From: an uncultured bacterium
GTDB lineage: Bacteria > UBA8248 > CAZNSX01
DNA: 64,000 nucleotides
Direction: 5' to 3'
Assembly: GCA_964575845.1 (NCBI GenBank)
Contig: CAZNSX010000007.1
Span: forward strand, 80,772 to 144,771
Shown here: positions 1 through 64,000 of the stretch, one piece after another
How positions within the stretch are numbered: the stretch's first letter is position 1
Layout of the letters: every line of letters starts with the position of its first letter
The notes under the pieces: generated by a model
What the model was told of the DNA's origin: nothing
Database searches by the model: none
What the model saw: the letters and a program-made list of their open reading frames with translations, nothing else
Made by a program: the position numbers and the translations under genes

Positions 1-537
1 TTCTTGGCTATGGCGCCCGCCGCCACCCTGGCCGCGGTTTCGCGAGCGCTCGCACGGCCACCGCCCCGGTAGTCCCGGTGTCCGTATTTGACCCAGTAGG
101 TGTAATCGCCGTGGCTCGGACGTAAGAGCTCCTTGATGGCCTCGTAAGGAGCCGAGTCCACGGCCACGTTCTCTATCAGAAGGGAAATGGGAGCGCCCGT
201 GGTCTTTCCCTCGAATACCCCCGAGAGAATCTGCACCCGGTCGGGTTCCCGGCGGCGGGTCGTGGGGCGGCCCGGGGCGGGCCGCCCCCCCGCGCCCCCC
301 CCCCGAAACGCTTGTTGGGAAAAGGGGAGCCCCCCACCCCCCCCCGGGGGGGGGGGCGGGGGGGGGGGGGGGCCCGGGGGGGGGGGGGGCCCGCCGCCGG
401 TCGAGCTCCCTCTGAAGGTCTTCTTCGCAAAGGGGAAGCCCCGCCGGGCAGCCGTCCACCGAGGCACCCAAGGCCCGGCCATGAGACTCTCCCCAAGTGG
501 TAACCAGGAAAAGAGTGCCGAAGGTATTTCCGCCCAT
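1..537 (-). pseudogene. aroC: chorismate synthase, N-terminal part (gene runs off the left edge). The reading frame is broken by a G/C homopolymer block at about 262-402.
   Basis: My own minus-strand translation from the ATG at 537 gives [49 protein letters not shown]. From about 262 down to 1, in a different frame, it gives [88 protein letters not shown]. Both pieces match the conserved AroC N-terminus. It is absent from the ORF track because the frame is broken and the ORF is open at the window edge. Confidence 0.8.
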
Positions 538-565
538 CTTCCCCTCCCGCGCTGGCTCAGCCTCC

Positions 566-2074
566 TCAGGAGAACCCGAGCCGGGTTGCCATCTCCTCGA
601 CGAGCTCCTCAGGGGTCTTGCCCTCCCCGTCCATCTCTAAGGAGGCGATGCTCCGGTAGAGGGGAAGGCGCTCCTCATAGAGGCGCTGGAAGGATTCCCT
701 GGGTGAGTTCGGGTCCAAGAACGCCGGGAGCCCACCCTGGGAGATCCTCCTGAAGAGTTCCTCTGCCTCAAGGTGAAGGAAAACTACCCTAAGGCTTCTA
801 TCCCGCAAGAGGTCTGCCGCCTCGGGCCCAGCCAGGGGAGTGCCGCCGCCAAGGGCGATCACTTTCCCCTCGCCCTTCAGGGTTTCCTTAAGGCAGCGGA
901 GCTCCAAAGCCCTGAAACCCCTCTCGCCGAGCTCCCTGTAAATCTCCCTGAAGGTAAGGGCCCTTCCCGTCTCCTGAGAGAATAATTCCTCAATTACCCT
1001 ATCCAGGTCAAGAAACTCCTTTCCGAGCCTGAGGGCAAGGAGACTTCCTACGGTGGATTTCCCCGAGCCCTTGAAGCCGATCATGACCACATTCTCCGGG
1101 GGAGAGGAACAGCCTCTCAAAGCGTCCTTCCTCTTGAGGTAGGCCTCCACCTCCCGGGCCAGAGCCGAGAGGGCAAGCTCCTGGCTATCCTCAGAAACCT
1201 CCACCCAGTTGACTTCCGGCGCATTCTTGAACCAAGTCATCTGCCGCTTTGCATAGCGACGGGTATCCCGCTTGAGAAGCCTGAGAGCCTCCTCCTCCTC
1301 GGCTTCCCCGTGAATGACCCTCAGGAAGTGGCGGTAGCCAAGCCCTTCAAGTGCAGGGCTCCCCGGCGGTAAGCCCTCATCAAGAAGCCTCTTCACTTCG
1401 GCGGCAAGCCCTCCCCTCACCATGGCCTCCGCCCTGCGGTCTATCCTCGCATAGAGGGCAGCCCTATCCCACTTGAGACCCAACACCAAGGGGTCGGAGA
1501 AGGACCGGTGGCGGCCCTCGCGCTGAAGTCGGCTCATCGGCTCTCCCGTCTTCTCCACCACCTCGAGCGCCCTGATCACGCGACGAAGGTCCCGGGGATG
1601 AATTCTGACGGCGGCCTCAGGGTCTAGGGCTTTAAGGCGCTCATAAAGGGCCTCACCGCCCACCTTCATGGCCAGCTCCTCGAGCCTTTCCCTCACCTCA
1701 GCATCGGCCCCGGGCCCATCAAAAATACCCTTCAGGAGAGCTCTGAGGTAAAGTCCGCTTCCGCCCACGACCAGGGGCACCCGTCCCCGCTCATAGATTC
1801 CCTCCAGGGCCTTTCCCGCTTCTCGGGCATAGCGGGCGGCGCTGTAGCGCTCGGTGGGGTCGGCCACATCAAGCATATGGTGGGGAACGCGAAGCCGCAT
1901 GTGGCGAGCGGGCTTGGCCGCCCCGACTTCCAGGCGCCTGTAAACCTGGATGGAGTCAGCGCTCACGACCTCCAAGGGATAGCTCCCGGCAAGAGCGAAA
2001 GCCATCTCTGACTTGCCCGAGGCGGTCGCGCCGATGAGTGCCACCAGGGGCCTGGGGTCTCGTGACTTCTGCAT
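566..2074 (-). CDS. miaA: tRNA dimethylallyltransferase (MiaA, about residues 1-305) fused in frame to shikimate kinase (AroK, about residues 325-502)
   Basis: The N-terminus has the P-loop [13 protein letters not shown] and the MiaA-like motifs SADSIQVYR and YAKRQMTWF. The C-terminus has a second P-loop, [13 protein letters not shown], followed by LDLD, FR..E and GGG, which are typical of shikimate kinase. It is a single uninterrupted 502-aa ORF. Confidence 0.75.
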
Positions 2075-2077
2075 TGC

Positions 2078-2410
2078 TCAGGGTATCAGCCGCTTGACGG
2101 TTCTCTCGAAGGCATCAAGGTGCTCGGGGCTGAAGAGGACGAGGGGAACCTCCCTCAGGCTCCCTCCACCCTCTTGAGCATGCTCGATGATAGAGTCAAG
2201 CATGGCCCCCGACACGCCTCCCCCCATCCGGAGGCGGTTATTGGCGGCATTGACGATGGCATCGGTAGCGCACTCGGTGAGGTCGCCCTGGGAAATCACG
2301 ATTTCCAGCTCGCCCACCCGCCTTTTCGGCATGCCTCTACACCCTTGCCCCTTCACCAGGGGCTCTTCCACAAAAAAGCAGGGAGCGACCCTGCGCGGCC
2401 ACCTTCCCAT
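2078..2410 (-). CDS. short macro-domain (ADP-ribose binding) protein. The likely start is the internal Met at 2332.
   Basis: Contains the motif GDLTECATDAIVNAANNRLRMGGGVSGA, which is the macro-domain signature. The protein is only about 84-110 aa, so the central part of a normal macro domain appears to be missing. Confidence 0.55.
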   Translation of the reverse strand: MGRWPRRVAPCFFVEEPLVKGQGCRGMPKRRVGELEIVISQGDLTECATDAIVNAANNRLRMGGGVSGAMLDSIIEHAQEGGGSLREVPLVLFSPEHLDAFERTVKRLIP

Positions 2411-2434
2411 GCACTGGGATTTTTCCGAGGTCTA

Positions 2435-2761
2435 CTAATCTAGAGCACTCTCAGGGAGCTCAGGAGAGGCTGCCTCCAGAGTGGCATCCCCATCGACCAT
2501 TTCCCTGAGCTCTTTTCCGGCCTTAAAGAAGGGCACCTTCTTGGGTGGGATATATACAGAGGCACCCGTCCGGGGGTTGCGTCCTTCACGGGAGTCGCGG
2601 CTTCTTGTTCTGAAGCTCCCGAAACCCCTGAGCTCCACCTTGTCCCCCTCGCTCAGGGCGCTCACGATGCTCCCGAAGACAATGTTCACCACTCGTTCAG
2701 TATCCTTCTTGGTGAGGCTTATCTTCTCGGATATCTTCTCCACCAGTTCCGCCTTGGTCAT
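2435..2761 (-). CDS. ihfB: integration host factor beta / HU-family DNA-binding protein
   Basis: MTKAELVEKIS...VELRGFGSFRTRSR..REGRNPRTG..V.IP.K.VP.FK.GKELR is a close match to the IHF-beta pattern. Confidence 0.8.
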   Translation of the reverse strand: MTKAELVEKISEKISLTKKDTERVVNIVFGSIVSALSEGDKVELRGFGSFRTRSRDSREGRNPRTGASVYIPPKKVPFFKAGKELREMVDGDATLEAASPELPESALD

Positions 2762-2832
2762 AGGTTCTGGCCTCCTCTAGCTCCCTCGGCTCCTCCCGGA
2801 GGGGGGAGACCCCTCCTCCATTTCAGAAGGGC

Positions 2833-3729
2833 TCAGCTAAATCGATAGTTGGGCCACAGGTACTCCAGCCTGAGGCCAGGCTCCTCTAGCCTCTCGGCCA
2901 AGACCCGGAGCTGCCCCGCAAGTCTCAGAAGCCACCAGAGGAGACCCACGCGGGGCCTCCGCTCGACCACCAAGGGTTCCCCTGGAATACCCGACATCTC
3001 AGCCGCGGCCCTGATGGCATCCTTAAGGTTTCCCAGTTCATCCACCAGACCTTCTGCTTTCGCCCTCTCCCCTGAAATGATTCGGCCATCGGCCAGCTCT
3101 TGTACCCTCTCGGGTAACATCCGGCGGCCCTTGGCCACCGCTCTCACAAACTGTTCGTAGGAATCATCGATTAGACGTTGCAGTATCTTGCGATCAGCCT
3201 CGGTGAGAGGGCGCACCGGTGAGCCCAGGTCCTTATGAGCTCCACTCTTGATCACATCCACCCTCATTCCCAGCTTCTTCAGCAGCTCCTCCACATTAGA
3301 AACCTCAATGATAACCCCGATGCTCCCCGTGATGGTGCCCGGATTGGCAAATATCTTATCCGATGCGCAGGCGATGTAATAGCCACCCGACGCAGCAACA
3401 GCCCCTAAGGAACTTACTACCTTCTTACCTCTCGCCCGGAGCCGCAACAGCTCGGAGTAGATCTCCTGAGAGGCACCGACACCGCCCCCTGGGCTGTTGA
3501 TGCGCACCACAACAGCCCTTATGGAATCATCACGGCCATACTCATCGAGGATTTCCAAGACCTCTCTTGAGCGGAAAATAGTCCCTTCAAGGGTGAGGAG
3601 AGCAATCTTGGGACGCCCTGCAAACTTTCCCTCAAAGAGGTGCGGCAGTGCGAAGACGACCAGCAAAAATAACACGGCGCCAGCCGCTGCCAGCAGCACG
3701 CCGACGCCAATGATCCTCCTTCTTCGCAT
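2833..3729 (-). CDS. sppA: signal peptide peptidase SppA (36K type)
   Basis: An N-terminal transmembrane segment, then INSPGGGVGASQEIY and AASGGYYIACASDKIFANPGTITGSIGV (S49 peptidase motifs). Confidence 0.85.
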   Translation of the reverse strand: MRRRRIIGVGVLLAAAGAVLFLLVVFALPHLFEGKFAGRPKIALLTLEGTIFRSREVLEILDEYGRDDSIRAVVVRINSPGGGVGASQEIYSELLRLRARGKKVVSSLGAVAASGGYYIACASDKIFANPGTITGSIGVIIEVSNVEELLKKLGMRVDVIKSGAHKDLGSPVRPLTEADRKILQRLIDDSYEQFVRAVAKGRRMLPERVQELADGRIISGERAKAEGLVDELGNLKDAIRAAAEMSGIPGEPLVVERRPRVGLLWWLLRLAGQLRVLAERLEEPGLRLEYLWPNYRFS

Positions 3730-3750
3730 CTTTTTCTGGAGAAGGGTCGC

Positions 3751-5640
3751 CTAGGGTCCGAAGGTTTCCCCTGGCGCTTGGGGCGGCTCCGGCCTCTCCA
3801 ATCGTTCCTCGCCCTCTGCACCTTCGACCTGACCCTCGGCTAGGTGGTCAGACGGCGCAGGGCCTTCCTCGGCCTTCAGAACCTCCTGGGCCTCGGCGGC
3901 GACTTCTCGTTCCGCTTCAGCTGGCTCGGTGGCCTTGAAGATAAAGGGATCCTCCCCCGTAGCCTCCTGGAAGGCCCTGATGCTGAGGCCCAACTTTCTG
4001 GCCTCGGGGTCGATCTTTATGATCTTCATCCTCACCTCATCGCCTTCCGATACAACCTCTTCCGGCTTGCTCACCTTGTAGGGACTCAGCTCCGAGATGT
4101 GAATGAGACCTTCAAGGTCGTTATCTATTGCGGCGAAGGCGCCGAAATTGGTGATCTTAACTATCTTGCCCACCGCATCATCCCCAACCTTCCACTTCTC
4201 GATGATATTTTCCCAGGGGTCTGCCATAAGCTGCTTGAGTCCCAGGGAGAGGCGCTCCCTATCCACGTCGATGCTGAGAACAACGGCCTCCACATCTTGG
4301 CCCTTCTTCAAGATCTCAGAAGGATGCTTTATCCGCTGAGTCCAGGACATATCGGAGATGTGGATGAGCCCGTCGATCCCTTCTTCCAGAGCCAAGAAGG
4401 CGCCGAAGTCGGTGAGGTTTCGAACCTTTCCCTCCACCTTGGAGCCCACGGGATACTTATCCGCGATCAAGGTCCAAGGGTTGGGCTCACACTGCTTAAT
4501 GCCCAGAGAGATTCGCCGGCTATCCTTGTCCACATTGAGAACCGCTATATCGATAACGTCTCCTATCGCCACAACCTTTGAGGGATGACGTACCCTTTTG
4601 GTCCAGGACATATCAGAGATGTGTACCAGCCCCTCCACCCCCTGCTCCAGTTCCACGAATGCGCCATAATCGGTTATGCTGACCACCCTTCCCTTGAGCC
4701 GGGAACCCGCCGGATATTTGACATCCACATCCTCCCAAGGGTCGGGGGTGATCTGCTTATGGCCCAGGGAGACCCTTTCACGCTCTCGGTCGAACTTGAG
4801 AACCACCACCTGAGCCTGGTCCCCGACCGAGAGAAGCTCTGTGGGATGCCCCACCCTGCCCCACGACATATCGGTTATGTGAAGAAGGCCGTCGATACCT
4901 CCCAGGTCCACAAAGGCGCCGTAATCCGTTATGTTTTTCACGACCCCTGTCAAGACCAAACCCTCCCGAAGCTTTTCAAGGGTATCCTTCTTGAGTTCGG
5001 TTCTCTCTTCTTCCAGGATAACCCGGCGGGAGAGGACAATGTTGCCTCGCTTCCGGTTGAGCTTTATGATTCGGAGCCTAAGCTTTTTGCCCACGTACTG
5101 CTCCAAGTTCCGGACGGGGCGCAGGTCCACCTGGGAGCCGGGAAGGAATGCCTTCAATCCTATATCCACCGTCAGGCCGCCCTTTACCCGGGCCACCACA
5201 ACACCTTTCACCTCTTCGTTATTCTCGTAAGCCCGGCTCACCTCATCCCAAACCTTTATCTTGTTAGCCTTTTCCTTGGAGAGGACCACCTGACCTTCGG
5301 CATCTTCCCGAGTTTCCAGATAGACGTCCACCTCATCGCCGACCTTAAGGTCTCGGCCGGCGTAGCCAAATTCCGAGAGTGAGACGAAGCCCTCCGACTT
5401 ATATCCCACATCTATGAGGACGCTACCTCCTGTAATCTGAACCACCCGGCCCCTTATTATCTCGCCCTCTTTGACGTGCTTTAAGCTTTCAGCATAAAGC
5501 TGTTCCATGTCCTCAGACCTTGTCTCGCCTTCCTTTCTCTCGTCTGCGATTGCAGAGGCGTCCTCAGCTGCCGGGCCAGTCAAAGCCTCGTGTTGGCTCT
5601 CTATTTGGGAATCGGTCTCAGATGCTTTATCTTCTTCCAT
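3751..5640 (-). CDS. rpsA: 30S ribosomal protein S1
   Basis: Six S1-domain repeats are present (G..V.G.V..I...GAFV.L..G..GL.HIS). The start was moved to the ATG at 5640, which is preceded by AGGAGG. The track ORF begins at an upstream TTG at 5664. Confidence 0.9.
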   Translation of the reverse strand: MEEDKASETDSQIESQHEALTGPAAEDASAIADERKEGETRSEDMEQLYAESLKHVKEGEIIRGRVVQITGGSVLIDVGYKSEGFVSLSEFGYAGRDLKVGDEVDVYLETREDAEGQVVLSKEKANKIKVWDEVSRAYENNEEVKGVVVARVKGGLTVDIGLKAFLPGSQVDLRPVRNLEQYVGKKLRLRIIKLNRKRGNIVLSRRVILEEERTELKKDTLEKLREGLVLTGVVKNITDYGAFVDLGGIDGLLHITDMSWGRVGHPTELLSVGDQAQVVVLKFDRERERVSLGHKQITPDPWEDVDVKYPAGSRLKGRVVSITDYGAFVELEQGVEGLVHISDMSWTKRVRHPSKVVAIGDVIDIAVLNVDKDSRRISLGIKQCEPNPWTLIADKYPVGSKVEGKVRNLTDFGAFLALEEGIDGLIHISDMSWTQRIKHPSEILKKGQDVEAVVLSIDVDRERLSLGLKQLMADPWENIIEKWKVGDDAVGKIVKITNFGAFAAIDNDLEGLIHISELSPYKVSKPEEVVSEGDEVRMKIIKIDPEARKLGLSIRAFQEATGEDPFIFKATEPAEAEREVAAEAQEVLKAEEGPAPSDHLAEGQVEGAEGEERLERPEPPQAPGETFGP

Positions 5641-5775
5641 TGAAAAGTTTTTCCTCCTGTCCAATTAACATACCATAAGCACGAGCCCCAAAAATAACTT
5701 CTCACTCCTTTCCCTGGAAGCCAAGGCTAGACTCAGGCCGCTTCTGGATATTCACAAGGAAGAACTTGCCCCTTT

Positions 5776-6462
5776 TCAGAATAAGTCACCACAGCGAATT
5801 TTCACTTCTTGTATCATGAATCTCAAAACTTCGTCAATAGTTAAGTTTGTGGTATCAAGAAAAATAGCGTCCTCTGCCGGACTCAGAGGCGAGGCCTCCC
5901 GGGAGCGGTCCCGCCTATCTCGCTCCTCAATTTCCTGCCGCAGCGCCGCCCTCTCGGAAGGCCCAAGGCTCTCCCCTCTCTCTCTGAGGCGCCGTTGCGT
6001 CCGCTCCTCCAGAGAGGCATCAAGGAAGAACTTGACTTCGGCCTCCGGAAACACGACCGTACCCATGTCTCTTCCGTCCACCACCACACCGCCCCCCTGG
6101 GCAGCCCGCTTCTGAATGGAGTGCATCTCCTTCCTAACGCGCCGATGGGCTGATACCCGGGAGGCTGCGCGGCCCACCTCCTCTTCCCTTAGTTCATCCG
6201 TCACATCCTTCCCGTCAACCAGCACCCGCCAACCAGCCCCTCCCCGATGAAATCCCAGGTTCATCTTCGCCAGAGCTTCCAGGACGGAGCTTTCCGATTT
6301 GGGGTCTGCCCCCAGCCGGAGCGCCCCCCACGCCACGGCTCTGTAAAGGGAGCCGGTATCTATGTAGTCAAAGCCAAGCCTCTCAGCGAGGGCCCGCCCG
6401 ACGGTGCTCTTCCCGGCACCGGCGGGGCCGTCCACGGCGATGATGGGAAGCCGGCGCTTCAC
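5776..6462 (-). CDS. cmk: cytidylate kinase
   Basis: IAVDGPAGAGKSTVGRALAERLGFDYIDTGSLYRAVA. It has a 4-nt overlap with the upstream tyrA. Confidence 0.9.
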   Translation of the reverse strand: MKRRLPIIAVDGPAGAGKSTVGRALAERLGFDYIDTGSLYRAVAWGALRLGADPKSESSVLEALAKMNLGFHRGGAGWRVLVDGKDVTDELREEEVGRAASRVSAHRRVRKEMHSIQKRAAQGGGVVVDGRDMGTVVFPEAEVKFFLDASLEERTQRRLRERGESLGPSERAALRQEIEERDRRDRSREASPLSPAEDAIFLDTTNLTIDEVLRFMIQEVKIRCGDLF

Positions 6463-7358
6463 TCGCAGGCCCTCTCCCCCAATAGCTCAGCCCGAAGATG
6501 CCTTATCCTGGCGAAGGCGGCTTCGAGGGCAGCGCCGTCGCCTGCAGCCACATTTAACTTCAGAGAAGAGAGGGCCTCCTCGAAAGCCGATAGAGACCTC
6601 AAGACCTCTTCCCTGTTGGCAAGGAAGATATCCCGCCACATTATGGGGTCGCTTGAGGCAATGCGGGTGAAGTCCCGAAGGCCCCCGGCTGCGAAACGAA
6701 GGCTTTCCTTTCCCCTCAGTCCATCCATGAGGGCATAAGCCACCAGATGGGGGAGGTGGCTCACCTCCGCCATATATCTATCGTGAAGCTCGGGGCTAAG
6801 GCAGGCCACCTTCGCTCCCAGGCCCTCCCACAGGGACTGCACCTTATTGAGGGCTTCAGGGTTCGTCGAAGGTGTCGGGGTCAGGATGCACCACGCTCCT
6901 TGGAAAAGCTCGGCAGAGGAGGCTTCTACGCCTGAGCACTCCTTACCTGCAACGGGATGGCCCCCTATGAAATAGCGTCCCGGAGGGAGGGCTTCTTCCA
7001 GAGCCCGGACCAATGAAGCCTTCACACTCCCCACGTCGGTGAGGCAAGCTCCTCGGGCCATACAAGGGAGGACCCTTCGGGCCACACCTTCGGCTGCACC
7101 CACAGGGGTGGCGATAACGATGAGCTCGGCTCCTGCGGCGTCCTCAGGACGATTGAAAGCCTTATCGATTACCCCTAGCTCAAGGGCTCTCGCGAGGGCG
7201 CGGGGGTCTTCATCAACCCCCAGTATTTCCTGGGCAAGGCCCTTCTCTCTCATTCCCCTGGCCAGGGAGCCCCCTATGAGGCCGACCCCCATGACCGATA
7301 CCCACCGAAAGCAATTGGCCAAAGAAGCCCCCTCAGAGCCGGGCCCTCGCTTCCTCAT
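6459..7358 (-). CDS. tyrA: prephenate dehydrogenase. The start is uncertain; GTG/ATG at 7301 or 7292 is more likely than 7358.
   Basis: Rossmann motif [12 protein letters not shown] and the GGHP.AG motif ([11 protein letters not shown]). It sits in an aromatic amino acid gene context. Confidence 0.8.
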
Positions 7359-8376
7359 ATCCAGGAAGCTTCTTACCCACGGCGTCGGCGACGCGCTTGA
7401 GTTCCTCCATTAGCTCCCTGAAGCGCTCAGGCTTCAGGGATTGGGGTCCATCAGAAAGAGCTTCTGCCGGCCGGGGGTGCACCTCCATCATTGCACCGTC
7501 GGCCCCTACCGCCACGGCCCCCTTAGCCATAGGTGGGACCAGGTTCCAGAGCCCAGCGCCGTGGCTCGGGTCCACGATGATGGGCAGGTGGGTCAGCTCC
7601 TTGAGAGCGGGAACGGCACTTAGGTCCAGGGTGTATCGGGTGTGGGTCTCAAAGGTGCGGATACCCCGCTCGCAGAGGATGACCCGGCTGTTTCCCTGGT
7701 GGAGGATGTACTCGGCTGAAAGCAAGAGGTCCACCAATGTAGCACTGGGGCCCCGCTTCAGGAGCACAGGCTTCTCCTGCCCTCCCACCTCCCGCAGGAG
7801 CCGGAAGTTCTGCATGTTCCGGGCCCCAATCTGTATGATATCGGCGTATTCCCCGACGAGAGAGAGGTCTCTGGGGTCCATGAGCTCGGTGACCACTGGG
7901 AGGCCCGTTTCTTCCCGGGCCTGGGCCAGATATTTTAGACCCTCTTCCTCGAGTCCCAGGAAGCTATAGGGGGAGGTTCTGGGCTTGAAGGCTCCTCCCC
8001 GCAGGAAAGTAGCCCCCGCCTCCTTGACGGCATAGGCGACCTCGAGTGTCATCTCCCTCCCCTCAACCGAGCAGGGCCCTGCTATCACGTGGAAGTCCTC
8101 ACCGCCTATGACCCTCTCGCCAACCTTGATCTTACTATCCTGGGGGTGGAAGTCACGGCTAGCCAGCTTGAATGGCTTCATGACGGGCAGGACCTTCTCC
8201 ACCCCGCCCCAGCTCTCAAGGGGCTTATCCAGGAGGATGGTCACATCGCCGACAGCACCTATTATGGTGCGGTCCTTTCCCTGGGAGAGGTGGGCGGAGA
8301 GGCCCAGCTTCTCCAGCCGCTCGACAACGTTATCGACCTCATCCTGGGTTGCACCTAGCTTCATTACGATGATCAT
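7333..8376 (-). CDS. aroF: 3-deoxy-7-phosphoheptulonate (DAHP) synthase, class I-beta with an N-terminal regulatory domain
   Basis: Collinear with the Thermotoga-type DAHPS: MIIVMK..., [53 protein letters not shown]. Confidence 0.9.
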
Positions 8377-8388
8377 TTGGTTCTTCCT

Positions 8389-9471
8389 CTATCCCCTTCC
8401 CGACCTGACCCTTCGAAGGGCCTCTATGAAACGCTCGTTTTCCTTAGGGAGGCCCACCGTCACCCGAACGTGCCGGGGCAGGCCATAGCCCCCCAAGGGC
8501 CTTATGATGACGCCCTCCCGGAGGAGCTCTCTATAACAGTCAGCCCCATCACCCACCTCCACCAGAAGGAAATTAGCTTCAGAAGACACGTATGGCACTC
8601 CCAGCCGCTCTAGCTCCCGATAGAGATAGTCCCTCCCCCGGGAGTTCACTTCCACGCTCTTTCTCACGTGCCCTTCATCAGAAAGTGCCGCCCGAGCGGC
8701 AGCCAGGGCGAGGGAGTTTACGTTGAAGGGCTCCCTCACCCGGTTAAGACAGTCCACGAGCTCCGGGTTTCCCACCCCGTAGCCCACCCTCAGCCCCGCA
8801 AGGCCATAAGCTTTGGAGAAGGTCCGAAGAGCCAGGAGATTGGGGTAATCCCGCACCCAGGCTGCAGCGTTGGGGTAGTCGGCACGGGCGACATAGTGAC
8901 AGTAAGCTTCATCGACCACCACGATGACGCTCTTGGGGAGACTTTCGAGCAGCTCCCTCAGGGGGCCCCCTCCCACCACCGTGCCCGTGGGATTATTGGG
9001 GTTGGCCACGAAGAGGAGCTTGGTGCGGGGGCTTACCCTCTCCCTCATGGCCTTGAGGTCGTGGGTATAGTCCTTGAGGGGGACCAGAACCCGGCGGGCA
9101 TCGACGAGCTGGGCCACGATCTGAAAGACGATGAAGGCACTTTCGGAGATGATGGCCTCATCGCCCGGCTCAAGGAAAGCGTGGGCTATGATTTCCAGAA
9201 CCTCGTTCGTGCCGTTTCCCAGGATGAAATGCCCTTGGCTCAAACCATGGAATTCGGCGAGAGCGCCCCTGAGATGGTAGCCGCTGCCATCGGGATAGCG
9301 GTTCACTTCGAGGAAGGCATCCTGCAGGGCCTCAAGCGCCTTGGGGGAGGGGCCCAGAGGATTCTCATTTGAAGCGAGCTTTACGGCCGAGGCTATCCCA
9401 AGCTCCCGCTCCAGCTCATCCACTGGTTTTCCGGGCTCATAGAAGATTATATCCCGCACCCTCTTTGCCAC
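8389..9471 (-). CDS. hisC: histidinol-phosphate / aromatic aminotransferase (class II PLP enzyme)
   Basis: LASNENPLGPSP, NPNNPTG and FSKAYGLAGLRVGY motifs. The GTG at 9471 lies immediately after the pheA stop at 9473. Confidence 0.85.
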   Translation of the reverse strand: MAKRVRDIIFYEPGKPVDELERELGIASAVKLASNENPLGPSPKALEALQDAFLEVNRYPDGSGYHLRGALAEFHGLSQGHFILGNGTNEVLEIIAHAFLEPGDEAIISESAFIVFQIVAQLVDARRVLVPLKDYTHDLKAMRERVSPRTKLLFVANPNNPTGTVVGGGPLRELLESLPKSVIVVVDEAYCHYVARADYPNAAAWVRDYPNLLALRTFSKAYGLAGLRVGYGVGNPELVDCLNRVREPFNVNSLALAAARAALSDEGHVRKSVEVNSRGRDYLYRELERLGVPYVSSEANFLLVEVGDGADCYRELLREGVIIRPLGGYGLPRHVRVTVGLPKENERFIEALRRVRSGRG

Positions 9472-9472
9472 T

Positions 9473-10570
9473 CTACCCTGCACTTCGGTTCCACCTCGGG
9501 TATGAGCCGAGCACCTTGAGATAGCTGCAGCCCTCCTCAAACTCCCGGAGGGCGCCTTTCAAGGGCTCTTTCTCCCTGTGTCCTTCCACGTCCACATAGA
9601 AGACGTACTCCCAGGCCTTCCTGCGGGAAGGGCGGGACTCGATCTTGGTCATGTTTATCCCATGCTGGGCCAGAGGAGCCAAGGCATGGTAAAGAGCCCC
9701 GGCGCGATGGCGAATGCCGAAAAGCAGTGAGGTCTTATCGCAGCCCGTTGGGGATTGCTCTTCAGTCCCGATGAGGAAAAACCGGGTGTAGTTATGGGGG
9801 CTCTCGTCTATCTTCCTTGCTAGGACCTTAAGCCCGTAGAGAGCCGCCGCCTGCTCCCCGGCAACGGCCGCCGCTTCCCGCTCTTCAAGGGCGGCTTTGG
9901 CGGCGGCGGCGGTGGATGCCAGCTCCACAACCTCCACCTCGGGAAGGTGGGAAGAGAGCCACCCGCGACACTGGGCCAGGGCGTGAGGGTGGGAGTAAAG
10001 TTTTCTCACCTCTCTCAAGTCTCCCCCCCGAGCGAGGAGGTGAAGGGCAATCTCCACCAAAAGCTCCCCGCAAACTACCAGAGGGGAATCGGCCAGCATG
10101 TCCAGCGTATAGCTCACCGTTCCCTCCAGGGAGTTTTCCACGGGCACAACGCCGAATCGAGCCCTACGGGCCTCCACTTCCCGGAAAATCTCAGGAATCG
10201 TCCGGCAATCTATGTATTGGACGCCGTGGCCAAAGCGCTCAAGACCCGCCTGATGGGTGAAGGTGGCCTCCGGCCCCAAATAGCTCACCTTGAACGGCTC
10301 AACTTCAGCTCCTATGGCGGAGTCCAGCTCCCGGAAAATATGCTCCAAGCAGCGGGTAGGAAGGCTGGGTTCAGCCCCGGAGGCCCCGGAGCCCCTTTCA
10401 TCCCAGGGTGGCCTCTTCTCATGGTAGCGCTCCAGGGGGCGCTCCTCCCCCCTCTCCTTAAGGGCCTTGAAAAGGGATAGCCGATGCTCCATGAGCCGAA
10501 GGAGTTCCCTGTCGAGCCCAAGGAGTTCCTCAAGAAGAGAGTCGCGACCTTTTGAACCTTCACTTTTCAC
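9473..10570 (-). CDS. pheA: bifunctional chorismate mutase / prephenate dehydratase (P-protein)
   Basis: An N-terminal CM helix (LD.ELL.L...R), then the PDT domain (YLGPEATFTHQA, VPVENS.EG.V) and a C-terminal ACT domain (TSLLF...GALY..L). Confidence 0.9.
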   Translation of the reverse strand: MKSEGSKGRDSLLEELLGLDRELLRLMEHRLSLFKALKERGEERPLERYHEKRPPWDERGSGASGAEPSLPTRCLEHIFRELDSAIGAEVEPFKVSYLGPEATFTHQAGLERFGHGVQYIDCRTIPEIFREVEARRARFGVVPVENSLEGTVSYTLDMLADSPLVVCGELLVEIALHLLARGGDLREVRKLYSHPHALAQCRGWLSSHLPEVEVVELASTAAAAKAALEEREAAAVAGEQAAALYGLKVLARKIDESPHNYTRFFLIGTEEQSPTGCDKTSLLFGIRHRAGALYHALAPLAQHGINMTKIESRPSRRKAWEYVFYVDVEGHREKEPLKGALREFEEGCSYLKVLGSYPRWNRSAG

Positions 10571-10620
10571 GGGACAAGCTCCAGGGTGAGAAAAGCGAGT
10601 TCTTGCTCATAAGGCCTTTT

Positions 10621-10648
10621 AGTATAAAGCATTTTAGATTCCATGCAA
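10621..10648 (-). promoter_or_regulatory. candidate sigma70-type promoter inside the trpC-pheA gap
   Basis: The minus strand reads TTGCAT, a 16-nt spacer, then TATACT, about 50 nt upstream of the pheA GTG. This is sequence pattern only. Confidence 0.35.
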
Positions 10649-10846
10649 GGTCTCAGGCTTGCCAGGTGGCCTTCTCTCTCTCTTACGCCTCAGACTTTCC
10701 ATTATCCTTTTTCCCCTGAATTATGGGCTGAAGGGAATGTAGCCCGTTGAGGCCTTTTTGGGGAGAGCGGGTTAGGCGGGTAACTTTGCGGGTGTCCTTC
10801 GCTTGGTTGCTAAGATTGGCTCCGAGATCTCCTTGGCGGCACTCTC

Positions 10847-11668
10847 TCAGGCGAGGCCCACGAGCTCGCGGATCTTCTCCCTCGGGTCGTCCGCGCACAT
10901 GAGGGTCTCCCCCACCAGTATGGCTCTCACGCCCGCCCCACTGATGGCCTCCACCTGGGAGGGGCTCGTTATCCCGCTCTCGGCCACAAGGGTGAGAGCG
11001 GCGCGGCGCTCAGGAGGAATCTTGCCCGCGAGCTTAAGTGTCATGCCGGGATTTGTCTTGAAGGTTTTGAGGTCGCGGTTATTGATACCGATGATAAGAG
11101 TTGAAGTCCCGAGCGCGCGTGAGAGCTCTTCCTCGGTATGCACCTCGAGAAGAGCCTCCATCCCGAGCTCCCTGCTCAAGGCGAGAAGCTCCCCAAGCTC
11201 CCGGTCACCCAGGATAGCGGCTATGAGAAGCACGGCGTCGGCTCCGAAGAGGCGCCCCTCATAAACCTGGTAGGGCTCCACCGTGAAGTCCTTCTGAAGA
11301 AGGGGGAGTGAGACACGCTCTCTCACACGGGTGAGATGCCCGAGCTCCCCACGAAAGCCCCTCCTCTCAGTGAGGACCGATATGGCCGAGGCGCCACCCT
11401 CCTCATAGAGAAGGGCCTTCTTCTCGGGCTCATACCGGGAAGCGATGAGGCCCCGGGAGGGAGACGCCTTCTTGAGCTCGGCGATGACGTGAAGGGAGGC
11501 GCCGGAGGGAGGCGGCGCCCTGAGGGCTCCCAGAAAATCCCGCGGCGGAGGGGCCTCCCTGAGGCGGGCTTTGAGCTCGGAAAGGGGAACCCGTGCCCTT
11601 CTCTTTTCGAGGTCCTCCCGGACGCCTTCAAGGAGGCTGCCGAGAAGGTTTGACTTTTTTGTCACCAT
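10847..11668 (-). CDS. trpC: indole-3-glycerol phosphate synthase
   Basis: IAELKKASPS.G, LTE...F.G, KDF and INNRDL motifs. Confidence 0.9.
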   Translation of the reverse strand: MVTKKSNLLGSLLEGVREDLEKRRARVPLSELKARLREAPPPRDFLGALRAPPPSGASLHVIAELKKASPSRGLIASRYEPEKKALLYEEGGASAISVLTERRGFRGELGHLTRVRERVSLPLLQKDFTVEPYQVYEGRLFGADAVLLIAAILGDRELGELLALSRELGMEALLEVHTEEELSRALGTSTLIIGINNRDLKTFKTNPGMTLKLAGKIPPERRAALTLVAESGITSPSQVEAISGAGVRAILVGETLMCADDPREKIRELVGLA

Positions 11669-11682
11669 GGGAAAAAGATGGC

Positions 11683-12693
11683 TCAGCGGTTTGTGAACTC
11701 CCTGAGGCCCTCAAGCTTCTTGAGGGCTGCTCCGGAGTCTATGGCTTGGGCCGAAGCCTCTACTCCCTCCTTCAGGTCTGAGGCTATCTCGCCAGCATAA
11801 AGGGCGGCCGCGGCGTTCAGGAGCACAACGTCCCGCTCCGGGCCCTTCTTTCCTCTCAAGACCTCGAGGGTTATGCGGGCGTTCTCTCCGATGTCGCCTC
11901 CCCGGATGCTCTCGGGCCCGGCCCGGCGGAGGCCGAGCTCCTCGGGGACTAAGGTGTAGCCTCTGACAGAGCCTCCGGCAAGCTCGGCCACCCGGGTGGG
12001 AGCGCAGATACTGACCTCATCCATGCCATCCTCGCCATGCACCACGAGAGCCCTATGGCTTCCAAGTGCCCCCAGGACCCGTGCGAGCAGCTCTGTCAGC
12101 CTTCCATCATACACTCCTATGAGCTGGGCACGGGCACCGGCGGGATTCGTGAGTGGCCCCATTATATTGAAGATGCTCCTCACGCCGAGCTCCCTGCGGG
12201 GCCCTATGGCGTGCCTCATGGCTCCGTGATGGATGGGGGCGAAGAGGAATCCTATCCCCAGCGTATCCAGACATTCTCTCACCCGCTCGGGAGGAGCCTC
12301 GATATTGACGCCCAGAGCCTGAAGGAGGTCGGCGCTCCCGCAGCGGCTGCTCACGGCACGGTTTCCATGCTTTGCCATGGGCGCACCGGCCCCGGCGGCC
12401 ACAAGGGCCGCCACGGTGGAAATATTGAAAGTGTGAGCGCCGTCGCCGCCGGTGCCAGCGGTGTCCACCAAGAGGTGATGGCGAGAGCTTATCTTCAAGG
12501 CCCTGGCCCTCATGGCCCTTGCGCTGCCCACGATCTCCTCCACCGTCTCACCCTTGATCCTGAGGGCCATGAGATAGCCACCTATCTGGGCGGGGGTGGC
12601 CTCCCCGGCCATGATCTCATCCATCACAGCCTGGGCTTCCTCAGCCGTCAGGTCACGCCCCTCAACAAGCTTTGCTATGGCCTCTCTGATCAT
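11683..12693 (-). CDS. trpD: anthranilate phosphoribosyltransferase
   Basis: VDTAGTGGDG..TFNIST and KHGNR..SS..GSADLL motifs. Confidence 0.9.
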   Translation of the reverse strand: MIREAIAKLVEGRDLTAEEAQAVMDEIMAGEATPAQIGGYLMALRIKGETVEEIVGSARAMRARALKISSRHHLLVDTAGTGGDGAHTFNISTVAALVAAGAGAPMAKHGNRAVSSRCGSADLLQALGVNIEAPPERVRECLDTLGIGFLFAPIHHGAMRHAIGPRRELGVRSIFNIMGPLTNPAGARAQLIGVYDGRLTELLARVLGALGSHRALVVHGEDGMDEVSICAPTRVAELAGGSVRGYTLVPEELGLRRAGPESIRGGDIGENARITLEVLRGKKGPERDVVLLNAAAALYAGEIASDLKEGVEASAQAIDSGAALKKLEGLREFTNR

Positions 12694-12731
12694 TTCTAAT
12701 TCCGCTCCGGAAGAAAGGTCATGAGCCCCTC

Positions 12732-13319
12732 TCAGGCCGCCTCAACCACGTTTCTCAGAAGGGCTTTCCCTTGGGCCGTGAGGATGGACTCGGGATGAAA
12801 CTGCACCCCCTCTAGCCTCATGCCCCGTCCCCGAAGGGCCATCACCTCCCCCACCTGCGTTCGAGCTGAAACCTCGAACTCTCGCGGCAGGCTCTCCTCC
12901 TCCACGATGAGAGAATGATAGCGGGTCGCCTCAAAGGGGTTGGGAAGCCCCTTGAAGGCACCCTTACCATCATGGTGGATGGGGGAGGTTTTTCCGTGCA
13001 TGATGCGGGGTGCTCTCACGACCCTTCCACCGAAAGCGAAGGCTATGGCCTGATGGCCCAGGCAAACTCCGAAGATGGGCACTCTGCCCGCCGCCTTCTC
13101 TATGAGGGGCACGGTGATGCCAGCCTGCTCGGGCCTGCCTGGCCCGGGTGAGATGACGATGAGCTCATAGCCCCCCTGAAGGGCCTGCTCGGGGGTCAAG
13201 GCATCATTTCGCATGACATCCACTTCCGCTCCCAGCTCGGAAAGATATTGGACGAGATTAAAGGTGAAGGAATCATAGTTATCGATCATGAGAACCCGCT
13301 TCAAGGCTTCACTCCCCAA
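12732..13319 (-). CDS. trpG: anthranilate synthase component II (glutamine amidotransferase)
   Basis: IDNYDSFT.NLVQYL, GVCLGHQ and QFHPES motifs. Confidence 0.9.
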   Translation of the reverse strand: MGSEALKRVLMIDNYDSFTFNLVQYLSELGAEVDVMRNDALTPEQALQGGYELIVISPGPGRPEQAGITVPLIEKAAGRVPIFGVCLGHQAIAFAFGGRVVRAPRIMHGKTSPIHHDGKGAFKGLPNPFEATRYHSLIVEEESLPREFEVSARTQVGEVMALRGRGMRLEGVQFHPESILTAQGKALLRNVVEAA

Positions 13320-13322
13320 ATT

Positions 13323-14810
13323 TTAGTCCAGGCCCCCCTGGGCCATCTCCATGGCCCGGATGAGAGCCCTCCCTTTGTTCATGGTTTCTTCAAATTCGCG
13401 CTCGGGCGTGGAATCATATACCACGCCTGCTCCCACCTGAAGGTATACCTTTCCTCCGGAGACGATGATCGTTCTTATGGTTATGCAGGTGTCCATGTTG
13501 CCGGTGAAGCCGAAGTAGCCCACGGCTCCGGCATAGGGCCCCCTCCTCGTGGGCTCCAGCTCATCTATTATTTCCATGGCCCTCACCTTTGGAGCCCCCG
13601 AGACGGTCCCCGCAGGAAAACAGGCCCTCATCACATCGTAGGCCGTCTTGCCCGACGCGAGTTCCCCCCGCACATTTGAGACGATGTGCATCACGTGGGA
13701 GTATCGCTCCACCACCATGAGCTCATTCACCTCTACCGTTCCCCGGCGAGAGACCCGGCCCACGTCATTTCTGCCGAGGTCCACCAGCATAATGTGCTCG
13801 GCCCGCTCCTTCACATCTGAGAGAAGCTCTTCCTCAAGCACGCGGTCCTCCAATTCTGTCCTACCCCGGGGTCTCGTGCCCGCAATGGGCCTCACCTCCA
13901 CCCTCTCCCCTTCCCGGCGGACAAGTACCTCCGGCGAGGAGCCCACCAGGATGAGGTCATTAAGCCTCAGGTAGAACATATAGGGGGATGGGTTTATGGT
14001 GCGAAGAGCTCTATACATATTGAAGGGATGGGCCCTCAGGGGAGCCTCCAGCCGCTGGGACAAAACCACCTGAATGGCATCGCCGGCCTCCACATAGCCT
14101 TTTGCCCGAAGAACCGCCTCTTCAAAGCCCTCCTTGCTGAAGTTGGAGCCGAGGGTTATGGAAGCACCCCCCATCTCCCCCTGATGAAAGGGAGGTCTGG
14201 GAGCCTTGAGCTTTCGGATAATCCCCTCGATGCGCTCAGTGGCCCTCCGGTAGGCCCCCTCAACATCCCCATCACTCAGGTGGGCGTTACAGACCACCTT
14301 GATCTTCTGGGCTACGTTGTCGAAGATGAGGAGGCTGTCGGTTATGATGAAAAAACAGTCAGGAAGGTCGAGGTCGTCCTCACTGAGCTCGGGCAGGCGC
14401 TCGAAGAAGCGCACCATGTCATATGCCATGTAGCCGACGGCTCCCCCGAAGAACCGCGGAAGTCCCTCGGGCAGGGCGGGCCGGTACCCGGCCATGAGTT
14501 CCTCAAGCGCCTGAAGCGGGTCCTTCACCCCATCTCTTTCATCCACCCTTCCCTCGCTTCTCACCCAGACGCGGTCGCCCTTGCTGCTGAAAACGAGAGA
14601 GGGCTCGGACCCGAGAAAACTGTAGCGTGCCCACTTCTCCCCTCCCTCAACGCTCTCAAGAAGGAAGGAGCCAGTCCCCCCTTCTATCTTGAGGAAAGCC
14701 GAGACCGGGGTTTCAAGGTCCGCCATGATCTCCCGGTAAACGGGAACCAGATTGCCTTTCCGGCAGAGCCTTTTGAACTCATTGAGGTCGGGGCAATAGC
14801 TGACGGCCAT
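13323..14810 (-). CDS. trpE: anthranilate synthase component I
   Basis: Chorismate-binding motifs are present ([44 protein letters not shown]). The start is set at the ATG at 14810 (MAVSYCPD), which is preceded by GGGAAGGAA. Confidence 0.9.
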
Positions 14811-14834
14811 CTTGATTCCTTCCCAAATCCAGAG

Positions 14835-14873
14835 ACAAAAAAGCCATGAACCGGAGAGTTCGGCCCATGGCTT
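14835..14873 (-). terminator. intrinsic terminator / attenuator hairpin 24 nt upstream of the trpE start
   Basis: The minus strand reads AAGCCATGGGCCGAACTCTCCGGTTCATGGCTTTTTTG. This is an 8-bp stem (AAGCCATG/CATGGCTT, with inner CCG/CGG pairs) followed by a T6 run. Confidence 0.55.
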
Positions 14874-14904
14874 TCTAACTAACAGCAACAAGCTTTACAG
14901 AAGG

Positions 14905-14994
14905 TCAGACTGCGGCCGAGCCCTCCTCACACCGAGAGCTTCGCCAGCACCACCTGTATACTCTCCAGAAGTCTCGAAGCCCGGCCGCAATCAC
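14905..14994 (-). promoter_or_regulatory. candidate trp leader peptide ORF (29 codons, 3 Trp)
   Basis: A GTG-initiated ORF preceded by AAGGG, translating as V/M-IAAGLRDFWRVYRWCWRSSRCEEGSAAV*. It lies between the predicted promoter and the terminator hairpin. Confidence 0.4.
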
Positions 14995-15038
14995 GTCCTT
15001 ACCCTTTATCCAGAATTCATGGAAAAGTTCACGGACTA

Positions 15039-15067
15039 AAAATATAAGCCCCTTCCTTCTCTGTCAA
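15039..15067 (-). promoter_or_regulatory. candidate sigma70-type promoter for the trp operon leader
   Basis: The minus strand reads TTGACA, a 17-nt spacer, then TATTTT. Confidence 0.4.
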
Positions 15068-15197
15068 GAGAATTTTATGCCGCTCCCTTCTGGACGGCCC
15101 GATGGGGATAAACGAGACCAGCAAGGCCGAATGAGATGTGACGGCCTTGAGGTTTTCGGAAGGGGCTCTGGGGTGAGGCGCAGCCTTTTCCTCCCCA

Positions 15198-16097
15198 TCA
15201 CCCCTCCTCTTCAGCCTTTAGCTGATAGCCGCAGAAGGGACAGAAATCCCCCTCTGCGGGCAGGGGCCTCTGGCAGCGACCGCAGTAGGTCTGAATGTGT
15301 GCGGGGAGGTACTCTATCCTTTCGCCGCAGGCCGTGCAGAAGCTTCCACCCTCAGGGGTCAGGCGGCCACAGTGGGGGCAGCGCACGAGAAGCCGCAGAG
15401 TTCCCTCCCGGAACGGGGAGATGCGCTGATACTCCTTTACTCTTCGCCAGGTCATCCTGCCCAGAAGGAGCATCAGCGGGATAACGGCCAGCACCAGTGG
15501 TGATCGGGTAAAGAGAAAATAATCATAGAGCCCGTGAAGGAACATGGCTCCGAGAAGCCCCCAGAGGACGCTCCGCCTGGCCCTTCCCGCCCGCAGGGCG
15601 ACCATCCCTACGGGGAATCCCCAGAGACATGAGAAAAAAAGATGGCCCAGGGTGGAAAATACGGCCCTTCCAACCATAACCCCTGCGCCTAGCTCAAGGA
15701 CATAGAAGACATTCTCCAGGGAGGCGAAGCCAAGGGCGGAGGCCGATGCATATACTAGGCCGTCCATGGGCTCATTAAACTGACGGCTGCGAAAGACTGT
15801 GAGGCGGACCGCAAGAAATTTAAAGATTTCCTCAACCGGGCCAACCACAAGGAAGCAGATGAAAAACAAACCGAGAAGACCGCCGGGCAGTGCCCTGGCG
15901 TCCTCCCTCATGTATCGGCCCAGGTCGCCGAGCAGGAGGTTCTCCACGACCCCGGCGGGGATCACGGCACCCGCCCCCAGAGCAAAAACACCCAGGACCA
16001 TGCGCCAGGGCTCCCGCTCGTACTTATCCAGGCGCCGGATCAGAACGAGGTAGACTATCCCCGGCGCAAATCCCAGGAACGCAATGAGAATGGTCAT
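15198..16097 (-). CDS. prsW: PrsW-family intramembrane metalloprotease with two C-terminal zinc ribbons
   Basis: A multi-transmembrane protein with EEIFKFLAV and FLHGLYDYF (PrsW E-E-x3-K and H-x3-D motifs). The C-terminus has CPHCG..x..CTACG and CGRCQ..x..CPFCG. Confidence 0.7.
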   Translation of the reverse strand: MTILIAFLGFAPGIVYLVLIRRLDKYEREPWRMVLGVFALGAGAVIPAGVVENLLLGDLGRYMREDARALPGGLLGLFFICFLVVGPVEEIFKFLAVRLTVFRSRQFNEPMDGLVYASASALGFASLENVFYVLELGAGVMVGRAVFSTLGHLFFSCLWGFPVGMVALRAGRARRSVLWGLLGAMFLHGLYDYFLFTRSPLVLAVIPLMLLLGRMTWRRVKEYQRISPFREGTLRLLVRCPHCGRLTPEGGSFCTACGERIEYLPAHIQTYCGRCQRPLPAEGDFCPFCGYQLKAEEEG

Positions 16098-16128
16098 GGA
16101 TGGAATTCAGCGGAGCCCACGGGGCGAG

Positions 16129-16761
16129 TCACTCCCGGACGACCACTGTGTCCACGATCTTATCATGCAGGCCCTGCTTTCGCTCGGTCCAGATGACCAT
16201 GAGAAAGCCTATGTAGAAGATGAGAGCGGAGAGCCCATAAGCAAAGTACCGACCCATGGCCCGGCCATAGCCCACCCGGCTCCCGTCAGAGCGCACCACC
16301 CTGAGGCGGCATATACGCTTTCCCGGCGTCCATCCGTAGCGGCCGATAAAAAGGGTAAAGTAGAGGATGGAAACGACAAAGCCAAGGAGTGTGCTCATTG
16401 CCCTTAATCCTTCAGGGGCATCAGGGGGGATGGAAAGGGCGAGGAGGAACCCACAGAGAAACGCGAAGAGGGATAAGAAGATAATATCCAGGATATAAGC
16501 CCGCGCGCGAATCCAGAAGCCCGCATAGTGCAGGCGTGGGAGCCTGAGCTCAAAGCCCCGCTCATCATGCTCTGGCTCTGCCATCTTTAGGCCTGCTCCA
16601 CAGGTGGGACATATGGCTGAATCCACCGGGTGGGCGGCGCCGCAATTTGGACAGGAAGGGAGGGTTTGCTCGCTCGGGAGTTCCTCCCCGCAGCCCATGC
16701 AGAAGTTGCTCCCAGGCGGGTTGACCCGACCGCAATTCTTACACCTGACCTCTGACATCAT
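16129..16761 (-). CDS. RDD-family membrane protein with an N-terminal double zinc ribbon
   Basis: Start taken at MMSEVRCKNCG...CMGCG...CPNCG...CPTCG. This is followed by an RDD-like transmembrane domain (YAGFWIRARAYILD, GWTPGKRICRLRVV, QGLHDKIVDTVVV). Confidence 0.7.
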   Translation of the reverse strand: MMSEVRCKNCGRVNPPGSNFCMGCGEELPSEQTLPSCPNCGAAHPVDSAICPTCGAGLKMAEPEHDERGFELRLPRLHYAGFWIRARAYILDIIFLSLFAFLCGFLLALSIPPDAPEGLRAMSTLLGFVVSILYFTLFIGRYGWTPGKRICRLRVVRSDGSRVGYGRAMGRYFAYGLSALIFYIGFLMVIWTERKQGLHDKIVDTVVVRE

Positions 16762-16775
16762 CGGGTCGAAGTCCC

Positions 16776-17510
16776 TCAATAACAGACCCTCACGAGAAAT
16801 AGGCCGCGTGCGGGAGCCGTGGGGCCGGCCCTCCGCCGGTCCCTGGAGGAGAATAGCTCGGCCATTTGCTTGGGAGATAGCTTTCCCCTCCCCACAAGAA
16901 CTAGAGTCCCAACCATCGTGCGGACCATATATCTGAGGAAACCCTCGGCCGTGACCCAGAAGGTGAGGAACTCTCCCCACCTCTCGATGCGAAACTCCCG
17001 CACGGTGCGCACTGTTGAGAGAACCCCTCTCCCTGAGCCAGAGAAGGCGGCGAAATCGTGAGAGCCCACGAAATAGGAAGCCGCCTCCCCCATGGCCTCA
17101 AGCTCCAGTGATGTCCTTAGATGCCAGCAGTAGCGCCTCCAGAGGGCTGAAGGGAAGGGTCTATTGAGGATGAGGTACTTATAGGTCTTCTCCTTGACGG
17201 AGTACTGGGGATGGAAGGAAGGAAGGGCTTCTTCCGCCTCCAGAACAGCGATGTCCTTGGGCAGAAGAGCATTCAGAGCAGAGGCAATCTTACCAGCGGA
17301 AAGGGCCAGCTTTGTCTCGAAACTCGCCACCTGACCCAGGGCGTGCACCCCGGCGTCGGTGCGTCCTGCCGCCTTGACCCTCACCTCCTCTCCGGATAGC
17401 TTCTTGATTGCCTCTTCCAGCACTCCCTGGATTGTGGGTACGCCGGGCTGGAGCTGCCAGCCGTGGTAGTCACCGCCATCGTACTCAAGGGTGAGGCGGA
17501 TAATCCGCAC
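16776..17510 (-). CDS. truA: tRNA pseudouridine(38-40) synthase
   Basis: YDG..Y.GWQ.Q and AGRTDAGVHA motifs. Confidence 0.9.
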   Translation of the reverse strand: MRIIRLTLEYDGGDYHGWQLQPGVPTIQGVLEEAIKKLSGEEVRVKAAGRTDAGVHALGQVASFETKLALSAGKIASALNALLPKDIAVLEAEEALPSFHPQYSVKEKTYKYLILNRPFPSALWRRYCWHLRTSLELEAMGEAASYFVGSHDFAAFSGSGRGVLSTVRTVREFRIERWGEFLTFWVTAEGFLRYMVRTMVGTLVLVGRGKLSPKQMAELFSSRDRRRAGPTAPARGLFLVRVCY

Positions 17511-17513
17511 CCC

Positions 17514-20306
17514 TTAGCGCCCCTCCAGGCCGAGAACTTTCCTCAGGTAGCGCCCCGTATGTGAGCCCGCAGCCTCCGCCACCTCCTCGGGACTCCCCTG
17601 GGCCACGATCTCACCGCCCTCATCGCCTCCCTCCGGGCCGAGGTCAATGATGTAATCGGCGGTTTTGATTACATCCATATTGTGCTCGATCACGATGACT
17701 GTGTTTCCCCCCTCGGTCAGGCGGCGGAGAACCGAGAGAAGCATCTCTATGTCGGCGAAGTGGAGGCCCGTCGTGGGCTCATCCAGTATGTAGAGAGTTC
17801 TCCCCGTTTCCCTCTTCGATAGCTCCCGCGAGAGCTTGACGCGCTGGGCTTCCCCACCGGAGAGTGTCGTCGCCGGCTGCCCCAGACGGATGTAACCCAG
17901 GCCCACATCCTTGAGTGTCTTGAGCTTCCAGCGCAGGGCCGGCACACTCTCGAAGAAATCGAGCGCGGCGTCCACCGTCATGTCCAGCACCTCGGCGACA
18001 GACTTTCCCTTGTACTTCACCTCCATGGTTTCCCGGTTGAAGCGTCTCCCCTTGCACACCTGGCATGTGACGTAAAGGTCGGGCAGGAAGTGCATCTCTA
18101 TCTTTAGCAGACCCTGTCCCTGGCAAGCCTCGCACCTCCCTCCGCTCACGTTAAAGCTGAAACGGCCGGGCCGGTAGCCCCGCTTTCGGCTCTCCGGCAC
18201 CAGAGAGAAGAGTTCCCTTATTTCAGTGAAAACACCCGTGTAGGTGGCGGGGTTAGAGCGGGGCGTGCGCCCGATGGGGGACTGGTCTATCTCGATGACC
18301 TTGTCTATTGCCTCGGCCCCTCGGAGCCCCTTGTGACGCCCCGGGCGGTTGGGCGAGCGGTAAAGCTTTCGTGCCAGGGCCCTGTAGAGGATCTCGCTCA
18401 CGAGCGTGCTTTTTCCGGAGCCTGACACCCCTGTGATGCAAGTGAGGAGCCCAAGGGGGATGCCCACATCGATGTTCTTGAGATTATGCTCTGAAGCCTT
18501 GAGGATCGTGAGGAACTGTCCGTCAGTGCGCCGCCTCTCAGAGGGTATGGGGATGTCCAGCTTTCCCGAGAGGTACCGACCGGTGAGGCTTCCTGGGACC
18601 TTCATAATCTCCTGGGGCGTGCCCTGGGCTACCAGGTAGCCCCCCTCGGCCCCCGCCCCGGGCCCGAGGTCGAGCACCCAGTCTCCGGTGAGGATGGTCT
18701 CCCGGTCATGCTCTACCACGATAACGGTATTTCCCATGTCGCGCAGCCGCTCGAGGGTGTCCAGAAGGCGGCGGTTATCCCGCTGGTGGAGGCCGATGCT
18801 GGGCTCATCCAGGATGTATAGGACACCCACGAGGCTCGCTCCTATCTGGGTGGCGAGCTTTATCCTCTGCCCCTCACCGCCCGCCAGAGTGGCGGCCGGG
18901 CGGTCGAGTGTAAGGTAGTCGAGACCCACCCGCCTCAGAAACTCGAGCCTCTCCCTTATCTCCTTGAGGATGCGCTCGGCCACTAGCTCCCTCTCGGCCG
19001 GAAGGTGAAGCCCATCGAAAAAGCCCGAGGCCTCCTTGATTGGCATGCGAGTTATGTCGGCGATGGAGAGGCCACCCACTCTCACGGCCAGACTCTCAGG
19101 TTTCAGCCTGGCCCCACGGCAGGCGGGGCAGGGAAGCATCCGCATGTACTCTACCACCTCGCTCTCTTCTTCTTCAGGGTCCCACTCCCGCCAGCGTCCC
19201 CGAAGCTCAGGCACAACCCCCTCGAACTCTCCCCTCTTGCGCAGGCGGCCGTTGCCGCCGTGGAGAATCAGCTTCTGCTGGCTCTTGGGCAAACGGCCGA
19301 AGGGTCGGTCCAGGTCCACTCCCAACTCCCTCTCAAACCTCTCCAGAACTCGGCGGTAGCGCGAGGGACTCTCCTGTGCCCATGGCCTCAAGGCCCCCTC
19401 TCTCAGGGAGAGTTCCCTGTCGGGTACCACCAGCTCGGGGTCCACATCCCAGCTCACCCCCAGGCCGTCGCAGTGGGGACAGGCACCGTAGGGGCTGTTG
19501 AAGGAGAACATCCGGGGGGCCAGCTCGGGAAAGCTCAAACCGCACCTTGGGCATGAGTGCTTGCTGCTGAAGAGAAGCTCCTCCATGCCCGAAGGGGCGA
19601 TGAGCGCCAGGCCTCCGGCATGCCTCAGGCTCGTCTCAAGGGAGTCGGCCAGACGCCCCTCAATGCCAGGCCTCACCTTGATGCGGTCCACCACAACCTC
19701 AATGGTGTGCTTCTTGTTCTTAGCCAGGCGTATCTCCTCATCCAGCTCCCGAAGCGCACCGTCCACCCTGACCCGCAGGAAGCCCCGCCGCAGCATGTCA
19801 TTGAGCTCCTTGCGGTACTCCCCTTTGCGGCCCCTCACAATGGGAGCCAGAACCTGAAGGCTGACCCCTGAGGGAAGGGCCATGACCCGGTCCACCATCT
19901 GCTGCACTGTCTGGGAGCGGATGGGAAGTTTGCACTCATGGCAGTGGGGCTCGCCCGCCCGTGCGAAAAGGAGCCTCAGGTGGTCATAGATCTCCGTAAC
20001 AGTGCCAACGGTGGAGCGCGGGTTCTTGCTGACCGTCCTCTGCTCTATTGAGATGGCGGGAGAGAGACCCTCGATGGCGTCCACGTCGGGTTTGTCCATC
20101 TGATCCAGAAACTGGCGGGCATAGGCCGAGAGGGACTCCACGTATCTGCGCTGTCCCTCGGCATAGAGGGTGTCAAACGCGAGAGAGGATTTACCCGAGC
20201 CGCTGAGGCCCGTTACGATGATGAGCTTGTCGCGGGGGATCTCGACGTGAATGTCCTTGAGGTTATGTTCTCTGGCGCCCTTGATGATGATCTTTCGCTG
20301 GGGCAT
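17514..20306 (-). CDS. uvrA: excinuclease ABC subunit A
   Basis: A 930-aa protein with two ABC ATPase modules ([23 protein letters not shown]) and the UvrA zinc modules. Confidence 0.95.
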
Positions 20307-20341
20307 GGGTAGCTTCCCCGGGTGAGAAGAGTGGAAAGCCT

Positions 20342-21376
20342 TCAGGCCGCCTTAAAGCGCTCAAGCCCGACGCCGTCTAAGGGCTCCCCGCACCGGGGAC
20401 AGGAGCCCTCCACGAGCTCATGGCGCCTTATGGAGAACCCCCATCGCTCGATAAGGAGGGCTTTGCACTTGAAGCAGAAGGTGCTCTCCGCCTCGCTTCC
20501 CGGGAGATTTCCGGCATACACATAACGGAGGCCGGCCGAGCGGCCAAGCTCCACGGCCCGGGCAATGGTCTCCGGGGGAGTGGGCGGCCTGTCGGTCATC
20601 TTGTAGCTCGGGTGAAAACGCGAGACATGCCAGGGGATTTCGGGACCGAGTTCAGCTATGAACCTGGCGATATCCTCAAGCTCCTCACCGGTGTCATTGA
20701 GGCCCGGAATGAGGAGGGTAGTGACCTCGACCCAAACCCCCAGCTCCTTCATGAGCCTCAGGGCCCTCAGCACTCCTTCCAGGCGAGCCCCCCCGCAGAA
20801 CCTCTTATAGAAATCGTCCCGGAATGCCTTGAGGTCTACGTTAGCGGCATCGAGAAAGGGAGCCACCTCCCTCAAGGGCTCCTCCTCCATGTAACCATTA
20901 GTGACAAAGACGTTTGCAATCCCGGCTGAGCTGGCCAGCCGCGCCGTGTCAAGGGCATACTCCAGGTAGATGGTAGGCTCGGTGTAGGTGTAGGAAATGC
21001 TCCGGCATCCGGCCCTCTGGGCGGCCTCCACTATTTCCTTGGGGCTGACCTCGCGGCCCCCCTCGAAGTTCTCCTCCGGCTCCACCTGGGAGATGGAGGC
21101 ATTCTGGCAGTGCTGGCAGCGGAAGTTACAGCCCTGGGTGGCGATGGAAAAGGAAGTGGAGCCGGGATAGAAGTGAAAGAGAGGCTTCTTCTCGATGGGG
21201 TCCACGTTGGCGGCGATGAGGCGGCCATAAACCAGGGAGTAAAGGGTGCCCTCGCGGTTCTCCCGGACATTGCAGAGTCCCCGCTTTCCCGCGGATATTA
21301 CGCAGCGAAAGGGACAGAGCCGACACCGGACCTTACCCTCCGTCCCCCTCTCGTAGAAAGATGCTTCCTTCAGCAT
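20342..21376 (-). CDS. amrS: AmmeMemoRadiSam system radical SAM enzyme
   Basis: An N-terminal CRLCPFRC...C motif, then the radical SAM motif [11 protein letters not shown]. The overall pattern is PFL-activase-like, and the gene is adjacent to a Memo-family gene. Confidence 0.8.
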
Positions 21377-21394
21377 AAAAGCTCCAGAGTCGTG

Positions 21395-22204
21395 CTACTT
21401 CAGCAGAAAGCCTGCGTAACCCACGATGTAGGAAGTATCGCCCGTTACATCGGCCGAGGTCATATACTTCACAAGCTCCGCCTCTGTGGGCCCCAGGGCT
21501 TTGCAGGCGGTCAGCACCGCCGCCGTGGGACCCGGACCGCACATGGTGAGCCTGAGCACCCTCACCGTCCTCAGGAGCCCCTCCGGGTCCAGCTCCAGGA
21601 TGCGGTCAATTGCGGGCTCATCCATGAGCCTCACGGCCTCCGCCGTGCTTCCATGAATGTGTGTCATATCCGTCGAGCCCACGAAAACCACTTCTCCCGC
21701 CCGCTCCTTCACGGCCTCGGCCAGGGCTTGCCCCAGCTCCCGGCAGAACTTCCACTCGGCCCGCCAGAGAGTAATGGGCACGATGCGGAACTCCTGGGAG
21801 AAGTACTGCATGAAGGGAAGCTGAACCTCAAGGGAGTGCTCATGCAGGTGGGCTTGGGGGTCTTCTGAAAGGAGATGGCTCCTTTCTTTGATAGAGGCCG
21901 CCAGCTCTCCGTCTATCTCCACTTCCCCCAAGGGCGTGCGCCAGCTTCCCTCGGCCATTATAGAGGCGGGAGACCCGTAGCCGGAGTGGTTGGGGCCCAA
22001 GATAACAAAGGTCTTGGGGAAAGCAATTCTAGAATAGATAGCCCCGGCCACAGCACCCGAAAAATCCAGGCCCGCATGGGGCACAATTAACCCTTTAGCC
22101 GGAACCTTTTCGGCCACGGGTTCCATGTACTGGGCCACCTGAGCCCTCAGTCCTTCAGGGGTAGCCTTGTAGAACTGGCCAGCCACGGCCGCCTCCCGCC
22201 TCAT
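21395..22204 (-). CDS. amrB: MEMO1-family protein (AmmeMemoRadiSam system protein B)
   Basis: MRREAAVAGQFY..., VPHAG, LGPNH and GSTDMTH motifs. The start is set at the ATG at 22204, preceded by GGGGAGG. Confidence 0.8.
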   Translation of the reverse strand: MRREAAVAGQFYKATPEGLRAQVAQYMEPVAEKVPAKGLIVPHAGLDFSGAVAGAIYSRIAFPKTFVILGPNHSGYGSPASIMAEGSWRTPLGEVEIDGELAASIKERSHLLSEDPQAHLHEHSLEVQLPFMQYFSQEFRIVPITLWRAEWKFCRELGQALAEAVKERAGEVVFVGSTDMTHIHGSTAEAVRLMDEPAIDRILELDPEGLLRTVRVLRLTMCGPGPTAAVLTACKALGPTEAELVKYMTSADVTGDTSYIVGYAGFLLK

Positions 22205-22454
22205 AACCCTAACCTCCCCCTGCCAAAGCCAGATTCCGTATGAACGGCTCAATAAATCGAAAGGATAATCAAAATATTATAACGCAGGCGGAATGATATG
22301 GGAACGTCTTCTGATGTTTGGTAGGCTCTCACGCTTATTCATCTCCCTCTTCTCATTCGCGAAATAAAAAAGAGTTCAATCGATATCGCCCACGTGAGGA
22401 GAGCTCCTGAGGTTCTTTGGGGTTCTGCTTGCCTGGATGGGTGATGACTGCGAA

Positions 22455-23255
22455 CTAGGAAGGGTCGCGGCGGAGCACCAGCATTATGTTCTCGTCGAAC
22501 CATTCGATGCGTTCGGGATTCGGAAAGCTCCGTCGGATGTTGAACGCAAACCGCTCCGCCGCCGCCTCGAACTCATCTGATGAGTAAAGGAAGAGGGTAG
22601 AGTAATGCTTCTCCCGGGCCTGGCAGAGAAGCCTATCCAGACTGGATACCCGACTATAGCGGAAGCGCCCGACCTCCTCGAGGTTCAGATGCTCTGACCC
22701 ACATACGCACTTCTCCATATAGGCCAGCTCATAGAGCCGGGTTTCTTTCTCCAGGAAACCCGGAAAGTGGGTGCCCCAGATGCTCCGGGTATTCTGGTCA
22801 GGAAGACGCGTGTAAATGAACAGATGACCGCTTCTCTTGATGGAGGTCCCCGCTTTTTGAAGGAAATTATTGAAGTCGAAGTGGTGGACAGCGTTGAATG
22901 TGAAAATGCAGTCAAGAGAGCGCTCCTTGAGTGAGAGGTTCTCTATGCTAGATACGAGGGTTTCAAAATTGTGGAAGCCGTTGGCGGTGAAATAACTCTC
23001 CGCCTCCTTCAGCATTTTCGGGTTTATGTCCACGCACGTAAGATGCAGGTTCGGGAGGTGATGGAAAAGCAGCAGACCGTAGCGTCCGTCTCCGCATCCG
23101 ACATCGGCCGCCTTCAGGTGCTCCCGGCCCTCGAGTCTTTCCTTGATGAAAAGGATGGGCTCTATGTCGGTTGTCCGTAAGTCCCTGTAGGCACTGGCGA
23201 TCCGGGAGAAGTGGCTTTGCATTTCTTGGTGGGACGTTTTCCGCCTTTCGAGCAT
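22455..23255 (-). CDS. class I SAM-dependent methyltransferase
   Basis: Motif I, ADVGCGDGRYGLLL. The gene sits in a visibly AT-richer segment. Confidence 0.7.
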   Translation of the reverse strand: MLERRKTSHQEMQSHFSRIASAYRDLRTTDIEPILFIKERLEGREHLKAADVGCGDGRYGLLLFHHLPNLHLTCVDINPKMLKEAESYFTANGFHNFETLVSSIENLSLKERSLDCIFTFNAVHHFDFNNFLQKAGTSIKRSGHLFIYTRLPDQNTRSIWGTHFPGFLEKETRLYELAYMEKCVCGSEHLNLEEVGRFRYSRVSSLDRLLCQAREKHYSTLFLYSSDEFEAAAERFAFNIRRSFPNPERIEWFDENIMLVLRRDPS

Positions 23256-23552
23256 TAAATTTTCCTCTGCTTCCAGACCAACTTATCGGGGCTCGAAAAA
23301 GGAAATTCTAGGAAAAAACATGTATACCAAGAAATTTCGCGGATGAGAACCTGAACTTTCGGGAATCCCTCTCCTTTGTCAATTCATAAAAGTATAGCAT
23401 CGCCACGATATCATGCAATCCTCACTTCGGTATCCTTATGGTAAGCTCGTTAGGCCATCAAAGGGTTTTTCAGCCGCAAAATCAGAAATCACGCAAGGAA
23501 CAGGGACGGATAGACGACACATTCTTGCCCGCGAGTCCATCAGATAGACTCA

Positions 23553-23576
23553 GGGCGGGACCAGGGGGCCCCGCCC
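23553..23576. terminator. GC-rich hairpin downstream of the respiratory operon
   Basis: GGGCGGG, a 10-nt loop, then CCCGCCC, 25 nt beyond the stop at 23600. There is no clear U-run on the minus strand. Confidence 0.3.
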
Positions 23577-23599
23577 TTTGGCCATCTTGGGAGTTTCTG

Positions 23600-24589
23600 C
23601 TATTTGAAGACCAGCTTGTATGCCTCTTCCTTGGTGAAGCTGTGCTCCTTCTCACCAGTATCGTCAAAGACGGAGAGGCCAAAAAAGTAGCTCTTGGAGT
23701 TGTCGAACTGGACGTCATCGGTGTTCCCCGTGCGGAGCTTCCTCCTGAGCTCCAGAGTCCAACGGCCCCTTGCGTGGCGCCCGCCGGCATCGATATCGCC
23801 GCGGCTTCCCACCGGCCGCTCCAGAACCTCGCGGGGTACCACCGCACCCTTCTTCAGCTTAGTTCCGGACTCTAAGGGAACGGCGTCCTTCTTCATGAGC
23901 ACGGGGCCCCACTTCCCGCCCTTAGGGACGAGCTTTGGGGCCTTTTTCTCCTTATCCCAGTTTCCCGAGTAGCTTCCTGCGGCCTTCTTGTCGCCCTTCC
24001 TTCCGGTCTTCTCATCTCCCTCTTCGGCGACCTCGTGCTGCAGGTACTGGTCGTCCGCATAGCCCGCGGGGTTTGACCTCTGGGCCTTCCAGTGCCACAC
24101 ATCCCCCAGCTGGTCAGCGGCGTCAGTTTTCATGAAGAAGATTTCCTTATCGCCCTTCTTCTCCTTGTGGCAGACGGCGTCGCAGCCCTTTGCCGCGAAA
24201 TCCTTGATGTTGCCGTTTATGTCCCAGAGCAGGCCGAGGCGGTCCTCGTTTCCCTTGCGCTTTTCCCAGCTCGCTCCCGTCCACATGTAGACCCGGTTCT
24301 GGCTCAGGGTCTTGTCCGGCCAGCGGAAGAGAAAGTAGACGTATTCCTCATCATAGAGGGCCTTCATGGTGACCGTGATGTCCCCTATCTTCCCCTCCTT
24401 GACGGGAATGCGCGTGGCCCGGACCTTGTTCCAGGCCTTATCCACTTTGCCGTCAATTACAGGGCCCTTCTTGACCTTAACTGCCGTGACGGTCTTCTCG
24501 GCGAAGGCATCGAGAGTACCCCCCAGGATTGCGAGAGCCCCCGCCATGGCTAGAGCCACCAAGACCTTTATCGTGCCAGCATACCGCAT
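23600..24589 (-). CDS. secreted EB_dh-like (ethylbenzene-dehydrogenase gamma / DOMON-like) putative haem-binding protein
   Basis: A signal peptide followed by VIDGKVDKAWNKV...YFLFRWPD...WHWKA. From memory this resembles the haem-b gamma subunits of periplasmic type II DMSO-reductase-family enzymes. Confidence 0.55.
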   Translation of the reverse strand: MRYAGTIKVLVALAMAGALAILGGTLDAFAEKTVTAVKVKKGPVIDGKVDKAWNKVRATRIPVKEGKIGDITVTMKALYDEEYVYFLFRWPDKTLSQNRVYMWTGASWEKRKGNEDRLGLLWDINGNIKDFAAKGCDAVCHKEKKGDKEIFFMKTDAADQLGDVWHWKAQRSNPAGYADDQYLQHEVAEEGDEKTGRKGDKKAAGSYSGNWDKEKKAPKLVPKGGKWGPVLMKKDAVPLESGTKLKKGAVVPREVLERPVGSRGDIDAGGRHARGRWTLELRRKLRTGNTDDVQFDNSKSYFFGLSVFDDTGEKEHSFTKEEAYKLVFK

Positions 24590-24685
24590 AGAATGTCCCT
24601 CCTTTCAGTTGAGAGCTTCCTCTCTTCCGGGGCCGCTTCTCGGCCCCTCGGGCATCGCCCAGCTAAGGCCCCTATCGCGGGGCCC

Positions 24686-25909
24686 TCACTCCTTTGCCCC
24701 TGACGGCCGATAGCGCCTCTGCAGAAGCTTCACATACTCCAGGATATGGGCCAGCTCATCCTCCTTGAGCCTCGGCCAGAGGACCCCCTTCTCCCAGGTC
24801 TTCTCTTCCATCTCGGCGGCGTGGTTCCACATCTCGGTGACTATGTCGAGGGAAGATTCCCACTCCTGGACAAGAGCCAGGTTGGGGCCAACCTTATCCT
24901 TCGTCCTCCCTTTGCCCTTAACGGGATGGCATTCGCCGCAACGCTTTTCCTGAAAGAGCCGCTCTCCCTCCGTGGGGTCGCCCGGGGGGTCGGCGTACTG
25001 GATGAAGTAGAGGTAGGTGATTATGTCAGAGAGTTCCTGAGGCTCGAGCCTGGGCTGCTCGATCTCAAGCCTCTCCATGGTCCGCCACATGGCACCGCCA
25101 TGATTCCAGAGGATTCCGGCAATGGTGGAGACGCTTCGCCTTAACGCACGCGTTCCCAGGTCAGGGCCCACATTACCGCCCCGCCCGTTCACGGCGTGGC
25201 ATCGCGAGCAACCCTTCTCCTCGAAGAGCCGCCTGCCCTCCAGCGCGTTTCCCGGTGAGAGATAGACCCGCCTCCTGACGTCCTCAAAGGTGCTCTTTGC
25301 CCTTATGTATGCCACAAGGTCCAGGATTTCCTGCCCCCGGAAGAGTGGCCGCTTCACTCCCGCCCGCCTCATGGCTTCTTCCATCTCCTTTCCACGGTTC
25401 CACATGGCGGCCGTGATGAATACGGGTGAGATGAATGGCCGGTACTTATCCAGGGTGGGACCCAGAGATCCTCCCTTACCTCCCACAGAATGGCAGCCCC
25501 CGCAGCCCATCTCTCCGAAGAGCCGCTCCCCCGCCTCGGGATTTCCCTTTCGGTCAAAGTAGTTGAGGTAGTAGAGAAAGGAGACCAACCTCCTCATCTC
25601 CTCCCGCTGAAAGCGGGGCCTGGGAACGCCGAGGCGCCGGAACTCCTTCTGCATTTTGGGCGCGTGGTACCACATCACGCCTGCCATGCCCAGGAAGCTG
25701 TAATCTAGTTGGAGCTTTCCCAGGTCGGGTCCGCTCCTGCCGCCCTCCCCCTGAATGGCGTGGCAGCGCAGGCAGCCCTTTACCACGAAGAGCCGGCTTC
25801 CCTCGCTCGGGTTCTCCGGAAGGAGCTCTGCCAGGGAAGGGGAGGCCCCCGCAACCATCGCCAAGAGAAGCGCGACCCGGAGCAGCTTCACCTTCCAGGA
25901 AGCTTTCAT
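24686..25909 (-). CDS. periplasmic cytochrome c with four tandem class-I monohaem domains
   Basis: Starts MKASWKVKLL (signal peptide). Four CxxCH motifs (CLRCH, CGGCH, CSRCH, CGECH) each sit in an approximately 95-aa repeat of the form G.RLF..KGC..CH...G.GG..GP.L...W.H...M. This is the real C-terminal part of the 898-aa track ORF. It has an ATGA overlap with the upstream gene. Confidence 0.8.
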   Translation of the reverse strand: MKASWKVKLLRVALLLAMVAGASPSLAELLPENPSEGSRLFVVKGCLRCHAIQGEGGRSGPDLGKLQLDYSFLGMAGVMWYHAPKMQKEFRRLGVPRPRFQREEMRRLVSFLYYLNYFDRKGNPEAGERLFGEMGCGGCHSVGGKGGSLGPTLDKYRPFISPVFITAAMWNRGKEMEEAMRRAGVKRPLFRGQEILDLVAYIRAKSTFEDVRRRVYLSPGNALEGRRLFEEKGCSRCHAVNGRGGNVGPDLGTRALRRSVSTIAGILWNHGGAMWRTMERLEIEQPRLEPQELSDIITYLYFIQYADPPGDPTEGERLFQEKRCGECHPVKGKGRTKDKVGPNLALVQEWESSLDIVTEMWNHAAEMEEKTWEKGVLWPRLKEDELAHILEYVKLLQRRYRPSGAKE

Positions 25910-26157
25910 TTTCCCTCCCTCCCGGCTCGCATCCCCCAGAAGACATAGTTGACCACGCCCAGCAGGAGAAGGAAGACCGGGACCGCCACGATGGATATTC
26001 CTATGGAAGCCGAAGGCACATCCCTCAACTCTATCGAGAGCCGAATCAGGCTCACGATCCAGCCGACGATGCCCAGAATCAAGACAAAGAAGAGGACCAG
26101 GACGGCCAGCTGAATCGCCCGCACGGCCCTGGGGCTCGGCTCTTTCCCTGAAGCCAT
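25906..26157 (-). CDS. small two-transmembrane protein in the ActD-like position
   Basis: An 83-aa protein with two hydrophobic helices, tightly packed between the NrfD gene and the cytochrome gene. Confidence 0.5.
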   Translation of the reverse strand: MASGKEPSPRAVRAIQLAVLVLFFVLILGIVGWIVSLIRLSIELRDVPSASIGISIVAVPVFLLLLGVVNYVFWGMRAGREGK

Positions 26158-26172
26158 AGGGGCTCTCCCTTC

Positions 26173-27516
26173 TCAAGCGCTCCCGGGGGCGAGGGGAGGC
26201 TCGGGCATGTATCTCCGGACCCTCTCCTCCACTTCCCTGACGCCCAGTTCCCTTCCCTCCTGAACCTCCCAGATGGAGACAATGGGGAAGAACTTGGTGA
26301 AGAGGAGGAAAAGCAGGACAAAGAGGGCGAAGGACCCGACCAGAATCCCCCATTCCACCAGGCTGGGGATATAAATCCCATGGGGCAGCTCCAGGCTGGG
26401 GGTTGCAAGGGTGGGCACGATGATTATGAAGCGCTCGAGCCACATGCCCAGGATGACGCTCAGGGAGGCTATGAGGGTCCCCTTTATGGTTCGAAACCTC
26501 CTTATGCCCATGAGGGTCATGGGTACGGCGAAGTTGGCCACCACCATAGTCCAGAAATAGGGGGCATGGGGACCCGTGAACTTGGCCCAGAAGACCTTCA
26601 TCTCCTCGGGCTCGCCGCCGTAGTAGCCCGTGAGGTACTCGGCAAAGGTGAAATAAAACCAGAGGAAGGACATGACGAGGAGGAGGATACCCAGGTAGTT
26701 GAAGTGGATGGGCTTGAGATAAGACTCTAAGTGGTAGGCCTTCCTGAAGGCCAGCATGACGATGATCAGTGCCGCGATGCCTGAGTAAATGGCCCCGGCG
26801 ACAAAATAGGGGCCGAAGATCGTGCTGTGCCAGCCGGGCTGAAGGGTCATGGAGAAAACAAAAGAGACCACCGTGTGCACGGATACGGCCACGGGGATTA
26901 CCACCACGGCCATGATGGCTATGGCCACGTTCAGAACCCTCTGCTGGCGGGCGGTACCCTGCCAGCCCAGGGAAAGCACCTGATAGAGCCACCGGTAGCG
27001 GCTGGTCCCGTCGCGCAGGATGGCTATGTCGGGGATCAAGGGTATGTAGAGGTATATGGTGCTGGCCATGAGATAGGCGGAGATGCTGGTCACATCCCAG
27101 AGCAGGGGCGACTGATAGCGCCCGTACCATAGAATGTTGAGCAGTCGGTCGGGACGGCCCAGGTCTACTATGATGTTGGCCGCGCCTATGAAGAGGACCA
27201 TCACCGTTATGACCTCGGCCATTCGGGTTATGGGCCTGCGCCACTCGGCCTTTGCCATGCGGAGGATGGCCGAGATGAGGGTTCCCGCATGGCTTATGCC
27301 GATGAAGAAGACGAAGTTGGTGATGTAGAAGCCCCAGGAGACGGGCTGATTGAGGCCCGTGACCCCCAGGCCCCCGAACCACTGGACCACATAGGAGGCC
27401 AGGCCCCAGGCGACGAGGAGCAGGAGAAATCCCAGAAAAAACCAGAACCTCCAGCCCGTCGAAAGGATCGGCCCGAGGAGGAGATGATCCTGAAAGGCCT
27501 TTTCAGAGGAGTTCAT
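26173..27516 (-). CDS. NrfD/PsrC/ActC-type polytopic quinone-interacting membrane subunit
   Basis: A 447-aa protein with about 10 transmembrane helices and GLGVTGLNQPVSWGFYITNFVFFIGISHAGTLISAILR...WRRPITRMAE. It overlaps the FeS gene by 14 nt. Confidence 0.85.
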   Translation of the reverse strand: MNSSEKAFQDHLLLGPILSTGWRFWFFLGFLLLLVAWGLASYVVQWFGGLGVTGLNQPVSWGFYITNFVFFIGISHAGTLISAILRMAKAEWRRPITRMAEVITVMVLFIGAANIIVDLGRPDRLLNILWYGRYQSPLLWDVTSISAYLMASTIYLYIPLIPDIAILRDGTSRYRWLYQVLSLGWQGTARQQRVLNVAIAIMAVVVIPVAVSVHTVVSFVFSMTLQPGWHSTIFGPYFVAGAIYSGIAALIIVMLAFRKAYHLESYLKPIHFNYLGILLLVMSFLWFYFTFAEYLTGYYGGEPEEMKVFWAKFTGPHAPYFWTMVVANFAVPMTLMGIRRFRTIKGTLIASLSVILGMWLERFIIIVPTLATPSLELPHGIYIPSLVEWGILVGSFALFVLLFLLFTKFFPIVSIWEVQEGRELGVREVEERVRRYMPEPPLAPGSA

Positions 27517-28201
27517 CCTTCTCCCCTTCTATCAGGTAGACCACCTTGGGGCGGGTGCCCAGCTCCTCCAGCAACCGGAAGGCCCGGGAGCTCTTGTGGA
27601 GGCGAGAGACCGCGCTATCAGGGTCCTCCAAGTCGCCGAAGGTTATAGCTCCCGCCGGGCAGGTCTGGGCACACGCCGGGATGAAATCCCCTTCCTCTAG
27701 CTCTCTCCCCTCGGCCCTGACGCGGTCCCTTGCCTTCTGGAGGCGGTGGACGCAGAAGGTGCACTTCTCCACCACTCCTTTGGGCCTCAGGGCTACATCG
27801 GGGTTTCGGTGAGTGCGCAGGTCCTCTCGATTGGTATAGAGATGCCAGTTGAAATACTTGGCCGTGTAAGGACAGGCGGCCATGCAGAACCTGCACCCTA
27901 TGCAGCGGGCGTAGTTCTGGGCCACGATGCCCTCGGGGTCCCGGTAGGTGGCGTGCACCGGGCAGACTTTGGTGCAGGGAGGCTCATCGCAGTGGAGGCA
28001 GGGCCTGGGGATATAGCGGGCGTGAACCCTGGGATAGGGGCCGGCAACCTCTGTCACCATGTCCATCCAGCTAAGGATCCTTCCCCTGGCCGCTTCGCCG
28101 GGTTCCACATAGGGGACATTGTTCTCAGACTTGCAGGCGAGGACGCAGGCCTGGCAGGCGGTGCATCGGTCAAGGTCGATAGCCATTCCCCAGAGGGGCA
28201 T
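27503..28201 (-). CDS. 4Fe-4S ferredoxin-type subunit (PsrB/NrfC/ActB2-like)
   Basis: Several CxxCxxCxxxC(P) clusters: CTACQACVLAC, CLHCDEPPCTKVCP, CIGCRFCMAACP, CTFC...CAQTCP. Confidence 0.85.
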   Translation of the reverse strand: MPLWGMAIDLDRCTACQACVLACKSENNVPYVEPGEAARGRILSWMDMVTEVAGPYPRVHARYIPRPCLHCDEPPCTKVCPVHATYRDPEGIVAQNYARCIGCRFCMAACPYTAKYFNWHLYTNREDLRTHRNPDVALRPKGVVEKCTFCVHRLQKARDRVRAEGRELEEGDFIPACAQTCPAGAITFGDLEDPDSAVSRLHKSSRAFRLLEELGTRPKVVYLIEGEKDELL

Positions 28202-28214
28202 GCCCCGGTCCTCC

Positions 28215-30698
28215 TTATGCTTTCCTCACCTTGACCCGAGTTCCTGTCAGCACCCCGAGACCCCTCAGGGTATCCTCTTCGGGGATGATGATGGAGCTGG
28301 GGTTTGCCCCCGTCTTCCCGGCCCATTCGCTCAGCGCCTTGTGCCCCTGGCCAAAGGGAATATTGACCACTCCGGGCATGGCCCCCGCGTAAAGCCTGGC
28401 CCTCACCTTTATCTTCCCCTTGGAGGATTCCACCCAGACCAGGTCTCCATCCTTTATCCCCAGCCTCCTTGCCGTGGCCGGGTTCAGCTCCACCCAGTTC
28501 CCCCAGCGCATTCGCAAGTGGACGCCCAGACTCTCCTGAAGCTCGGGCAGGAGGGCCGTCCTCCCTCCCATCTGGCTCATGAGCTTATAGGTATTGAGCA
28601 CCAGAAGAGAATCACTCTCCGCGGACTCCCCCTCGGAGGGCTGATAGTGCGGGAGGAAGAGCTTATCACCACGGGCGGCCAACTTCTGCTCCTTAAGGAT
28701 TCGCTCCAGGGCTTCCTGGGGGGAGAGCTTCTCCCTCAGCGCCACCTCTTCCGCCGCCCCATCGAGGAGGCGCTTCAGGCCCAGGGAGTAGAACTCATAC
28801 CGCCCGCTCTCGGTCTTGAGCAGATGCTTCACGCCGCCGTAAGAATCCTCCGGGTCCCACCACGCCCCTCTCTTTCGGAGGGCTTCCCAGAACTCATCAT
28901 AGTCTTCGAACTCCTTCGCTCGGTAGCCCTGGCCAGCCAGGATTCGTCTGAAGGCTTCATCCGCTGGCTCTGAGACCACATATCCCCGCTCCGCCTCAAA
29001 GAGGCCCTGGCCGCGCTCATAGAGGAGGTCCGCATAGCTCTCCCATTCAAAGGCCCCAGAAAGAGGCTCTCCCACGGCACGGGCGAGTTCGAGGAGAAGG
29101 TCTCCTGTGGAGCGGGTGTTGTGGAGGGGCTTAACGGCCGGCCGCCCCAGGCTGAAGGCCGTGAAGCCTGAGAGGTGGGCCATGCTGTCATCCTGCCAGC
29201 GCTCCAGATAGGTGGAGTCGGGAAGGACGAGGTCGGCTTCAAGTGCGCTCTCATCCATGAAGGGGGAGAAGCTCACCACCAGAGGCACCCGCGCAAGAGC
29301 CCGCTTGAGCTCCTCTCCGCGCGGGTGAGAGAAAAGCGGGTTCGTAAAATAGAAGAAGAGCACCTCCAGCCCATAGGGCTCGCCCTTGAGAAGGGCCCGG
29401 GGCAGAGCCTCCACCGCATGGTCTGCCAGGAAATACTTCCCCTTCCCGGCCCCGTCTATCCGGGGCATGGAGAGCCCCCTCCTCGCAACCTCATCCAGCT
29501 CCGGCTCCTCCCAGGGAGCCAGGGGCAACTCCCCCTGGATGAGGATCGTCCCCGGCTTTCCAAGGTTGCCGGTCAGGGCGTTCAGGCTGTGAATGGCGAG
29601 ACGGGTGTATATGTCGTTCGGGTGAAAGGCGGGGCCCCGCTCGCCGAGGGCCAGAGCGCTCTTGTGCTCAGAGAACGCCCGGGCCATGGCGATGATGTCA
29701 CGTATGGGAACCCCTGTTATCTCGGAGACCCTGGGAAGGGTATATTCTTGGAGGACTAGGCTCTTATAGCCCATGTGGCGGCGCCCGGCCTCGTCAGGCC
29801 AGTCCTCAAACCCAAAGGTGTGCTCCCTCACGAATTCCTTATCAAAGCGCCCCTCGCTCACGATCACATGGGCCAGGCCAAGGGCAAGGGCGCAGTCGGT
29901 CCCGGGCCTTATGGGAACCCAACGGTCAGCTTTGGCCCCTGTGACCGAGAGGCGGGTCTCCACCTGGACCAGCTTTCCCCGCCGACCGGGTCGGCCCTGT
30001 CGGAGGTGTCCGTAAGTGGAAAGCTGGTATACGGGAGAGATCCAGGACTCCAGCAGGTTGCAGCCGAAGGAGAGGATGAAATCGCACTCTCTCAGGTCAT
30101 AGCTAAGGGGGAGCCGAATTCCCTGGGTGAGAAAGTGCGTCTTCGTCACCTTCTCCACTTCAAGGCAGCGGTTTCGGATGTAGTTGGGAGAGCCATAAAC
30201 GCGGAAGAACCTCTGAATAAGGCCGTCCACAGAGCCCCGGTATTGCCCCCCCAGGAGGGCCACCTTATGGGGCTCACCCTTCTCCCGCAGCTCCCCCAGG
30301 CGACCGGCCAAAGTCCTTAATGCCTCCTCCCAGCTTATGGGCTGCCAGCGGCCCTCGCCCCGTTTTCCGCTGCGGCGAAGAGGCCCGCGGATACGCTCGG
30401 GATGGTAGAGGAACTGAAGGCCTGCATGGCCCTTGGGGCAGAGGCGGCCGCGGTTTACGGGATGGTTGGGGTTTCCCTCGATCTTTACAGCGCGCCCATC
30501 CACCACCCTCACAAGAATCCCACACCCCCCCGGGCAGACCTGGCAAATGGTGGGCACCAGCTCTTCCTCGTAGTCCGGCCAGGGGTCTCTCTCAATGGAG
30601 GAGACCTCGCTAAGAGCCCCTCCCCCCTTGGCCAGGGCCGCGGCACCGGCGGCCATGCCTCCGAGCAACTTAAGGAATCCCCTTCGGTCGAGAAGCAT
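28215..30698 (-). CDS. TAT-exported molybdopterin (bis-PGD) oxidoreductase large subunit, Psr/Phs/ActB1/QrcB-like
   Basis: A twin-arginine signal (DRRGFLKLLGG) and an intact N-terminal FS0 motif (CQVCPGGCGILV...x...RLCPKG). It is 827 aa. Confidence 0.85.
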   Translation of the reverse strand: MLLDRRGFLKLLGGMAAGAAALAKGGGALSEVSSIERDPWPDYEEELVPTICQVCPGGCGILVRVVDGRAVKIEGNPNHPVNRGRLCPKGHAGLQFLYHPERIRGPLRRSGKRGEGRWQPISWEEALRTLAGRLGELREKGEPHKVALLGGQYRGSVDGLIQRFFRVYGSPNYIRNRCLEVEKVTKTHFLTQGIRLPLSYDLRECDFILSFGCNLLESWISPVYQLSTYGHLRQGRPGRRGKLVQVETRLSVTGAKADRWVPIRPGTDCALALGLAHVIVSEGRFDKEFVREHTFGFEDWPDEAGRRHMGYKSLVLQEYTLPRVSEITGVPIRDIIAMARAFSEHKSALALGERGPAFHPNDIYTRLAIHSLNALTGNLGKPGTILIQGELPLAPWEEPELDEVARRGLSMPRIDGAGKGKYFLADHAVEALPRALLKGEPYGLEVLFFYFTNPLFSHPRGEELKRALARVPLVVSFSPFMDESALEADLVLPDSTYLERWQDDSMAHLSGFTAFSLGRPAVKPLHNTRSTGDLLLELARAVGEPLSGAFEWESYADLLYERGQGLFEAERGYVVSEPADEAFRRILAGQGYRAKEFEDYDEFWEALRKRGAWWDPEDSYGGVKHLLKTESGRYEFYSLGLKRLLDGAAEEVALREKLSPQEALERILKEQKLAARGDKLFLPHYQPSEGESAESDSLLVLNTYKLMSQMGGRTALLPELQESLGVHLRMRWGNWVELNPATARRLGIKDGDLVWVESSKGKIKVRARLYAGAMPGVVNIPFGQGHKALSEWAGKTGANPSSIIIPEEDTLRGLGVLTGTRVKVRKA

Positions 30699-30732
30699 CT
30701 CTTATAATCTCTCAGCTAAAGAAGCCAATTTC

Positions 30733-31251
30733 TCAGTGGTGGCAGGCATTACAGTCAACGCTCACCCTCTTGAGCTTATGACAGTCGATGCAGGCCTCCA
30801 TGCTTACGGGCACAGTAGCTTCTGACGGAGGAGCAGAGAGATGGGCAAAATCTCCGTGGCACTCCCCGCATTCAACCTTTCCGAAGACCACGTGACGCTT
30901 GTGGGAGAAGTTAACGGTGTCGGGAACCTGGTAGAGCCGCCGCCAGGGGATCTCAAGCCGCCGGTCGGCATACTCCCTAAGCCTCTTTTCCTCTTCGGTC
31001 TTGACCTCACCGCCCGAATGGCAGGAGGTGCAGATGCTGAGGGAAGGCCTTCCTGCAACCGGCCGCTTTTCATAATATTTGTGGCAGGTCCGGCAGGTTA
31101 TCTTCTCCTTCCCTTCCTCCACCTTGGCTTCCATGTGCTTCTTGTGGTTGAACCTTAAGGGCTGAGTTATACCTCCGCCCCTGAAGATTAAGCCCGCCGC
31201 CGCGATGAGCACACCCACCAAGGCCAAGAAGACTATGCCCTTCGTGCTCAC
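30733..31251 (-). CDS. membrane-anchored pentahaem cytochrome c (ActA/QrcA-like)
   Basis: An N-terminal transmembrane helix and five CxxCH motifs (CRTCH, CTSCH, CGECH, CIDCH, CNACH) within 172 aa. Confidence 0.8.
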   Translation of the reverse strand: MSTKGIVFLALVGVLIAAAGLIFRGGGITQPLRFNHKKHMEAKVEEGKEKITCRTCHKYYEKRPVAGRPSLSICTSCHSGGEVKTEEEKRLREYADRRLEIPWRRLYQVPDTVNFSHKRHVVFGKVECGECHGDFAHLSAPPSEATVPVSMEACIDCHKLKRVSVDCNACHH

Positions 31252-31557
31252 GTCCCCTCCTCTGCGGCACGGGCTTCTATGAGATTATCCAGTTCCACAA
31301 GGTCGATGGGCTTCAGCAGGGTGGAAGCTGCCAGCCTCCCTTTCTTGTAGCGCCTGGGTGAAGTGATTGGACTCCCTGCACCTCTCGACGAAGTATTCAC
31401 ATTCTCTTAGATGGTGGCCCTTACCGCGTGAGGAGCGCCCAGGGGGCACTGCGCAGGCATCAACCGGCGTCGCGGTGACGCACTCCTCCACGAGCCGCTT
31501 CTCCTGAGCGAGGCTCGTATTGGCCCTCGCCGCATAGACAAACATCCGCTTGCCCAT
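31248..31557 (-). pseudogene. possible decayed gene remnant. Its C-terminal tail resembles the end of a CheY-like receiver domain.
   Basis: One frame ends ...STLLKPIDLVELDNLIEARAAEEGT*, with its TGA overlapping the GTG start of the pentahaem cytochrome (GTGA). The upstream coding-looking sequence (MGKRMFVYAARANTSLAQEKRLVEEC...) is in another frame. No single frame gives a complete domain. Confidence 0.25.
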
Positions 31558-32118
31558 GCCGGTGGCATATGCCGCCAGGTTGGCCCGGAAGATGTCGGAA
31601 GCTCAGAAAATTGCTCTGTAGGAATAATTGCCGAGGTTCGGCTGGGCAGTGCTTTTGGCCGCTTAACCGACCTCGGATCCACCCCCCGGTGAACCTATCG
31701 CCGAGCCCATCTTGTGCTCAACTCAGCAAAGTATAGCAAGAAATGACGAACTCGGTCAATAGTTCGATCAGTAATAAGATTTCGGTGCTTCCTTAGAGCT
31801 CAAACTATGTGATTGGGCGGCGCCCTCCGCCTCAAGCAAGAGCCCGAGGCACTCTTATGGAAGCTGCTCCAGCTCCCGCAATCCCCCGGGTCGGTAGCAG
31901 AAAGGCTCGTATGGGGCAACGCAGCCAACTGGACCGTGGATAATCTATTCAGGCCGCGTGCCCCGCCCCCGCGCGTCTCTCCCTTGCCGCTCCTCGCACC
32001 TCCGAGAAGAGCGTCTCATTGAATATTTATTGGAGCTAGAGCTTATGGCTTCGGCCGGATGTTAAGATAGGCATACGAATCGGGTCTCGCGAGAGATGTT
32101 TTCACGGAGGGGAAATAG

Positions 32119-32925
32119 ATGGATGTTACCAAGATGACAGACTACGAGGACCGGCTTAACCGATTCCTGCGACTCAGCACTTTCCCGGTGGCGGTGGGCT
32201 TTCTCAGGAGCTGGGACGAGGTGCCCCCGCGCACAAGGCGCCCGGCAAAAGACCTCGGCAACCGCTTCACCACCTGCCAGGCCATCACGATGGCCCGGCA
32301 CTGGGGCTGGGCGCTCGCGCTTGGCCGGGAGGACAGCAGCTGCGTCCTCGGTGCGATGGCGCTTGGGCTGGAAAAGCGGCTTCCCTCTTACGAGGGGGGA
32401 AACCTCTGCATCGACCTCTACACGGAGAGCCTCGACGCGGGGCGCACGAGCGAGGAGAGCGTGCCGAAGCTGCCCGAGGGTGAGTACGTGGGCGTCATCG
32501 TCTCGCCACTTTCCCGGACGGCCTTCGAGCCGCACTCGGTAGTCATCTACGGCACGAGCGCCCAGATAATGCGCCTCGGACAGGCCTGGCTATGGAGACG
32601 GGGAGGGACATTGACGAGCGAATTCCGCGGGCGGGTCGATTGCGCCGACCTCACCATCGCCCCCCTCACGATGGGAAAGCCGCAAATGGTCATTCCCTGC
32701 ACGGGCGACCGAGTCTTCGGCCAGGTTCAGGACCACGAGGTGGCCTTCAGCTTTCCGTTCTCACTGGTGGAGGAGGTCCTCGAAGGGCTGGAGGCCACCC
32801 ACAAGGCGGGAGCTGCGCGCTATCCCGTGACAAAGTGGCTGAACTACACGGCCAGCTTCCCGCCCTCTTACGAAAACTATCGCAAGATGCTCGATGAAGC
32901 CGGGCCTCCTGAGCAGAAGAGGTAG
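32119..32925 (+). CDS. DUF169-family protein
   Basis: LRLSTFPVAVGFL...C..I..AR and overall size fit the DUF169 (COG2043) pattern as I recall it. Confidence 0.55.
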   Translation: MDVTKMTDYEDRLNRFLRLSTFPVAVGFLRSWDEVPPRTRRPAKDLGNRFTTCQAITMARHWGWALALGREDSSCVLGAMALGLEKRLPSYEGGNLCIDLYTESLDAGRTSEESVPKLPEGEYVGVIVSPLSRTAFEPHSVVIYGTSAQIMRLGQAWLWRRGGTLTSEFRGRVDCADLTIAPLTMGKPQMVIPCTGDRVFGQVQDHEVAFSFPFSLVEEVLEGLEATHKAGAARYPVTKWLNYTASFPPSYENYRKMLDEAGPPEQKR

Positions 32926-33035
32926 TGCCGGCCGCGAGAATACGGGAGGGGCAGACCATGGCACGCGGAGCCCTTCGGGTCCTGCCCGCATATTAGGGCT
33001 CAACCTCTGCATTCAGATGCCACTTGCCTAGGGTC

Positions 33036-33058
33036 AAGAAATCTGATTTCTTTTTTGT
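33036..33058 (+). terminator. AT-rich hairpin plus T-run downstream of the DUF169 gene
   Basis: AAGAAATCTGATTTCTT followed by TTTTG. Confidence 0.45.
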
Positions 33059-33099
33059 CCTGACCTCGCACGGAGGCCTTACCAGCACCTGAAGGTGTC

Positions 33100-36000
33100 T
33101 CAGACCCACGCGTGAAGGGAGCGCCGATCGCGGATGAGCTTTTCCTTTGAGAGGTCCTTGAGGGAGGCGTCTTGCAGTCTTTCCAGGATCCCCCTTATCT
33201 CATCATCCATCCCGCCGTCACCACATTTTTTTCTAGCCGATTCTTCCGCGCATATTCTGGCTTCCTCGTACTCACCCGTGGCGGCAAGAGCGCAGGCCAA
33301 AGATAGGTAGGCTTCCGACATCCTTGCCGGAGCCTGAATTTGCTCCCCAACCTCTAAGCTTCTTCGGAGCACTTTTACCGCCTCTCCATGTTCCCCCTTC
33401 TCCGTGAGCGCGCGGCCCAGGTTCTCAAGGGTCACGGCCACGCCTTCGGTGTGTTTGATCTCCTCTCTGAATTTCAGGCTCTCCTGGTAGCAATCAACCG
33501 CCTTATCGAGCTGGTTCAGGCAGTGATAAACATTGCCCAGGCTGTTTAGGGATGTGCCTGTCCCCAGGGCATCACCCACCTGACGCCGGATGTCCAGAGC
33601 CTTTTGATAATATTCGACCGCTTCCCCGTAGGACCCGCGCAGGCACGCAACCAAGCCCAGGTTGTAAAGTGACGAGGCCATGCCCGGGAGGTGTTCCAGC
33701 GCCTCCTCGCTCTCAAGACATTTTTCAAAATGCCCCGTTGCTTTCTCATAGTCCCCCTCCCTGACGAAGGAGGCCCCCAGCACGTTGTGGGCGCGCGTGA
33801 TGTCGGAGAGGCTCCCCAGTTCCTCGGCAAGGCGGAGGCTCTCGTAAGCCCAGCGCCTCGCCTCTTGACAATCGTGCTGGCGGAAGTGAATCCAGCCGAG
33901 CAGGCCCAAACACCTACTCATCTCGACGGAACTCTCCCCCCCGGGGAAGGCCTCCAGCACCTCCTTGGCTTCGAGAAGCTTGCGCAGGCCATCCTCGAAC
34001 TTTCCGCGCCTCTCATGGGCCAACCCGACCCTGGCTTTTGCCCGGGCCCACTCCAGGGGCCATTTTCTCCTGGCGGGGTCTTCTTCCTCAAGGAGGGCGA
34101 GCAATACCTCGTTTTCCCGGATGGACCTCTCATATTCGGCGGTGAAGAAATAGACGCTGCTCAAGCCCTCTCTGGCCTGTATAATGAATCCCGTTTTCTT
34201 GGCCTTTCCCTCAGGGCTAAGTTTCCCGAACGCCCCGATGGCCCGCCGGTAACACTCAGCAGCCTCTTCGTTTGCGTAAACCTCCTTGGCCTTATTCCCG
34301 GCCCTCCCCTGGAACTCGAGGGCGCTCTCCCAGGCCTCGCCGTAATAGTAGTGGTGGGCCAGGATGCCCCAGTTCTCCTCCAACCTCTCAGGATAAAGCT
34401 CCCCTATGGCGGAGGCGACGGCCCGGTGCAGTTCCCTTCGCCTCTTGAGCAGGAGGCCCCCGTAAGCAACCTCCTGGATGAAAGCATGCTTGAAACTGTA
34501 AATAGGTTCCGGGAAATGAGACTTCTCGTAAATGAACTCTGCACCCTCCAGTTCTTTCACATGCTGTTCGAGTTTTTCCTTCTCGACGCTCACCCTCTGG
34601 AGAAGGGGGAGGGAGAAGTCTCTGCCAAATACGGAGGCCTCCTGGAGGGTTCGCTTAACTTCACCCTCCAGATGGTCGATCCGGGCCGATATCACCTCCT
34701 GAATGGTGCCGGGCACCTCCATTCTCGTGAGCGCGTCCGCGCCCCGGTACGTGAGATCTTTGGCCACCGCCCCGCTCTCCACTAAAGATTTAGTTATCTC
34801 CTCTATGTAGAAGGGATTGCCCTCGGCTTTGGCCAGGATTAGCCTTCTGACCTCCTCAGATACCCTTTCCGTCTCCAGGATGTTCTCTATTATCTCGTTG
34901 CACTCTCCTTCGGAAAGCCGGTCCACTGCTATCTGGTTGAAATATGACTTGCCCGCGCACTCGCAAGCGTATCCGGGTCTGAAGGTTACGAGGACCATCA
35001 TGGAGCTTCCCGCTATGGAGTCGACCAAAAATTTGAGAAGCTCCTCAGATGTCTTATCAATCCAGTGTAGGTTTTCGAGGACCATCACAAGAGGTCGAAC
35101 CTGGCATTCCTTCAACACGACAGCCCTAATGGCCTCGAAGGTCCTCCGCCTTCTCTCGAGGGGCTCGAGGCTCCTCAAGAGTTCTGCCCCCTCCCCTTCC
35201 AAGCTCACCGAAAATAGGTTCAGAAGGAAAGGCGAAGCCCATCTCAGGTCCCCCCCTATCCCGTCAAGTTTTCTCTCGACCTTATGGCGGATGTTCTCCT
35301 CTCGGTCGCGCTCTTCGACCTGAAATTCTCTTTTTAACAGCTCTATCCAGGGCAGGTAAGCCACGGAGCTCCCGTAGGAGACGCAGCGGCCCTCGAGGTA
35401 TCCGGTGTCCTCACCCGTAAGGCTCTTTCTGAACTCGTAGAGCAGCCTTGATTTCCCGACTCCCGCCTCACCGACAAGGCATACCAACTGTCCGCGACCG
35501 CTCTTCACCTTTTCTTTGCAATCCCGCAGCGTGTCGAGCTCCCGCGCCCGGCCCACGAGTCTCGTGAGCCTTCGCTCCTCAGAGAGGTCGGCCCGGATGC
35601 TCTTGACCCCCGTGACCCTGTAAGCGGAAACCTTTTCCTCCCTTCCCTTCACCTCAAGTTCACCTACCGGCTCAAACTCGAAGTACTCTTTCACCTTTTG
35701 GTAACTATTCTCACTTACCAGGATGGTCCCCGGGGAGGCCAGGCTCTCCATGCGGGCGGCCAAGTTCGTGGTGTCGCCCACAGCGGTGTAGTCCATCCGG
35801 AGGTTATTGCCTATGCTCCCCACAACCACAGGGCCGGTGTTGAGTCCTATCCGGACCCCGAAAGCAATACCCCTCTCACACTTGAGCTCTTCCCCGTAAG
35901 CCCCTAACGCCTCCTGCATCGAGAGGGCCGCGTGGACCGCCCTCCTGGGCCCATCCTCGTGGGAGATGGGCGCACCGAAGAGGGCCATTATGCCGTCCCC

Positions 36001-36456
36001 CGTGAACTGGTTCACCGACCCCTCGTAGCGGTGCACCGAATCCATGAGGATTTCAAAGCACCTGTTCATCATTGAGTGAACCTCTTCGGGGTCGAGCCTC
36101 TCGGAGATGGAGGTAAATCCGCTGACATCAGCGAAGAGCACCGTGACTATCTTCCTCTCCCCTTCGATGGCGCTCTTGGAGGAGAGGATTTTTTCCGCAA
36201 GATGCCTGGGAGTGTAACTCTGGATCTTCTGGTTTAGGTCCTCGGCGGCATATCCGGGCGGCATCCGCTCTTCCGCAGACGGCGAGGGCTCGGTCAACTT
36301 TCGGCCGCAGCCCCCGCAGAAGGAGAAATCCGCGGGGTTTTCAAACCCGCAGGCCGGGCATAGATTCCCCAGCCGCGAGCCGCATCTCCCGCAGAAATTC
36401 ACCCCTGCGGGGTTTTCAAATCCACATTGGCGGCAAATCATTTTGCCGGTCCTCAT
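33100..36456 (-). CDS. multidomain signalling protein: double zinc ribbon, class III adenylate/guanylate cyclase, AAA/STAND ATPase, TPR repeats
   Basis: CRQCG..CGRCG..CPACG..CGGCG; then RKIVTVLFADVSGFTS...FTGDGIMALFGAP (cyclase core); then a P-loop, LVGEAGVGKSRL; then a long TPR-like helical C-terminus. Confidence 0.85.
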   Translation of the reverse strand: MRTGKMICRQCGFENPAGVNFCGRCGSRLGNLCPACGFENPADFSFCGGCGRKLTEPSPSAEERMPPGYAAEDLNQKIQSYTPRHLAEKILSSKSAIEGERKIVTVLFADVSGFTSISERLDPEEVHSMMNRCFEILMDSVHRYEGSVNQFTGDGIMALFGAPISHEDGPRRAVHAALSMQEALGAYGEELKCERGIAFGVRIGLNTGPVVVGSIGNNLRMDYTAVGDTTNLAARMESLASPGTILVSENSYQKVKEYFEFEPVGELEVKGREEKVSAYRVTGVKSIRADLSEERRLTRLVGRARELDTLRDCKEKVKSGRGQLVCLVGEAGVGKSRLLYEFRKSLTGEDTGYLEGRCVSYGSSVAYLPWIELLKREFQVEERDREENIRHKVERKLDGIGGDLRWASPFLLNLFSVSLEGEGAELLRSLEPLERRRRTFEAIRAVVLKECQVRPLVMVLENLHWIDKTSEELLKFLVDSIAGSSMMVLVTFRPGYACECAGKSYFNQIAVDRLSEGECNEIIENILETERVSEEVRRLILAKAEGNPFYIEEITKSLVESGAVAKDLTYRGADALTRMEVPGTIQEVISARIDHLEGEVKRTLQEASVFGRDFSLPLLQRVSVEKEKLEQHVKELEGAEFIYEKSHFPEPIYSFKHAFIQEVAYGGLLLKRRRELHRAVASAIGELYPERLEENWGILAHHYYYGEAWESALEFQGRAGNKAKEVYANEEAAECYRRAIGAFGKLSPEGKAKKTGFIIQAREGLSSVYFFTAEYERSIRENEVLLALLEEEDPARRKWPLEWARAKARVGLAHERRGKFEDGLRKLLEAKEVLEAFPGGESSVEMSRCLGLLGWIHFRQHDCQEARRWAYESLRLAEELGSLSDITRAHNVLGASFVREGDYEKATGHFEKCLESEEALEHLPGMASSLYNLGLVACLRGSYGEAVEYYQKALDIRRQVGDALGTGTSLNSLGNVYHCLNQLDKAVDCYQESLKFREEIKHTEGVAVTLENLGRALTEKGEHGEAVKVLRRSLEVGEQIQAPARMSEAYLSLACALAATGEYEEARICAEESARKKCGDGGMDDEIRGILERLQDASLKDLSKEKLIRDRRSLHAWV

Positions 36457-36666
36457 CCCCTACATTGCGGCAAATGGATAGCAGCCACCTCAGAGGTTCC
36501 CCCGTCTGAGCCAGAGTTAAAGCCTCAGCGCTGGTAGGAGAAATTATGATGCAGGGGGATAGAATTTATGATGGTACTCGGTGCCACAAAAGTCAACTAG
36601 GAAATAGATTAATAATTATTCTAAAAAAGAAAGAACCGATGCGCACCGCGAAACTCACAGCGCACT

Positions 36667-37233
36667 TCACGACGCGCCGGGAAGCTTGCTGCTTCCTTTT
36701 TCCCAAAGCGAGCGCAGGCGCAGGAGGTGCTCCCGCCCTCCCCTCCTGAGCGCTACTATCTCCGCCATTACGCTCAGGGCGATATCAGCCACTTCTTTGG
36801 AGCCGAGGTTAAGTCCCAAGGGGGCACAAACCCTCGCGAGCCTCTCCTCCGGCACCCCCTCACCTCTCAGCCTTCTCAAGGTTGCGGCCGACCTTCTTCT
36901 ATGGCCCATGAGACCAACATAGGCCGGGTCCTGACCGAGAGCTATCCTCAGAGCGGGCTCATCCCAGAGGTGGTCCCGGCTGGCTATGACGAGGTAGCTA
37001 TCCTCCCCCAAGGGAAGGGAGGAGAGCTTTTCCTCTATGTTCCCGATGCGGATCTCGCTCGCTTCAGGAAATAGCTCTTTCGTTGCAAATGCGGCGTCAT
37101 CCTCAAGTACCACCACCCTAAACCCCAGCCACGCCGCCAGCCTGCAGAGATAGGGTGCAAAGGCTCTCGCTCCCACTATAAAAAGATTGGGAGGGCTTTC
37201 CTCGGCAGGGGTCTTCCCGGTCCCTTCTGTCAT
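36667..37233 (-). CDS. XdhC-family accessory protein (Rossmann-like C-domain only)
   Basis: LFIVGARAFAPYLCRLAAWLGFRVVVLED...SRDH..D..AL...L....YVGLMG.R.R resembles XdhC_C. The N-terminal XdhC/CoxI domain is absent. Confidence 0.6.
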   Translation of the reverse strand: MTEGTGKTPAEESPPNLFIVGARAFAPYLCRLAAWLGFRVVVLEDDAAFATKELFPEASEIRIGNIEEKLSSLPLGEDSYLVIASRDHLWDEPALRIALGQDPAYVGLMGHRRRSAATLRRLRGEGVPEERLARVCAPLGLNLGSKEVADIALSVMAEIVALRRGGREHLLRLRSLWEKGSSKLPGAS

Positions 37234-37257
37234 GGGGATTTCTCCTTCCTCCTCACC

Positions 37258-37662
37258 CTAGCGCTCCTCCCAGTCTACGTACCACTCTAGGCTCTTTGAG
37301 CCGGGGGTGGGGAGGCCCGAGACCCTGGTGGAAAAAGGAAGTGACGCGCCTTCGCGCAAAGCGGCCCCGATTGGGATCGAATGAAGCTTTACCACAATAC
37401 CCCTGAAATCCTTGAATATAAGGTTGATCTCCTTTATGTATACGAGGTCCCACTTGGAGGGATGAAGGTTCCTCAGGCTGCCCTCGATGAGTAGCTCCCC
37501 GGCCTCCAACTCCTGCCAGCTCCAGGTGAGGGCGATGCCCTCCTGCTTGAAGAGCTGAACCTTTCTTTCAGGAACACTCTCGAGGAGCTTCGCCCCGGCT
37601 CCGGGAGGCACCCATCCCAGCAGAAAGCTCAAGAGCACGAGAGTCGCTAGGATCAACCTCAA
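37258..37662 (-). CDS. hypothetical small secreted protein; the start is uncertain
   Basis: The track ORF runs 37258-37974, but only the distal part looks protein-like. A TTG at 37662, preceded by GGGAGA, gives MRLILATLVLLSFLLGWVPPGAGA (signal-peptide-like). I recognise no family. Confidence 0.3.
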   Translation of the reverse strand: MRLILATLVLLSFLLGWVPPGAGAKLLESVPERKVQLFKQEGIALTWSWQELEAGELLIEGSLRNLHPSKWDLVYIKEINLIFKDFRGIVVKLHSIPIGAALREGASLPFSTRVSGLPTPGSKSLEWYVDWEER

Positions 37663-37973
37663 GGCTTTTCTCCCATGGGGCTCGGAGAAAACCGCCTTTA
37701 TTATTTTGCACGGAAAGGCCCTTGTCAAGAAAGGCGGGGGAGAGGAGGTGAGGGCGGTGAATGGCCCACGGGCGGGGCCACCTCTGCCCTTCAGATAATA
37801 AGGCTGAATTGGGGGAAGACGCCCACCAGCACCTGGCCCTCCGCGCATCATTAAAGTATAATCGAAAAGATGAGATCGGTCGCTTTTTGTTTTCCTGTGA
37901 AGAGGTTTTTGAGCCTTTTGCTTCACCGGTATGCCGGGCGAGCCCGGACAGGGGGCCTGAGGAACCCCTCCCA

Positions 37974-39866
37974 ATGAAGTTTGCCCTATCTGTACTACCC
38001 CTTTTCCTGCACTCCTTTCCCACGCCCCATTTGGGGCTTGCGTGCCTCGCGGCTTACCTGAAGAGCAGGGGCTTCAGGCCCCGGATAATAGACCTCCGGC
38101 ACGAGCGGAGCCCTTACGCTCTCGAGCTCTACTACTCCCAGCCCAACGCTCAGAGGCAGTTCGTGAGCGAAATCATGGAGTATCCCCTCCTGGCGTCTGT
38201 CCTCAAGAGGTATCTGAAGGGTCGAGATGCTGAGGAGATGCTCCGGGTGAGGGAGGATGACCCCATGCTGCAGGAGTGGGCTCTTGAGCGAACCCTTCTT
38301 CCCGAGGAGGTGGCCGCCAATCTGAGGAGGGCTCATCTCCTTCTGCGCAGAAGCCTGAGGCTTTTCAGGGACTATGAGGTGGTGGGGTTTTCCCTCTATC
38401 ACACAAACCTCTACCTGACGGCCGTCCTCGCCGCGCTCCTCAGGCGCGAAAACCCGTCCACCCTTCTTTTCTTCGGGGGCCCCCAGGTGACACAGAGTGC
38501 CCTGACGAGGGAGCTCCTCCTGGAGACCGGCCTTGCCCACGGGCTCGTGGTAGGTGAGGGAGAAGGGACGATGGCAGAGCTCCTGGGGCGTCTCAGGGCG
38601 GGCCTCTCCTGGGAGGATATTCCAGGCCTCCTTACCCAGAAAAACCGGAACGGCGAGGAGCCCTGCGAGAGCCCCCCGGTGAGAGACCTCGATGAACTTC
38701 TGGTGCCTGATTTCGAGGAGTTCTCTCTCGGCCGGTTCGTCCCTTTCACCCTTCCCCTTTATGCCAGCCGGGGCTGCCCCTACCGGTGCAGCTTCTGCTC
38801 CGAGCGCGACCTTCTGGGCCCCTACCGCCGCAGGAGCCCGGGCAGGGTGGTCGAGGATATGAGGGCACTCGGCCGGCGCTTCAGGACGCGCCTTTTCATA
38901 TTCGCAGACAGCATGCTCAACGGCTCCCCAAAATGGCTCGAGGAGTTTGCCGATAGACTCACCCGCGAGCGGGGAGGCTTCCTCTGGGGTGGAAACTTCA
39001 AGGCCAGGCTCGATGGGGCCACCGTGAGGAAGCTCAAGCGGGCCGCCCTGAACCATGCGGAGATGGGGGTTGAGTCCTTCGCTGATTACACCCTGGAGCT
39101 AATGAACAAGCGCCAGACCTCGAGTGAGAGCCTCGCAACCCTGGAGCGGCTGTTGAAGTCGGGCATCTCTGTCAAGCTCAACATCATAACTGGCTTTCCC
39201 TCCGAGAGCGCCCGCGATTTTTCCGCCACCCTTTCGGCCTGCCGTGAGCTGAGGAGGCAGTTTTGCGGGCGTGACGGCAGGGCCTCCCTCTACATCCAAG
39301 TCCAGCCCTTTCAGCTTAGGCCCTCCTCGGCCATGTACAGGGACCCCGAGCGCTTCGGTCTCGGGGTGGAGGGCTGGAGGGGCCCGAGGGGCCTCCCTCT
39401 GGATTCGCGCCTAAAGCGCCTTGGAGAGCGGCTGCCCTACACCTTCACCGTAAAGGGGCTCGACCCGGCCGAGAGCCACCACCGCTACGAGCTCCTCCAT
39501 AAGGTGAGCCGCGGTACGGACTACCCCGGCCGCTTCAGGCGGGCTCTTGAGAAGGTGGTGCGGGAGAGCCTTAAGGGCACCGACCGGGTTCGGCTCGCTC
39601 CGGAGGGGAACTTCCGCTGCGAGGTTCAGCCGGAGGGTGGAGATAGGGTCCGCCTCATGCATCGCAAGGATTTCATGGGCTTCTCCCTCACCCTCGACGC
39701 CCTGGGAAAGAAAATGGTGCAGGAGCTAGGGAGGGAGCGGGAGGTGGGGGAGCTTCTGAGAGAGCTTAAGGGCCAGTTCCCCGGCCGGGGGGAGGAGGAG
39801 ATGAAGGGGATCTTGAGCCGCCTCGCCGCCCTCAACTTCGTGAAAATAACCTGCTCGAAATCCTGA
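37974..39866 (+). CDS. B12-binding-domain radical SAM enzyme with a PqqD-like (RRE-like) C-terminal domain
   Basis: Starts at the ATG at 37974 (MKFALSVLP...). The B12-like N-domain has PHLGLACLAAYLKSRGF. The radical SAM motif is ASRGCPYRCSFC. The last approximately 90 aa (FSLTLDALGKKMVQELGREREVGELLRELKGQFPGRGEEEMKGILSRLAALNFVKI) follow the PqqD / RiPP-recognition-element pattern. Confidence 0.8.
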   Translation: MKFALSVLPLFLHSFPTPHLGLACLAAYLKSRGFRPRIIDLRHERSPYALELYYSQPNAQRQFVSEIMEYPLLASVLKRYLKGRDAEEMLRVREDDPMLQEWALERTLLPEEVAANLRRAHLLLRRSLRLFRDYEVVGFSLYHTNLYLTAVLAALLRRENPSTLLFFGGPQVTQSALTRELLLETGLAHGLVVGEGEGTMAELLGRLRAGLSWEDIPGLLTQKNRNGEEPCESPPVRDLDELLVPDFEEFSLGRFVPFTLPLYASRGCPYRCSFCSERDLLGPYRRRSPGRVVEDMRALGRRFRTRLFIFADSMLNGSPKWLEEFADRLTRERGGFLWGGNFKARLDGATVRKLKRAALNHAEMGVESFADYTLELMNKRQTSSESLATLERLLKSGISVKLNIITGFPSESARDFSATLSACRELRRQFCGRDGRASLYIQVQPFQLRPSSAMYRDPERFGLGVEGWRGPRGLPLDSRLKRLGERLPYTFTVKGLDPAESHHRYELLHKVSRGTDYPGRFRRALEKVVRESLKGTDRVRLAPEGNFRCEVQPEGGDRVRLMHRKDFMGFSLTLDALGKKMVQELGREREVGELLRELKGQFPGRGEEEMKGILSRLAALNFVKITCSKS

Positions 39867-40015
39867 GGCCACCTTCTCCGGAAATTATGAGATCGGGCGG
39901 GAGGCGGGGACTTTCCCGATATTGATAATTCAGGAGAGGGGGGGCCTCCTCCTCTCAAGCCCGGAGACCGGGAGAGGAAGGGCGCAAGCGGGAGAGCTCC
40001 CCTTTGTTTCCGCCC

Positions 40016-41596
40016 CTAGCCGCCGTCTCCTCCGGTATATTTCACCCCGTAAAGATAGATGCGCTGGTCGGGCCTGGGCTGCCAGGCGATGCGCTCGCTC
40101 ACGCCGTAGAGGTCGTATTGCATCCAGAGGAAAACCCAGGGCGCCTCATCGTGGATGATATCCTGGAGTTCATGGATGAGCCGGACGCGCTCTATCTTGT
40201 TGAAGGTAACCAGGAGCTTTGCATATTTCTGCTCGAATTCTTCATTGTACCAACCTGTCAGGTTCGCAAAGAGCTTATTGTGCAGGATGCCCACATCGGC
40301 TTCGCCGTCGAAGCCTGAACCGAAGCCCAGGAGAAAGAGGGGGTCCGGATTGCGCTCCCTGTAACGCTTCACGGTGTAGACGGCCCACTCCAGGGGGACC
40401 ACCTCCACGTAAAGGCCTATCCTTTTGAAATCGGCCGCGACGGCCTGGGCCATCTCCTCATCCTTGAGGTAGCGGCCCACGGGAGTATCCAGGAGCACCT
40501 TGAAGGGTTTGCCGTCCCGGTCTATGAACCCGTCGCCGTCAGAGTCCCTGAGGCCCGCCTCCCTGAGGAGCTCTCTTGCCTTATCAGGGTCATAGGGATA
40601 TGCCCTTAGGCGTGGGTCGTTGAAGGGCGGGTTCACGATGGTTGCCATCTTCTTGCCCACCCCCCCCAGGAGGAACTTGGAGATGGCTTCGAAGTTGACG
40701 GCGTAGTTGAGAGCCTGCCGCACGCGCTTGTCTCCGAAGGGCCACCTGTCGCAACGAATGCCCAGGTGGATACGGCGTCCCCCCTGTATGGCCGCAAGCC
40801 TCGCTCCCTTGGCCCGGCGGATGATGTCAGCCTGCTCCGGGGAGACGTTCACTATGATGTCCGCGCCTCCGGTCTCAAGCTCGGCCACCCGCGCGGATGC
40901 CTCCGGCACCGGCCGCCAGATGATGGTCTTCACATCTGGCACACCGCGCCAGTAATCCTCAAAGGCCTCCATCCGGATGTGATCGTCCTTAACCCATTCC
41001 ACCAACCGGTAAGGGCCAGTGCCCACAGGCTGGCGGGTCACCTCCCGGGGGGAGAGCCTGCTGTAATATCCTGGCGCCAGGATGTATGCGTTGACGAGCC
41101 AGGGGAGCATGTTGGGGACAGGCTCCTTCGTGTGTATCCTCACGGTGTAATCATCCAATATCTCCGTCCTATCCAGGGAGATGTGCCTGGGAACCGTGAG
41201 CGTAACCTTAACTTCGGGGTCCAGCATCCGGTCGAAGGTGAATTTCACAGCCCGCGCATCAAAGGGCTCCCCGTTGTGAAACTTCACCCCTTTGCGCAAC
41301 TTGAAGGTCCAGGCCAGGCCGTCCTCGGAAATGGACCAGGATGTCGCAAGCGCCGGCTCTATCTCCATCTTCCAGTTGCGGAAGACGAGCGAATCGAACA
41401 TGTTGAGCAAAAAGGAAAGCTCGATGCTTGAGGTATAGAACTGGGGGTCGAGTTTATTGGCGTCAACCCCCACAAGAACCACTGCGGGTTTGGGCGACTT
41501 GGCACCGAGCGCGGGGGTGGAAAGGAGGGCCATGGCGAGAAAAAACCCGGCCGCAAGGAAAACAGAAGGACGGCTCTTCATAGCTTCAGCCCTCAT
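40016..41596 (-). CDS. ABC transporter substrate-binding protein, family 5 (peptide/nickel type)
   Basis: A signal peptide, LV....W....LA.SWE.S.DG..WTF.LRKGVKFHNGEPF.A..V.F, and a size of 526 aa. There are no adjacent permease or ATPase genes. Confidence 0.85.
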   Translation of the reverse strand: MRAEAMKSRPSVFLAAGFFLAMALLSTPALGAKSPKPAVVLVGVDANKLDPQFYTSSIELSFLLNMFDSLVFRNWKMEIEPALATSWSISEDGLAWTFKLRKGVKFHNGEPFDARAVKFTFDRMLDPEVKVTLTVPRHISLDRTEILDDYTVRIHTKEPVPNMLPWLVNAYILAPGYYSRLSPREVTRQPVGTGPYRLVEWVKDDHIRMEAFEDYWRGVPDVKTIIWRPVPEASARVAELETGGADIIVNVSPEQADIIRRAKGARLAAIQGGRRIHLGIRCDRWPFGDKRVRQALNYAVNFEAISKFLLGGVGKKMATIVNPPFNDPRLRAYPYDPDKARELLREAGLRDSDGDGFIDRDGKPFKVLLDTPVGRYLKDEEMAQAVAADFKRIGLYVEVVPLEWAVYTVKRYRERNPDPLFLLGFGSGFDGEADVGILHNKLFANLTGWYNEEFEQKYAKLLVTFNKIERVRLIHELQDIIHDEAPWVFLWMQYDLYGVSERIAWQPRPDQRIYLYGVKYTGGDGG

Positions 41597-41671
41597 ATCG
41601 TCAAAGAACCAAAAGTGGGGGGCCGGATCCCTTCTTTCATCCCGAAATAGCCTTTAGCGAGCAGCCGGTGC

Positions 41672-42145
41672 TCATTCCACCCTCACAAGCGCCTGAGCCT
41701 CCCAGAGACCATGGAGGTTACAGCGCTCAAGTGCCAGAAGGCTCACCGACTTCTCAAGCCTCACGCTCAAGGTGGCCGCGGGGTTTGAGAACCGGTGGAA
41801 GAGGTCCAAGCGGGCGATGGGTTCATTTCCCGCAAAGAGCTCTATGTACTGGATATAGTGGGGCGGCGTCATGACGTGGAGTCTTTTTCCCACCTCTATG
41901 CGCACCTCGAAGGGCTCCCCTTTCTTCACCCTTGCAGGAGCGGTAATCACGGGAGCGTGGGTGAGCTCTAGCCCCTGTGGAGCCATCGGGTCTCGTGCCC
42001 GGTTTATCCCCTCAAATAGGGAGGGATCCACCCGGACATCGTAGATGGTCTCTGAGGCCCCTGCGGGCCGGGCCCCGAGAGTCGTGAGGGCCGCAGCTCC
42101 GGCCACGAGCCTTCCGAATTGCCTTCTGCTCAGCATTTCCTTCAT
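41672..42145 (-). CDS. TAT-exported desulfoferrodoxin/superoxide-reductase-like (SORL) protein
   Basis: A twin-arginine signal (SRRQFGRLVAGAAAL) and SOR-like motifs H.PVI, H.M....HYI.YIEL and CNLHGLWE. Confidence 0.6.
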   Translation of the reverse strand: MKEMLSRRQFGRLVAGAAALTTLGARPAGASETIYDVRVDPSLFEGINRARDPMAPQGLELTHAPVITAPARVKKGEPFEVRIEVGKRLHVMTPPHYIQYIELFAGNEPIARLDLFHRFSNPAATLSVRLEKSVSLLALERCNLHGLWEAQALVRVE

Positions 42146-42661
42146 CTTGGGTCCTCCCCGACTCCCCCTTCAACCCTGGGGGGGGCATCCGCCCTCAGCT
42201 CTTCCCAGCCCTTGAGGATATACCTTTCCCCATCCACTTCCCCTATCAAGAGGCCATGGGTGCATAGCTCACCCAAGGCCTTGAGTACCTCCCCGCAGTC
42301 CCCATCCTCAAGCTCGGCGGGGATGTCATAAAAGATAAGGCCTTGTTGGCCCGTGCGAGCTTCCCCTGCGCAGCCAAGAATTCTCTCCTTCTCGAAGGCT
42401 CTGCTCGGACGGGAAAGGTGGGCTCAACTTCCGCCAATCCTAACACAGGGGTTCCTTCCACTTCAATTCTCCCGGATTAGAGAAATAAATTCATAACACG
42501 AAACTCTCACTTTTTCTCTTGCTAACCCCAAGGGATCGCCTTATATTTCGCGTAAGCTTCCTTCGTGGCGCCGAATTCATTGCCTTCCAGGGGGAGGTGG
42601 TTCATCCATCTTAGCGTTTCCCTTTTGAACGGCCTCGATATCCTACGTCAGGAGGTGAGCC

Positions 42662-42913
42662 ATGCCTGAGACGCCAGTCGGGAAAGTGTCCCACTACTTC
42701 GCTAAGATCGGTGTAGCCGCAATCGAGATCCAAGGAGAAATGAACGTGGGCGACCGCATCCGCATCGCTGGCCACAGCACGGATTTCGAGCAGGAGGTCG
42801 AGTCCATGCAGCTTGAGCATGAGTTCATCCAGAAGGCGGAAACGGGCCAGTCGGTGGGGATCAAGGTGGTCGAACGCGTGAGGGAGGGGGATGTAGTCTA
42901 TAAGATAACTTAG
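42662..42913 (+). CDS. small EF-Tu-domain-2-like beta-barrel protein ('translation elongation factor-like protein')
   Basis: An 83-aa protein, VGKVSHYFAKIGVAAIEI.G.M.VGD.I.I.G......Q.V.SMQ.....I..A..G..VGIKV. The pattern is recalled from small stand-alone homologues. Confidence 0.45.
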   Translation: MPETPVGKVSHYFAKIGVAAIEIQGEMNVGDRIRIAGHSTDFEQEVESMQLEHEFIQKAETGQSVGIKVVERVREGDVVYKIT

Positions 42914-43155
42914 CCCCCCAGAGGCCAAATTTTTGGGCATAATCCATCCCCAAGTCTTACCCCCAGCCCTTGGCGGGGGTAATTTTTTCCTTCCCCTCGC
43001 CGCAATTTAACCGTTCAATGGTTTCAAAAGGCTGCAACCGGAGGAGAGGAAGCCCCTGCGGCCGTCCCGGCCACCCGCCGGGGGAATGAAGGCCCTCAGA
43101 TGATATGTCTCCTGCGACGGAGGTTCCGCAAATCGCGAACCTTCGGGGGGATTCA

Positions 43156-44076
43156 ATGCGGAAGCTGAATTTAAAGACCCCCCTTCTCAACGCGAGCGGT
43201 GTTTTCTCCTTCATAGATGTCTTCGAGCGGCTTGAGGAGCTGGGAGCTCCCTTCGGTGCCTTCGTAACAAAATCCGCCGGCCCGAGGGAGCAGCTCGGCA
43301 ACGAGAACCCCGTGGTCTATGACACGGGAGCGGTGATGCTGAACTCCCTTGCGCTTCCCTGCCAGGCCCCGGAAGACCTGGCGGAGGAGCTTAAGATGAG
43401 CCGCCTCAGGACACCCCTCATCGTGTCTGTCTTCGGCTCTTCAGCCGGGGAATATGCGGAGGTCACGGCCAAGCTCGAGGCTTACGCCTCCGGGATAGAG
43501 CTTAATCTGAGCTGTCCCAATTTCATCCCCGGCGAGGAGAGCCTAATGCGCATCGTGGGCCAGGACCCGGAGCTCGTGTCCCTGGCCGTGGGAGCCGCAC
43601 GGGGGGCCACGGATAAGCCCTTGATCGCCAAGCTCACCCCAAATGCCGACTATCTCCCCGTGGCCCGCGCGGCGGAAGAGGCGGGGGCCGATTATCTCGC
43701 GTGCGCGAACACTCTGGGCCCCGGCCTCGCGCTCGACATTTACTCCCGCCGCCCGGTCCTGGCCGGGCTCTATGGCGGGCTCTCGGGCCCGGCCGTCCGG
43801 CCCATCACCCTCAAGATGGTCTGGGAGGTCTATAAGGCGGTAAAAATTCCCATCATCGCGTATGGCGGGATTGCGAAGTGGGAAGATGCCGTCGAGTATG
43901 CCCTTGCGGGCGCGAGCCTCTTCGGGCTCGGGACCTGCTTCTCCTATAAGACGACAGAGGAGGTCGTCGCGCTCACCCATGAGATAGCCCGCGGGATAGA
44001 GGGCTACCTCGCGGGCCGCCCCCTCGAGAAGATAGTGGGGTGTGCCTGCCAGCAGGCAGGGGGAGCCCATGGCTGA
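43156..44076 (+). CDS. pyrD: dihydroorotate dehydrogenase, class 1B catalytic subunit
   Basis: L.TPLLNASG, ELNLSCPN and GGI....DA.E...AGAS motifs. The start is set at the ATG at 43156. Confidence 0.85.
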   Translation: MRKLNLKTPLLNASGVFSFIDVFERLEELGAPFGAFVTKSAGPREQLGNENPVVYDTGAVMLNSLALPCQAPEDLAEELKMSRLRTPLIVSVFGSSAGEYAEVTAKLEAYASGIELNLSCPNFIPGEESLMRIVGQDPELVSLAVGAARGATDKPLIAKLTPNADYLPVARAAEEAGADYLACANTLGPGLALDIYSRRPVLAGLYGGLSGPAVRPITLKMVWEVYKAVKIPIIAYGGIAKWEDAVEYALAGASLFGLGTCFSYKTTEEVVALTHEIARGIEGYLAGRPLEKIVGCACQQAGGAHG

Positions 44077-44809
44077 GGGCTACCTCCCCCGCCGCGTCGT
44101 GCAAAACCGTCGCGAGAGCCGCACCACCTCAACCCTTTTCTTCGAGCCCCCCCTAGAGCCCGAGCCCGGCCAGTTCGTCATGGCCTGGCTTCCAGGCCTC
44201 GGGGAGAAGCCCTTCAGCCTCTCTTACAGGGACGCCATCACCGTGCGTGCGGTGGGCCCTGTGACAGAGGCCCTAACTGCCCTGAAGGCAGGAGACCGCC
44301 TCTGGCTGAGGGGTCCTTACGGGAAAGGATTTCCACAAGGCGATGGCTATCTGCTCCTGGGAGGAGGCTGCGGGATTGCCGCGCTTAGGCTCCTGGCCGA
44401 GAGGACGCCTAACCCCACGGTCCTCCTGGGCGCAGAAACAAAGGAGGAACTTCTTTTCCTTGAGGAGTTTCAGTCCCTTGGCGAGGTGCGGGTCGCAACA
44501 GAGGACGGGAGCCTGGGCCACAAGGGGCTTGTGAGCGAGCTTCTGCCGGCGGAAGGGAAGCTCTTGGCCGTGTGCGGGCCAGAGGGGATGCTGGTTGCCG
44601 CCAGAGAGCGGCTGGAGCAGCCTCCCGAGAGGATCTTCTACTGCCTTGAGAGGTACATGAAGTGCGGCATGGGCCTCTGCGGCCACTGCACCTGCTCGGG
44701 CTGGAGGGTATGCATCGACGGCCCCGTCTTTGACGGAATGCGGGTCGCCTCCATGGGCGATCTCGGCCGCCGCCGGAGGGCCCGCAGCGGAAAGTGGGAG
44801 AGGTTTTGA
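44069..44809 (+). CDS. pyrK: dihydroorotate dehydrogenase electron-transfer subunit
   Basis: An FNR-like fold and a C-terminal 2Fe-2S motif, MKCGMGLCGHCTC. It overlaps the pyrD stop. Confidence 0.8.
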   Translation: MAEGYLPRRVVQNRRESRTTSTLFFEPPLEPEPGQFVMAWLPGLGEKPFSLSYRDAITVRAVGPVTEALTALKAGDRLWLRGPYGKGFPQGDGYLLLGGGCGIAALRLLAERTPNPTVLLGAETKEELLFLEEFQSLGEVRVATEDGSLGHKGLVSELLPAEGKLLAVCGPEGMLVAARERLEQPPERIFYCLERYMKCGMGLCGHCTCSGWRVCIDGPVFDGMRVASMGDLGRRRRARSGKWERF

Positions 44810-44819
44810 GGAAGGCCCT

Positions 44820-45893
44820 TCAGAGCTTGAACTCAAGGCCCACGCCTTCCGCCACCTGCCGCAGCTTCTCCACGACGAGGGAATTCAGCTTTATCCCCTC
44901 CTTTCGCGAGATGGCCTCGGCCTCAAACTCGGGCTCGCCCGCCACATAGACCCGCTCCCTCCCCGGCGCCTTGGCGGAGCGCTTCATCTCACTCAAGGCC
45001 TCATCAACCGCGTCCTTGAACTCCCACGCGGGCCTGAAGCCACCCACCCTTAGTGCTCCGAAGAAGTGGCCCACGCCCGCGCCGGGTGCCTTGGGGTCGA
45101 AGACGGAAGTGAGCTTGCGGCCGAAGCTCGCCCCGGAGAGCGGGCCCGAAAGTAGGTCAACCATGAGGGCGAGCCCGTAGCCCTTGTGGCCCCCGAGTTC
45201 CTTTGTCCAGCCGAGCGGAAGATGGAGCACGCTCATGGGGATCATCCCACGGTGGTCAAGCTCTAACTTCTCCCCCGTCTCAAAGACCCAGCCCTCGGGG
45301 ACCGGTTTTCCCTGGCGCAGGGCCACCTCTATCTTCCCGGAGGAGACGGCGCTTGTCGCCATGTCGAGCACAAAATGGGGCTCCCGGCCCGCGGGTATCG
45401 CAATGCTGAAGGGGTTAGTGCCCAGCATCCCCTCCCGGCCCCAGAGGGGGACGACCCTGGGACTCGCGTTACTCAGCGCAATTCCCACCATGTCATGCGG
45501 GAGGGCCATCATCGAGTAGTAGCCCGCGATCCCGAAGTGGCAGCTATTCTTCACCGCCACAAATCCCGCGCCGAGCTCCTCCGCCTTCCTTATGCACTCC
45601 TTCATCGCCCTGACGCCCGCCAGCATGCCGAGGCCGTTCGCCGCGTCCAGAAGGGCCGTCGCAGGGGAGAAGGAGGTGAGCTCCATCATGGGGCGGGGGT
45701 TTATCTTCCCCTCCCACATTCTCCCGATGTAGTAGGGGAGGCGGGCGACGCCGTGGGAGCTTATCCCCCTCAAGTCCGCGGAGATGAGCACATCTGCGGA
45801 GGTGCCCGCATCGGCCTCCGGCACGCCCTGGCGCCTGAAGACCTCCTCGACGAAAGACCTCAGATTCTCTTCCTTTACGGTATGCTCTGACAT
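44820..45893 (-). CDS. Ldh_2 family (malate / L-lactate / sulfolactate-type) dehydrogenase
   Basis: SADLRGISSHGV.RLP.Y, N.CHFG.AGYY and G.HKGYGLA... motifs. The start is set at the ATG at 45893. Confidence 0.8.
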   Translation of the reverse strand: MSEHTVKEENLRSFVEEVFRRQGVPEADAGTSADVLISADLRGISSHGVARLPYYIGRMWEGKINPRPMMELTSFSPATALLDAANGLGMLAGVRAMKECIRKAEELGAGFVAVKNSCHFGIAGYYSMMALPHDMVGIALSNASPRVVPLWGREGMLGTNPFSIAIPAGREPHFVLDMATSAVSSGKIEVALRQGKPVPEGWVFETGEKLELDHRGMIPMSVLHLPLGWTKELGGHKGYGLALMVDLLSGPLSGASFGRKLTSVFDPKAPGAGVGHFFGALRVGGFRPAWEFKDAVDEALSEMKRSAKAPGRERVYVAGEPEFEAEAISRKEGIKLNSLVVEKLRQVAEGVGLEFKL

Positions 45894-46151
45894 TTCGATT
45901 GGCCTCCCTGAAAAAGAGCGCCCCCTCCGAATAATATAAAAGGGGGCCTTTGTCAACGGGAGCGCCTTCAGCCGGGCGGGGCACGGCCGCGCCCCCGATA
46001 CCCGATTGGCGCGCAAGGGCGTTCCTGTTGAAAGCTACCCCCGGCGTTGCTATCATAGCTCAGACTTCAGGTTATTCTCCTCAGCCGCAGCCGCCCTTTG
46101 CCCCCTGGAGCGGCCGGCTCCCGGCCTCAAGGGGGCGGATGGAGGCTCAAG

Positions 46152-46391
46152 ATGAAGGTCGCATACATACTCGTCAGGGTCTCGCCCGGCCACATCGAGG
46201 AAGTGGCCTCGCACCTCACGTCCATAAAGCAGATAATGGAAGTCTATGCCATAAGCGGCGAGTACGACATCATCGCCAAGGCCCTCATGGAAAACTATGA
46301 CGAGATAATCGACATAGTCCCCCACGGCGTCCAGCGCGTAAAGGGGGTTGAAAGGACGAATACCTTATTTACTTTTAGTGCGTTTATGTAG
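46152..46391 (+). CDS. stand-alone Lrp/AsnC ligand-binding (RAM) domain protein
   Basis: MKVAYILVRV.PG....V...L..I..I.EVYAISGEYDII.K; 79 aa; GGAGG upstream. Confidence 0.6.
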   Translation: MKVAYILVRVSPGHIEEVASHLTSIKQIMEVYAISGEYDIIAKALMENYDEIIDIVPHGVQRVKGVERTNTLFTFSAFM

Positions 46392-46723
46392 AGGGGGGGG
46401 TTGGGGGAAGGAGGGTCAGGGGGGGCATTCGCGGGCCGCTGACTGCCAAACTTATGGCGGGAACGGCTGTTCGGGCTGCAGTCCCTAGGCCAGGGGCAAA
46501 GGATCACTGACCAGTAATTTTAGCCTCATTATACTCCACAGAGAACAGCTCACTCACTCCACCACAGCTGCCGGGATGGCGGAGGAATTTCAGGACCGTG
46601 CGGGGGCAGGGTTGCTCTGACAGATGTATTTCGGGGAGACATTTTTCTGTATTTCTAAAAAGACCCCTGCACGATAAGGCATGCAGATAATTCGGAGTTT
46701 TTACCTCTTGAGCTTCCAGGTCA

Positions 46724-47359
46724 TCATTTGGGCCACGCCTCTTTGCAGCGGAAATTGTTACACACGCGCCTATTTTCGTGGATATGGAGGCCTAATTTAG
46801 CGACAACTGACGGAAAGAGTGCTTCCAAAATTTCAGACGCAATCGCGATTGCTTTTGTCGCCTCCTCCTTGGAGACCAGGTCGGCTTGGTGAATAATCTT
46901 GTTACGTCGCTGCTGGAGCTCTTGCATCTCCTCCCAAAGAGGTTTCGAAGATCCGGAGCGCTTAAAGCTTTTAAGATCAACGCCGCCATATTCAGACAGA
47001 ATCCGAAATAAGGGATCGTTAAATTTGCTCAAGCTGGTGTACCTGATTACCAGGTCAGCGATGATTCCTGCTATCGATTCGCTGTGAACGAGGCCATACA
47101 CCACTGGCTTGAGCAACGTAACTTTGAGTCCCACTTCGACAGCGATAGCCGCAAATATGTGCGCAGCCGTAAAATGCTCGGGAAGGAGGCGGCGGGCTTC
47201 GGCTAGTGAGCGCAAGGGAGCCTCAGCAACCAGCGGATTAGCCACATAGAATGACTGCAAACGTTCAGCGGTGAATTCTTCGATCGCCAGCACTCTATGC
47301 TCCTGATACAATTCAATTATCCACTCCTCATAACGAGCCTCTTCCTCCGTCATGGACAT
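46724..47359 (-). CDS. uncharacterised protein with an RNxxxH (HEPN-type) motif
   Basis: An all-helical 211-aa protein with the motif LQQRRNKIIHQAD (R-x4-H, with Asn after Arg) near the C-terminal third. GGAGGG lies 6 nt before the ATG at 47359. It is in an AT-richer segment. Confidence 0.6.
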   Translation of the reverse strand: MSMTEEEARYEEWIIELYQEHRVLAIEEFTAERLQSFYVANPLVAEAPLRSLAEARRLLPEHFTAAHIFAAIAVEVGLKVTLLKPVVYGLVHSESIAGIIADLVIRYTSLSKFNDPLFRILSEYGGVDLKSFKRSGSSKPLWEEMQELQQRRNKIIHQADLVSKEEATKAIAIASEILEALFPSVVAKLGLHIHENRRVCNNFRCKEAWPK

Positions 47360-47380
47360 ATACAACCCTCCACGAAATCC

Positions 47381-47445
47381 TAGCCGGGTAGGTCACGGCT
47401 GCGCCGTGACCCTTGCTAACGGTGAGGCGCAGCCTCACCCTACCC
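47381..47445. repeat. composite palindromic intergenic element, copy a (module A + module B)
   Basis: tagccGGGTAGGTCACGGCtgcGCCGTGACCcttgctaacGGTGAGGCgcaGCCTCACCCTACCC. It has two perfect hairpins and terminal inverted GGGTAGG / CCTACCC. The TAG stop of the 90-aa ORF lies inside it. Confidence 0.85.
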
Positions 47446-47712
47446 CGCTTCCTCAATCTTTTCCCACTCCGCGCCCTCTCCATCAGGTCTGATGCAATGT
47501 CTCGCCCCGTTATCAAAAACAACTAGAGCACAAAAATCAGGCGTAATCTCCTGGCCCTCATAAGGCTCATGAGGAATTATTTCGACTACTGTTCCTTTCA
47601 CACCTTTCTCTAACCAAACCCCATTCGGCCAGGGCTCCTCCGATACTTTCAGGTCCCAACGCCATTTCCCGCCGATCCATTCCACTCTATCATCCTTCTT
47701 GAGAAAAGGCAT
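47440..47712 (-). CDS. small hypothetical protein, probably beta-rich and SH3-like
   Basis: A 90-aa protein. AAGGAGG lies 7 nt before the ATG at 47712. KGVKGTVVEIIPHEPYEGQ...ALVVFDNG is reminiscent of small DUF4926-type proteins (recollection only). Confidence 0.55.
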   Translation of the reverse strand: MPFLKKDDRVEWIGGKWRWDLKVSEEPWPNGVWLEKGVKGTVVEIIPHEPYEGQEITPDFCALVVFDNGARHCIRPDGEGAEWEKIEEAG

Positions 47713-47739
47713 CTTCACTCCTCCTTTATCTATGTGTAT

Positions 47740-47811
47740 AAGCCGGCTAGGTCATAGCTGCGGCGCGCTCAGTATTTTCATACAATCCTGGGGTGAAACC
47801 TCAGCCTACCT
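47740..47811. repeat. composite palindromic element, copy b (degenerate)
   Basis: aagccGGCTAGGTCATAGCTGCGGCGCGCTCAG...caatcctGGGGTGAAACCTCAGCCTACCT. Confidence 0.7.
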
Positions 47812-47826
47812 GACTATCATTTCAAA

Positions 47827-47860
47827 ATAATGCTGAGCAGCTTCCTCAGCCATCCCACCC
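47827..47860. repeat. module-B-only copy (b2)
   Basis: ataatGCTGAGcagcttcCTCAGCCATCCCACCC. Confidence 0.7.
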
Positions 47861-47920
47861 GTGCCATCTAAACCTCGAAATTCTCTGGAGCCAGAGTACC
47901 GAGAGCATATGTTTTAAACA

Positions 47921-49243
47921 TCATTGCGTGCGAAATTCCTCAAGGATATCTCTAAAGAATGTCCATTTCGTAATATCGGGGAGGTTTCTTAGCTCCGCAT
48001 ACGAATACCAGTTGTCATTGAGTTCCATCGCCGCAAGAGCCTTTTCAGCCTCTTCAAGATATATCTCAGAATTACCAGGGTCAACGATAGGTAATCGTAA
48101 AAGGAGAAGCTCGAGGCCTGCTATGTTTGGCATAATGTCATACACGACACTTCCAATATGCAGGGCTGAAGCAACCTGTTCTTTTTCTAATGGTTCATAT
48201 CCTTGCAAATGGCTCATATCCATCCATCGCTGGACTATTTCAACCGGCTTCTCTGCAAGTGTTTCTTTGGCGGGCCATGAAACAAATGCTCCCGTTGGAT
48301 ATATCCCCCTTTGATGAAGACTACTCAACACCTCTATATTTCTTATTATATCTCCGTAAGAAATTCCTACCCGCTCAAAAGTAAGCCGCCAAAACTCCTT
48401 CCAGAAATCCAGACCCTCTTTAGCAAGTTCTTGATGTTGTCCTAAGAGCTCGAAACGGTCTTTCCCCGCTTTTCGCGCCGCAAGCCAAAACAGGCGCTTT
48501 CTCTCCTTATCGGGCATTTCCTGAATCTCACTTTCGCTTAGACCGTTAGCCCAGTTATATTGTTCTGTGAGAACGCTTCTCTCCATGTCTTTGTAGATAA
48601 GCGAGCAGATTCTTTCCATGTTAAACCAATAAATCCGCGGTATATCCTTCTTCCTTATTATCCCCAGGTCATCTTCCTCTGCAACTTCTAGTAGCTTTCT
48701 TTCTATTTCTTTCGCTTTACTTGAGGGGTCTCGGATAATGGCTTGGAAAATATAAAACATGATGTTTTGGTTAACGACTTGCATTCTTTTCCAATGCTCT
48801 TCATTGAGGTATCTCGCGTCAGTGGGAAATCCTCGTGATTCAAGTAATTCTTTCTCGTAGGGCTTCCACCGGGCATGAACGATAACATTTCGGAGGTACT
48901 TAATTGCCAAGTAGTCATCGATGATTTCATTACTCGCTTTGACCCCTGCTTGCTCAAATGCATCACGCAAGCTTTTAATCTTTTCGCCATTCTTGGCGCC
49001 CTCTTTAAAGTAAATTGTTAAAATATTCAAGCCATGCTGCTCTTTCCATTTTTCTTTCCATTCCTTAAGCGCACTTTCAATGCTGGCGATCATCATTACA
49101 GCAAATATACGGCAATAGGAGGCATTACAGAGGTCTCTAACTGCCGCCTTCAAGGGGTGCGTTAAAGCGGCTAATCTCCCGCTCTGAAGAAAAATAATAT
49201 CATCGGTATAGATCTCAATAGCCTCAGCTCGTGGCATGACCAT
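47921..49243 (-). CDS. uncharacterised 440-aa protein: an N-terminal RNxxxH (HEPN-type) domain and an unknown helical C-terminal region
   Basis: The motif IKYLRNVIVHARW (R-x4-H) lies about 125 aa from the N-terminus, preceded by a helical segment. The remaining approximately 270 aa match nothing I recognise. GGAGGAG lies 6 nt before the ATG at 49243. It is in an AT-richer segment. Confidence 0.6.
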   Translation of the reverse strand: MVMPRAEAIEIYTDDIIFLQSGRLAALTHPLKAAVRDLCNASYCRIFAVMMIASIESALKEWKEKWKEQHGLNILTIYFKEGAKNGEKIKSLRDAFEQAGVKASNEIIDDYLAIKYLRNVIVHARWKPYEKELLESRGFPTDARYLNEEHWKRMQVVNQNIMFYIFQAIIRDPSSKAKEIERKLLEVAEEDDLGIIRKKDIPRIYWFNMERICSLIYKDMERSVLTEQYNWANGLSESEIQEMPDKERKRLFWLAARKAGKDRFELLGQHQELAKEGLDFWKEFWRLTFERVGISYGDIIRNIEVLSSLHQRGIYPTGAFVSWPAKETLAEKPVEIVQRWMDMSHLQGYEPLEKEQVASALHIGSVVYDIMPNIAGLELLLLRLPIVDPGNSEIYLEEAEKALAAMELNDNWYSYAELRNLPDITKWTFFRDILEEFRTQ

Positions 49244-49266
49244 AATATCTCCTCCAACACTCATCA

Positions 49267-49370
49267 GCGTAGGTCACGGCTGCCCTATAGCTAAATATAG
49301 CCGAGTAGGTCACCGCTACGCCGTGACCTACTTATCCCCCATAATGCTGAGCGGCGACCTCAGCCTACCC
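49267..49370. repeat. composite palindromic element, copy c (extra half module A + module A + module B)
   Basis: gcGTAGGTCACGGCtgccctatagctaaatatagccgAGTAGGTCACcgctacgccGTGACCTACTtatcccccataatGCTGAGcggcgacCTCAGCCTACCC. Confidence 0.85.
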
Positions 49371-49516
49371 AAGCACCTATTTAGCATAAAAGAAAAAGAG
49401 CTACAAGAATATTGAATTGTGCGAGAACCACAGGCGAAATCAGTGACTTCCCTGGATTTTTGTTCACATGTCAAGAATTTATCAAGGGCGGGCTGGGCCT
49501 TGGCGAGGCGCTGCTC

Positions 49517-50296
49517 CTACTTCTCCACCTTCTCCAATTCCCTTTCCCGCTTCCCCGTCAGGTCGGCCGCGGCGAAGCCTGGAAGGTGGGGCAGGGCCAT
49601 GCGGAAGTCGGCGATCTCATCCACCTCGATCGTGCCCGATGCGGTCACGAGGTCGAGGACATGGCCGCCGCGGCTGCGGTCCTCTGAGAGGAAGTGGAAG
49701 TGGTAGCCGGGTATGTTGAGCCCTGCGACGTAGGGAGGCGTGCGGAAGCCGATGAGCGTCCCCTTGACGCCCCTGTAATCGAACACCGCCTGCCCTTCGA
49801 CCACTTTTGCCAGAGGTCGGTAGGGCCGGGTTTGGGCGGGGACACTGCGCACCTTCATCGAGCGGAAGAGGCCGTCGATGCGGAAGGCCTGGAAGTGGTT
49901 GGCGTTGGCGACGGCGCCCTCAAGGAGCGCCCGCAGGTCCTTGTAGGAGAGGCCGCCCGGCAGGGGAAGGGTCTTGTCCGCATCGAAGAAGGTGACCACG
50001 GCGAAGGGCGTGGCCATCCCGGGCGCCACCGGGTAGGCCCGTCCGTCCGTCCTCACCTGGTAGAAGGTTCCCTCCAGCATGACGAGCTCGCCGTCCAGGC
50101 GGTTTAAGGTGCCGAGCCCCACATCCCCGTGCCGGGCGAGCTCGGCGAAGGTCATGTCCCCGTCGTAGAGACCGTGCAGGAGGGCGTTGATGGTGGAGTA
50201 CTGGAAGAGGGTGTCGGGACGCTCCCCGGCCAGGGCCCCGAAGGCAAGGGCGAGGACGAGGAGGGCCCCCAGCAGGCATCTAAGAATCGGCTTCAT
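49517..50296 (-). CDS. budA: alpha-acetolactate decarboxylase with a signal peptide
   Basis: TLFQYSTINALLHGLYDGDMTFAELARHGDVGLGTLNRLDGELVMLEGTFYQVRTDG, plus the C-terminal GYHFHFLSEDR..GGHVLD, matches the AlsD/BudA pattern. Confidence 0.9.
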   Translation of the reverse strand: MKPILRCLLGALLVLALAFGALAGERPDTLFQYSTINALLHGLYDGDMTFAELARHGDVGLGTLNRLDGELVMLEGTFYQVRTDGRAYPVAPGMATPFAVVTFFDADKTLPLPGGLSYKDLRALLEGAVANANHFQAFRIDGLFRSMKVRSVPAQTRPYRPLAKVVEGQAVFDYRGVKGTLIGFRTPPYVAGLNIPGYHFHFLSEDRSRGGHVLDLVTASGTIEVDEIADFRMALPHLPGFAAADLTGKRERELEKVEK

Positions 50297-50329
50297 CCGT
50301 GTTCTCCTGACGTCCGGCGGAAACTTGTA

Positions 50330-50389
50330 AAGCCGGGCATAGCTATGGCGTGACCTACATAGACGGTGAGGCGCAGCCTCACCCCACCC
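50330..50389. repeat. composite palindromic element, copy d
   Basis: aagccGGGCATAGCTATGgcGTGACCTACatagacGGTGAGGCgcaGCCTCACCCCACCC. Confidence 0.8.
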
Positions 50390-50420
50390 AACTGATTTTC
50401 CATGGAATTCTCATGAACAC

Positions 50421-51323
50421 CTACTTTCCCTTCATCTTTTCCCATTTCGCCCACCGGGCTTTGGCGGCCGCGGCGGGGAAGTGGACCAAATGGCACTTGA
50501 AACAGCTGTCCATCCCGAATCTCATCCAGATCGCCCCGACCGTCTTAGGAGTAGCGGAAGGGTCATCCAGAGCCCGCCCGAGCTTGTCTAAAAGAACCCT
50601 CGCGTCCTCATCGACGAAGTACTTCCTCTCGGTCTCATGGCAGAAAGCGCAGACCCCCCTCAGCGCCTGGAACCTTGCTTTGAACCTCTGAAGCTGCTTT
50701 TGAGCGTTCTCCCTCTGGCCCTGCTCGAAGTCCAGCAATATTCCCACAATGCTTTCGTCGAGGTGCAGCATCAGTTGGAGATAGACGACCTCCTCATTCG
50801 TCACCGGGTCTTTCACCCTTATCGTGTCGAAATCACGCCAGTGGTACCTTTGTTGAACCGAGGGCATGGTGGCTACGTGACAGTCAAAACAAAGCCCGCC
50901 CAATTTCTCGTGCGCCGCCAACACTTCTCCCTGGGCGCCGCTCTTGAGCGCTCTCCCGAGCTCCTCCACCGGGCCCATCGGATAGTTCTTCTCCCATTCG
51001 GGCACTATTTTGGATATTTCCACATACTGGGCCTTGAACCTCTCGAAATCGGCCCTGGCATTCTTAGTGTCGCCCTCAAGCAGGTCGGCGACAATTCCCA
51101 CAAAGGAAGAGTTCAACTCCAGCATTTTCACGAGATAGACGGGCTGCTCAGCCTTGGGAGGATAGAGCTTGTCCAGAGAGCTCGGAGGCGGAGCGGAGAA
51201 GGCCGCCGGGTTCCAGCTCTCAAGTTTGAAGCCTTCCGTTTTGCGACCCTGGGCATTTGCGAACGGGAGCGCAACGGCCAGAACGGTCAGGATACATATT
51301 AACTGTAAAGCTATTTTTCGCAT
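50421..51323 (-). CDS. secreted trihaem c-type cytochrome
   Basis: A signal peptide and three CxxCH motifs (CFDCH, CAFCH, CFKCH), each at the end of a helical approximately 90-aa segment (cytochrome c'-like arrangement). Confidence 0.7.
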   Translation of the reverse strand: MRKIALQLICILTVLAVALPFANAQGRKTEGFKLESWNPAAFSAPPPSSLDKLYPPKAEQPVYLVKMLELNSSFVGIVADLLEGDTKNARADFERFKAQYVEISKIVPEWEKNYPMGPVEELGRALKSGAQGEVLAAHEKLGGLCFDCHVATMPSVQQRYHWRDFDTIRVKDPVTNEEVVYLQLMLHLDESIVGILLDFEQGQRENAQKQLQRFKARFQALRGVCAFCHETERKYFVDEDARVLLDKLGRALDDPSATPKTVGAIWMRFGMDSCFKCHLVHFPAAAAKARWAKWEKMKGK

Positions 51324-51399
51324 AGTACCTACTCTCCTTTTGAGTTGGAAAAGCGTTTCAGCTGGTTTCTGCCAAGAGAAAAGCTTCGTCTCCCCTCCC

Positions 51400-51516
51400 C
51401 TATTCCGTCTTGAACCTGAAGGCGCCGTATTTCTTCAGGATGCGCTGATAATCCCCCTGGTAGATGCGGTCATATTCTTTGAGCCAGCCGTGGGATTCTT
51501 CTCTCCAGTGAATGCT
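51400..51516 (-). pseudogene. orphan 3' end fragment of a CN-hydrolase paralogue
   Basis: It translates as SIHWREESHGWLKEYDRIYQGDYQRILKKYGAFRFKTE*. The C-terminus of the 52262-53305 gene reads YWREDLEGWLKEYDRIYQGDYARILKKYGGPFRFKTE*. About 110 bp are alignable, and by eye most aligned positions are identical. It starts directly after the hepT stop. Confidence 0.75.
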
Positions 51517-51852
51517 CTACCCCAGCGACCGCAGGATTTCCTGTGCCTTTCCCTTGAGCTTTGGCAGGTCCTCCCCCACCGTTTTCCAGACCTCTTCCAG
51601 GTCAATCCCGAAATACTCATGCACCAACACGTTTCGCATGGCGATGACGGCACCCCAAGGGACCGCCGGATTTTGCTCCCGCAGCCGCCGTGATAATCCC
51701 GAGGCCGCCTCGCCGATGATTTGGAGATGATGAACCATCCAGACCTGGATGAGCTTATCTTTGCGGAAGGCCTCCTTGCCTTTGGTCGCTTGGCTTTCGA
51801 TGTTTGAGATGGCTTCGAGGATATCCAGGAGGCGCTGCCGGTCGTCTCTCAA
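51517..51852 (-). CDS. hepT: HepT-type HEPN toxin (DUF86)
   Basis: LLDILEAISNIE..., IIGEAA and AMRNVLVHEYFGID (R-x4-H) motifs. A TTG start at 51852 overlaps the mnt stop (TTGA). Confidence 0.8.
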   Translation of the reverse strand: MRDDRQRLLDILEAISNIESQATKGKEAFRKDKLIQVWMVHHLQIIGEAASGLSRRLREQNPAVPWGAVIAMRNVLVHEYFGIDLEEVWKTVGEDLPKLKGKAQEILRSLG

Positions 51853-52139
51853 AGGGGAACCGCTTCTCGCATGACGCGCTCCCGGACGCGTGGCCTGAGG
51901 CCTCGGTCGCTCACCAGGTTGACCTTGCACCCCAGGAGGGCTTCCAGTTCCTGTGCGAGCGCCGCATGCGTGAAGAGGCTCATGTCCGGCCCCGGGTCGA
52001 TGAGCAGGTCGATGTCGCTCTCAGAGTCCGCCTCCCCCCGCGCCACCGAGCCAAAGACGCGCACGTTGCGGGCCCCATAACGGTCTATGACCCGCAGGAC
52101 TTCCTCTCGTTTTTGCTTCAGAAGGGTATGGAGCTTCAT
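51849..52139 (-). CDS. mntA: MNT-type nucleotidyltransferase antitoxin
   Basis: VRVFGSVARGEADSESDIDLLID (minimal NTase G-S-x10-D-x-D motif); 96 aa. Confidence 0.85.
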   Translation of the reverse strand: MKLHTLLKQKREEVLRVIDRYGARNVRVFGSVARGEADSESDIDLLIDPGPDMSLFTHAALAQELEALLGCKVNLVSDRGLRPRVRERVMREAVPL

Positions 52140-52212
52140 TGCAATACTTCGGCCTTTAGTTTGAACCAGAGAGGAGGATTGGCTTTCTTGAGCATTATAG
52201 CACTTTCCGAGA

Positions 52213-52241
52213 CAATGCTCAGCCGCGGCCTGAGCCTACCC
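52213..52241. repeat. module-B-only copy (e)
   Basis: caatGCTCAGccgcggcCTGAGCCTACCC. The stem carries a compensated G/C swap relative to copy c. Confidence 0.75.
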
Positions 52242-52261
52242 GAATTAACCTTCCCCCTCCC

Positions 52262-53305
52262 CTACTCCGTTTTGAACCTGAAAGGGCCCCCGTATTTTTT
52301 CAGGATGCGCGCGTAATCCCCCTGATAAATCCGGTCGTACTCTTTGAGCCAGCCCTCAAGGTCCTCGCGCCAGTATAAGTAATCGTAGGAGTAGGGGCTC
52401 CGCTCGGCAAGGCGCTTGTAGATCTCGGGGTAGCGCTCGAAGATCTGGCCGGGGCGGCAGCCGATGGGCTTCCAGTCGGGGTCATCGGGTTTTGAGAGGT
52501 TCTCCTCGTCGTAGTTCCGGGTGCGGAGGTAGCGGAGGCGGTCCATGTCGAGGTCTATGACGAGTATTCCGGGCTCCTCAAGCGTCCCGAGCATTTCCTC
52601 CGGGCCGGCAACGAGCGCGCCAGCGCTCGTAGTTGAGTAGCCGACGCCTTTTATCGAGTAAAGATGCTGGGTGACGATCACGTAGTAGAGGTTTTCAGCG
52701 GCGCGAGAGCGGGCGACGCAGCGCCAGGTGTCCCTCAGTCTGATGCCGGTCCTGCTGTGGGTCCCGTGGACGGGCGAGACGATTATCTCGGCCCCATCGA
52801 GCATGAGGAGCCTGCCGAGCTCCGGTACGAAGAGCTCGCTGCAGATGGAAAGGCCGATGCGGCCGAGCTCCGTCTTGACTACGCAAGACCCCTCGCCCGG
52901 AAGCAGATGCGCCTTTCCGTCATAGAGGTAGGCGTTGAGGGGAGGGGTGTCCGGCTGCTGGCGGCGGTAGTGGGCTACCTCTTTCCCCTCGGGAGAGATG
53001 AGCCTTAAGGTGAGATATTGCGCGCCCGGAATCTCGCTCTCTATCACATCGCCCGCAATTATATGCATCCCGTGCTCTTTCGCCTTCTCCTTGAGCCTCT
53101 CAAGGGGCTTGAAGGGATACTTCGGGTTATCGAGCGGCCCCGTTGCCGGCCCAGGGTAGCCTTCCGGGTAGAGGAGAAGTTCTACACCCTTAGATGCGGC
53201 CTCGTCCGCATAGTTTATTGCGTTCTCTGCGTTCTGCCACTCGGCCTCACCGAAAAAGGATGCCGGCAGCACAGCACCGACTCTTACCTTTGAGGGAGAA
53301 GACAT
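52262..53305 (-). CDS. carbon-nitrogen hydrolase (nitrilase superfamily) protein
   Basis: LLLYPEGYPGP (Glu), a conserved Lys region, and RIGLSICSELFVPE (Cys nucleophile). AAGGAGGA lies upstream of the ATG. Confidence 0.75.
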   Translation of the reverse strand: MSSPSKVRVGAVLPASFFGEAEWQNAENAINYADEAASKGVELLLYPEGYPGPATGPLDNPKYPFKPLERLKEKAKEHGMHIIAGDVIESEIPGAQYLTLRLISPEGKEVAHYRRQQPDTPPLNAYLYDGKAHLLPGEGSCVVKTELGRIGLSICSELFVPELGRLLMLDGAEIIVSPVHGTHSRTGIRLRDTWRCVARSRAAENLYYVIVTQHLYSIKGVGYSTTSAGALVAGPEEMLGTLEEPGILVIDLDMDRLRYLRTRNYDEENLSKPDDPDWKPIGCRPGQIFERYPEIYKRLAERSPYSYDYLYWREDLEGWLKEYDRIYQGDYARILKKYGGPFRFKTE

Positions 53306-53585
53306 CGTTATTCCTCCTTAAGAAATTATATTTAAGTTATTTCTCCAGTTCCTCCCCGAACCCCTTGCCCTCCCCCCCCCGCACTAAGGGATGAGCCCCC
53401 CCGCAGGCTAACTCTAGCGCAAAGGATGAGGTGCTTGCAAGAATAGTGAGGTGGGGGAAGGGACTCCCCTCTCGGGGCCATCGCGGCTACCGCGGCAATG
53501 GCGGGGAATAACTTTTTGACTCAGTCGTGCTCCAGGGGTATTTTCCGGGCATGGTTTTTTCAACTCGCGCCCGAGGAGGGACAGC

Positions 53586-54449
53586 ATGAACAAGAGAAAG
53601 CGCTTCAGGGAGCTCATCATGAGGGAGGAGATCCTGCTCCTTCCTCTGGCCCACGACGCCCTCACGGCAAAGCTCATAGAGAGGGCCGGCTTTGATGCCT
53701 TCGGCATGGGAGGCTTCGCCACCTCCTCAACCCTTTTGGGCAAGCCTGATGTGGGGCTTCTCACCTTCTCCGAGATGGTTGGCTATGCGACGAACCTCGT
53801 CGCGGCGACCACCATCCCCATGCTGGCCGACGCCGATACCGGATATGGAAACGTGACGAATGTCATGCGGACGGTCTCTGAGTATGAGAGGGCCGGAGTG
53901 GCGGGCATAATCCTCGAGGACCAGGTATCACCCAAGCGCTGCGGCCACATGGCGGGAAAGGAGGTCATCCCCTGCGGGGAAATGGTCGGGAAGATAAGGG
54001 CCGCACTCAGGGCCAGGGAGGACCCGGACCTCCTGATCATGGGGCGGACCGATGCCCGCGCCCCCTTAGGGCTCAAGGAGGCCATAGAGCGGGGCCGGGC
54101 CTACGCGGAGGCGGGTGCGGATATGATCTTCATCGACGCTCTGGAAACGGCGGAGGAGATGGCCGAGGCCAATCGCGCGATCCCCGCTCCTACGCTTGCC
54201 AATATGGTCGAGGGAGGGAGAAGCCCCCTTCTTCCGGCAAGAGAGCTCCAGGCGCTGGGGTTTGCGGCGGTTGCCTATGCGATAACGCTCACCCTTTTCA
54301 TCGCAAAGGGGGCGCTCGAACTTCTTTGCCGTCTGAGGGAGAGGGCCTCAAACACGGGGCTCCTCCAGGAGCTCATGCCTTTTGATGACTATAATAAGCT
54401 TGTGGGGCTCCGGGAGATAAGGGAGGTCGAGGGGGAACTCACCGGCTAG
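53586..54449 (+). CDS. isocitrate lyase / PEP mutase family enzyme (methylisocitrate lyase or carboxyvinyl-carboxyphosphonate phosphorylmutase-like)
   Basis: ADADTGYGN, GIILEDQVSPKRCGHMAGKEVIP and RTDA motifs. Confidence 0.8.
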   Translation: MNKRKRFRELIMREEILLLPLAHDALTAKLIERAGFDAFGMGGFATSSTLLGKPDVGLLTFSEMVGYATNLVAATTIPMLADADTGYGNVTNVMRTVSEYERAGVAGIILEDQVSPKRCGHMAGKEVIPCGEMVGKIRAALRAREDPDLLIMGRTDARAPLGLKEAIERGRAYAEAGADMIFIDALETAEEMAEANRAIPAPTLANMVEGGRSPLLPARELQALGFAAVAYAITLTLFIAKGALELLCRLRERASNTGLLQELMPFDDYNKLVGLREIREVEGELTG

Positions 54450-54559
54450 GGCTCACACCTAGGAGGCCGTAGAGGTGGCTGGAACCACCGACCTGCGTCG
54501 CATCCTGGAGGCGGCCCATGAGAGAAGGGCCCTTCATCTCCAGCGTCCATAAGAAGCTC

Positions 54560-54585
54560 GGGCTCCACGCTTTTGCATGGAGCCC
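54560..54585. terminator. perfect 8-bp hairpin between convergent genes
   Basis: GGGCTCCAcgcttttgcaTGGAGCCC. The T-runs are weak on both strands. Confidence 0.35.
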
Positions 54586-54745
54586 GAGGGGAACCCATCG
54601 CCTTGCCCAGCCTCTTAGGGCTCAGGGATTGGGTGACTGGAGTCAGCAGCCGATGGGGCCGACCTTACCCGCCCTCTTGCCAAGGCCTGACGCTTCCCCT
54701 GAGAGGGAGGCGGTAGTGAGACCCTCGGGGCGGCTGCTCCTTAGC

Positions 54746-54862
54746 TCACCTTCTCCTTTTGGCAGAGCCTTTCTTTTTGGCTGGGGCCTTTTTCTTGGCT
54801 GGGGCTTTTTTCTTGGCGGCCTTCTTTTTCGCGGCTTTCGCTTTCATCGCGGGTGAGGTCAT
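54746..54862 (-). CDS. 38-aa lysine/alanine-rich basic peptide (histone-H1-tail-like AKKK repeats)
   Basis: My own translation is MTSPAMKAKAAKKKAAKKKAPAKKKAPAKKKGSAKRRR*. GGAGGG lies 7 nt upstream of the ATG. It falls below the ORF-track size cutoff. Confidence 0.4.
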   Translation of the reverse strand: MTSPAMKAKAAKKKAAKKKAPAKKKAPAKKKGSAKRRR

Positions 54863-55189
54863 CAACTACCCTCCTCTTCCGGACGGGACAACAATAAATT
54901 TGCGTCAGGCCCCACTCACATTCGACCCCGATGGGTCGATATCAAGCCGCTTAAGGAGCTCAAGACGAGAAGAAATTGCCCTCATCATCTTGAGCGTAGC
55001 AATTTTTAACATATTAGATTCAGAACTGTCAAGAAAATTTTTCGCTTTTTTAAGAAACCGGACCTGAAAATTTTGCAAGAAACTTTTTCAAATGAAAATT
55101 AAGGCGCAGGGAAATTATTTCCCCCATAATAGGGTTTTTATACTCTGAAATCTCGTCTCTTGAGAGCAGCCCTCAAGGAGGAAAGCTAT

Positions 55190-56575
55190 ATGCTGGGCCA
55201 CAAGAAGAGGATTATGGCTCTGGCCGTATTGGCCCTTACCCTTTCGGGTTACAGGGCCTGGGCTTCGGAGCCCCGGTGGGATGTGAAAGAGCACTTCCTT
55301 TCCAATGGGTTAAAGGTTCTGCTCTTGGAGGACCACAGAGCCCCGGTCCTCACTTTTCAGGTCTGGTACCGGGTCGGGTCCCGAAACGAAGCCCCCGGTC
55401 AAACGGGTCTTTCTCATATGCTGGAGCACATGATGTTCAAGGGCACTCCGCAATACGGGCCGGGGGTCTTCTCAAATTTGGTACAAAAACAGGGTGGTCG
55501 CCACAACGCCTTTACCAGCCGAGACTATACTGCCTATTTCGAGACCCTGGCCTCAGACCGGGCGGAGGTTGCTCTGAAGCTCGAGGCCGACCGCATGGTG
55601 AATCTCCTCCTGGACCCCGAAGAGATAGCACGGGAGCGGCGGGTGGTGATGGAGGAGCGGCGCTCCTCGGTGGAGAACCGTCCCGAGCGTGAACTCTTTG
55701 AGAAGGTGGCGGCCACAGCCTACAAAGTTCATCCCTACCGCTGGCCCATCATAGGCTGGGCGGAGGATATAAGAAATTTCAACCGAGAAAAGCTTCTCTC
55801 CCACTACCGCAAATACTATACGCCTGGCAATGCAACCCTCATCTTGGTGGGCGACTTCGATGCGGCCGATATGCTCAAGCTTGTGGAGCGTTATTTTGGC
55901 TCCATCCCTGCAGGGCCATCGGCCCCCAAGCTAAATTCCGTTGAGCCTCCCCAGCGGAGAGAGCGAAGGGTCACACTGGAAAGGGTTGCCCGCCTCCCCT
56001 CGGCTGTCATGGCATTCCATGTTCCCAACATCCTCTCGCCTGATGCCTTCCCCCTGGAGGTTCTCGCCGCTATCCTGGGGGGCGGGAAAAGTTCGCGACT
56101 GCATCAAGAACTCGTTTACCGCCGGGGGATGGCTCTCTCCTCAGAGGCCGACTACTCGCTCTTGAGCGCCGACCCTGGCCTCCTCTATGTAAATGCGCAG
56201 GCTTCCCGCGAGACGGACGTCCGCGAACTCGAGTCCGCCGCCCGGCAAGTGGTGGAAAGGCTGAAGGAAGGGCTTGTCGGGGAGGAGGAACTGGCCAGGG
56301 CCAAGAAGAGCCTCAGGACGAAGTTCATCCTGGCCCAGGACTCCCAATTTTATCGGGCGATGCTCTTGGGCAGGGCGGAGAGCGTGGCCGGCTGGCGGCT
56401 GGTTAAGAAATACCTACAGCACATTGAAGCCGTGAGGGCCGAGGATGTTCGGCGGGTGGCCCGACGCTACCTCGTGGCGGAAAACCGCACGGTGGGAACC
56501 TTGATACCACTGAAGGGGAAGGCCCCAGCGAAACCCTCGGCCCCGGTGAGACACCCAAAGAGCCAGAGGAGGTAA
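55190..56575 (+). CDS. M16-family zinc peptidase (active subunit)
   Basis: HxxEH motif (GLSHMLEHMMFKGT) and a signal peptide. AAGGAGG lies 8 nt before the ATG at 55190. Confidence 0.85.
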   Translation: MLGHKKRIMALAVLALTLSGYRAWASEPRWDVKEHFLSNGLKVLLLEDHRAPVLTFQVWYRVGSRNEAPGQTGLSHMLEHMMFKGTPQYGPGVFSNLVQKQGGRHNAFTSRDYTAYFETLASDRAEVALKLEADRMVNLLLDPEEIARERRVVMEERRSSVENRPERELFEKVAATAYKVHPYRWPIIGWAEDIRNFNREKLLSHYRKYYTPGNATLILVGDFDAADMLKLVERYFGSIPAGPSAPKLNSVEPPQRRERRVTLERVARLPSAVMAFHVPNILSPDAFPLEVLAAILGGGKSSRLHQELVYRRGMALSSEADYSLLSADPGLLYVNAQASRETDVRELESAARQVVERLKEGLVGEEELARAKKSLRTKFILAQDSQFYRAMLLGRAESVAGWRLVKKYLQHIEAVRAEDVRRVARRYLVAENRTVGTLIPLKGKAPAKPSAPVRHPKSQRR

Positions 56576-56579
56576 TCCC

Positions 56580-57911
56580 ATGGCCAAGGCATCTTTTGCC
56601 GGAAAGCTGGCTTTTCTCTTCTTCCTTTTCATTGCAGCAACCGCCTCCCCCGCTCCTCTGGCCGAGAGGAGGGTTCTTCCCAACGGCATTGTTCTGCTGT
56701 CCTCAGAGCAAAAGTCTCTTCCCATCGTGACGGTGCGCCTTGCCGTGCAGGCCGGCTCCACCATGGAGCAGCCTGCGAAGGCGGGCCTCGCCAACCTCAC
56801 GGCGAGGCTTCTCACAGGGGGGACCGAGGAGCTGAGCGCCCCCGAGATTAGCCGCAGGGTCGATTCCCTGGGCGGCAACCTTTCCGTCTCAGCAGGAAGA
56901 GACTATCTCTGGGCCGGAATCTCTACCCTGAGGGAGGACCTGGATGAAGGTCTGAAGCTTTTGGCCGACATCCTCATCAACCCCACCTTTCCGGAGGAGG
57001 AGTTTCAGAAAAAGCTCCACCTGGTGCAAGGCCAAATCCTTAAGTCTCAGGAAAGGCCAGGATGGGTGGCCAAGAGGACTTTCCGGCAGACCCTCTTCGG
57101 CGAGCACCCCTACGGCCGGCCGGTGGAAGGCACGCTCGAGAGCCTCAAGGGGATAAAAAGGGATGACGTCATCGCCTTTCACAGAGACCACTACCTTCCC
57201 AACCGCACCATAATCGCCCTGGTCGGAGACCTATCGCATCAAGAGGCGGAGGGAGCCGTGAGAAGGTGGTTTGGAGGCTGGCGTCGGGGCCCTGAGACAA
57301 AGCCATTCCTGGGGCCCCTCCCAGATCGCACCGGGTTTACCGTCAAGAAAATCGACCGACCTCTGTCGCAGGCCCATATTCTCATGGGCCACGAAGGCAT
57401 CCCGCGCAACCACCCCGACTACTATACCGTCCAGGTAATGAACTACATCTTGGGCGGAGGTGGCTTTGAGTCCAGGCTGCTTAAGAACCTCAGGGAGGAG
57501 CGAGGGCTGGTCTACAGTGCCTCCAGCTATTTCATGTCGGGAATACACGCGGGCTATTTCCTTTTGGGATTTCAGACCGAAAACTCCTCAGCCAACCTGG
57601 CTATTGACCAGGCTCTGGCCGAGCTGAGACGCCTGCGAGAGGAGGGGGTAACCGACGCGGAACTCTCGGATGCGAAGGCATACTTTACGGGGAGCTTCCC
57701 CATGCGCTACGCCACAAATAAGGGTAGGGCCAAGCTTTTACTAAAGCTTGAACTCTACGCCCTGGGACTGGACTATCCAGAGCGTTACTCCAAACTTATA
57801 AATGCTATAGACCGCGAAGCTGTCCTCCGAGCCGCCAGGAAATATCTTCATCCCGAAAGGCTCCTCCTCACGGCCGTTGCCGACCAGAAAAAGGCGGGAC
57901 TAAATTACTAG
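56580..57911 (+). CDS. M16-family peptidase, non-catalytic partner subunit
   Basis: M16 fold pattern without HxxEH, immediately downstream of the active subunit. Confidence 0.8.
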   Translation: MAKASFAGKLAFLFFLFIAATASPAPLAERRVLPNGIVLLSSEQKSLPIVTVRLAVQAGSTMEQPAKAGLANLTARLLTGGTEELSAPEISRRVDSLGGNLSVSAGRDYLWAGISTLREDLDEGLKLLADILINPTFPEEEFQKKLHLVQGQILKSQERPGWVAKRTFRQTLFGEHPYGRPVEGTLESLKGIKRDDVIAFHRDHYLPNRTIIALVGDLSHQEAEGAVRRWFGGWRRGPETKPFLGPLPDRTGFTVKKIDRPLSQAHILMGHEGIPRNHPDYYTVQVMNYILGGGGFESRLLKNLREERGLVYSASSYFMSGIHAGYFLLGFQTENSSANLAIDQALAELRRLREEGVTDAELSDAKAYFTGSFPMRYATNKGRAKLLLKLELYALGLDYPERYSKLINAIDREAVLRAARKYLHPERLLLTAVADQKKAGLNY

Positions 57912-58106
57912 GATAGTTGATGTGGCGGGCGTAACTTTCCGCCCACTTTTCTAATTCGATAGGGTGGTCTCCAGCACCAGCTCTTACCCGGCCCTTCATC
58001 CCGCCTTGATTTAAAAGGTAAAGTCGGTTAAGATTATAAATGAAATCACCAGGTCGGAACAGGTCTTGGGGCGGACATCTCGGTTCGTGCTGCTGGGAGA
58101 TCGGCT

Positions 58107-58574
58107 ATGGAGAAAGAGGGCCACGGGATCCGCGAGCGCATCACGGCGGACCTCACCGGCGCCATGAAGCAGAAGGATGTTCTCCGCACCTCCACACTTC
58201 GCATGATCCTGACCCAGCTCACCCACAAGGCCAAAGAAAAGGGCCAGAGAGTGGACGAGGGGCAGATAGTGAAGCTCCTGTACACCATGCTCAAGCAGCG
58301 CCAAGAGGCTGCCGAGCAGTTCGCTCGGGCGGGCCGACCCGAGCTGGCCGAGAAGGAAAGGGCCGAGATGGGCATCATCGAGGGCTATCTGCCAGCCCAG
58401 CTAGACACTGAAGAGATCCGGGCTGAGGTCCGCGAGGCCATTGCGGAGCTGGGCGCCAGCGGCATGAGGGATATGGGAAAAGTCATGGGATACATGACAA
58501 AGAAGCTGGCCGGGCAGGCCTCTGGCGGCACCATTAGCGAGGTAGTCAAGGAAGAGCTGGGTGGCGCCGGATGA
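58107..58574 (+). CDS. yqeY: GatB/YqeY domain protein
   Basis: I..DL..AMK.KD......LR.I......K...  E....I..YLP is the typical YqeY pattern. Confidence 0.8.
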   Translation: MEKEGHGIRERITADLTGAMKQKDVLRTSTLRMILTQLTHKAKEKGQRVDEGQIVKLLYTMLKQRQEAAEQFARAGRPELAEKERAEMGIIEGYLPAQLDTEEIRAEVREAIAELGASGMRDMGKVMGYMTKKLAGQASGGTISEVVKEELGGAG

Positions 58575-58583
58575 GGAGAGCCT

Positions 58584-58901
58584 ATGGCTTACGAGATGCA
58601 TTCCCTCTACGAGATCCTTGAGTGTGGACCAGATCGTGAGGAAATAATCTCGGCCCTGGCCGAGAGAAGTTGCCGCGTCTTCGAGGTGATTCAGCCCGCC
58701 GACGCTCTCGTCCCCTACCACGTCCACGAGGAGGACGAGGTGATAATCATGCTCGAAGGCCAGGTGAAGATGAATATCGAAGAGGAGCTCATCGTCATCG
58801 GCCTGGGCGATGTCCTGACGGTGAAGGCCGAGTCGATTCATTCGGCCATGACCATGGATAAGAAGCCAGCCAAGCTTTTGCTTGCCTATGGCTGCATTTA
58901 G
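58584..58901 (+). CDS. cupin domain protein
   Basis: YHVHEEDEVIIMLEGQV is cupin motif 1. Confidence 0.65.
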   Translation: MAYEMHSLYEILECGPDREEIISALAERSCRVFEVIQPADALVPYHVHEEDEVIIMLEGQVKMNIEEELIVIGLGDVLTVKAESIHSAMTMDKKPAKLLLAYGCI

Positions 58902-59015
58902 CCTGAGCTTGCCTTACCCCTTGCCACTGAAAAATCCCCTCCGATGAAAGAAAGCTCGTGAGAGAGTGCAAACCCTTAGGGTGCCCTTTCTTTGGCCTCA
59001 GCCTGGAGGATAGCC

Positions 59016-59357
59016 ATGGATATTTACAGTTGGAGCGATATACCCGAAAAGCACGTCTTTGAAGGGGCTCGTCGGCGCACCATCGTAGGGGAGAAACTGC
59101 TCATCCTGCGGCAGTGGTGGGAGCCCGGATGCGAAGGTCCCGGACTCCACAGCCACCCCGAGGAGGAGCAGTTCACCATGGTGCTCGAAGGAGAGGTCGA
59201 AGTGATGATAGGTGGGGAGAAGGCCACACTAAAGGCCGGCCAGGCGGTGCGGTTCCCTCCGCGCTCCCAGCATATGACACGTGCCGTGGGCGAGCGACCG
59301 GCCTTCTTGGAGGAGGTCTTCTCGCCGGTGCCCGAGGGTATCGCACGTCAGGCCTAG
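59016..59357 (+). CDS. cupin domain protein
   Basis: GLHSHPEEEQFTMVLEGEVEV...G.AVRFPP...H. The start is set at the ATG at 59016, after GGAGGA. Confidence 0.65.
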   Translation: MDIYSWSDIPEKHVFEGARRRTIVGEKLLILRQWWEPGCEGPGLHSHPEEEQFTMVLEGEVEVMIGGEKATLKAGQAVRFPPRSQHMTRAVGERPAFLEEVFSPVPEGIARQA

Positions 59358-59364
59358 GCCTCCC

Positions 59365-60018
59365 TCAGATAATCTCCACCCGGATGTCTGAGGCGGCATT
59401 TGCCAGGAGGTCTTTAAAAGCTCGGGCCTCTTCTTCGCTCGCCACGATGGCCCCATAGTGCATGGGGATTGCCACCTTGGGGTGGATGGTCTGGGCGGCG
59501 GCCACCGCCTCCTCGGGAGTCATGACATAGGTGCCACTCACGGGCAGGAGCGCGATGTCGATTTTCTTCAGCTCCTTCATCTCCGGGATGTAATCGGTAT
59601 CGCCCGTATGGTATAGGCGAACGCCGCCCATCGTCAAGACGAAGCCCAGGTTCTCTTCACTCGGCGGGTGGAAGACCTCCTTGCGCTCAGGGTCTCGATA
59701 TTTATCGATATTGTAGGCCCTGACCGCCTCCACCTTCACCCCCTTTACGGTCTGACTCTCGCCGGGAAGGATGACCCTGAAGTTTCCGCCCAACTTGGCC
59801 TTGGAGGAACTGGAGCCCACCAGGACGGTATCCTCTTTGGATACCTGCTTCACCTTATCGGGGTCGCAATGATCGAAATGGTCATGGGTTATGAGAATAA
59901 GGTCCGCCTTCTCGGGCTCGTCGGGCAGCACGTAAGGGTCCACATAGACCACCTGTTCCCCTTTGACCTTTATGGTATCGTGGCCGAGCCTCTCTATTTC
60001 CAGCCCCATGATTTTCAT
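59365..60018 (-). CDS. metallo-beta-lactamase-fold hydrolase (UPF0173-like)
   Basis: ITHDHFDHCD motif; 217 aa. Confidence 0.75.
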   Translation of the reverse strand: MKIMGLEIERLGHDTIKVKGEQVVYVDPYVLPDEPEKADLILITHDHFDHCDPDKVKQVSKEDTVLVGSSSSKAKLGGNFRVILPGESQTVKGVKVEAVRAYNIDKYRDPERKEVFHPPSEENLGFVLTMGGVRLYHTGDTDYIPEMKELKKIDIALLPVSGTYVMTPEEAVAAAQTIHPKVAIPMHYGAIVASEEEARAFKDLLANAASDIRVEII

Positions 60019-60214
60019 CTCGCTCGCCCTCCCTTATGCAACGAAACCAAAGCTTGGCACTTTCAGGTATGGCCGGGGTTCCAATCGGCCTCCCCGCACC
60101 CCGCTCGCAGGCCCGTAACCTTGCCCAAAGCTGGAGCCCGATGGGAGCCCAATCCGATACCGGCGGCATAACTTCCAAAGAACGCAAGGGACCCCATGCC
60201 TGAGAAATCCCCTT

Positions 60215-60679
60215 TTATTCCTCCTCTATTTGTCCTTCCCACTCTATTGCAATGCCCCGCCTCACGCTCTGGGAGGCCGGGCACTTGCTTTCGTGAACCT
60301 CCAGAGCCCGCTCTGCCTCCTCCCTCTTGCCCCTTGGGATCTTGACGTGGTATTTGACGTGGATGCGGGTTATCAAAGCCTGGCCGTCCACCTTCTCGAT
60401 GTAGCCCTCCACCTCCGAGATCAGCTTATCGGGGTGGCTAGGAATCCCGCGCGCCTCCAGCGCGCCGCCAAGGTTTCCAGTCATTCAGGCGGCAACGGCC
60501 GAGATGATGTGGTCCAATGTGGCCGGAAGCTCCTCTTCCACCTCCCGGCCGTAAAACTTCTTTATCCCCCCGTGCATGCCGTATCGGACGGGTTCTTTGA
60601 AGTCCTCAATATAGGCCCTTCTCAGAACCCCTTTATCCTTCAATATCTTCACCCTTGATACATGAACCACCTCTCCCAT
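60215..60679 (-). CDS. osmC: OsmC/Ohr-family peroxiredoxin with an in-frame TGA (60485-60487) at the catalytic Cys position; candidate selenoprotein
   Basis: Two track ORFs (60485-60679 and 60215-60484) are in the same frame, separated only by TGA. The joined sequence reads ...LDHIISAVAA-U-MTGNLGGAL...EVHESKCPASQSV. This aligns with the OsmC AAHAAC-FSMAL and CPVS motifs. Confidence 0.65.
60441..60478 (-). other. SECIS-like stem-loop starting 9 nt downstream of the in-frame UGA
   Basis: The minus strand reads GGAAACCUUGGCGGCGCGCUGGAGGCGCGCGGGGAUUCC. The lower stem is GGAA.CC/GGAUUCC, the upper stem is a 6-bp GCGCGC stem, and the apical loop is UGGAG. Confidence 0.5.
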
Positions 60680-60725
60680 AAGGCAAACCTCCTCTCTATT
60701 AGACGTCCTCTGTGTCTCTTAGGCC

Positions 60726-62333
60726 CTACCTTCGATCCCGCTTCTTTTCTGTTTTCTCCCTCTCCCGGTCCCGGAGAACGCGCCTCAGGATCTTGCCCGA
60801 GGCGGACTTGGGGATGGAGTCCAGAAACTCCACCTCTCTCACCCTCTTGTAGCCGGCAACATGCTCGGCCACAAAGGCCATTATTTCATCGGCCGAGGCC
60901 CTGGCCCCATCTTTGAGCACCACGAAGGCCTTGGGGATCTCCCCCGCCTCACTGTCGGGCTTGCTCGTGACGGCGCAGTCGGCAACGGCAGGATGGCGAT
61001 GCAGGAGAGCCTCCACCTCCCCGGGGGCAACAGCGAAGCCCTTGTATTTGATCATCTCCTTCTTCCGGTCCTTAATATAAACGTAGCCATCCTCATCCAT
61101 GGCGACGAGGTCACCCGTATAGAGCCAGCCCTCCCGCAGCACCCTCTCTGTCTCCTCCTCATCTCGCCAGTATCCCTTCATAACGTGGGGGCCCCTGACA
61201 ACTAGCTCTCCTACCTCTCCCGGCGCCACCTCCTCCCCACTCTCGGGATCAACCACTTTCTGGGGCTGGTCGGAGACAGGGGGCCCTATTGACGAGGGCT
61301 CGATGAGATCTGGCTCAAAATGGTTCATGTGGGTCACGGGAGAGGCCTCCGTGAGGCCATACACCATGAAGGTGGGAACTCCCGTGAGTTCCTCCAACCT
61401 GCGGCGCACCTCCGGGGGAAGGGAGGCGGCGCCGCTGGCGATGAAGCGCAGGCTTGAGAGGTCAAACTTCTTAAGGCTCGGGTACTCACAGAGAGAGAGA
61501 AGCGCAGGCGGCACCCCGTAGAAGAGGGTGACCCGGTGCTTCTCGATGAGCCTCAGGCACTCCTCGGCATTGAAGCGCTCCATGAGAACCTGGGCGGCGC
61601 CCTCATAAATGCACCCCCCCATTATCATGGTGCCGAAGATGTGATAGAGGGGAAGGAACACTATGACCCTATCCCGCTCGGTGACCCGGTGATTGGCGAC
61701 GAACTGGATGTAGTTGCTCACCAAATTACGGTGGGTAAGCATAACTCCTTTGGGAAGACCCGTGGTGCCGCTTGAGTAGGGAAGAGCTATGAGGTCCTCT
61801 GAAGGGGCAATAGGGGGTGCAGGAGGGCGGGAGGGGGGGTAGTCTCTCAAAAGCTCGTGGAAGAGGGGAAGGCCGTCGGCCGATGAATCCCCCACAAGAA
61901 CCACCGTTTCGAGCTCTGGCAGCTCCCCTCTGACCGCCCTGAGGATGGGGTAGTTATCTTCGTGCACTATGGCGACCCTGGCCCCGGAATCACGATGCTG
62001 GTGAAGCGTCTCCTCTTCCTTGAAGGTGGGGTTCAGCGGGGTGAATATGGCTCCCAGCTTGGAGACGGCATATACCGCTATCACAAACTCCGTTCGGTTA
62101 AACATGAAAAGTGAAACCCGATCTCCCTTCCGGACTCCCAGCTCCCTGAGGGCATGAGCAAAACTATTGGAGAGGGCTTCCAGCTCCCGGAAGGTTATCT
62201 CTTCATCCTCGAAGATTAGGGCTACATGGTCTGGAACCCGCCGCAGGCTCTCCTCAAGCATCCCGTGGAAGGGGATGTCGGGATATTCCAGGGAAGGCCT
62301 GAAATATTTCGGAAGCCGGCGCTTGCGCTCCAT
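60726..62333 (-). CDS. AMP-dependent acyl-CoA synthetase/ligase (FadD-like)
   Basis: YSSGTTGLPKGVMLTH, YGLTE, TGDL and IKYKGF..AP.E.E motifs. Confidence 0.85.
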   Translation of the reverse strand: MERKRRLPKYFRPSLEYPDIPFHGMLEESLRRVPDHVALIFEDEEITFRELEALSNSFAHALRELGVRKGDRVSLFMFNRTEFVIAVYAVSKLGAIFTPLNPTFKEEETLHQHRDSGARVAIVHEDNYPILRAVRGELPELETVVLVGDSSADGLPLFHELLRDYPPSRPPAPPIAPSEDLIALPYSSGTTGLPKGVMLTHRNLVSNYIQFVANHRVTERDRVIVFLPLYHIFGTMIMGGCIYEGAAQVLMERFNAEECLRLIEKHRVTLFYGVPPALLSLCEYPSLKKFDLSSLRFIASGAASLPPEVRRRLEELTGVPTFMVYGLTEASPVTHMNHFEPDLIEPSSIGPPVSDQPQKVVDPESGEEVAPGEVGELVVRGPHVMKGYWRDEEETERVLREGWLYTGDLVAMDEDGYVYIKDRKKEMIKYKGFAVAPGEVEALLHRHPAVADCAVTSKPDSEAGEIPKAFVVLKDGARASADEIMAFVAEHVAGYKRVREVEFLDSIPKSASGKILRRVLRDREREKTEKKRDRR

Positions 62334-62513
62334 CGCTTCTCCTCCGGGATTTCAGACTCAGGGTCTCCTCCTCGGTCGCCCATTTTAGCATAAAGGTGGG
62401 CCTAGAATAGAAGGGGTGGATGATTTTTGTGAGCCCGAGGGTGGGATTATGGACTATAATTGAGATTTGGGCGTTATCCCAATTCGAGCAACGCTTGTAA
62501 GGAAAGGAAGGGA

Positions 62514-64000
62514 ATGGCATTCGATGTAATTGGAAAGCGAATCCCCCGGGCCGACGGCCCCCTCCAGGCCGCGGGCTCTCCCATTTACGTTGATGACCTC
62601 CCCTTTCCCAACATGCTCTACGGCGCCATCAAGCGGGCCGAGTACCCTCACGCGCGCATCATTGCCGTCGACACCTCCGCCGCGGAGGCCATGAAGGGTG
62701 TCGCGGGAGTCATAACCCATAAGGACATCCCCCTTAACCGCTACGGCCCAAAGTTTCAGGACCAACCCGTCCTTGCCGATGACCGCGTTCGCTGCATGGG
62801 GGACCCAGTGGCGGCTGTGGCCGCCGAGAGCGAGGAGATCGCGCAGGAGGCCCTGGGAAAGATAAAGGTCACCTACGAGGAGCTCCCTCCGGTCCTGGAC
62901 GCCTTTGAGGCCCTTGAGCCCGAGACCATAAAGATCCACCCTAACCATCCCATTGGAAACCTGGTCTTGAAGTGGAAGATAAGGAAGGGGGACGTGGAGG
63001 CCGGCTTCCGGGAGGCAGACCTCGTCCTGGAAGAGAGGTACGACTCCTATGCTCAGGAGCATGCCTCCATAGAGACCCATGTATGCGTGGTAGAAGCTGA
63101 CCATACGGGTAAGATCACCGTTCACGCCACAACCCAGAGGCCCTTTCTCTTCAGGTCGGACCTCTCACACGTGCTGCGGCTCCCCATCCCTAAGGTGAGG
63201 GTCGTTCCCGCCAACATGGGAGGGGGCTTCGGCGGAAAGCATGAGATTGTCCAGGAGGCTCTTGCGGCCATCTTTGCCCTGAGGACGGGACGACCCGTGA
63301 AGTTCCGTTTCAGCCGAGAGGATGAGTTCATCGCCTCCACCGTGCGCCACACCTTTTACATGACCTTCAAGACGGGCGTCATGCGCGACGGGACGATCAC
63401 CGCCCGTCAGATCGAGTTCCTCTCTGACGGCGGCCCCTACACCTCTTGGGGGGAGACCACCGTTTCTAAGGCGGCGCTTATGGGTGCGGGCCCTTACCGC
63501 GTGCCTAACCTCAAGCTGGACGCCCTACTTGTCTATACCAATAACTGCGTTGCCGGAGCGGTGAGAGGGTTCGGGGTCACCCAGTCAACCTTCGGATGTG
63601 AGAGTCACATGGACTCCCTGGCCGAGAAGCTCGGGATGGACCCCAGGGAGTTCAGGGTCAGGAATAGCATGCGGCCGGGGGATAAGGCCCACAGCGGCGA
63701 TCCCCTCTCAAGTTGCGCCGTGGTGGAGTGCATGGAGGCCGCAAGTGAGGCCGTTGGCTGGGGCAAGCCCCCTCCCTATGAGTCCGCCCATCCCCACAAG
63801 CGCTACGGACGGGGCATTGCCTCCATGATATATCCTATCGGCTTCACCGCTTACCATAACCCCAGCTCCGCCTTCGTGAGGGTCAATGAGGACGCCAGCA
63901 TAACGGTTTTATCGGGTTGCGCGGACTGCGGGCAGGGCTCCAACGTGGTTCTTGCTCAGATTGCCGCTGAAGAGCTGGGGATTCCCTTCGAGAGCGTATT
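62514..64000 (+). CDS. xanthine dehydrogenase / aldehyde oxidase family molybdopterin-binding subunit (5' partial, runs off the right edge)
   Basis: My own translation from the ATG at 62514 (after AAGGAAAGGAAGGG) is MAFDVIGKRIPRADGPLQAARGSPIYVDDLPFPNMLYGAIKRAEYPHARI...QEHASIETH...GGGFGGK...GAVRGFG. These are a/b-hammerhead and Mo-binding motifs. It is absent from the ORF track because no stop occurs inside the window. Confidence 0.85.
   Translation, partial: MAFDVIGKRIPRADGPLQAAGSPIYVDDLPFPNMLYGAIKRAEYPHARIIAVDTSAAEAMKGVAGVITHKDIPLNRYGPKFQDQPVLADDRVRCMGDPVAAVAAESEEIAQEALGKIKVTYEELPPVLDAFEALEPETIKIHPNHPIGNLVLKWKIRKGDVEAGFREADLVLEERYDSYAQEHASIETHVCVVEADHTGKITVHATTQRPFLFRSDLSHVLRLPIPKVRVVPANMGGGFGGKHEIVQEALAAIFALRTGRPVKFRFSREDEFIASTVRHTFYMTFKTGVMRDGTITARQIEFLSDGGPYTSWGETTVSKAALMGAGPYRVPNLKLDALLVYTNNCVAGAVRGFGVTQSTFGCESHMDSLAEKLGMDPREFRVRNSMRPGDKAHSGDPLSSCAVVECMEAASEAVGWGKPPPYESAHPHKRYGRGIASMIYPIGFTAYHNPSSAFVRVNEDASITVLSGCADCGQGSNVVLAQIAAEELGIPFESV

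Follow-up and report, generated by a model that had tools for sequence, protein, structure and literature searches.

When two open reading frames follow each other in a single frame and are parted only by a TGA, it has to be asked whether that codon ends a gene or is decoded within one. This question is raised by a locus in a 64-kb (64,000-nt) stretch of DNA from an uncultured bacterium (hereafter the window), for which a first-pass annotation, made from the letters alone, had proposed an OsmC-like selenoprotein with a SECIS-like hairpin. Our analyses of the gene, its relatives and its RNA lead to the same answer. The locus is very probably a genuine Sec-decoding OsmC-family gene in which UGA codon 65 would be read as selenocysteine, and we give this reading, which is built on sequence comparison, a probability of roughly 0.88.

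Inspection of the sequence together with the ORF list confirmed that the two ORFs share one frame whose sole interruption is the TGA, and that the joined product, counted from the ATG at 60679-60677, has the 154 residues (64 + 1 + 89) stated in the first-pass annotation (Table 1). Across the UGA position it reads AVAA-U-MTGNLGGALEAR. The gene lies on the minus strand, a point on which that annotation had been silent.

Table 1. Features of the candidate selenoprotein locus and its neighbours (positions within the window)
Feature	Position	Strand	Remarks
AMP-binding acyl-CoA synthetase	60726-62333	-	Upstream neighbour; ends 47 nt before the candidate Sec-OsmC gene
Shine-Dalgarno-like GAGAGGAGG, purine-rich	60688-60696	-	8 nt 5' of the first ATG; read from sequence
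Single CDS of 154 codons plus TAA stop (60217-60215), OsmC-family, proposed Sec65	60679-60215	-	One frame, one internal TGA; Pfam OsmC E = 5e-13
ORF, N-terminal half	60679-60485	-	64 aa
In-frame UGA, proposed Sec65 codon, peroxidatic-Cys position	60485-60487	-	Aligned to first conserved Cys of 1ukk and 1qwi
ORF, C-terminal half	60484-60215	-	89 aa
Imperfect hairpin of 38 nt, GGAAACCUUGGCGGCGCGCUGGAGGCGCGCGGGAUUCC	60478-60441	-	-17.5 kcal/mol folded in isolation
Core SECIS-like stem-loop GCGCGC-UGGAG-GCGCGC (or 7-bp stem with GGA loop)	60449-60465	-	Fits bSECIS consensus; 94% paired in relatives
TGC codon, Cys133, proposed resolving cysteine (SKCPAS)	60281-60283	-	Aligned to CPVS cysteine of OsmC structures
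Metallo-beta-lactamase-fold protein	59365-60018	-	Neighbour on the other side

With Cys placed at the TGA, the joined protein scored 49.7 bits with the Pfam OsmC domain (PF02566; cutoff 27.5 bits, E = 5e-13), its residues 55-148 covering profile positions 9-100 of 100. Taken singly, the C-terminal half covered only positions 27-100 and the N-terminal half had no Pfam match, so that neither half represents a full OsmC domain, as had been claimed from the sequence alone. A sequence search of the PDB returned the OsmC proteins of T. thermophilus (1ukk, E = 1.3e-5) and E. coli (1qwi/1nye). In the HMMER alignments, the TGA column fell on the first conserved Cys of 1ukk, 1qwi and 1nye (aahaGCfsmal or aahaaCfsmal), and Cys133 in SKCPAS fell on the cysteine of their CPVS motif. 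This bears out the earlier assignment of the TGA to the first conserved OsmC cysteine and the retention of the second. In OsmC/Ohr proteins, the peroxidatic Cys lies in the first long helix, and the resolving Cys follows after some 65 residues in a CPxS-type motif; we take the first conserved cysteine and the CPVS cysteine to be these two residues. Both redox positions are occupied in the window protein, by the proposed U65 (UGA) and by C133. Among the 147 distinct CDS analysed, Cys133 was invariant (147/147) and codon column 65 held only TGA, TGC or TGT.

A structure model was made for the Cys homologue P0001, which is 61% identical to the window protein. This AlphaFold (AF2) model had a mean pLDDT of 77, with values of 86-95 over residues 61-156, and was poorly defined at residues 19-37 and 51-54. 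All of its PDB matches at E <= 0.001 (37/37) were of the OsmC/Ohr type, the best being 1qwi and 1ukk with TM 0.55-0.63. Residues 1-55 (MGExxHxS...GGIKKFYG) form a family-specific N-terminal region that was modelled with low confidence. Taken by homology and by analogy with OsmC/Ohr, the product is almost certainly an OsmC-superfamily thiol peroxidase, as predicted.

The protein search retrieved eleven full-length Cys homologues (144-190 aa, most of them 154-157), about sixty fragments of 85-94 aa, nearly all of which start exactly one residue past the TGA, and several N-terminal fragments, of which the two that were aligned (P0069 and P0076) stop just before the TGA column. Such a pattern of full-length Cys forms and fragments is, in sequence terms, the classic database signature of a selenoprotein. 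Closest to the C-terminal half was P0014, with 88% identity and the label Nitrospinota. We further collected 160 related loci, 80 from a scan of one genome per species and 80 from a metagenome scan. They span at least eight phyla, and submitters label the genomes as Nitrospinota, Methylomirabilota/Rokubacteria, Tectomicrobia, Acidobacteriota, Armatimonadota, Bacillota, Gemmatimonadota, Planctomycetota and others. Alignment of the joined protein with Cys-containing homologues had been suggested at the outset; when it was carried out, the peroxidatic-Cys column held TGA in 134/160 loci and TGC or TGT in 26/160, and no other codon occurred there.

Just past the UGA, the window RNA can fold as drawn in the first-pass annotation, with the pairings GGAA/UUCC, CCU/GGG and GCGCGC(U)/(G)GCGCGC and a loop of UGGAG or GGA. 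The start of this hairpin had been given as nine nucleotides after the UGA, which does not hold for the last UGA base, from which the distance is 6 nt, and corresponds to a count from the U. [quoted passage not shown] In a scan that was a simple re-implementation of these published criteria, and not bSECISearch, the window hairpin agreed with every one of them: the loop starts 25-26 nt past the UGA, and the upper stem, of 6 bp with the UGGAG loop or 7 bp with the GGA loop, has -11.2 kcal/mol. The spacing and shape claimed for a bacterial SECIS are accordingly those of the consensus. Rfam gave no match at gathering thresholds; its matches at E <= 10 (HDV ribozyme, flavivirus frameshift element) were noise. 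By itself, the stability of the hairpin is only mildly unusual. The energy of the 38-nt element corresponds to z = -1.6, with 13/200 shuffles folding equally well, and z-scores overall ranged from -0.8 to -1.6. As a control, we scanned 2,580 in-frame positions drawn at random from genes of the window; 8.6% of them agreed with the consensus and 2.1% had an energy of -11.2 kcal/mol or better.

The hairpin core sits inside codons for G-G-A-L-E-A-R, a nearly invariant peptide that constrains much of the hairpin sequence. It is conceivable on this ground that the hairpin is not a SECIS and arises as a by-product when G+C-rich genomes encode this peptide, with Sec insertion, if any, relying on another element, and the pass rate of about 9% at random positions under the loose consensus is in keeping with this. 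Comparison among the relatives argues against it. The consensus scan was passed by 99/110 distinct Sec-type sequences versus 8/24 of the Cys type. Over 65 distinct ALEAR-type sequences, 94% of the cells in the core stem were paired, whereas pairing fell to 29-61% when the partners were slid by 1-3 columns as a control. Moreover, the synonymous positions of the stem are frozen in the Sec forms only. Ala73 was encoded by GCG in 117/124 Sec forms and Ala76 in 96/120, against the preference for GCC at the other Ala columns of the same genes (915 GCC vs 561 GCG). The codon entropies of Ala73 (0.36) and Ala76 (0.95) were the lowest of 31 conserved four-fold columns in the Sec forms, the minimum elsewhere being 1.04, and were ordinary in the Cys forms (1.38 and 1.49). 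The Fisher p-values for this codon conservation overstate its significance because the sequences are phylogenetically related. To judge from codon use, the GCGCGC stem is held in the Sec forms by synonymous-site freezing against the genes' own preference. The GALEAR peptide is also found in distant Cys forms, where its codons do not pair (e.g. GGUGCAUUAGAAGCGCGA) and the hairpin is absent.

The by-product reading also fits poorly with the ALAARK clade, in which the peptide has changed and the ALEAR-type hairpin is lost. Found instead is CGCUAGC-N6-GCUAGCG, a new hairpin 8 nt nearer the UGA with a spacing of 17-18 nt. It consists of two Leu-Ala codon pairs in which Leu is encoded by CTA, a codon that is very rare elsewhere (69 occurrences at Leu70 and Leu74 vs 14 over the remaining Leu columns). 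One protein family therefore contains two or more hairpin architectures, with spacings of 26 or 17-18 nt. Other observations leave the by-product reading some room. Covariation of the SECIS helix did not exceed the shuffle controls, which often reached the observed values, and is not significant; compensatory double changes were limited to two, in L016 (C-G to U-A) and L042 (G-C to A-U), both in hairpin class A and none in class B. One Cys clade (L081-L089), the nearest to the Sec forms, keeps a similar hairpin without the UGA, which we infer to be the relic of a recent Sec-to-Cys switch. Taken together, a by-product of the peptide is an improbable explanation of the hairpin, and we continue to treat its core as a putative SECIS.

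The lower stem has to be judged differently from this core. It had been presented as part of the element together with the upper stem, for which the 94% pairing and the frozen codons speak. In contrast, the lower stem (GGAA/UUCC, CCU/GGG) is paired to 76% across the relatives; its only free, wobble-position pair (columns 12-45) is unpaired in 50/65 sequences, and conserved codons for Gly, Pro and Ile account for most of its bases. We reject it as a conserved element, although it may form in the window's own RNA.

Decoding of UGA as selenocysteine requires comparison with its reading as a standard amino acid without selenium, that is, as Trp or Gly by an alternative code or as Cys or Trp by near-cognate suppression. 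Some pipelines do translate the codon as W, and five full-length proteins in the protein search had W at the TGA column; in the two of these that were checked (P0011 and P0071), the DNA has TGA at column 65. The lack of Sec machinery in the sequence searched would also suit such a reading. For the host, this search covered the 64-kb window out of a 211,869-bp contig, in which ARAGORN found no tRNA and neither Pfam analysis of candidate ORFs nor tblastn with E. coli SelA/SelB/SelD found selA, selB or selD. The ORFs of SelA, SelB or SelD size in the window encode RpsA, M16 peptidases, DAHP synthase, CN hydrolase, a radical SAM protein and others. With 1.48 Mb of related loci added to the window, the same tblastn queries matched only IF-2 and EF-G in L013, and no tRNA-Sec was found in the 60 flanking loci scanned (L001-L060).

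Against a standard amino acid stands that TGA is the commonest stop in the window, where it ends 24/44 long ORFs, and the genetic code is therefore standard. A scan of the 64-kb window for other long ORF pairs joined by TGA gave no second convincing selenoprotein candidate and no other protein-like pair. Column 65 alternates with Cys codons only and never with TGG, and a conserved SECIS-type hairpin would have no role in simple suppression. We accordingly see only a slim chance for a standard amino acid at this position. Decoding as selenocysteine also receives indirect support from the lineage. Three MAGs labelled Nitrospinota/Nitrospinaceae (GTDB UBA8248) are among the ten bacteria richest in selenoproteins in BSepDB, with 48-54 selenoprotein genes, which matches the Nitrospinota label of P0014. 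A Methylomirabilota MAG with 63 predicted selenoprotein genes has also been described (PMC13188914).

The UGA might alternatively be a true stop, with separate polypeptides of 64 and 89 aa assembling into an OsmC-like fold. An ATG follows the TGA in the window and in 85/134 TGA loci, and the 89-aa piece is annotated as 'OsmC family protein' by gene callers and NCBI, in line with the earlier prediction that the gene would be mis-annotated as two fragments. However, the codon after the TGA is CTG, CTC or CTT (Leu) in 49/75 genomic TGA loci, so that the C-terminal half has no start there and is not independently initiated. In the window, no purine-rich Shine-Dalgarno motif precedes the internal ATG (60484-60482), the bases upstream of it being GCCGCCUGA. 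Furthermore, the break sits exactly at the catalytic Cys column, through which 26 homologues continue with TGC or TGT, and the split product would miss the catalytic residue altogether. Wherever a locus extended far enough upstream, the 64 N-terminal codons were conserved in frame, with the sole exception of L036, in which the N-terminal half is disrupted. Independent conservation of the two halves in close homologues had been named in the first-pass annotation as an observation that would speak against a selenoprotein; with Leu codons after the TGA and the N-terminal half kept in frame, the opposite was found. Separate polypeptides are thus very improbable. That the TGA is a nonsense mutation or an assembly artefact in an ordinary Cys-type gene, as a single in-frame stop one step from TGC or TGT and the disrupted L036 might suggest, is a negligible prospect given that 134 loci of many phyla share it with clear coding constraint in both halves, that both halves are intact in the window, and that the TGA-bearing stretch is unchanged in contigs of three independent public runs (one sediment and two soil metagenomes from two studies), which rules out an assembly error.

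For the preferred reading, a selenocysteine at codon 65, a course of events can be proposed in which the established bacterial pathway is assumed. On arrival of the ribosome at UGA codon 65, the stem-loop with the GCGCGC stem and UGGAG loop, which follows at 25-26 nt, would recruit the SelB.GTP.Sec-tRNA(Sec) complex, Sec would be inserted, and translation would run on to the terminal TAA. By analogy with the two-cysteine mechanism of OsmC/Ohr, the U65 selenolate would attack a hydroperoxide to give a selenenic acid, which would condense with Cys133 to a selenenylsulfide, to be reduced back by a cellular thiol reductant. Neighbourhood clustering over the 160 loci revealed no conserved partner gene. 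Neighbourhoods vary, and the largest real neighbour cluster was an SDR found at 11 loci, so that genomic context gives no clue to function, substrate or reductant.

OsmC-like selenoproteins as such have been known since 2005; what our analysis adds is a widespread clade outside the curated NF041052 model. Three sequences with a UxxT motif and a predicted SECIS, assigned to COG1765, were reported from the Sargasso Sea (Zhang, Fomenko and Gladyshev 2005), the family was found again in the GOS survey (Zhang and Gladyshev 2008), and it is listed in catalogues of 2022 and 2026. The mention of such metagenomic reports in the first-pass annotation was thus correct. This published family is catalogued as PF02566/COG1765 (YhfA) and has the NCBIfam model NF041052, 'OsmC-related (seleno)protein'. 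With it, the window clade shares an OsmC-superfamily fold, a UGA in frame at a position where homologues have Cys, a putative SECIS hairpin right behind this codon and a predicted thiol-dependent redox function. In a comparison made by model score and description, the two nevertheless differ. Against the NF041052 cutoff of 95 bits, the window protein reached 14.8 bits, and nine diverse Sec-type relatives and P0001 reached 16.8-23 bits or had no match. The local motif is U-[ML]-T-G-[TN] in the window clade versus UxxT in the Sargasso/GOS family. Finally, the Sargasso/GOS family stems from the surface ocean and the window clade from lineages of soil, sediment and groundwater, among them Nitrospinota, Methylomirabilota, Acidobacteriota and Armatimonadota.

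With OsmC (1qwi/1nye, 1ukk) and Ohr, the window protein has domain, fold and the two redox positions in common. It differs from them in the proposed replacement of the peroxidatic Cys by Sec, in an identity of only about 18-23%, in the family-specific N-terminal region and in its scores, which lay below the cutoffs for TIGR03562 (OsmC; 27.3 bits, cutoff 85.8), TIGR03561 (Ohr; 18.4 bits, cutoff 88.85) and TIGR03563 (SACOL1771; 16.2 bits, cutoff 166.15). Ten relatives gave similar outcomes with these three models. The closest NCBIfam subfamily is canonical OsmC (TIGR03562), far under its cutoff. By these profile scores, the window protein is outside the curated selenoprotein family NF041052 and outside the OsmC, Ohr and SACOL1771 subfamilies.

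The putative SECIS can likewise be compared with known elements. As in bacterial SECIS elements of the E. coli fdhF/fdnG type, the stem-loop lies inside the coding region just past the UGA, and UGGAG fits the N1-G-[G/U]-N-N2 loop of the bSECISearch consensus (Zhang and Gladyshev 2005, per PMC13188914), with a stem of 6-7 bp and about -11 kcal/mol. It has no Rfam match and exists in at least two architectures within one family, and its binding by SelB is putative; resemblance in sequence to the E. coli elements is not to be expected.

These comparisons open a tentative evolutionary reading, for which we see a little less than an even chance. Sec may have arisen a second time among OsmC-superfamily proteins in this clade, independently of the Sargasso/NF041052 family. 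The clade, which lies nearer to canonical OsmC, extends across at least eight phyla, mostly of soil and the subsurface, and is missing from curated selenoprotein models; its SECIS would have been rebuilt at least once at another distance from the UGA when ALEAR changed to ALAARK. If this is true, hundreds of public records carry a Sec protein as an 89-residue 'OsmC family protein'.

For annotation, the predicted selenoenzyme of 154 residues would correct a split into a 64-aa orphan and an 89-aa protein, here and at most of about 130 related loci, and it indicates that the curated OsmC selenoprotein model misses some Sec-containing OsmC clades. It would also add a predicted peroxide-detoxifying selenoprotein to selenoprotein-rich lineages, namely the Nitrospinota-labelled MAGs and Methylomirabilota. 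The two SECIS architectures in one protein family make it useful for studying how a SECIS rises and decays inside a coding sequence. Its members would form a natural series that leads from Sec forms through recently converted Cys forms, which keep a relic hairpin, to old Cys forms that have none, and the family should be useful for comparing Sec with Cys at the OsmC/Ohr active site.

Among genome and metagenome relatives of the OsmC-family gene that carry TGA at the active-site column, the hairpin downstream of this codon was also found in two further architectures. In the clade with the peptide ALAARK in place of ALEAR (L004, L008, L011, L013, L104-L160), a CGCUAGC-N6-GCUAGCG hairpin is located 17-18 nt past the TGA and is built from two Leu-Ala codon pairs with CTA, a codon that is otherwise very rare. 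A third, weaker form, GGGC-GGA-GCCC, was observed at L032, L036, L059, L074, L078, and L079. At the L036 locus on a Terriglobia chromosome (L036:9998-10051 and upstream), the region 5' of the TGA has several stops and the conserved N-terminal half is missing, which may reflect either a pseudogene or a fault in local assembly.

Five homologues (P0011, P0016, P0071, P0077, and P0078) have Trp at the active-site column as predicted in public resources such as JGI and Logan. Because the DNA reads TGA at this column in both loci of Trp-called proteins that were checked (L161 and L162), the gene prediction behind them evidently used a genetic code in which TGA stands for Trp.

Elsewhere in the window, the aromatic amino-acid biosynthesis run, which holds more ORFs between its two listed members, and the nearby gene for ribosomal protein S1 are an ordinary housekeeping context. 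The cluster at 26173-30698 is similar to a Psr/Nrf/ACIII-type complex, and its molybdopterin oxidoreductase catalytic subunit contains no in-frame TGA. If the ORF is real, MiaA and shikimate kinase in a single reading frame would be an unusual fusion. A 447-aa ORF (47921-49264, minus strand) had no Pfam match at E <= 1e-5.

Other genes in the window
Feature	Position	Strand	Context or domains
MiaA/shikimate kinase ORF, single, 502 aa	566-2074	-	IPP transferase (MiaA), residues 43-284; shikimate kinase, residues 336-497
Ribosomal protein S1	3751-5664		near aromatic amino-acid run
DAHP synthase	7333-8376	-	aromatic amino-acid biosynthesis run 7333-14891
Anthranilate synthase component I	13323-14891	-	aromatic amino-acid biosynthesis run 7333-14891
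Hydrophobic ORF	26173-27516	-	cluster 26173-30698
4Fe-4S ferredoxin-type ORF	27503-28201	-	cluster 26173-30698
Molybdopterin oxidoreductase catalytic subunit	28215-30698	-	cluster 26173-30698
1118-aa protein	33100-36456	-	N-terminal zinc ribbon, adenylate/guanylate cyclase, AAA ATPase, C-terminal TPR repeats

The Cys-type clade nearest to the Sec forms comprises the metagenome loci L081-L089, with TGT or TGC at the active-site column. These loci keep a hairpin, UGCGCU-GGA-AGCGCG, at the same site, with codons aligned to window 60487-60434 and 10 bp reachable if G.U pairs are allowed; in more distant Cys forms, the hairpin is lost. The hairpin of L081-L089 has the appearance of a SECIS relic that outlasted a recent switch from Sec to Cys.
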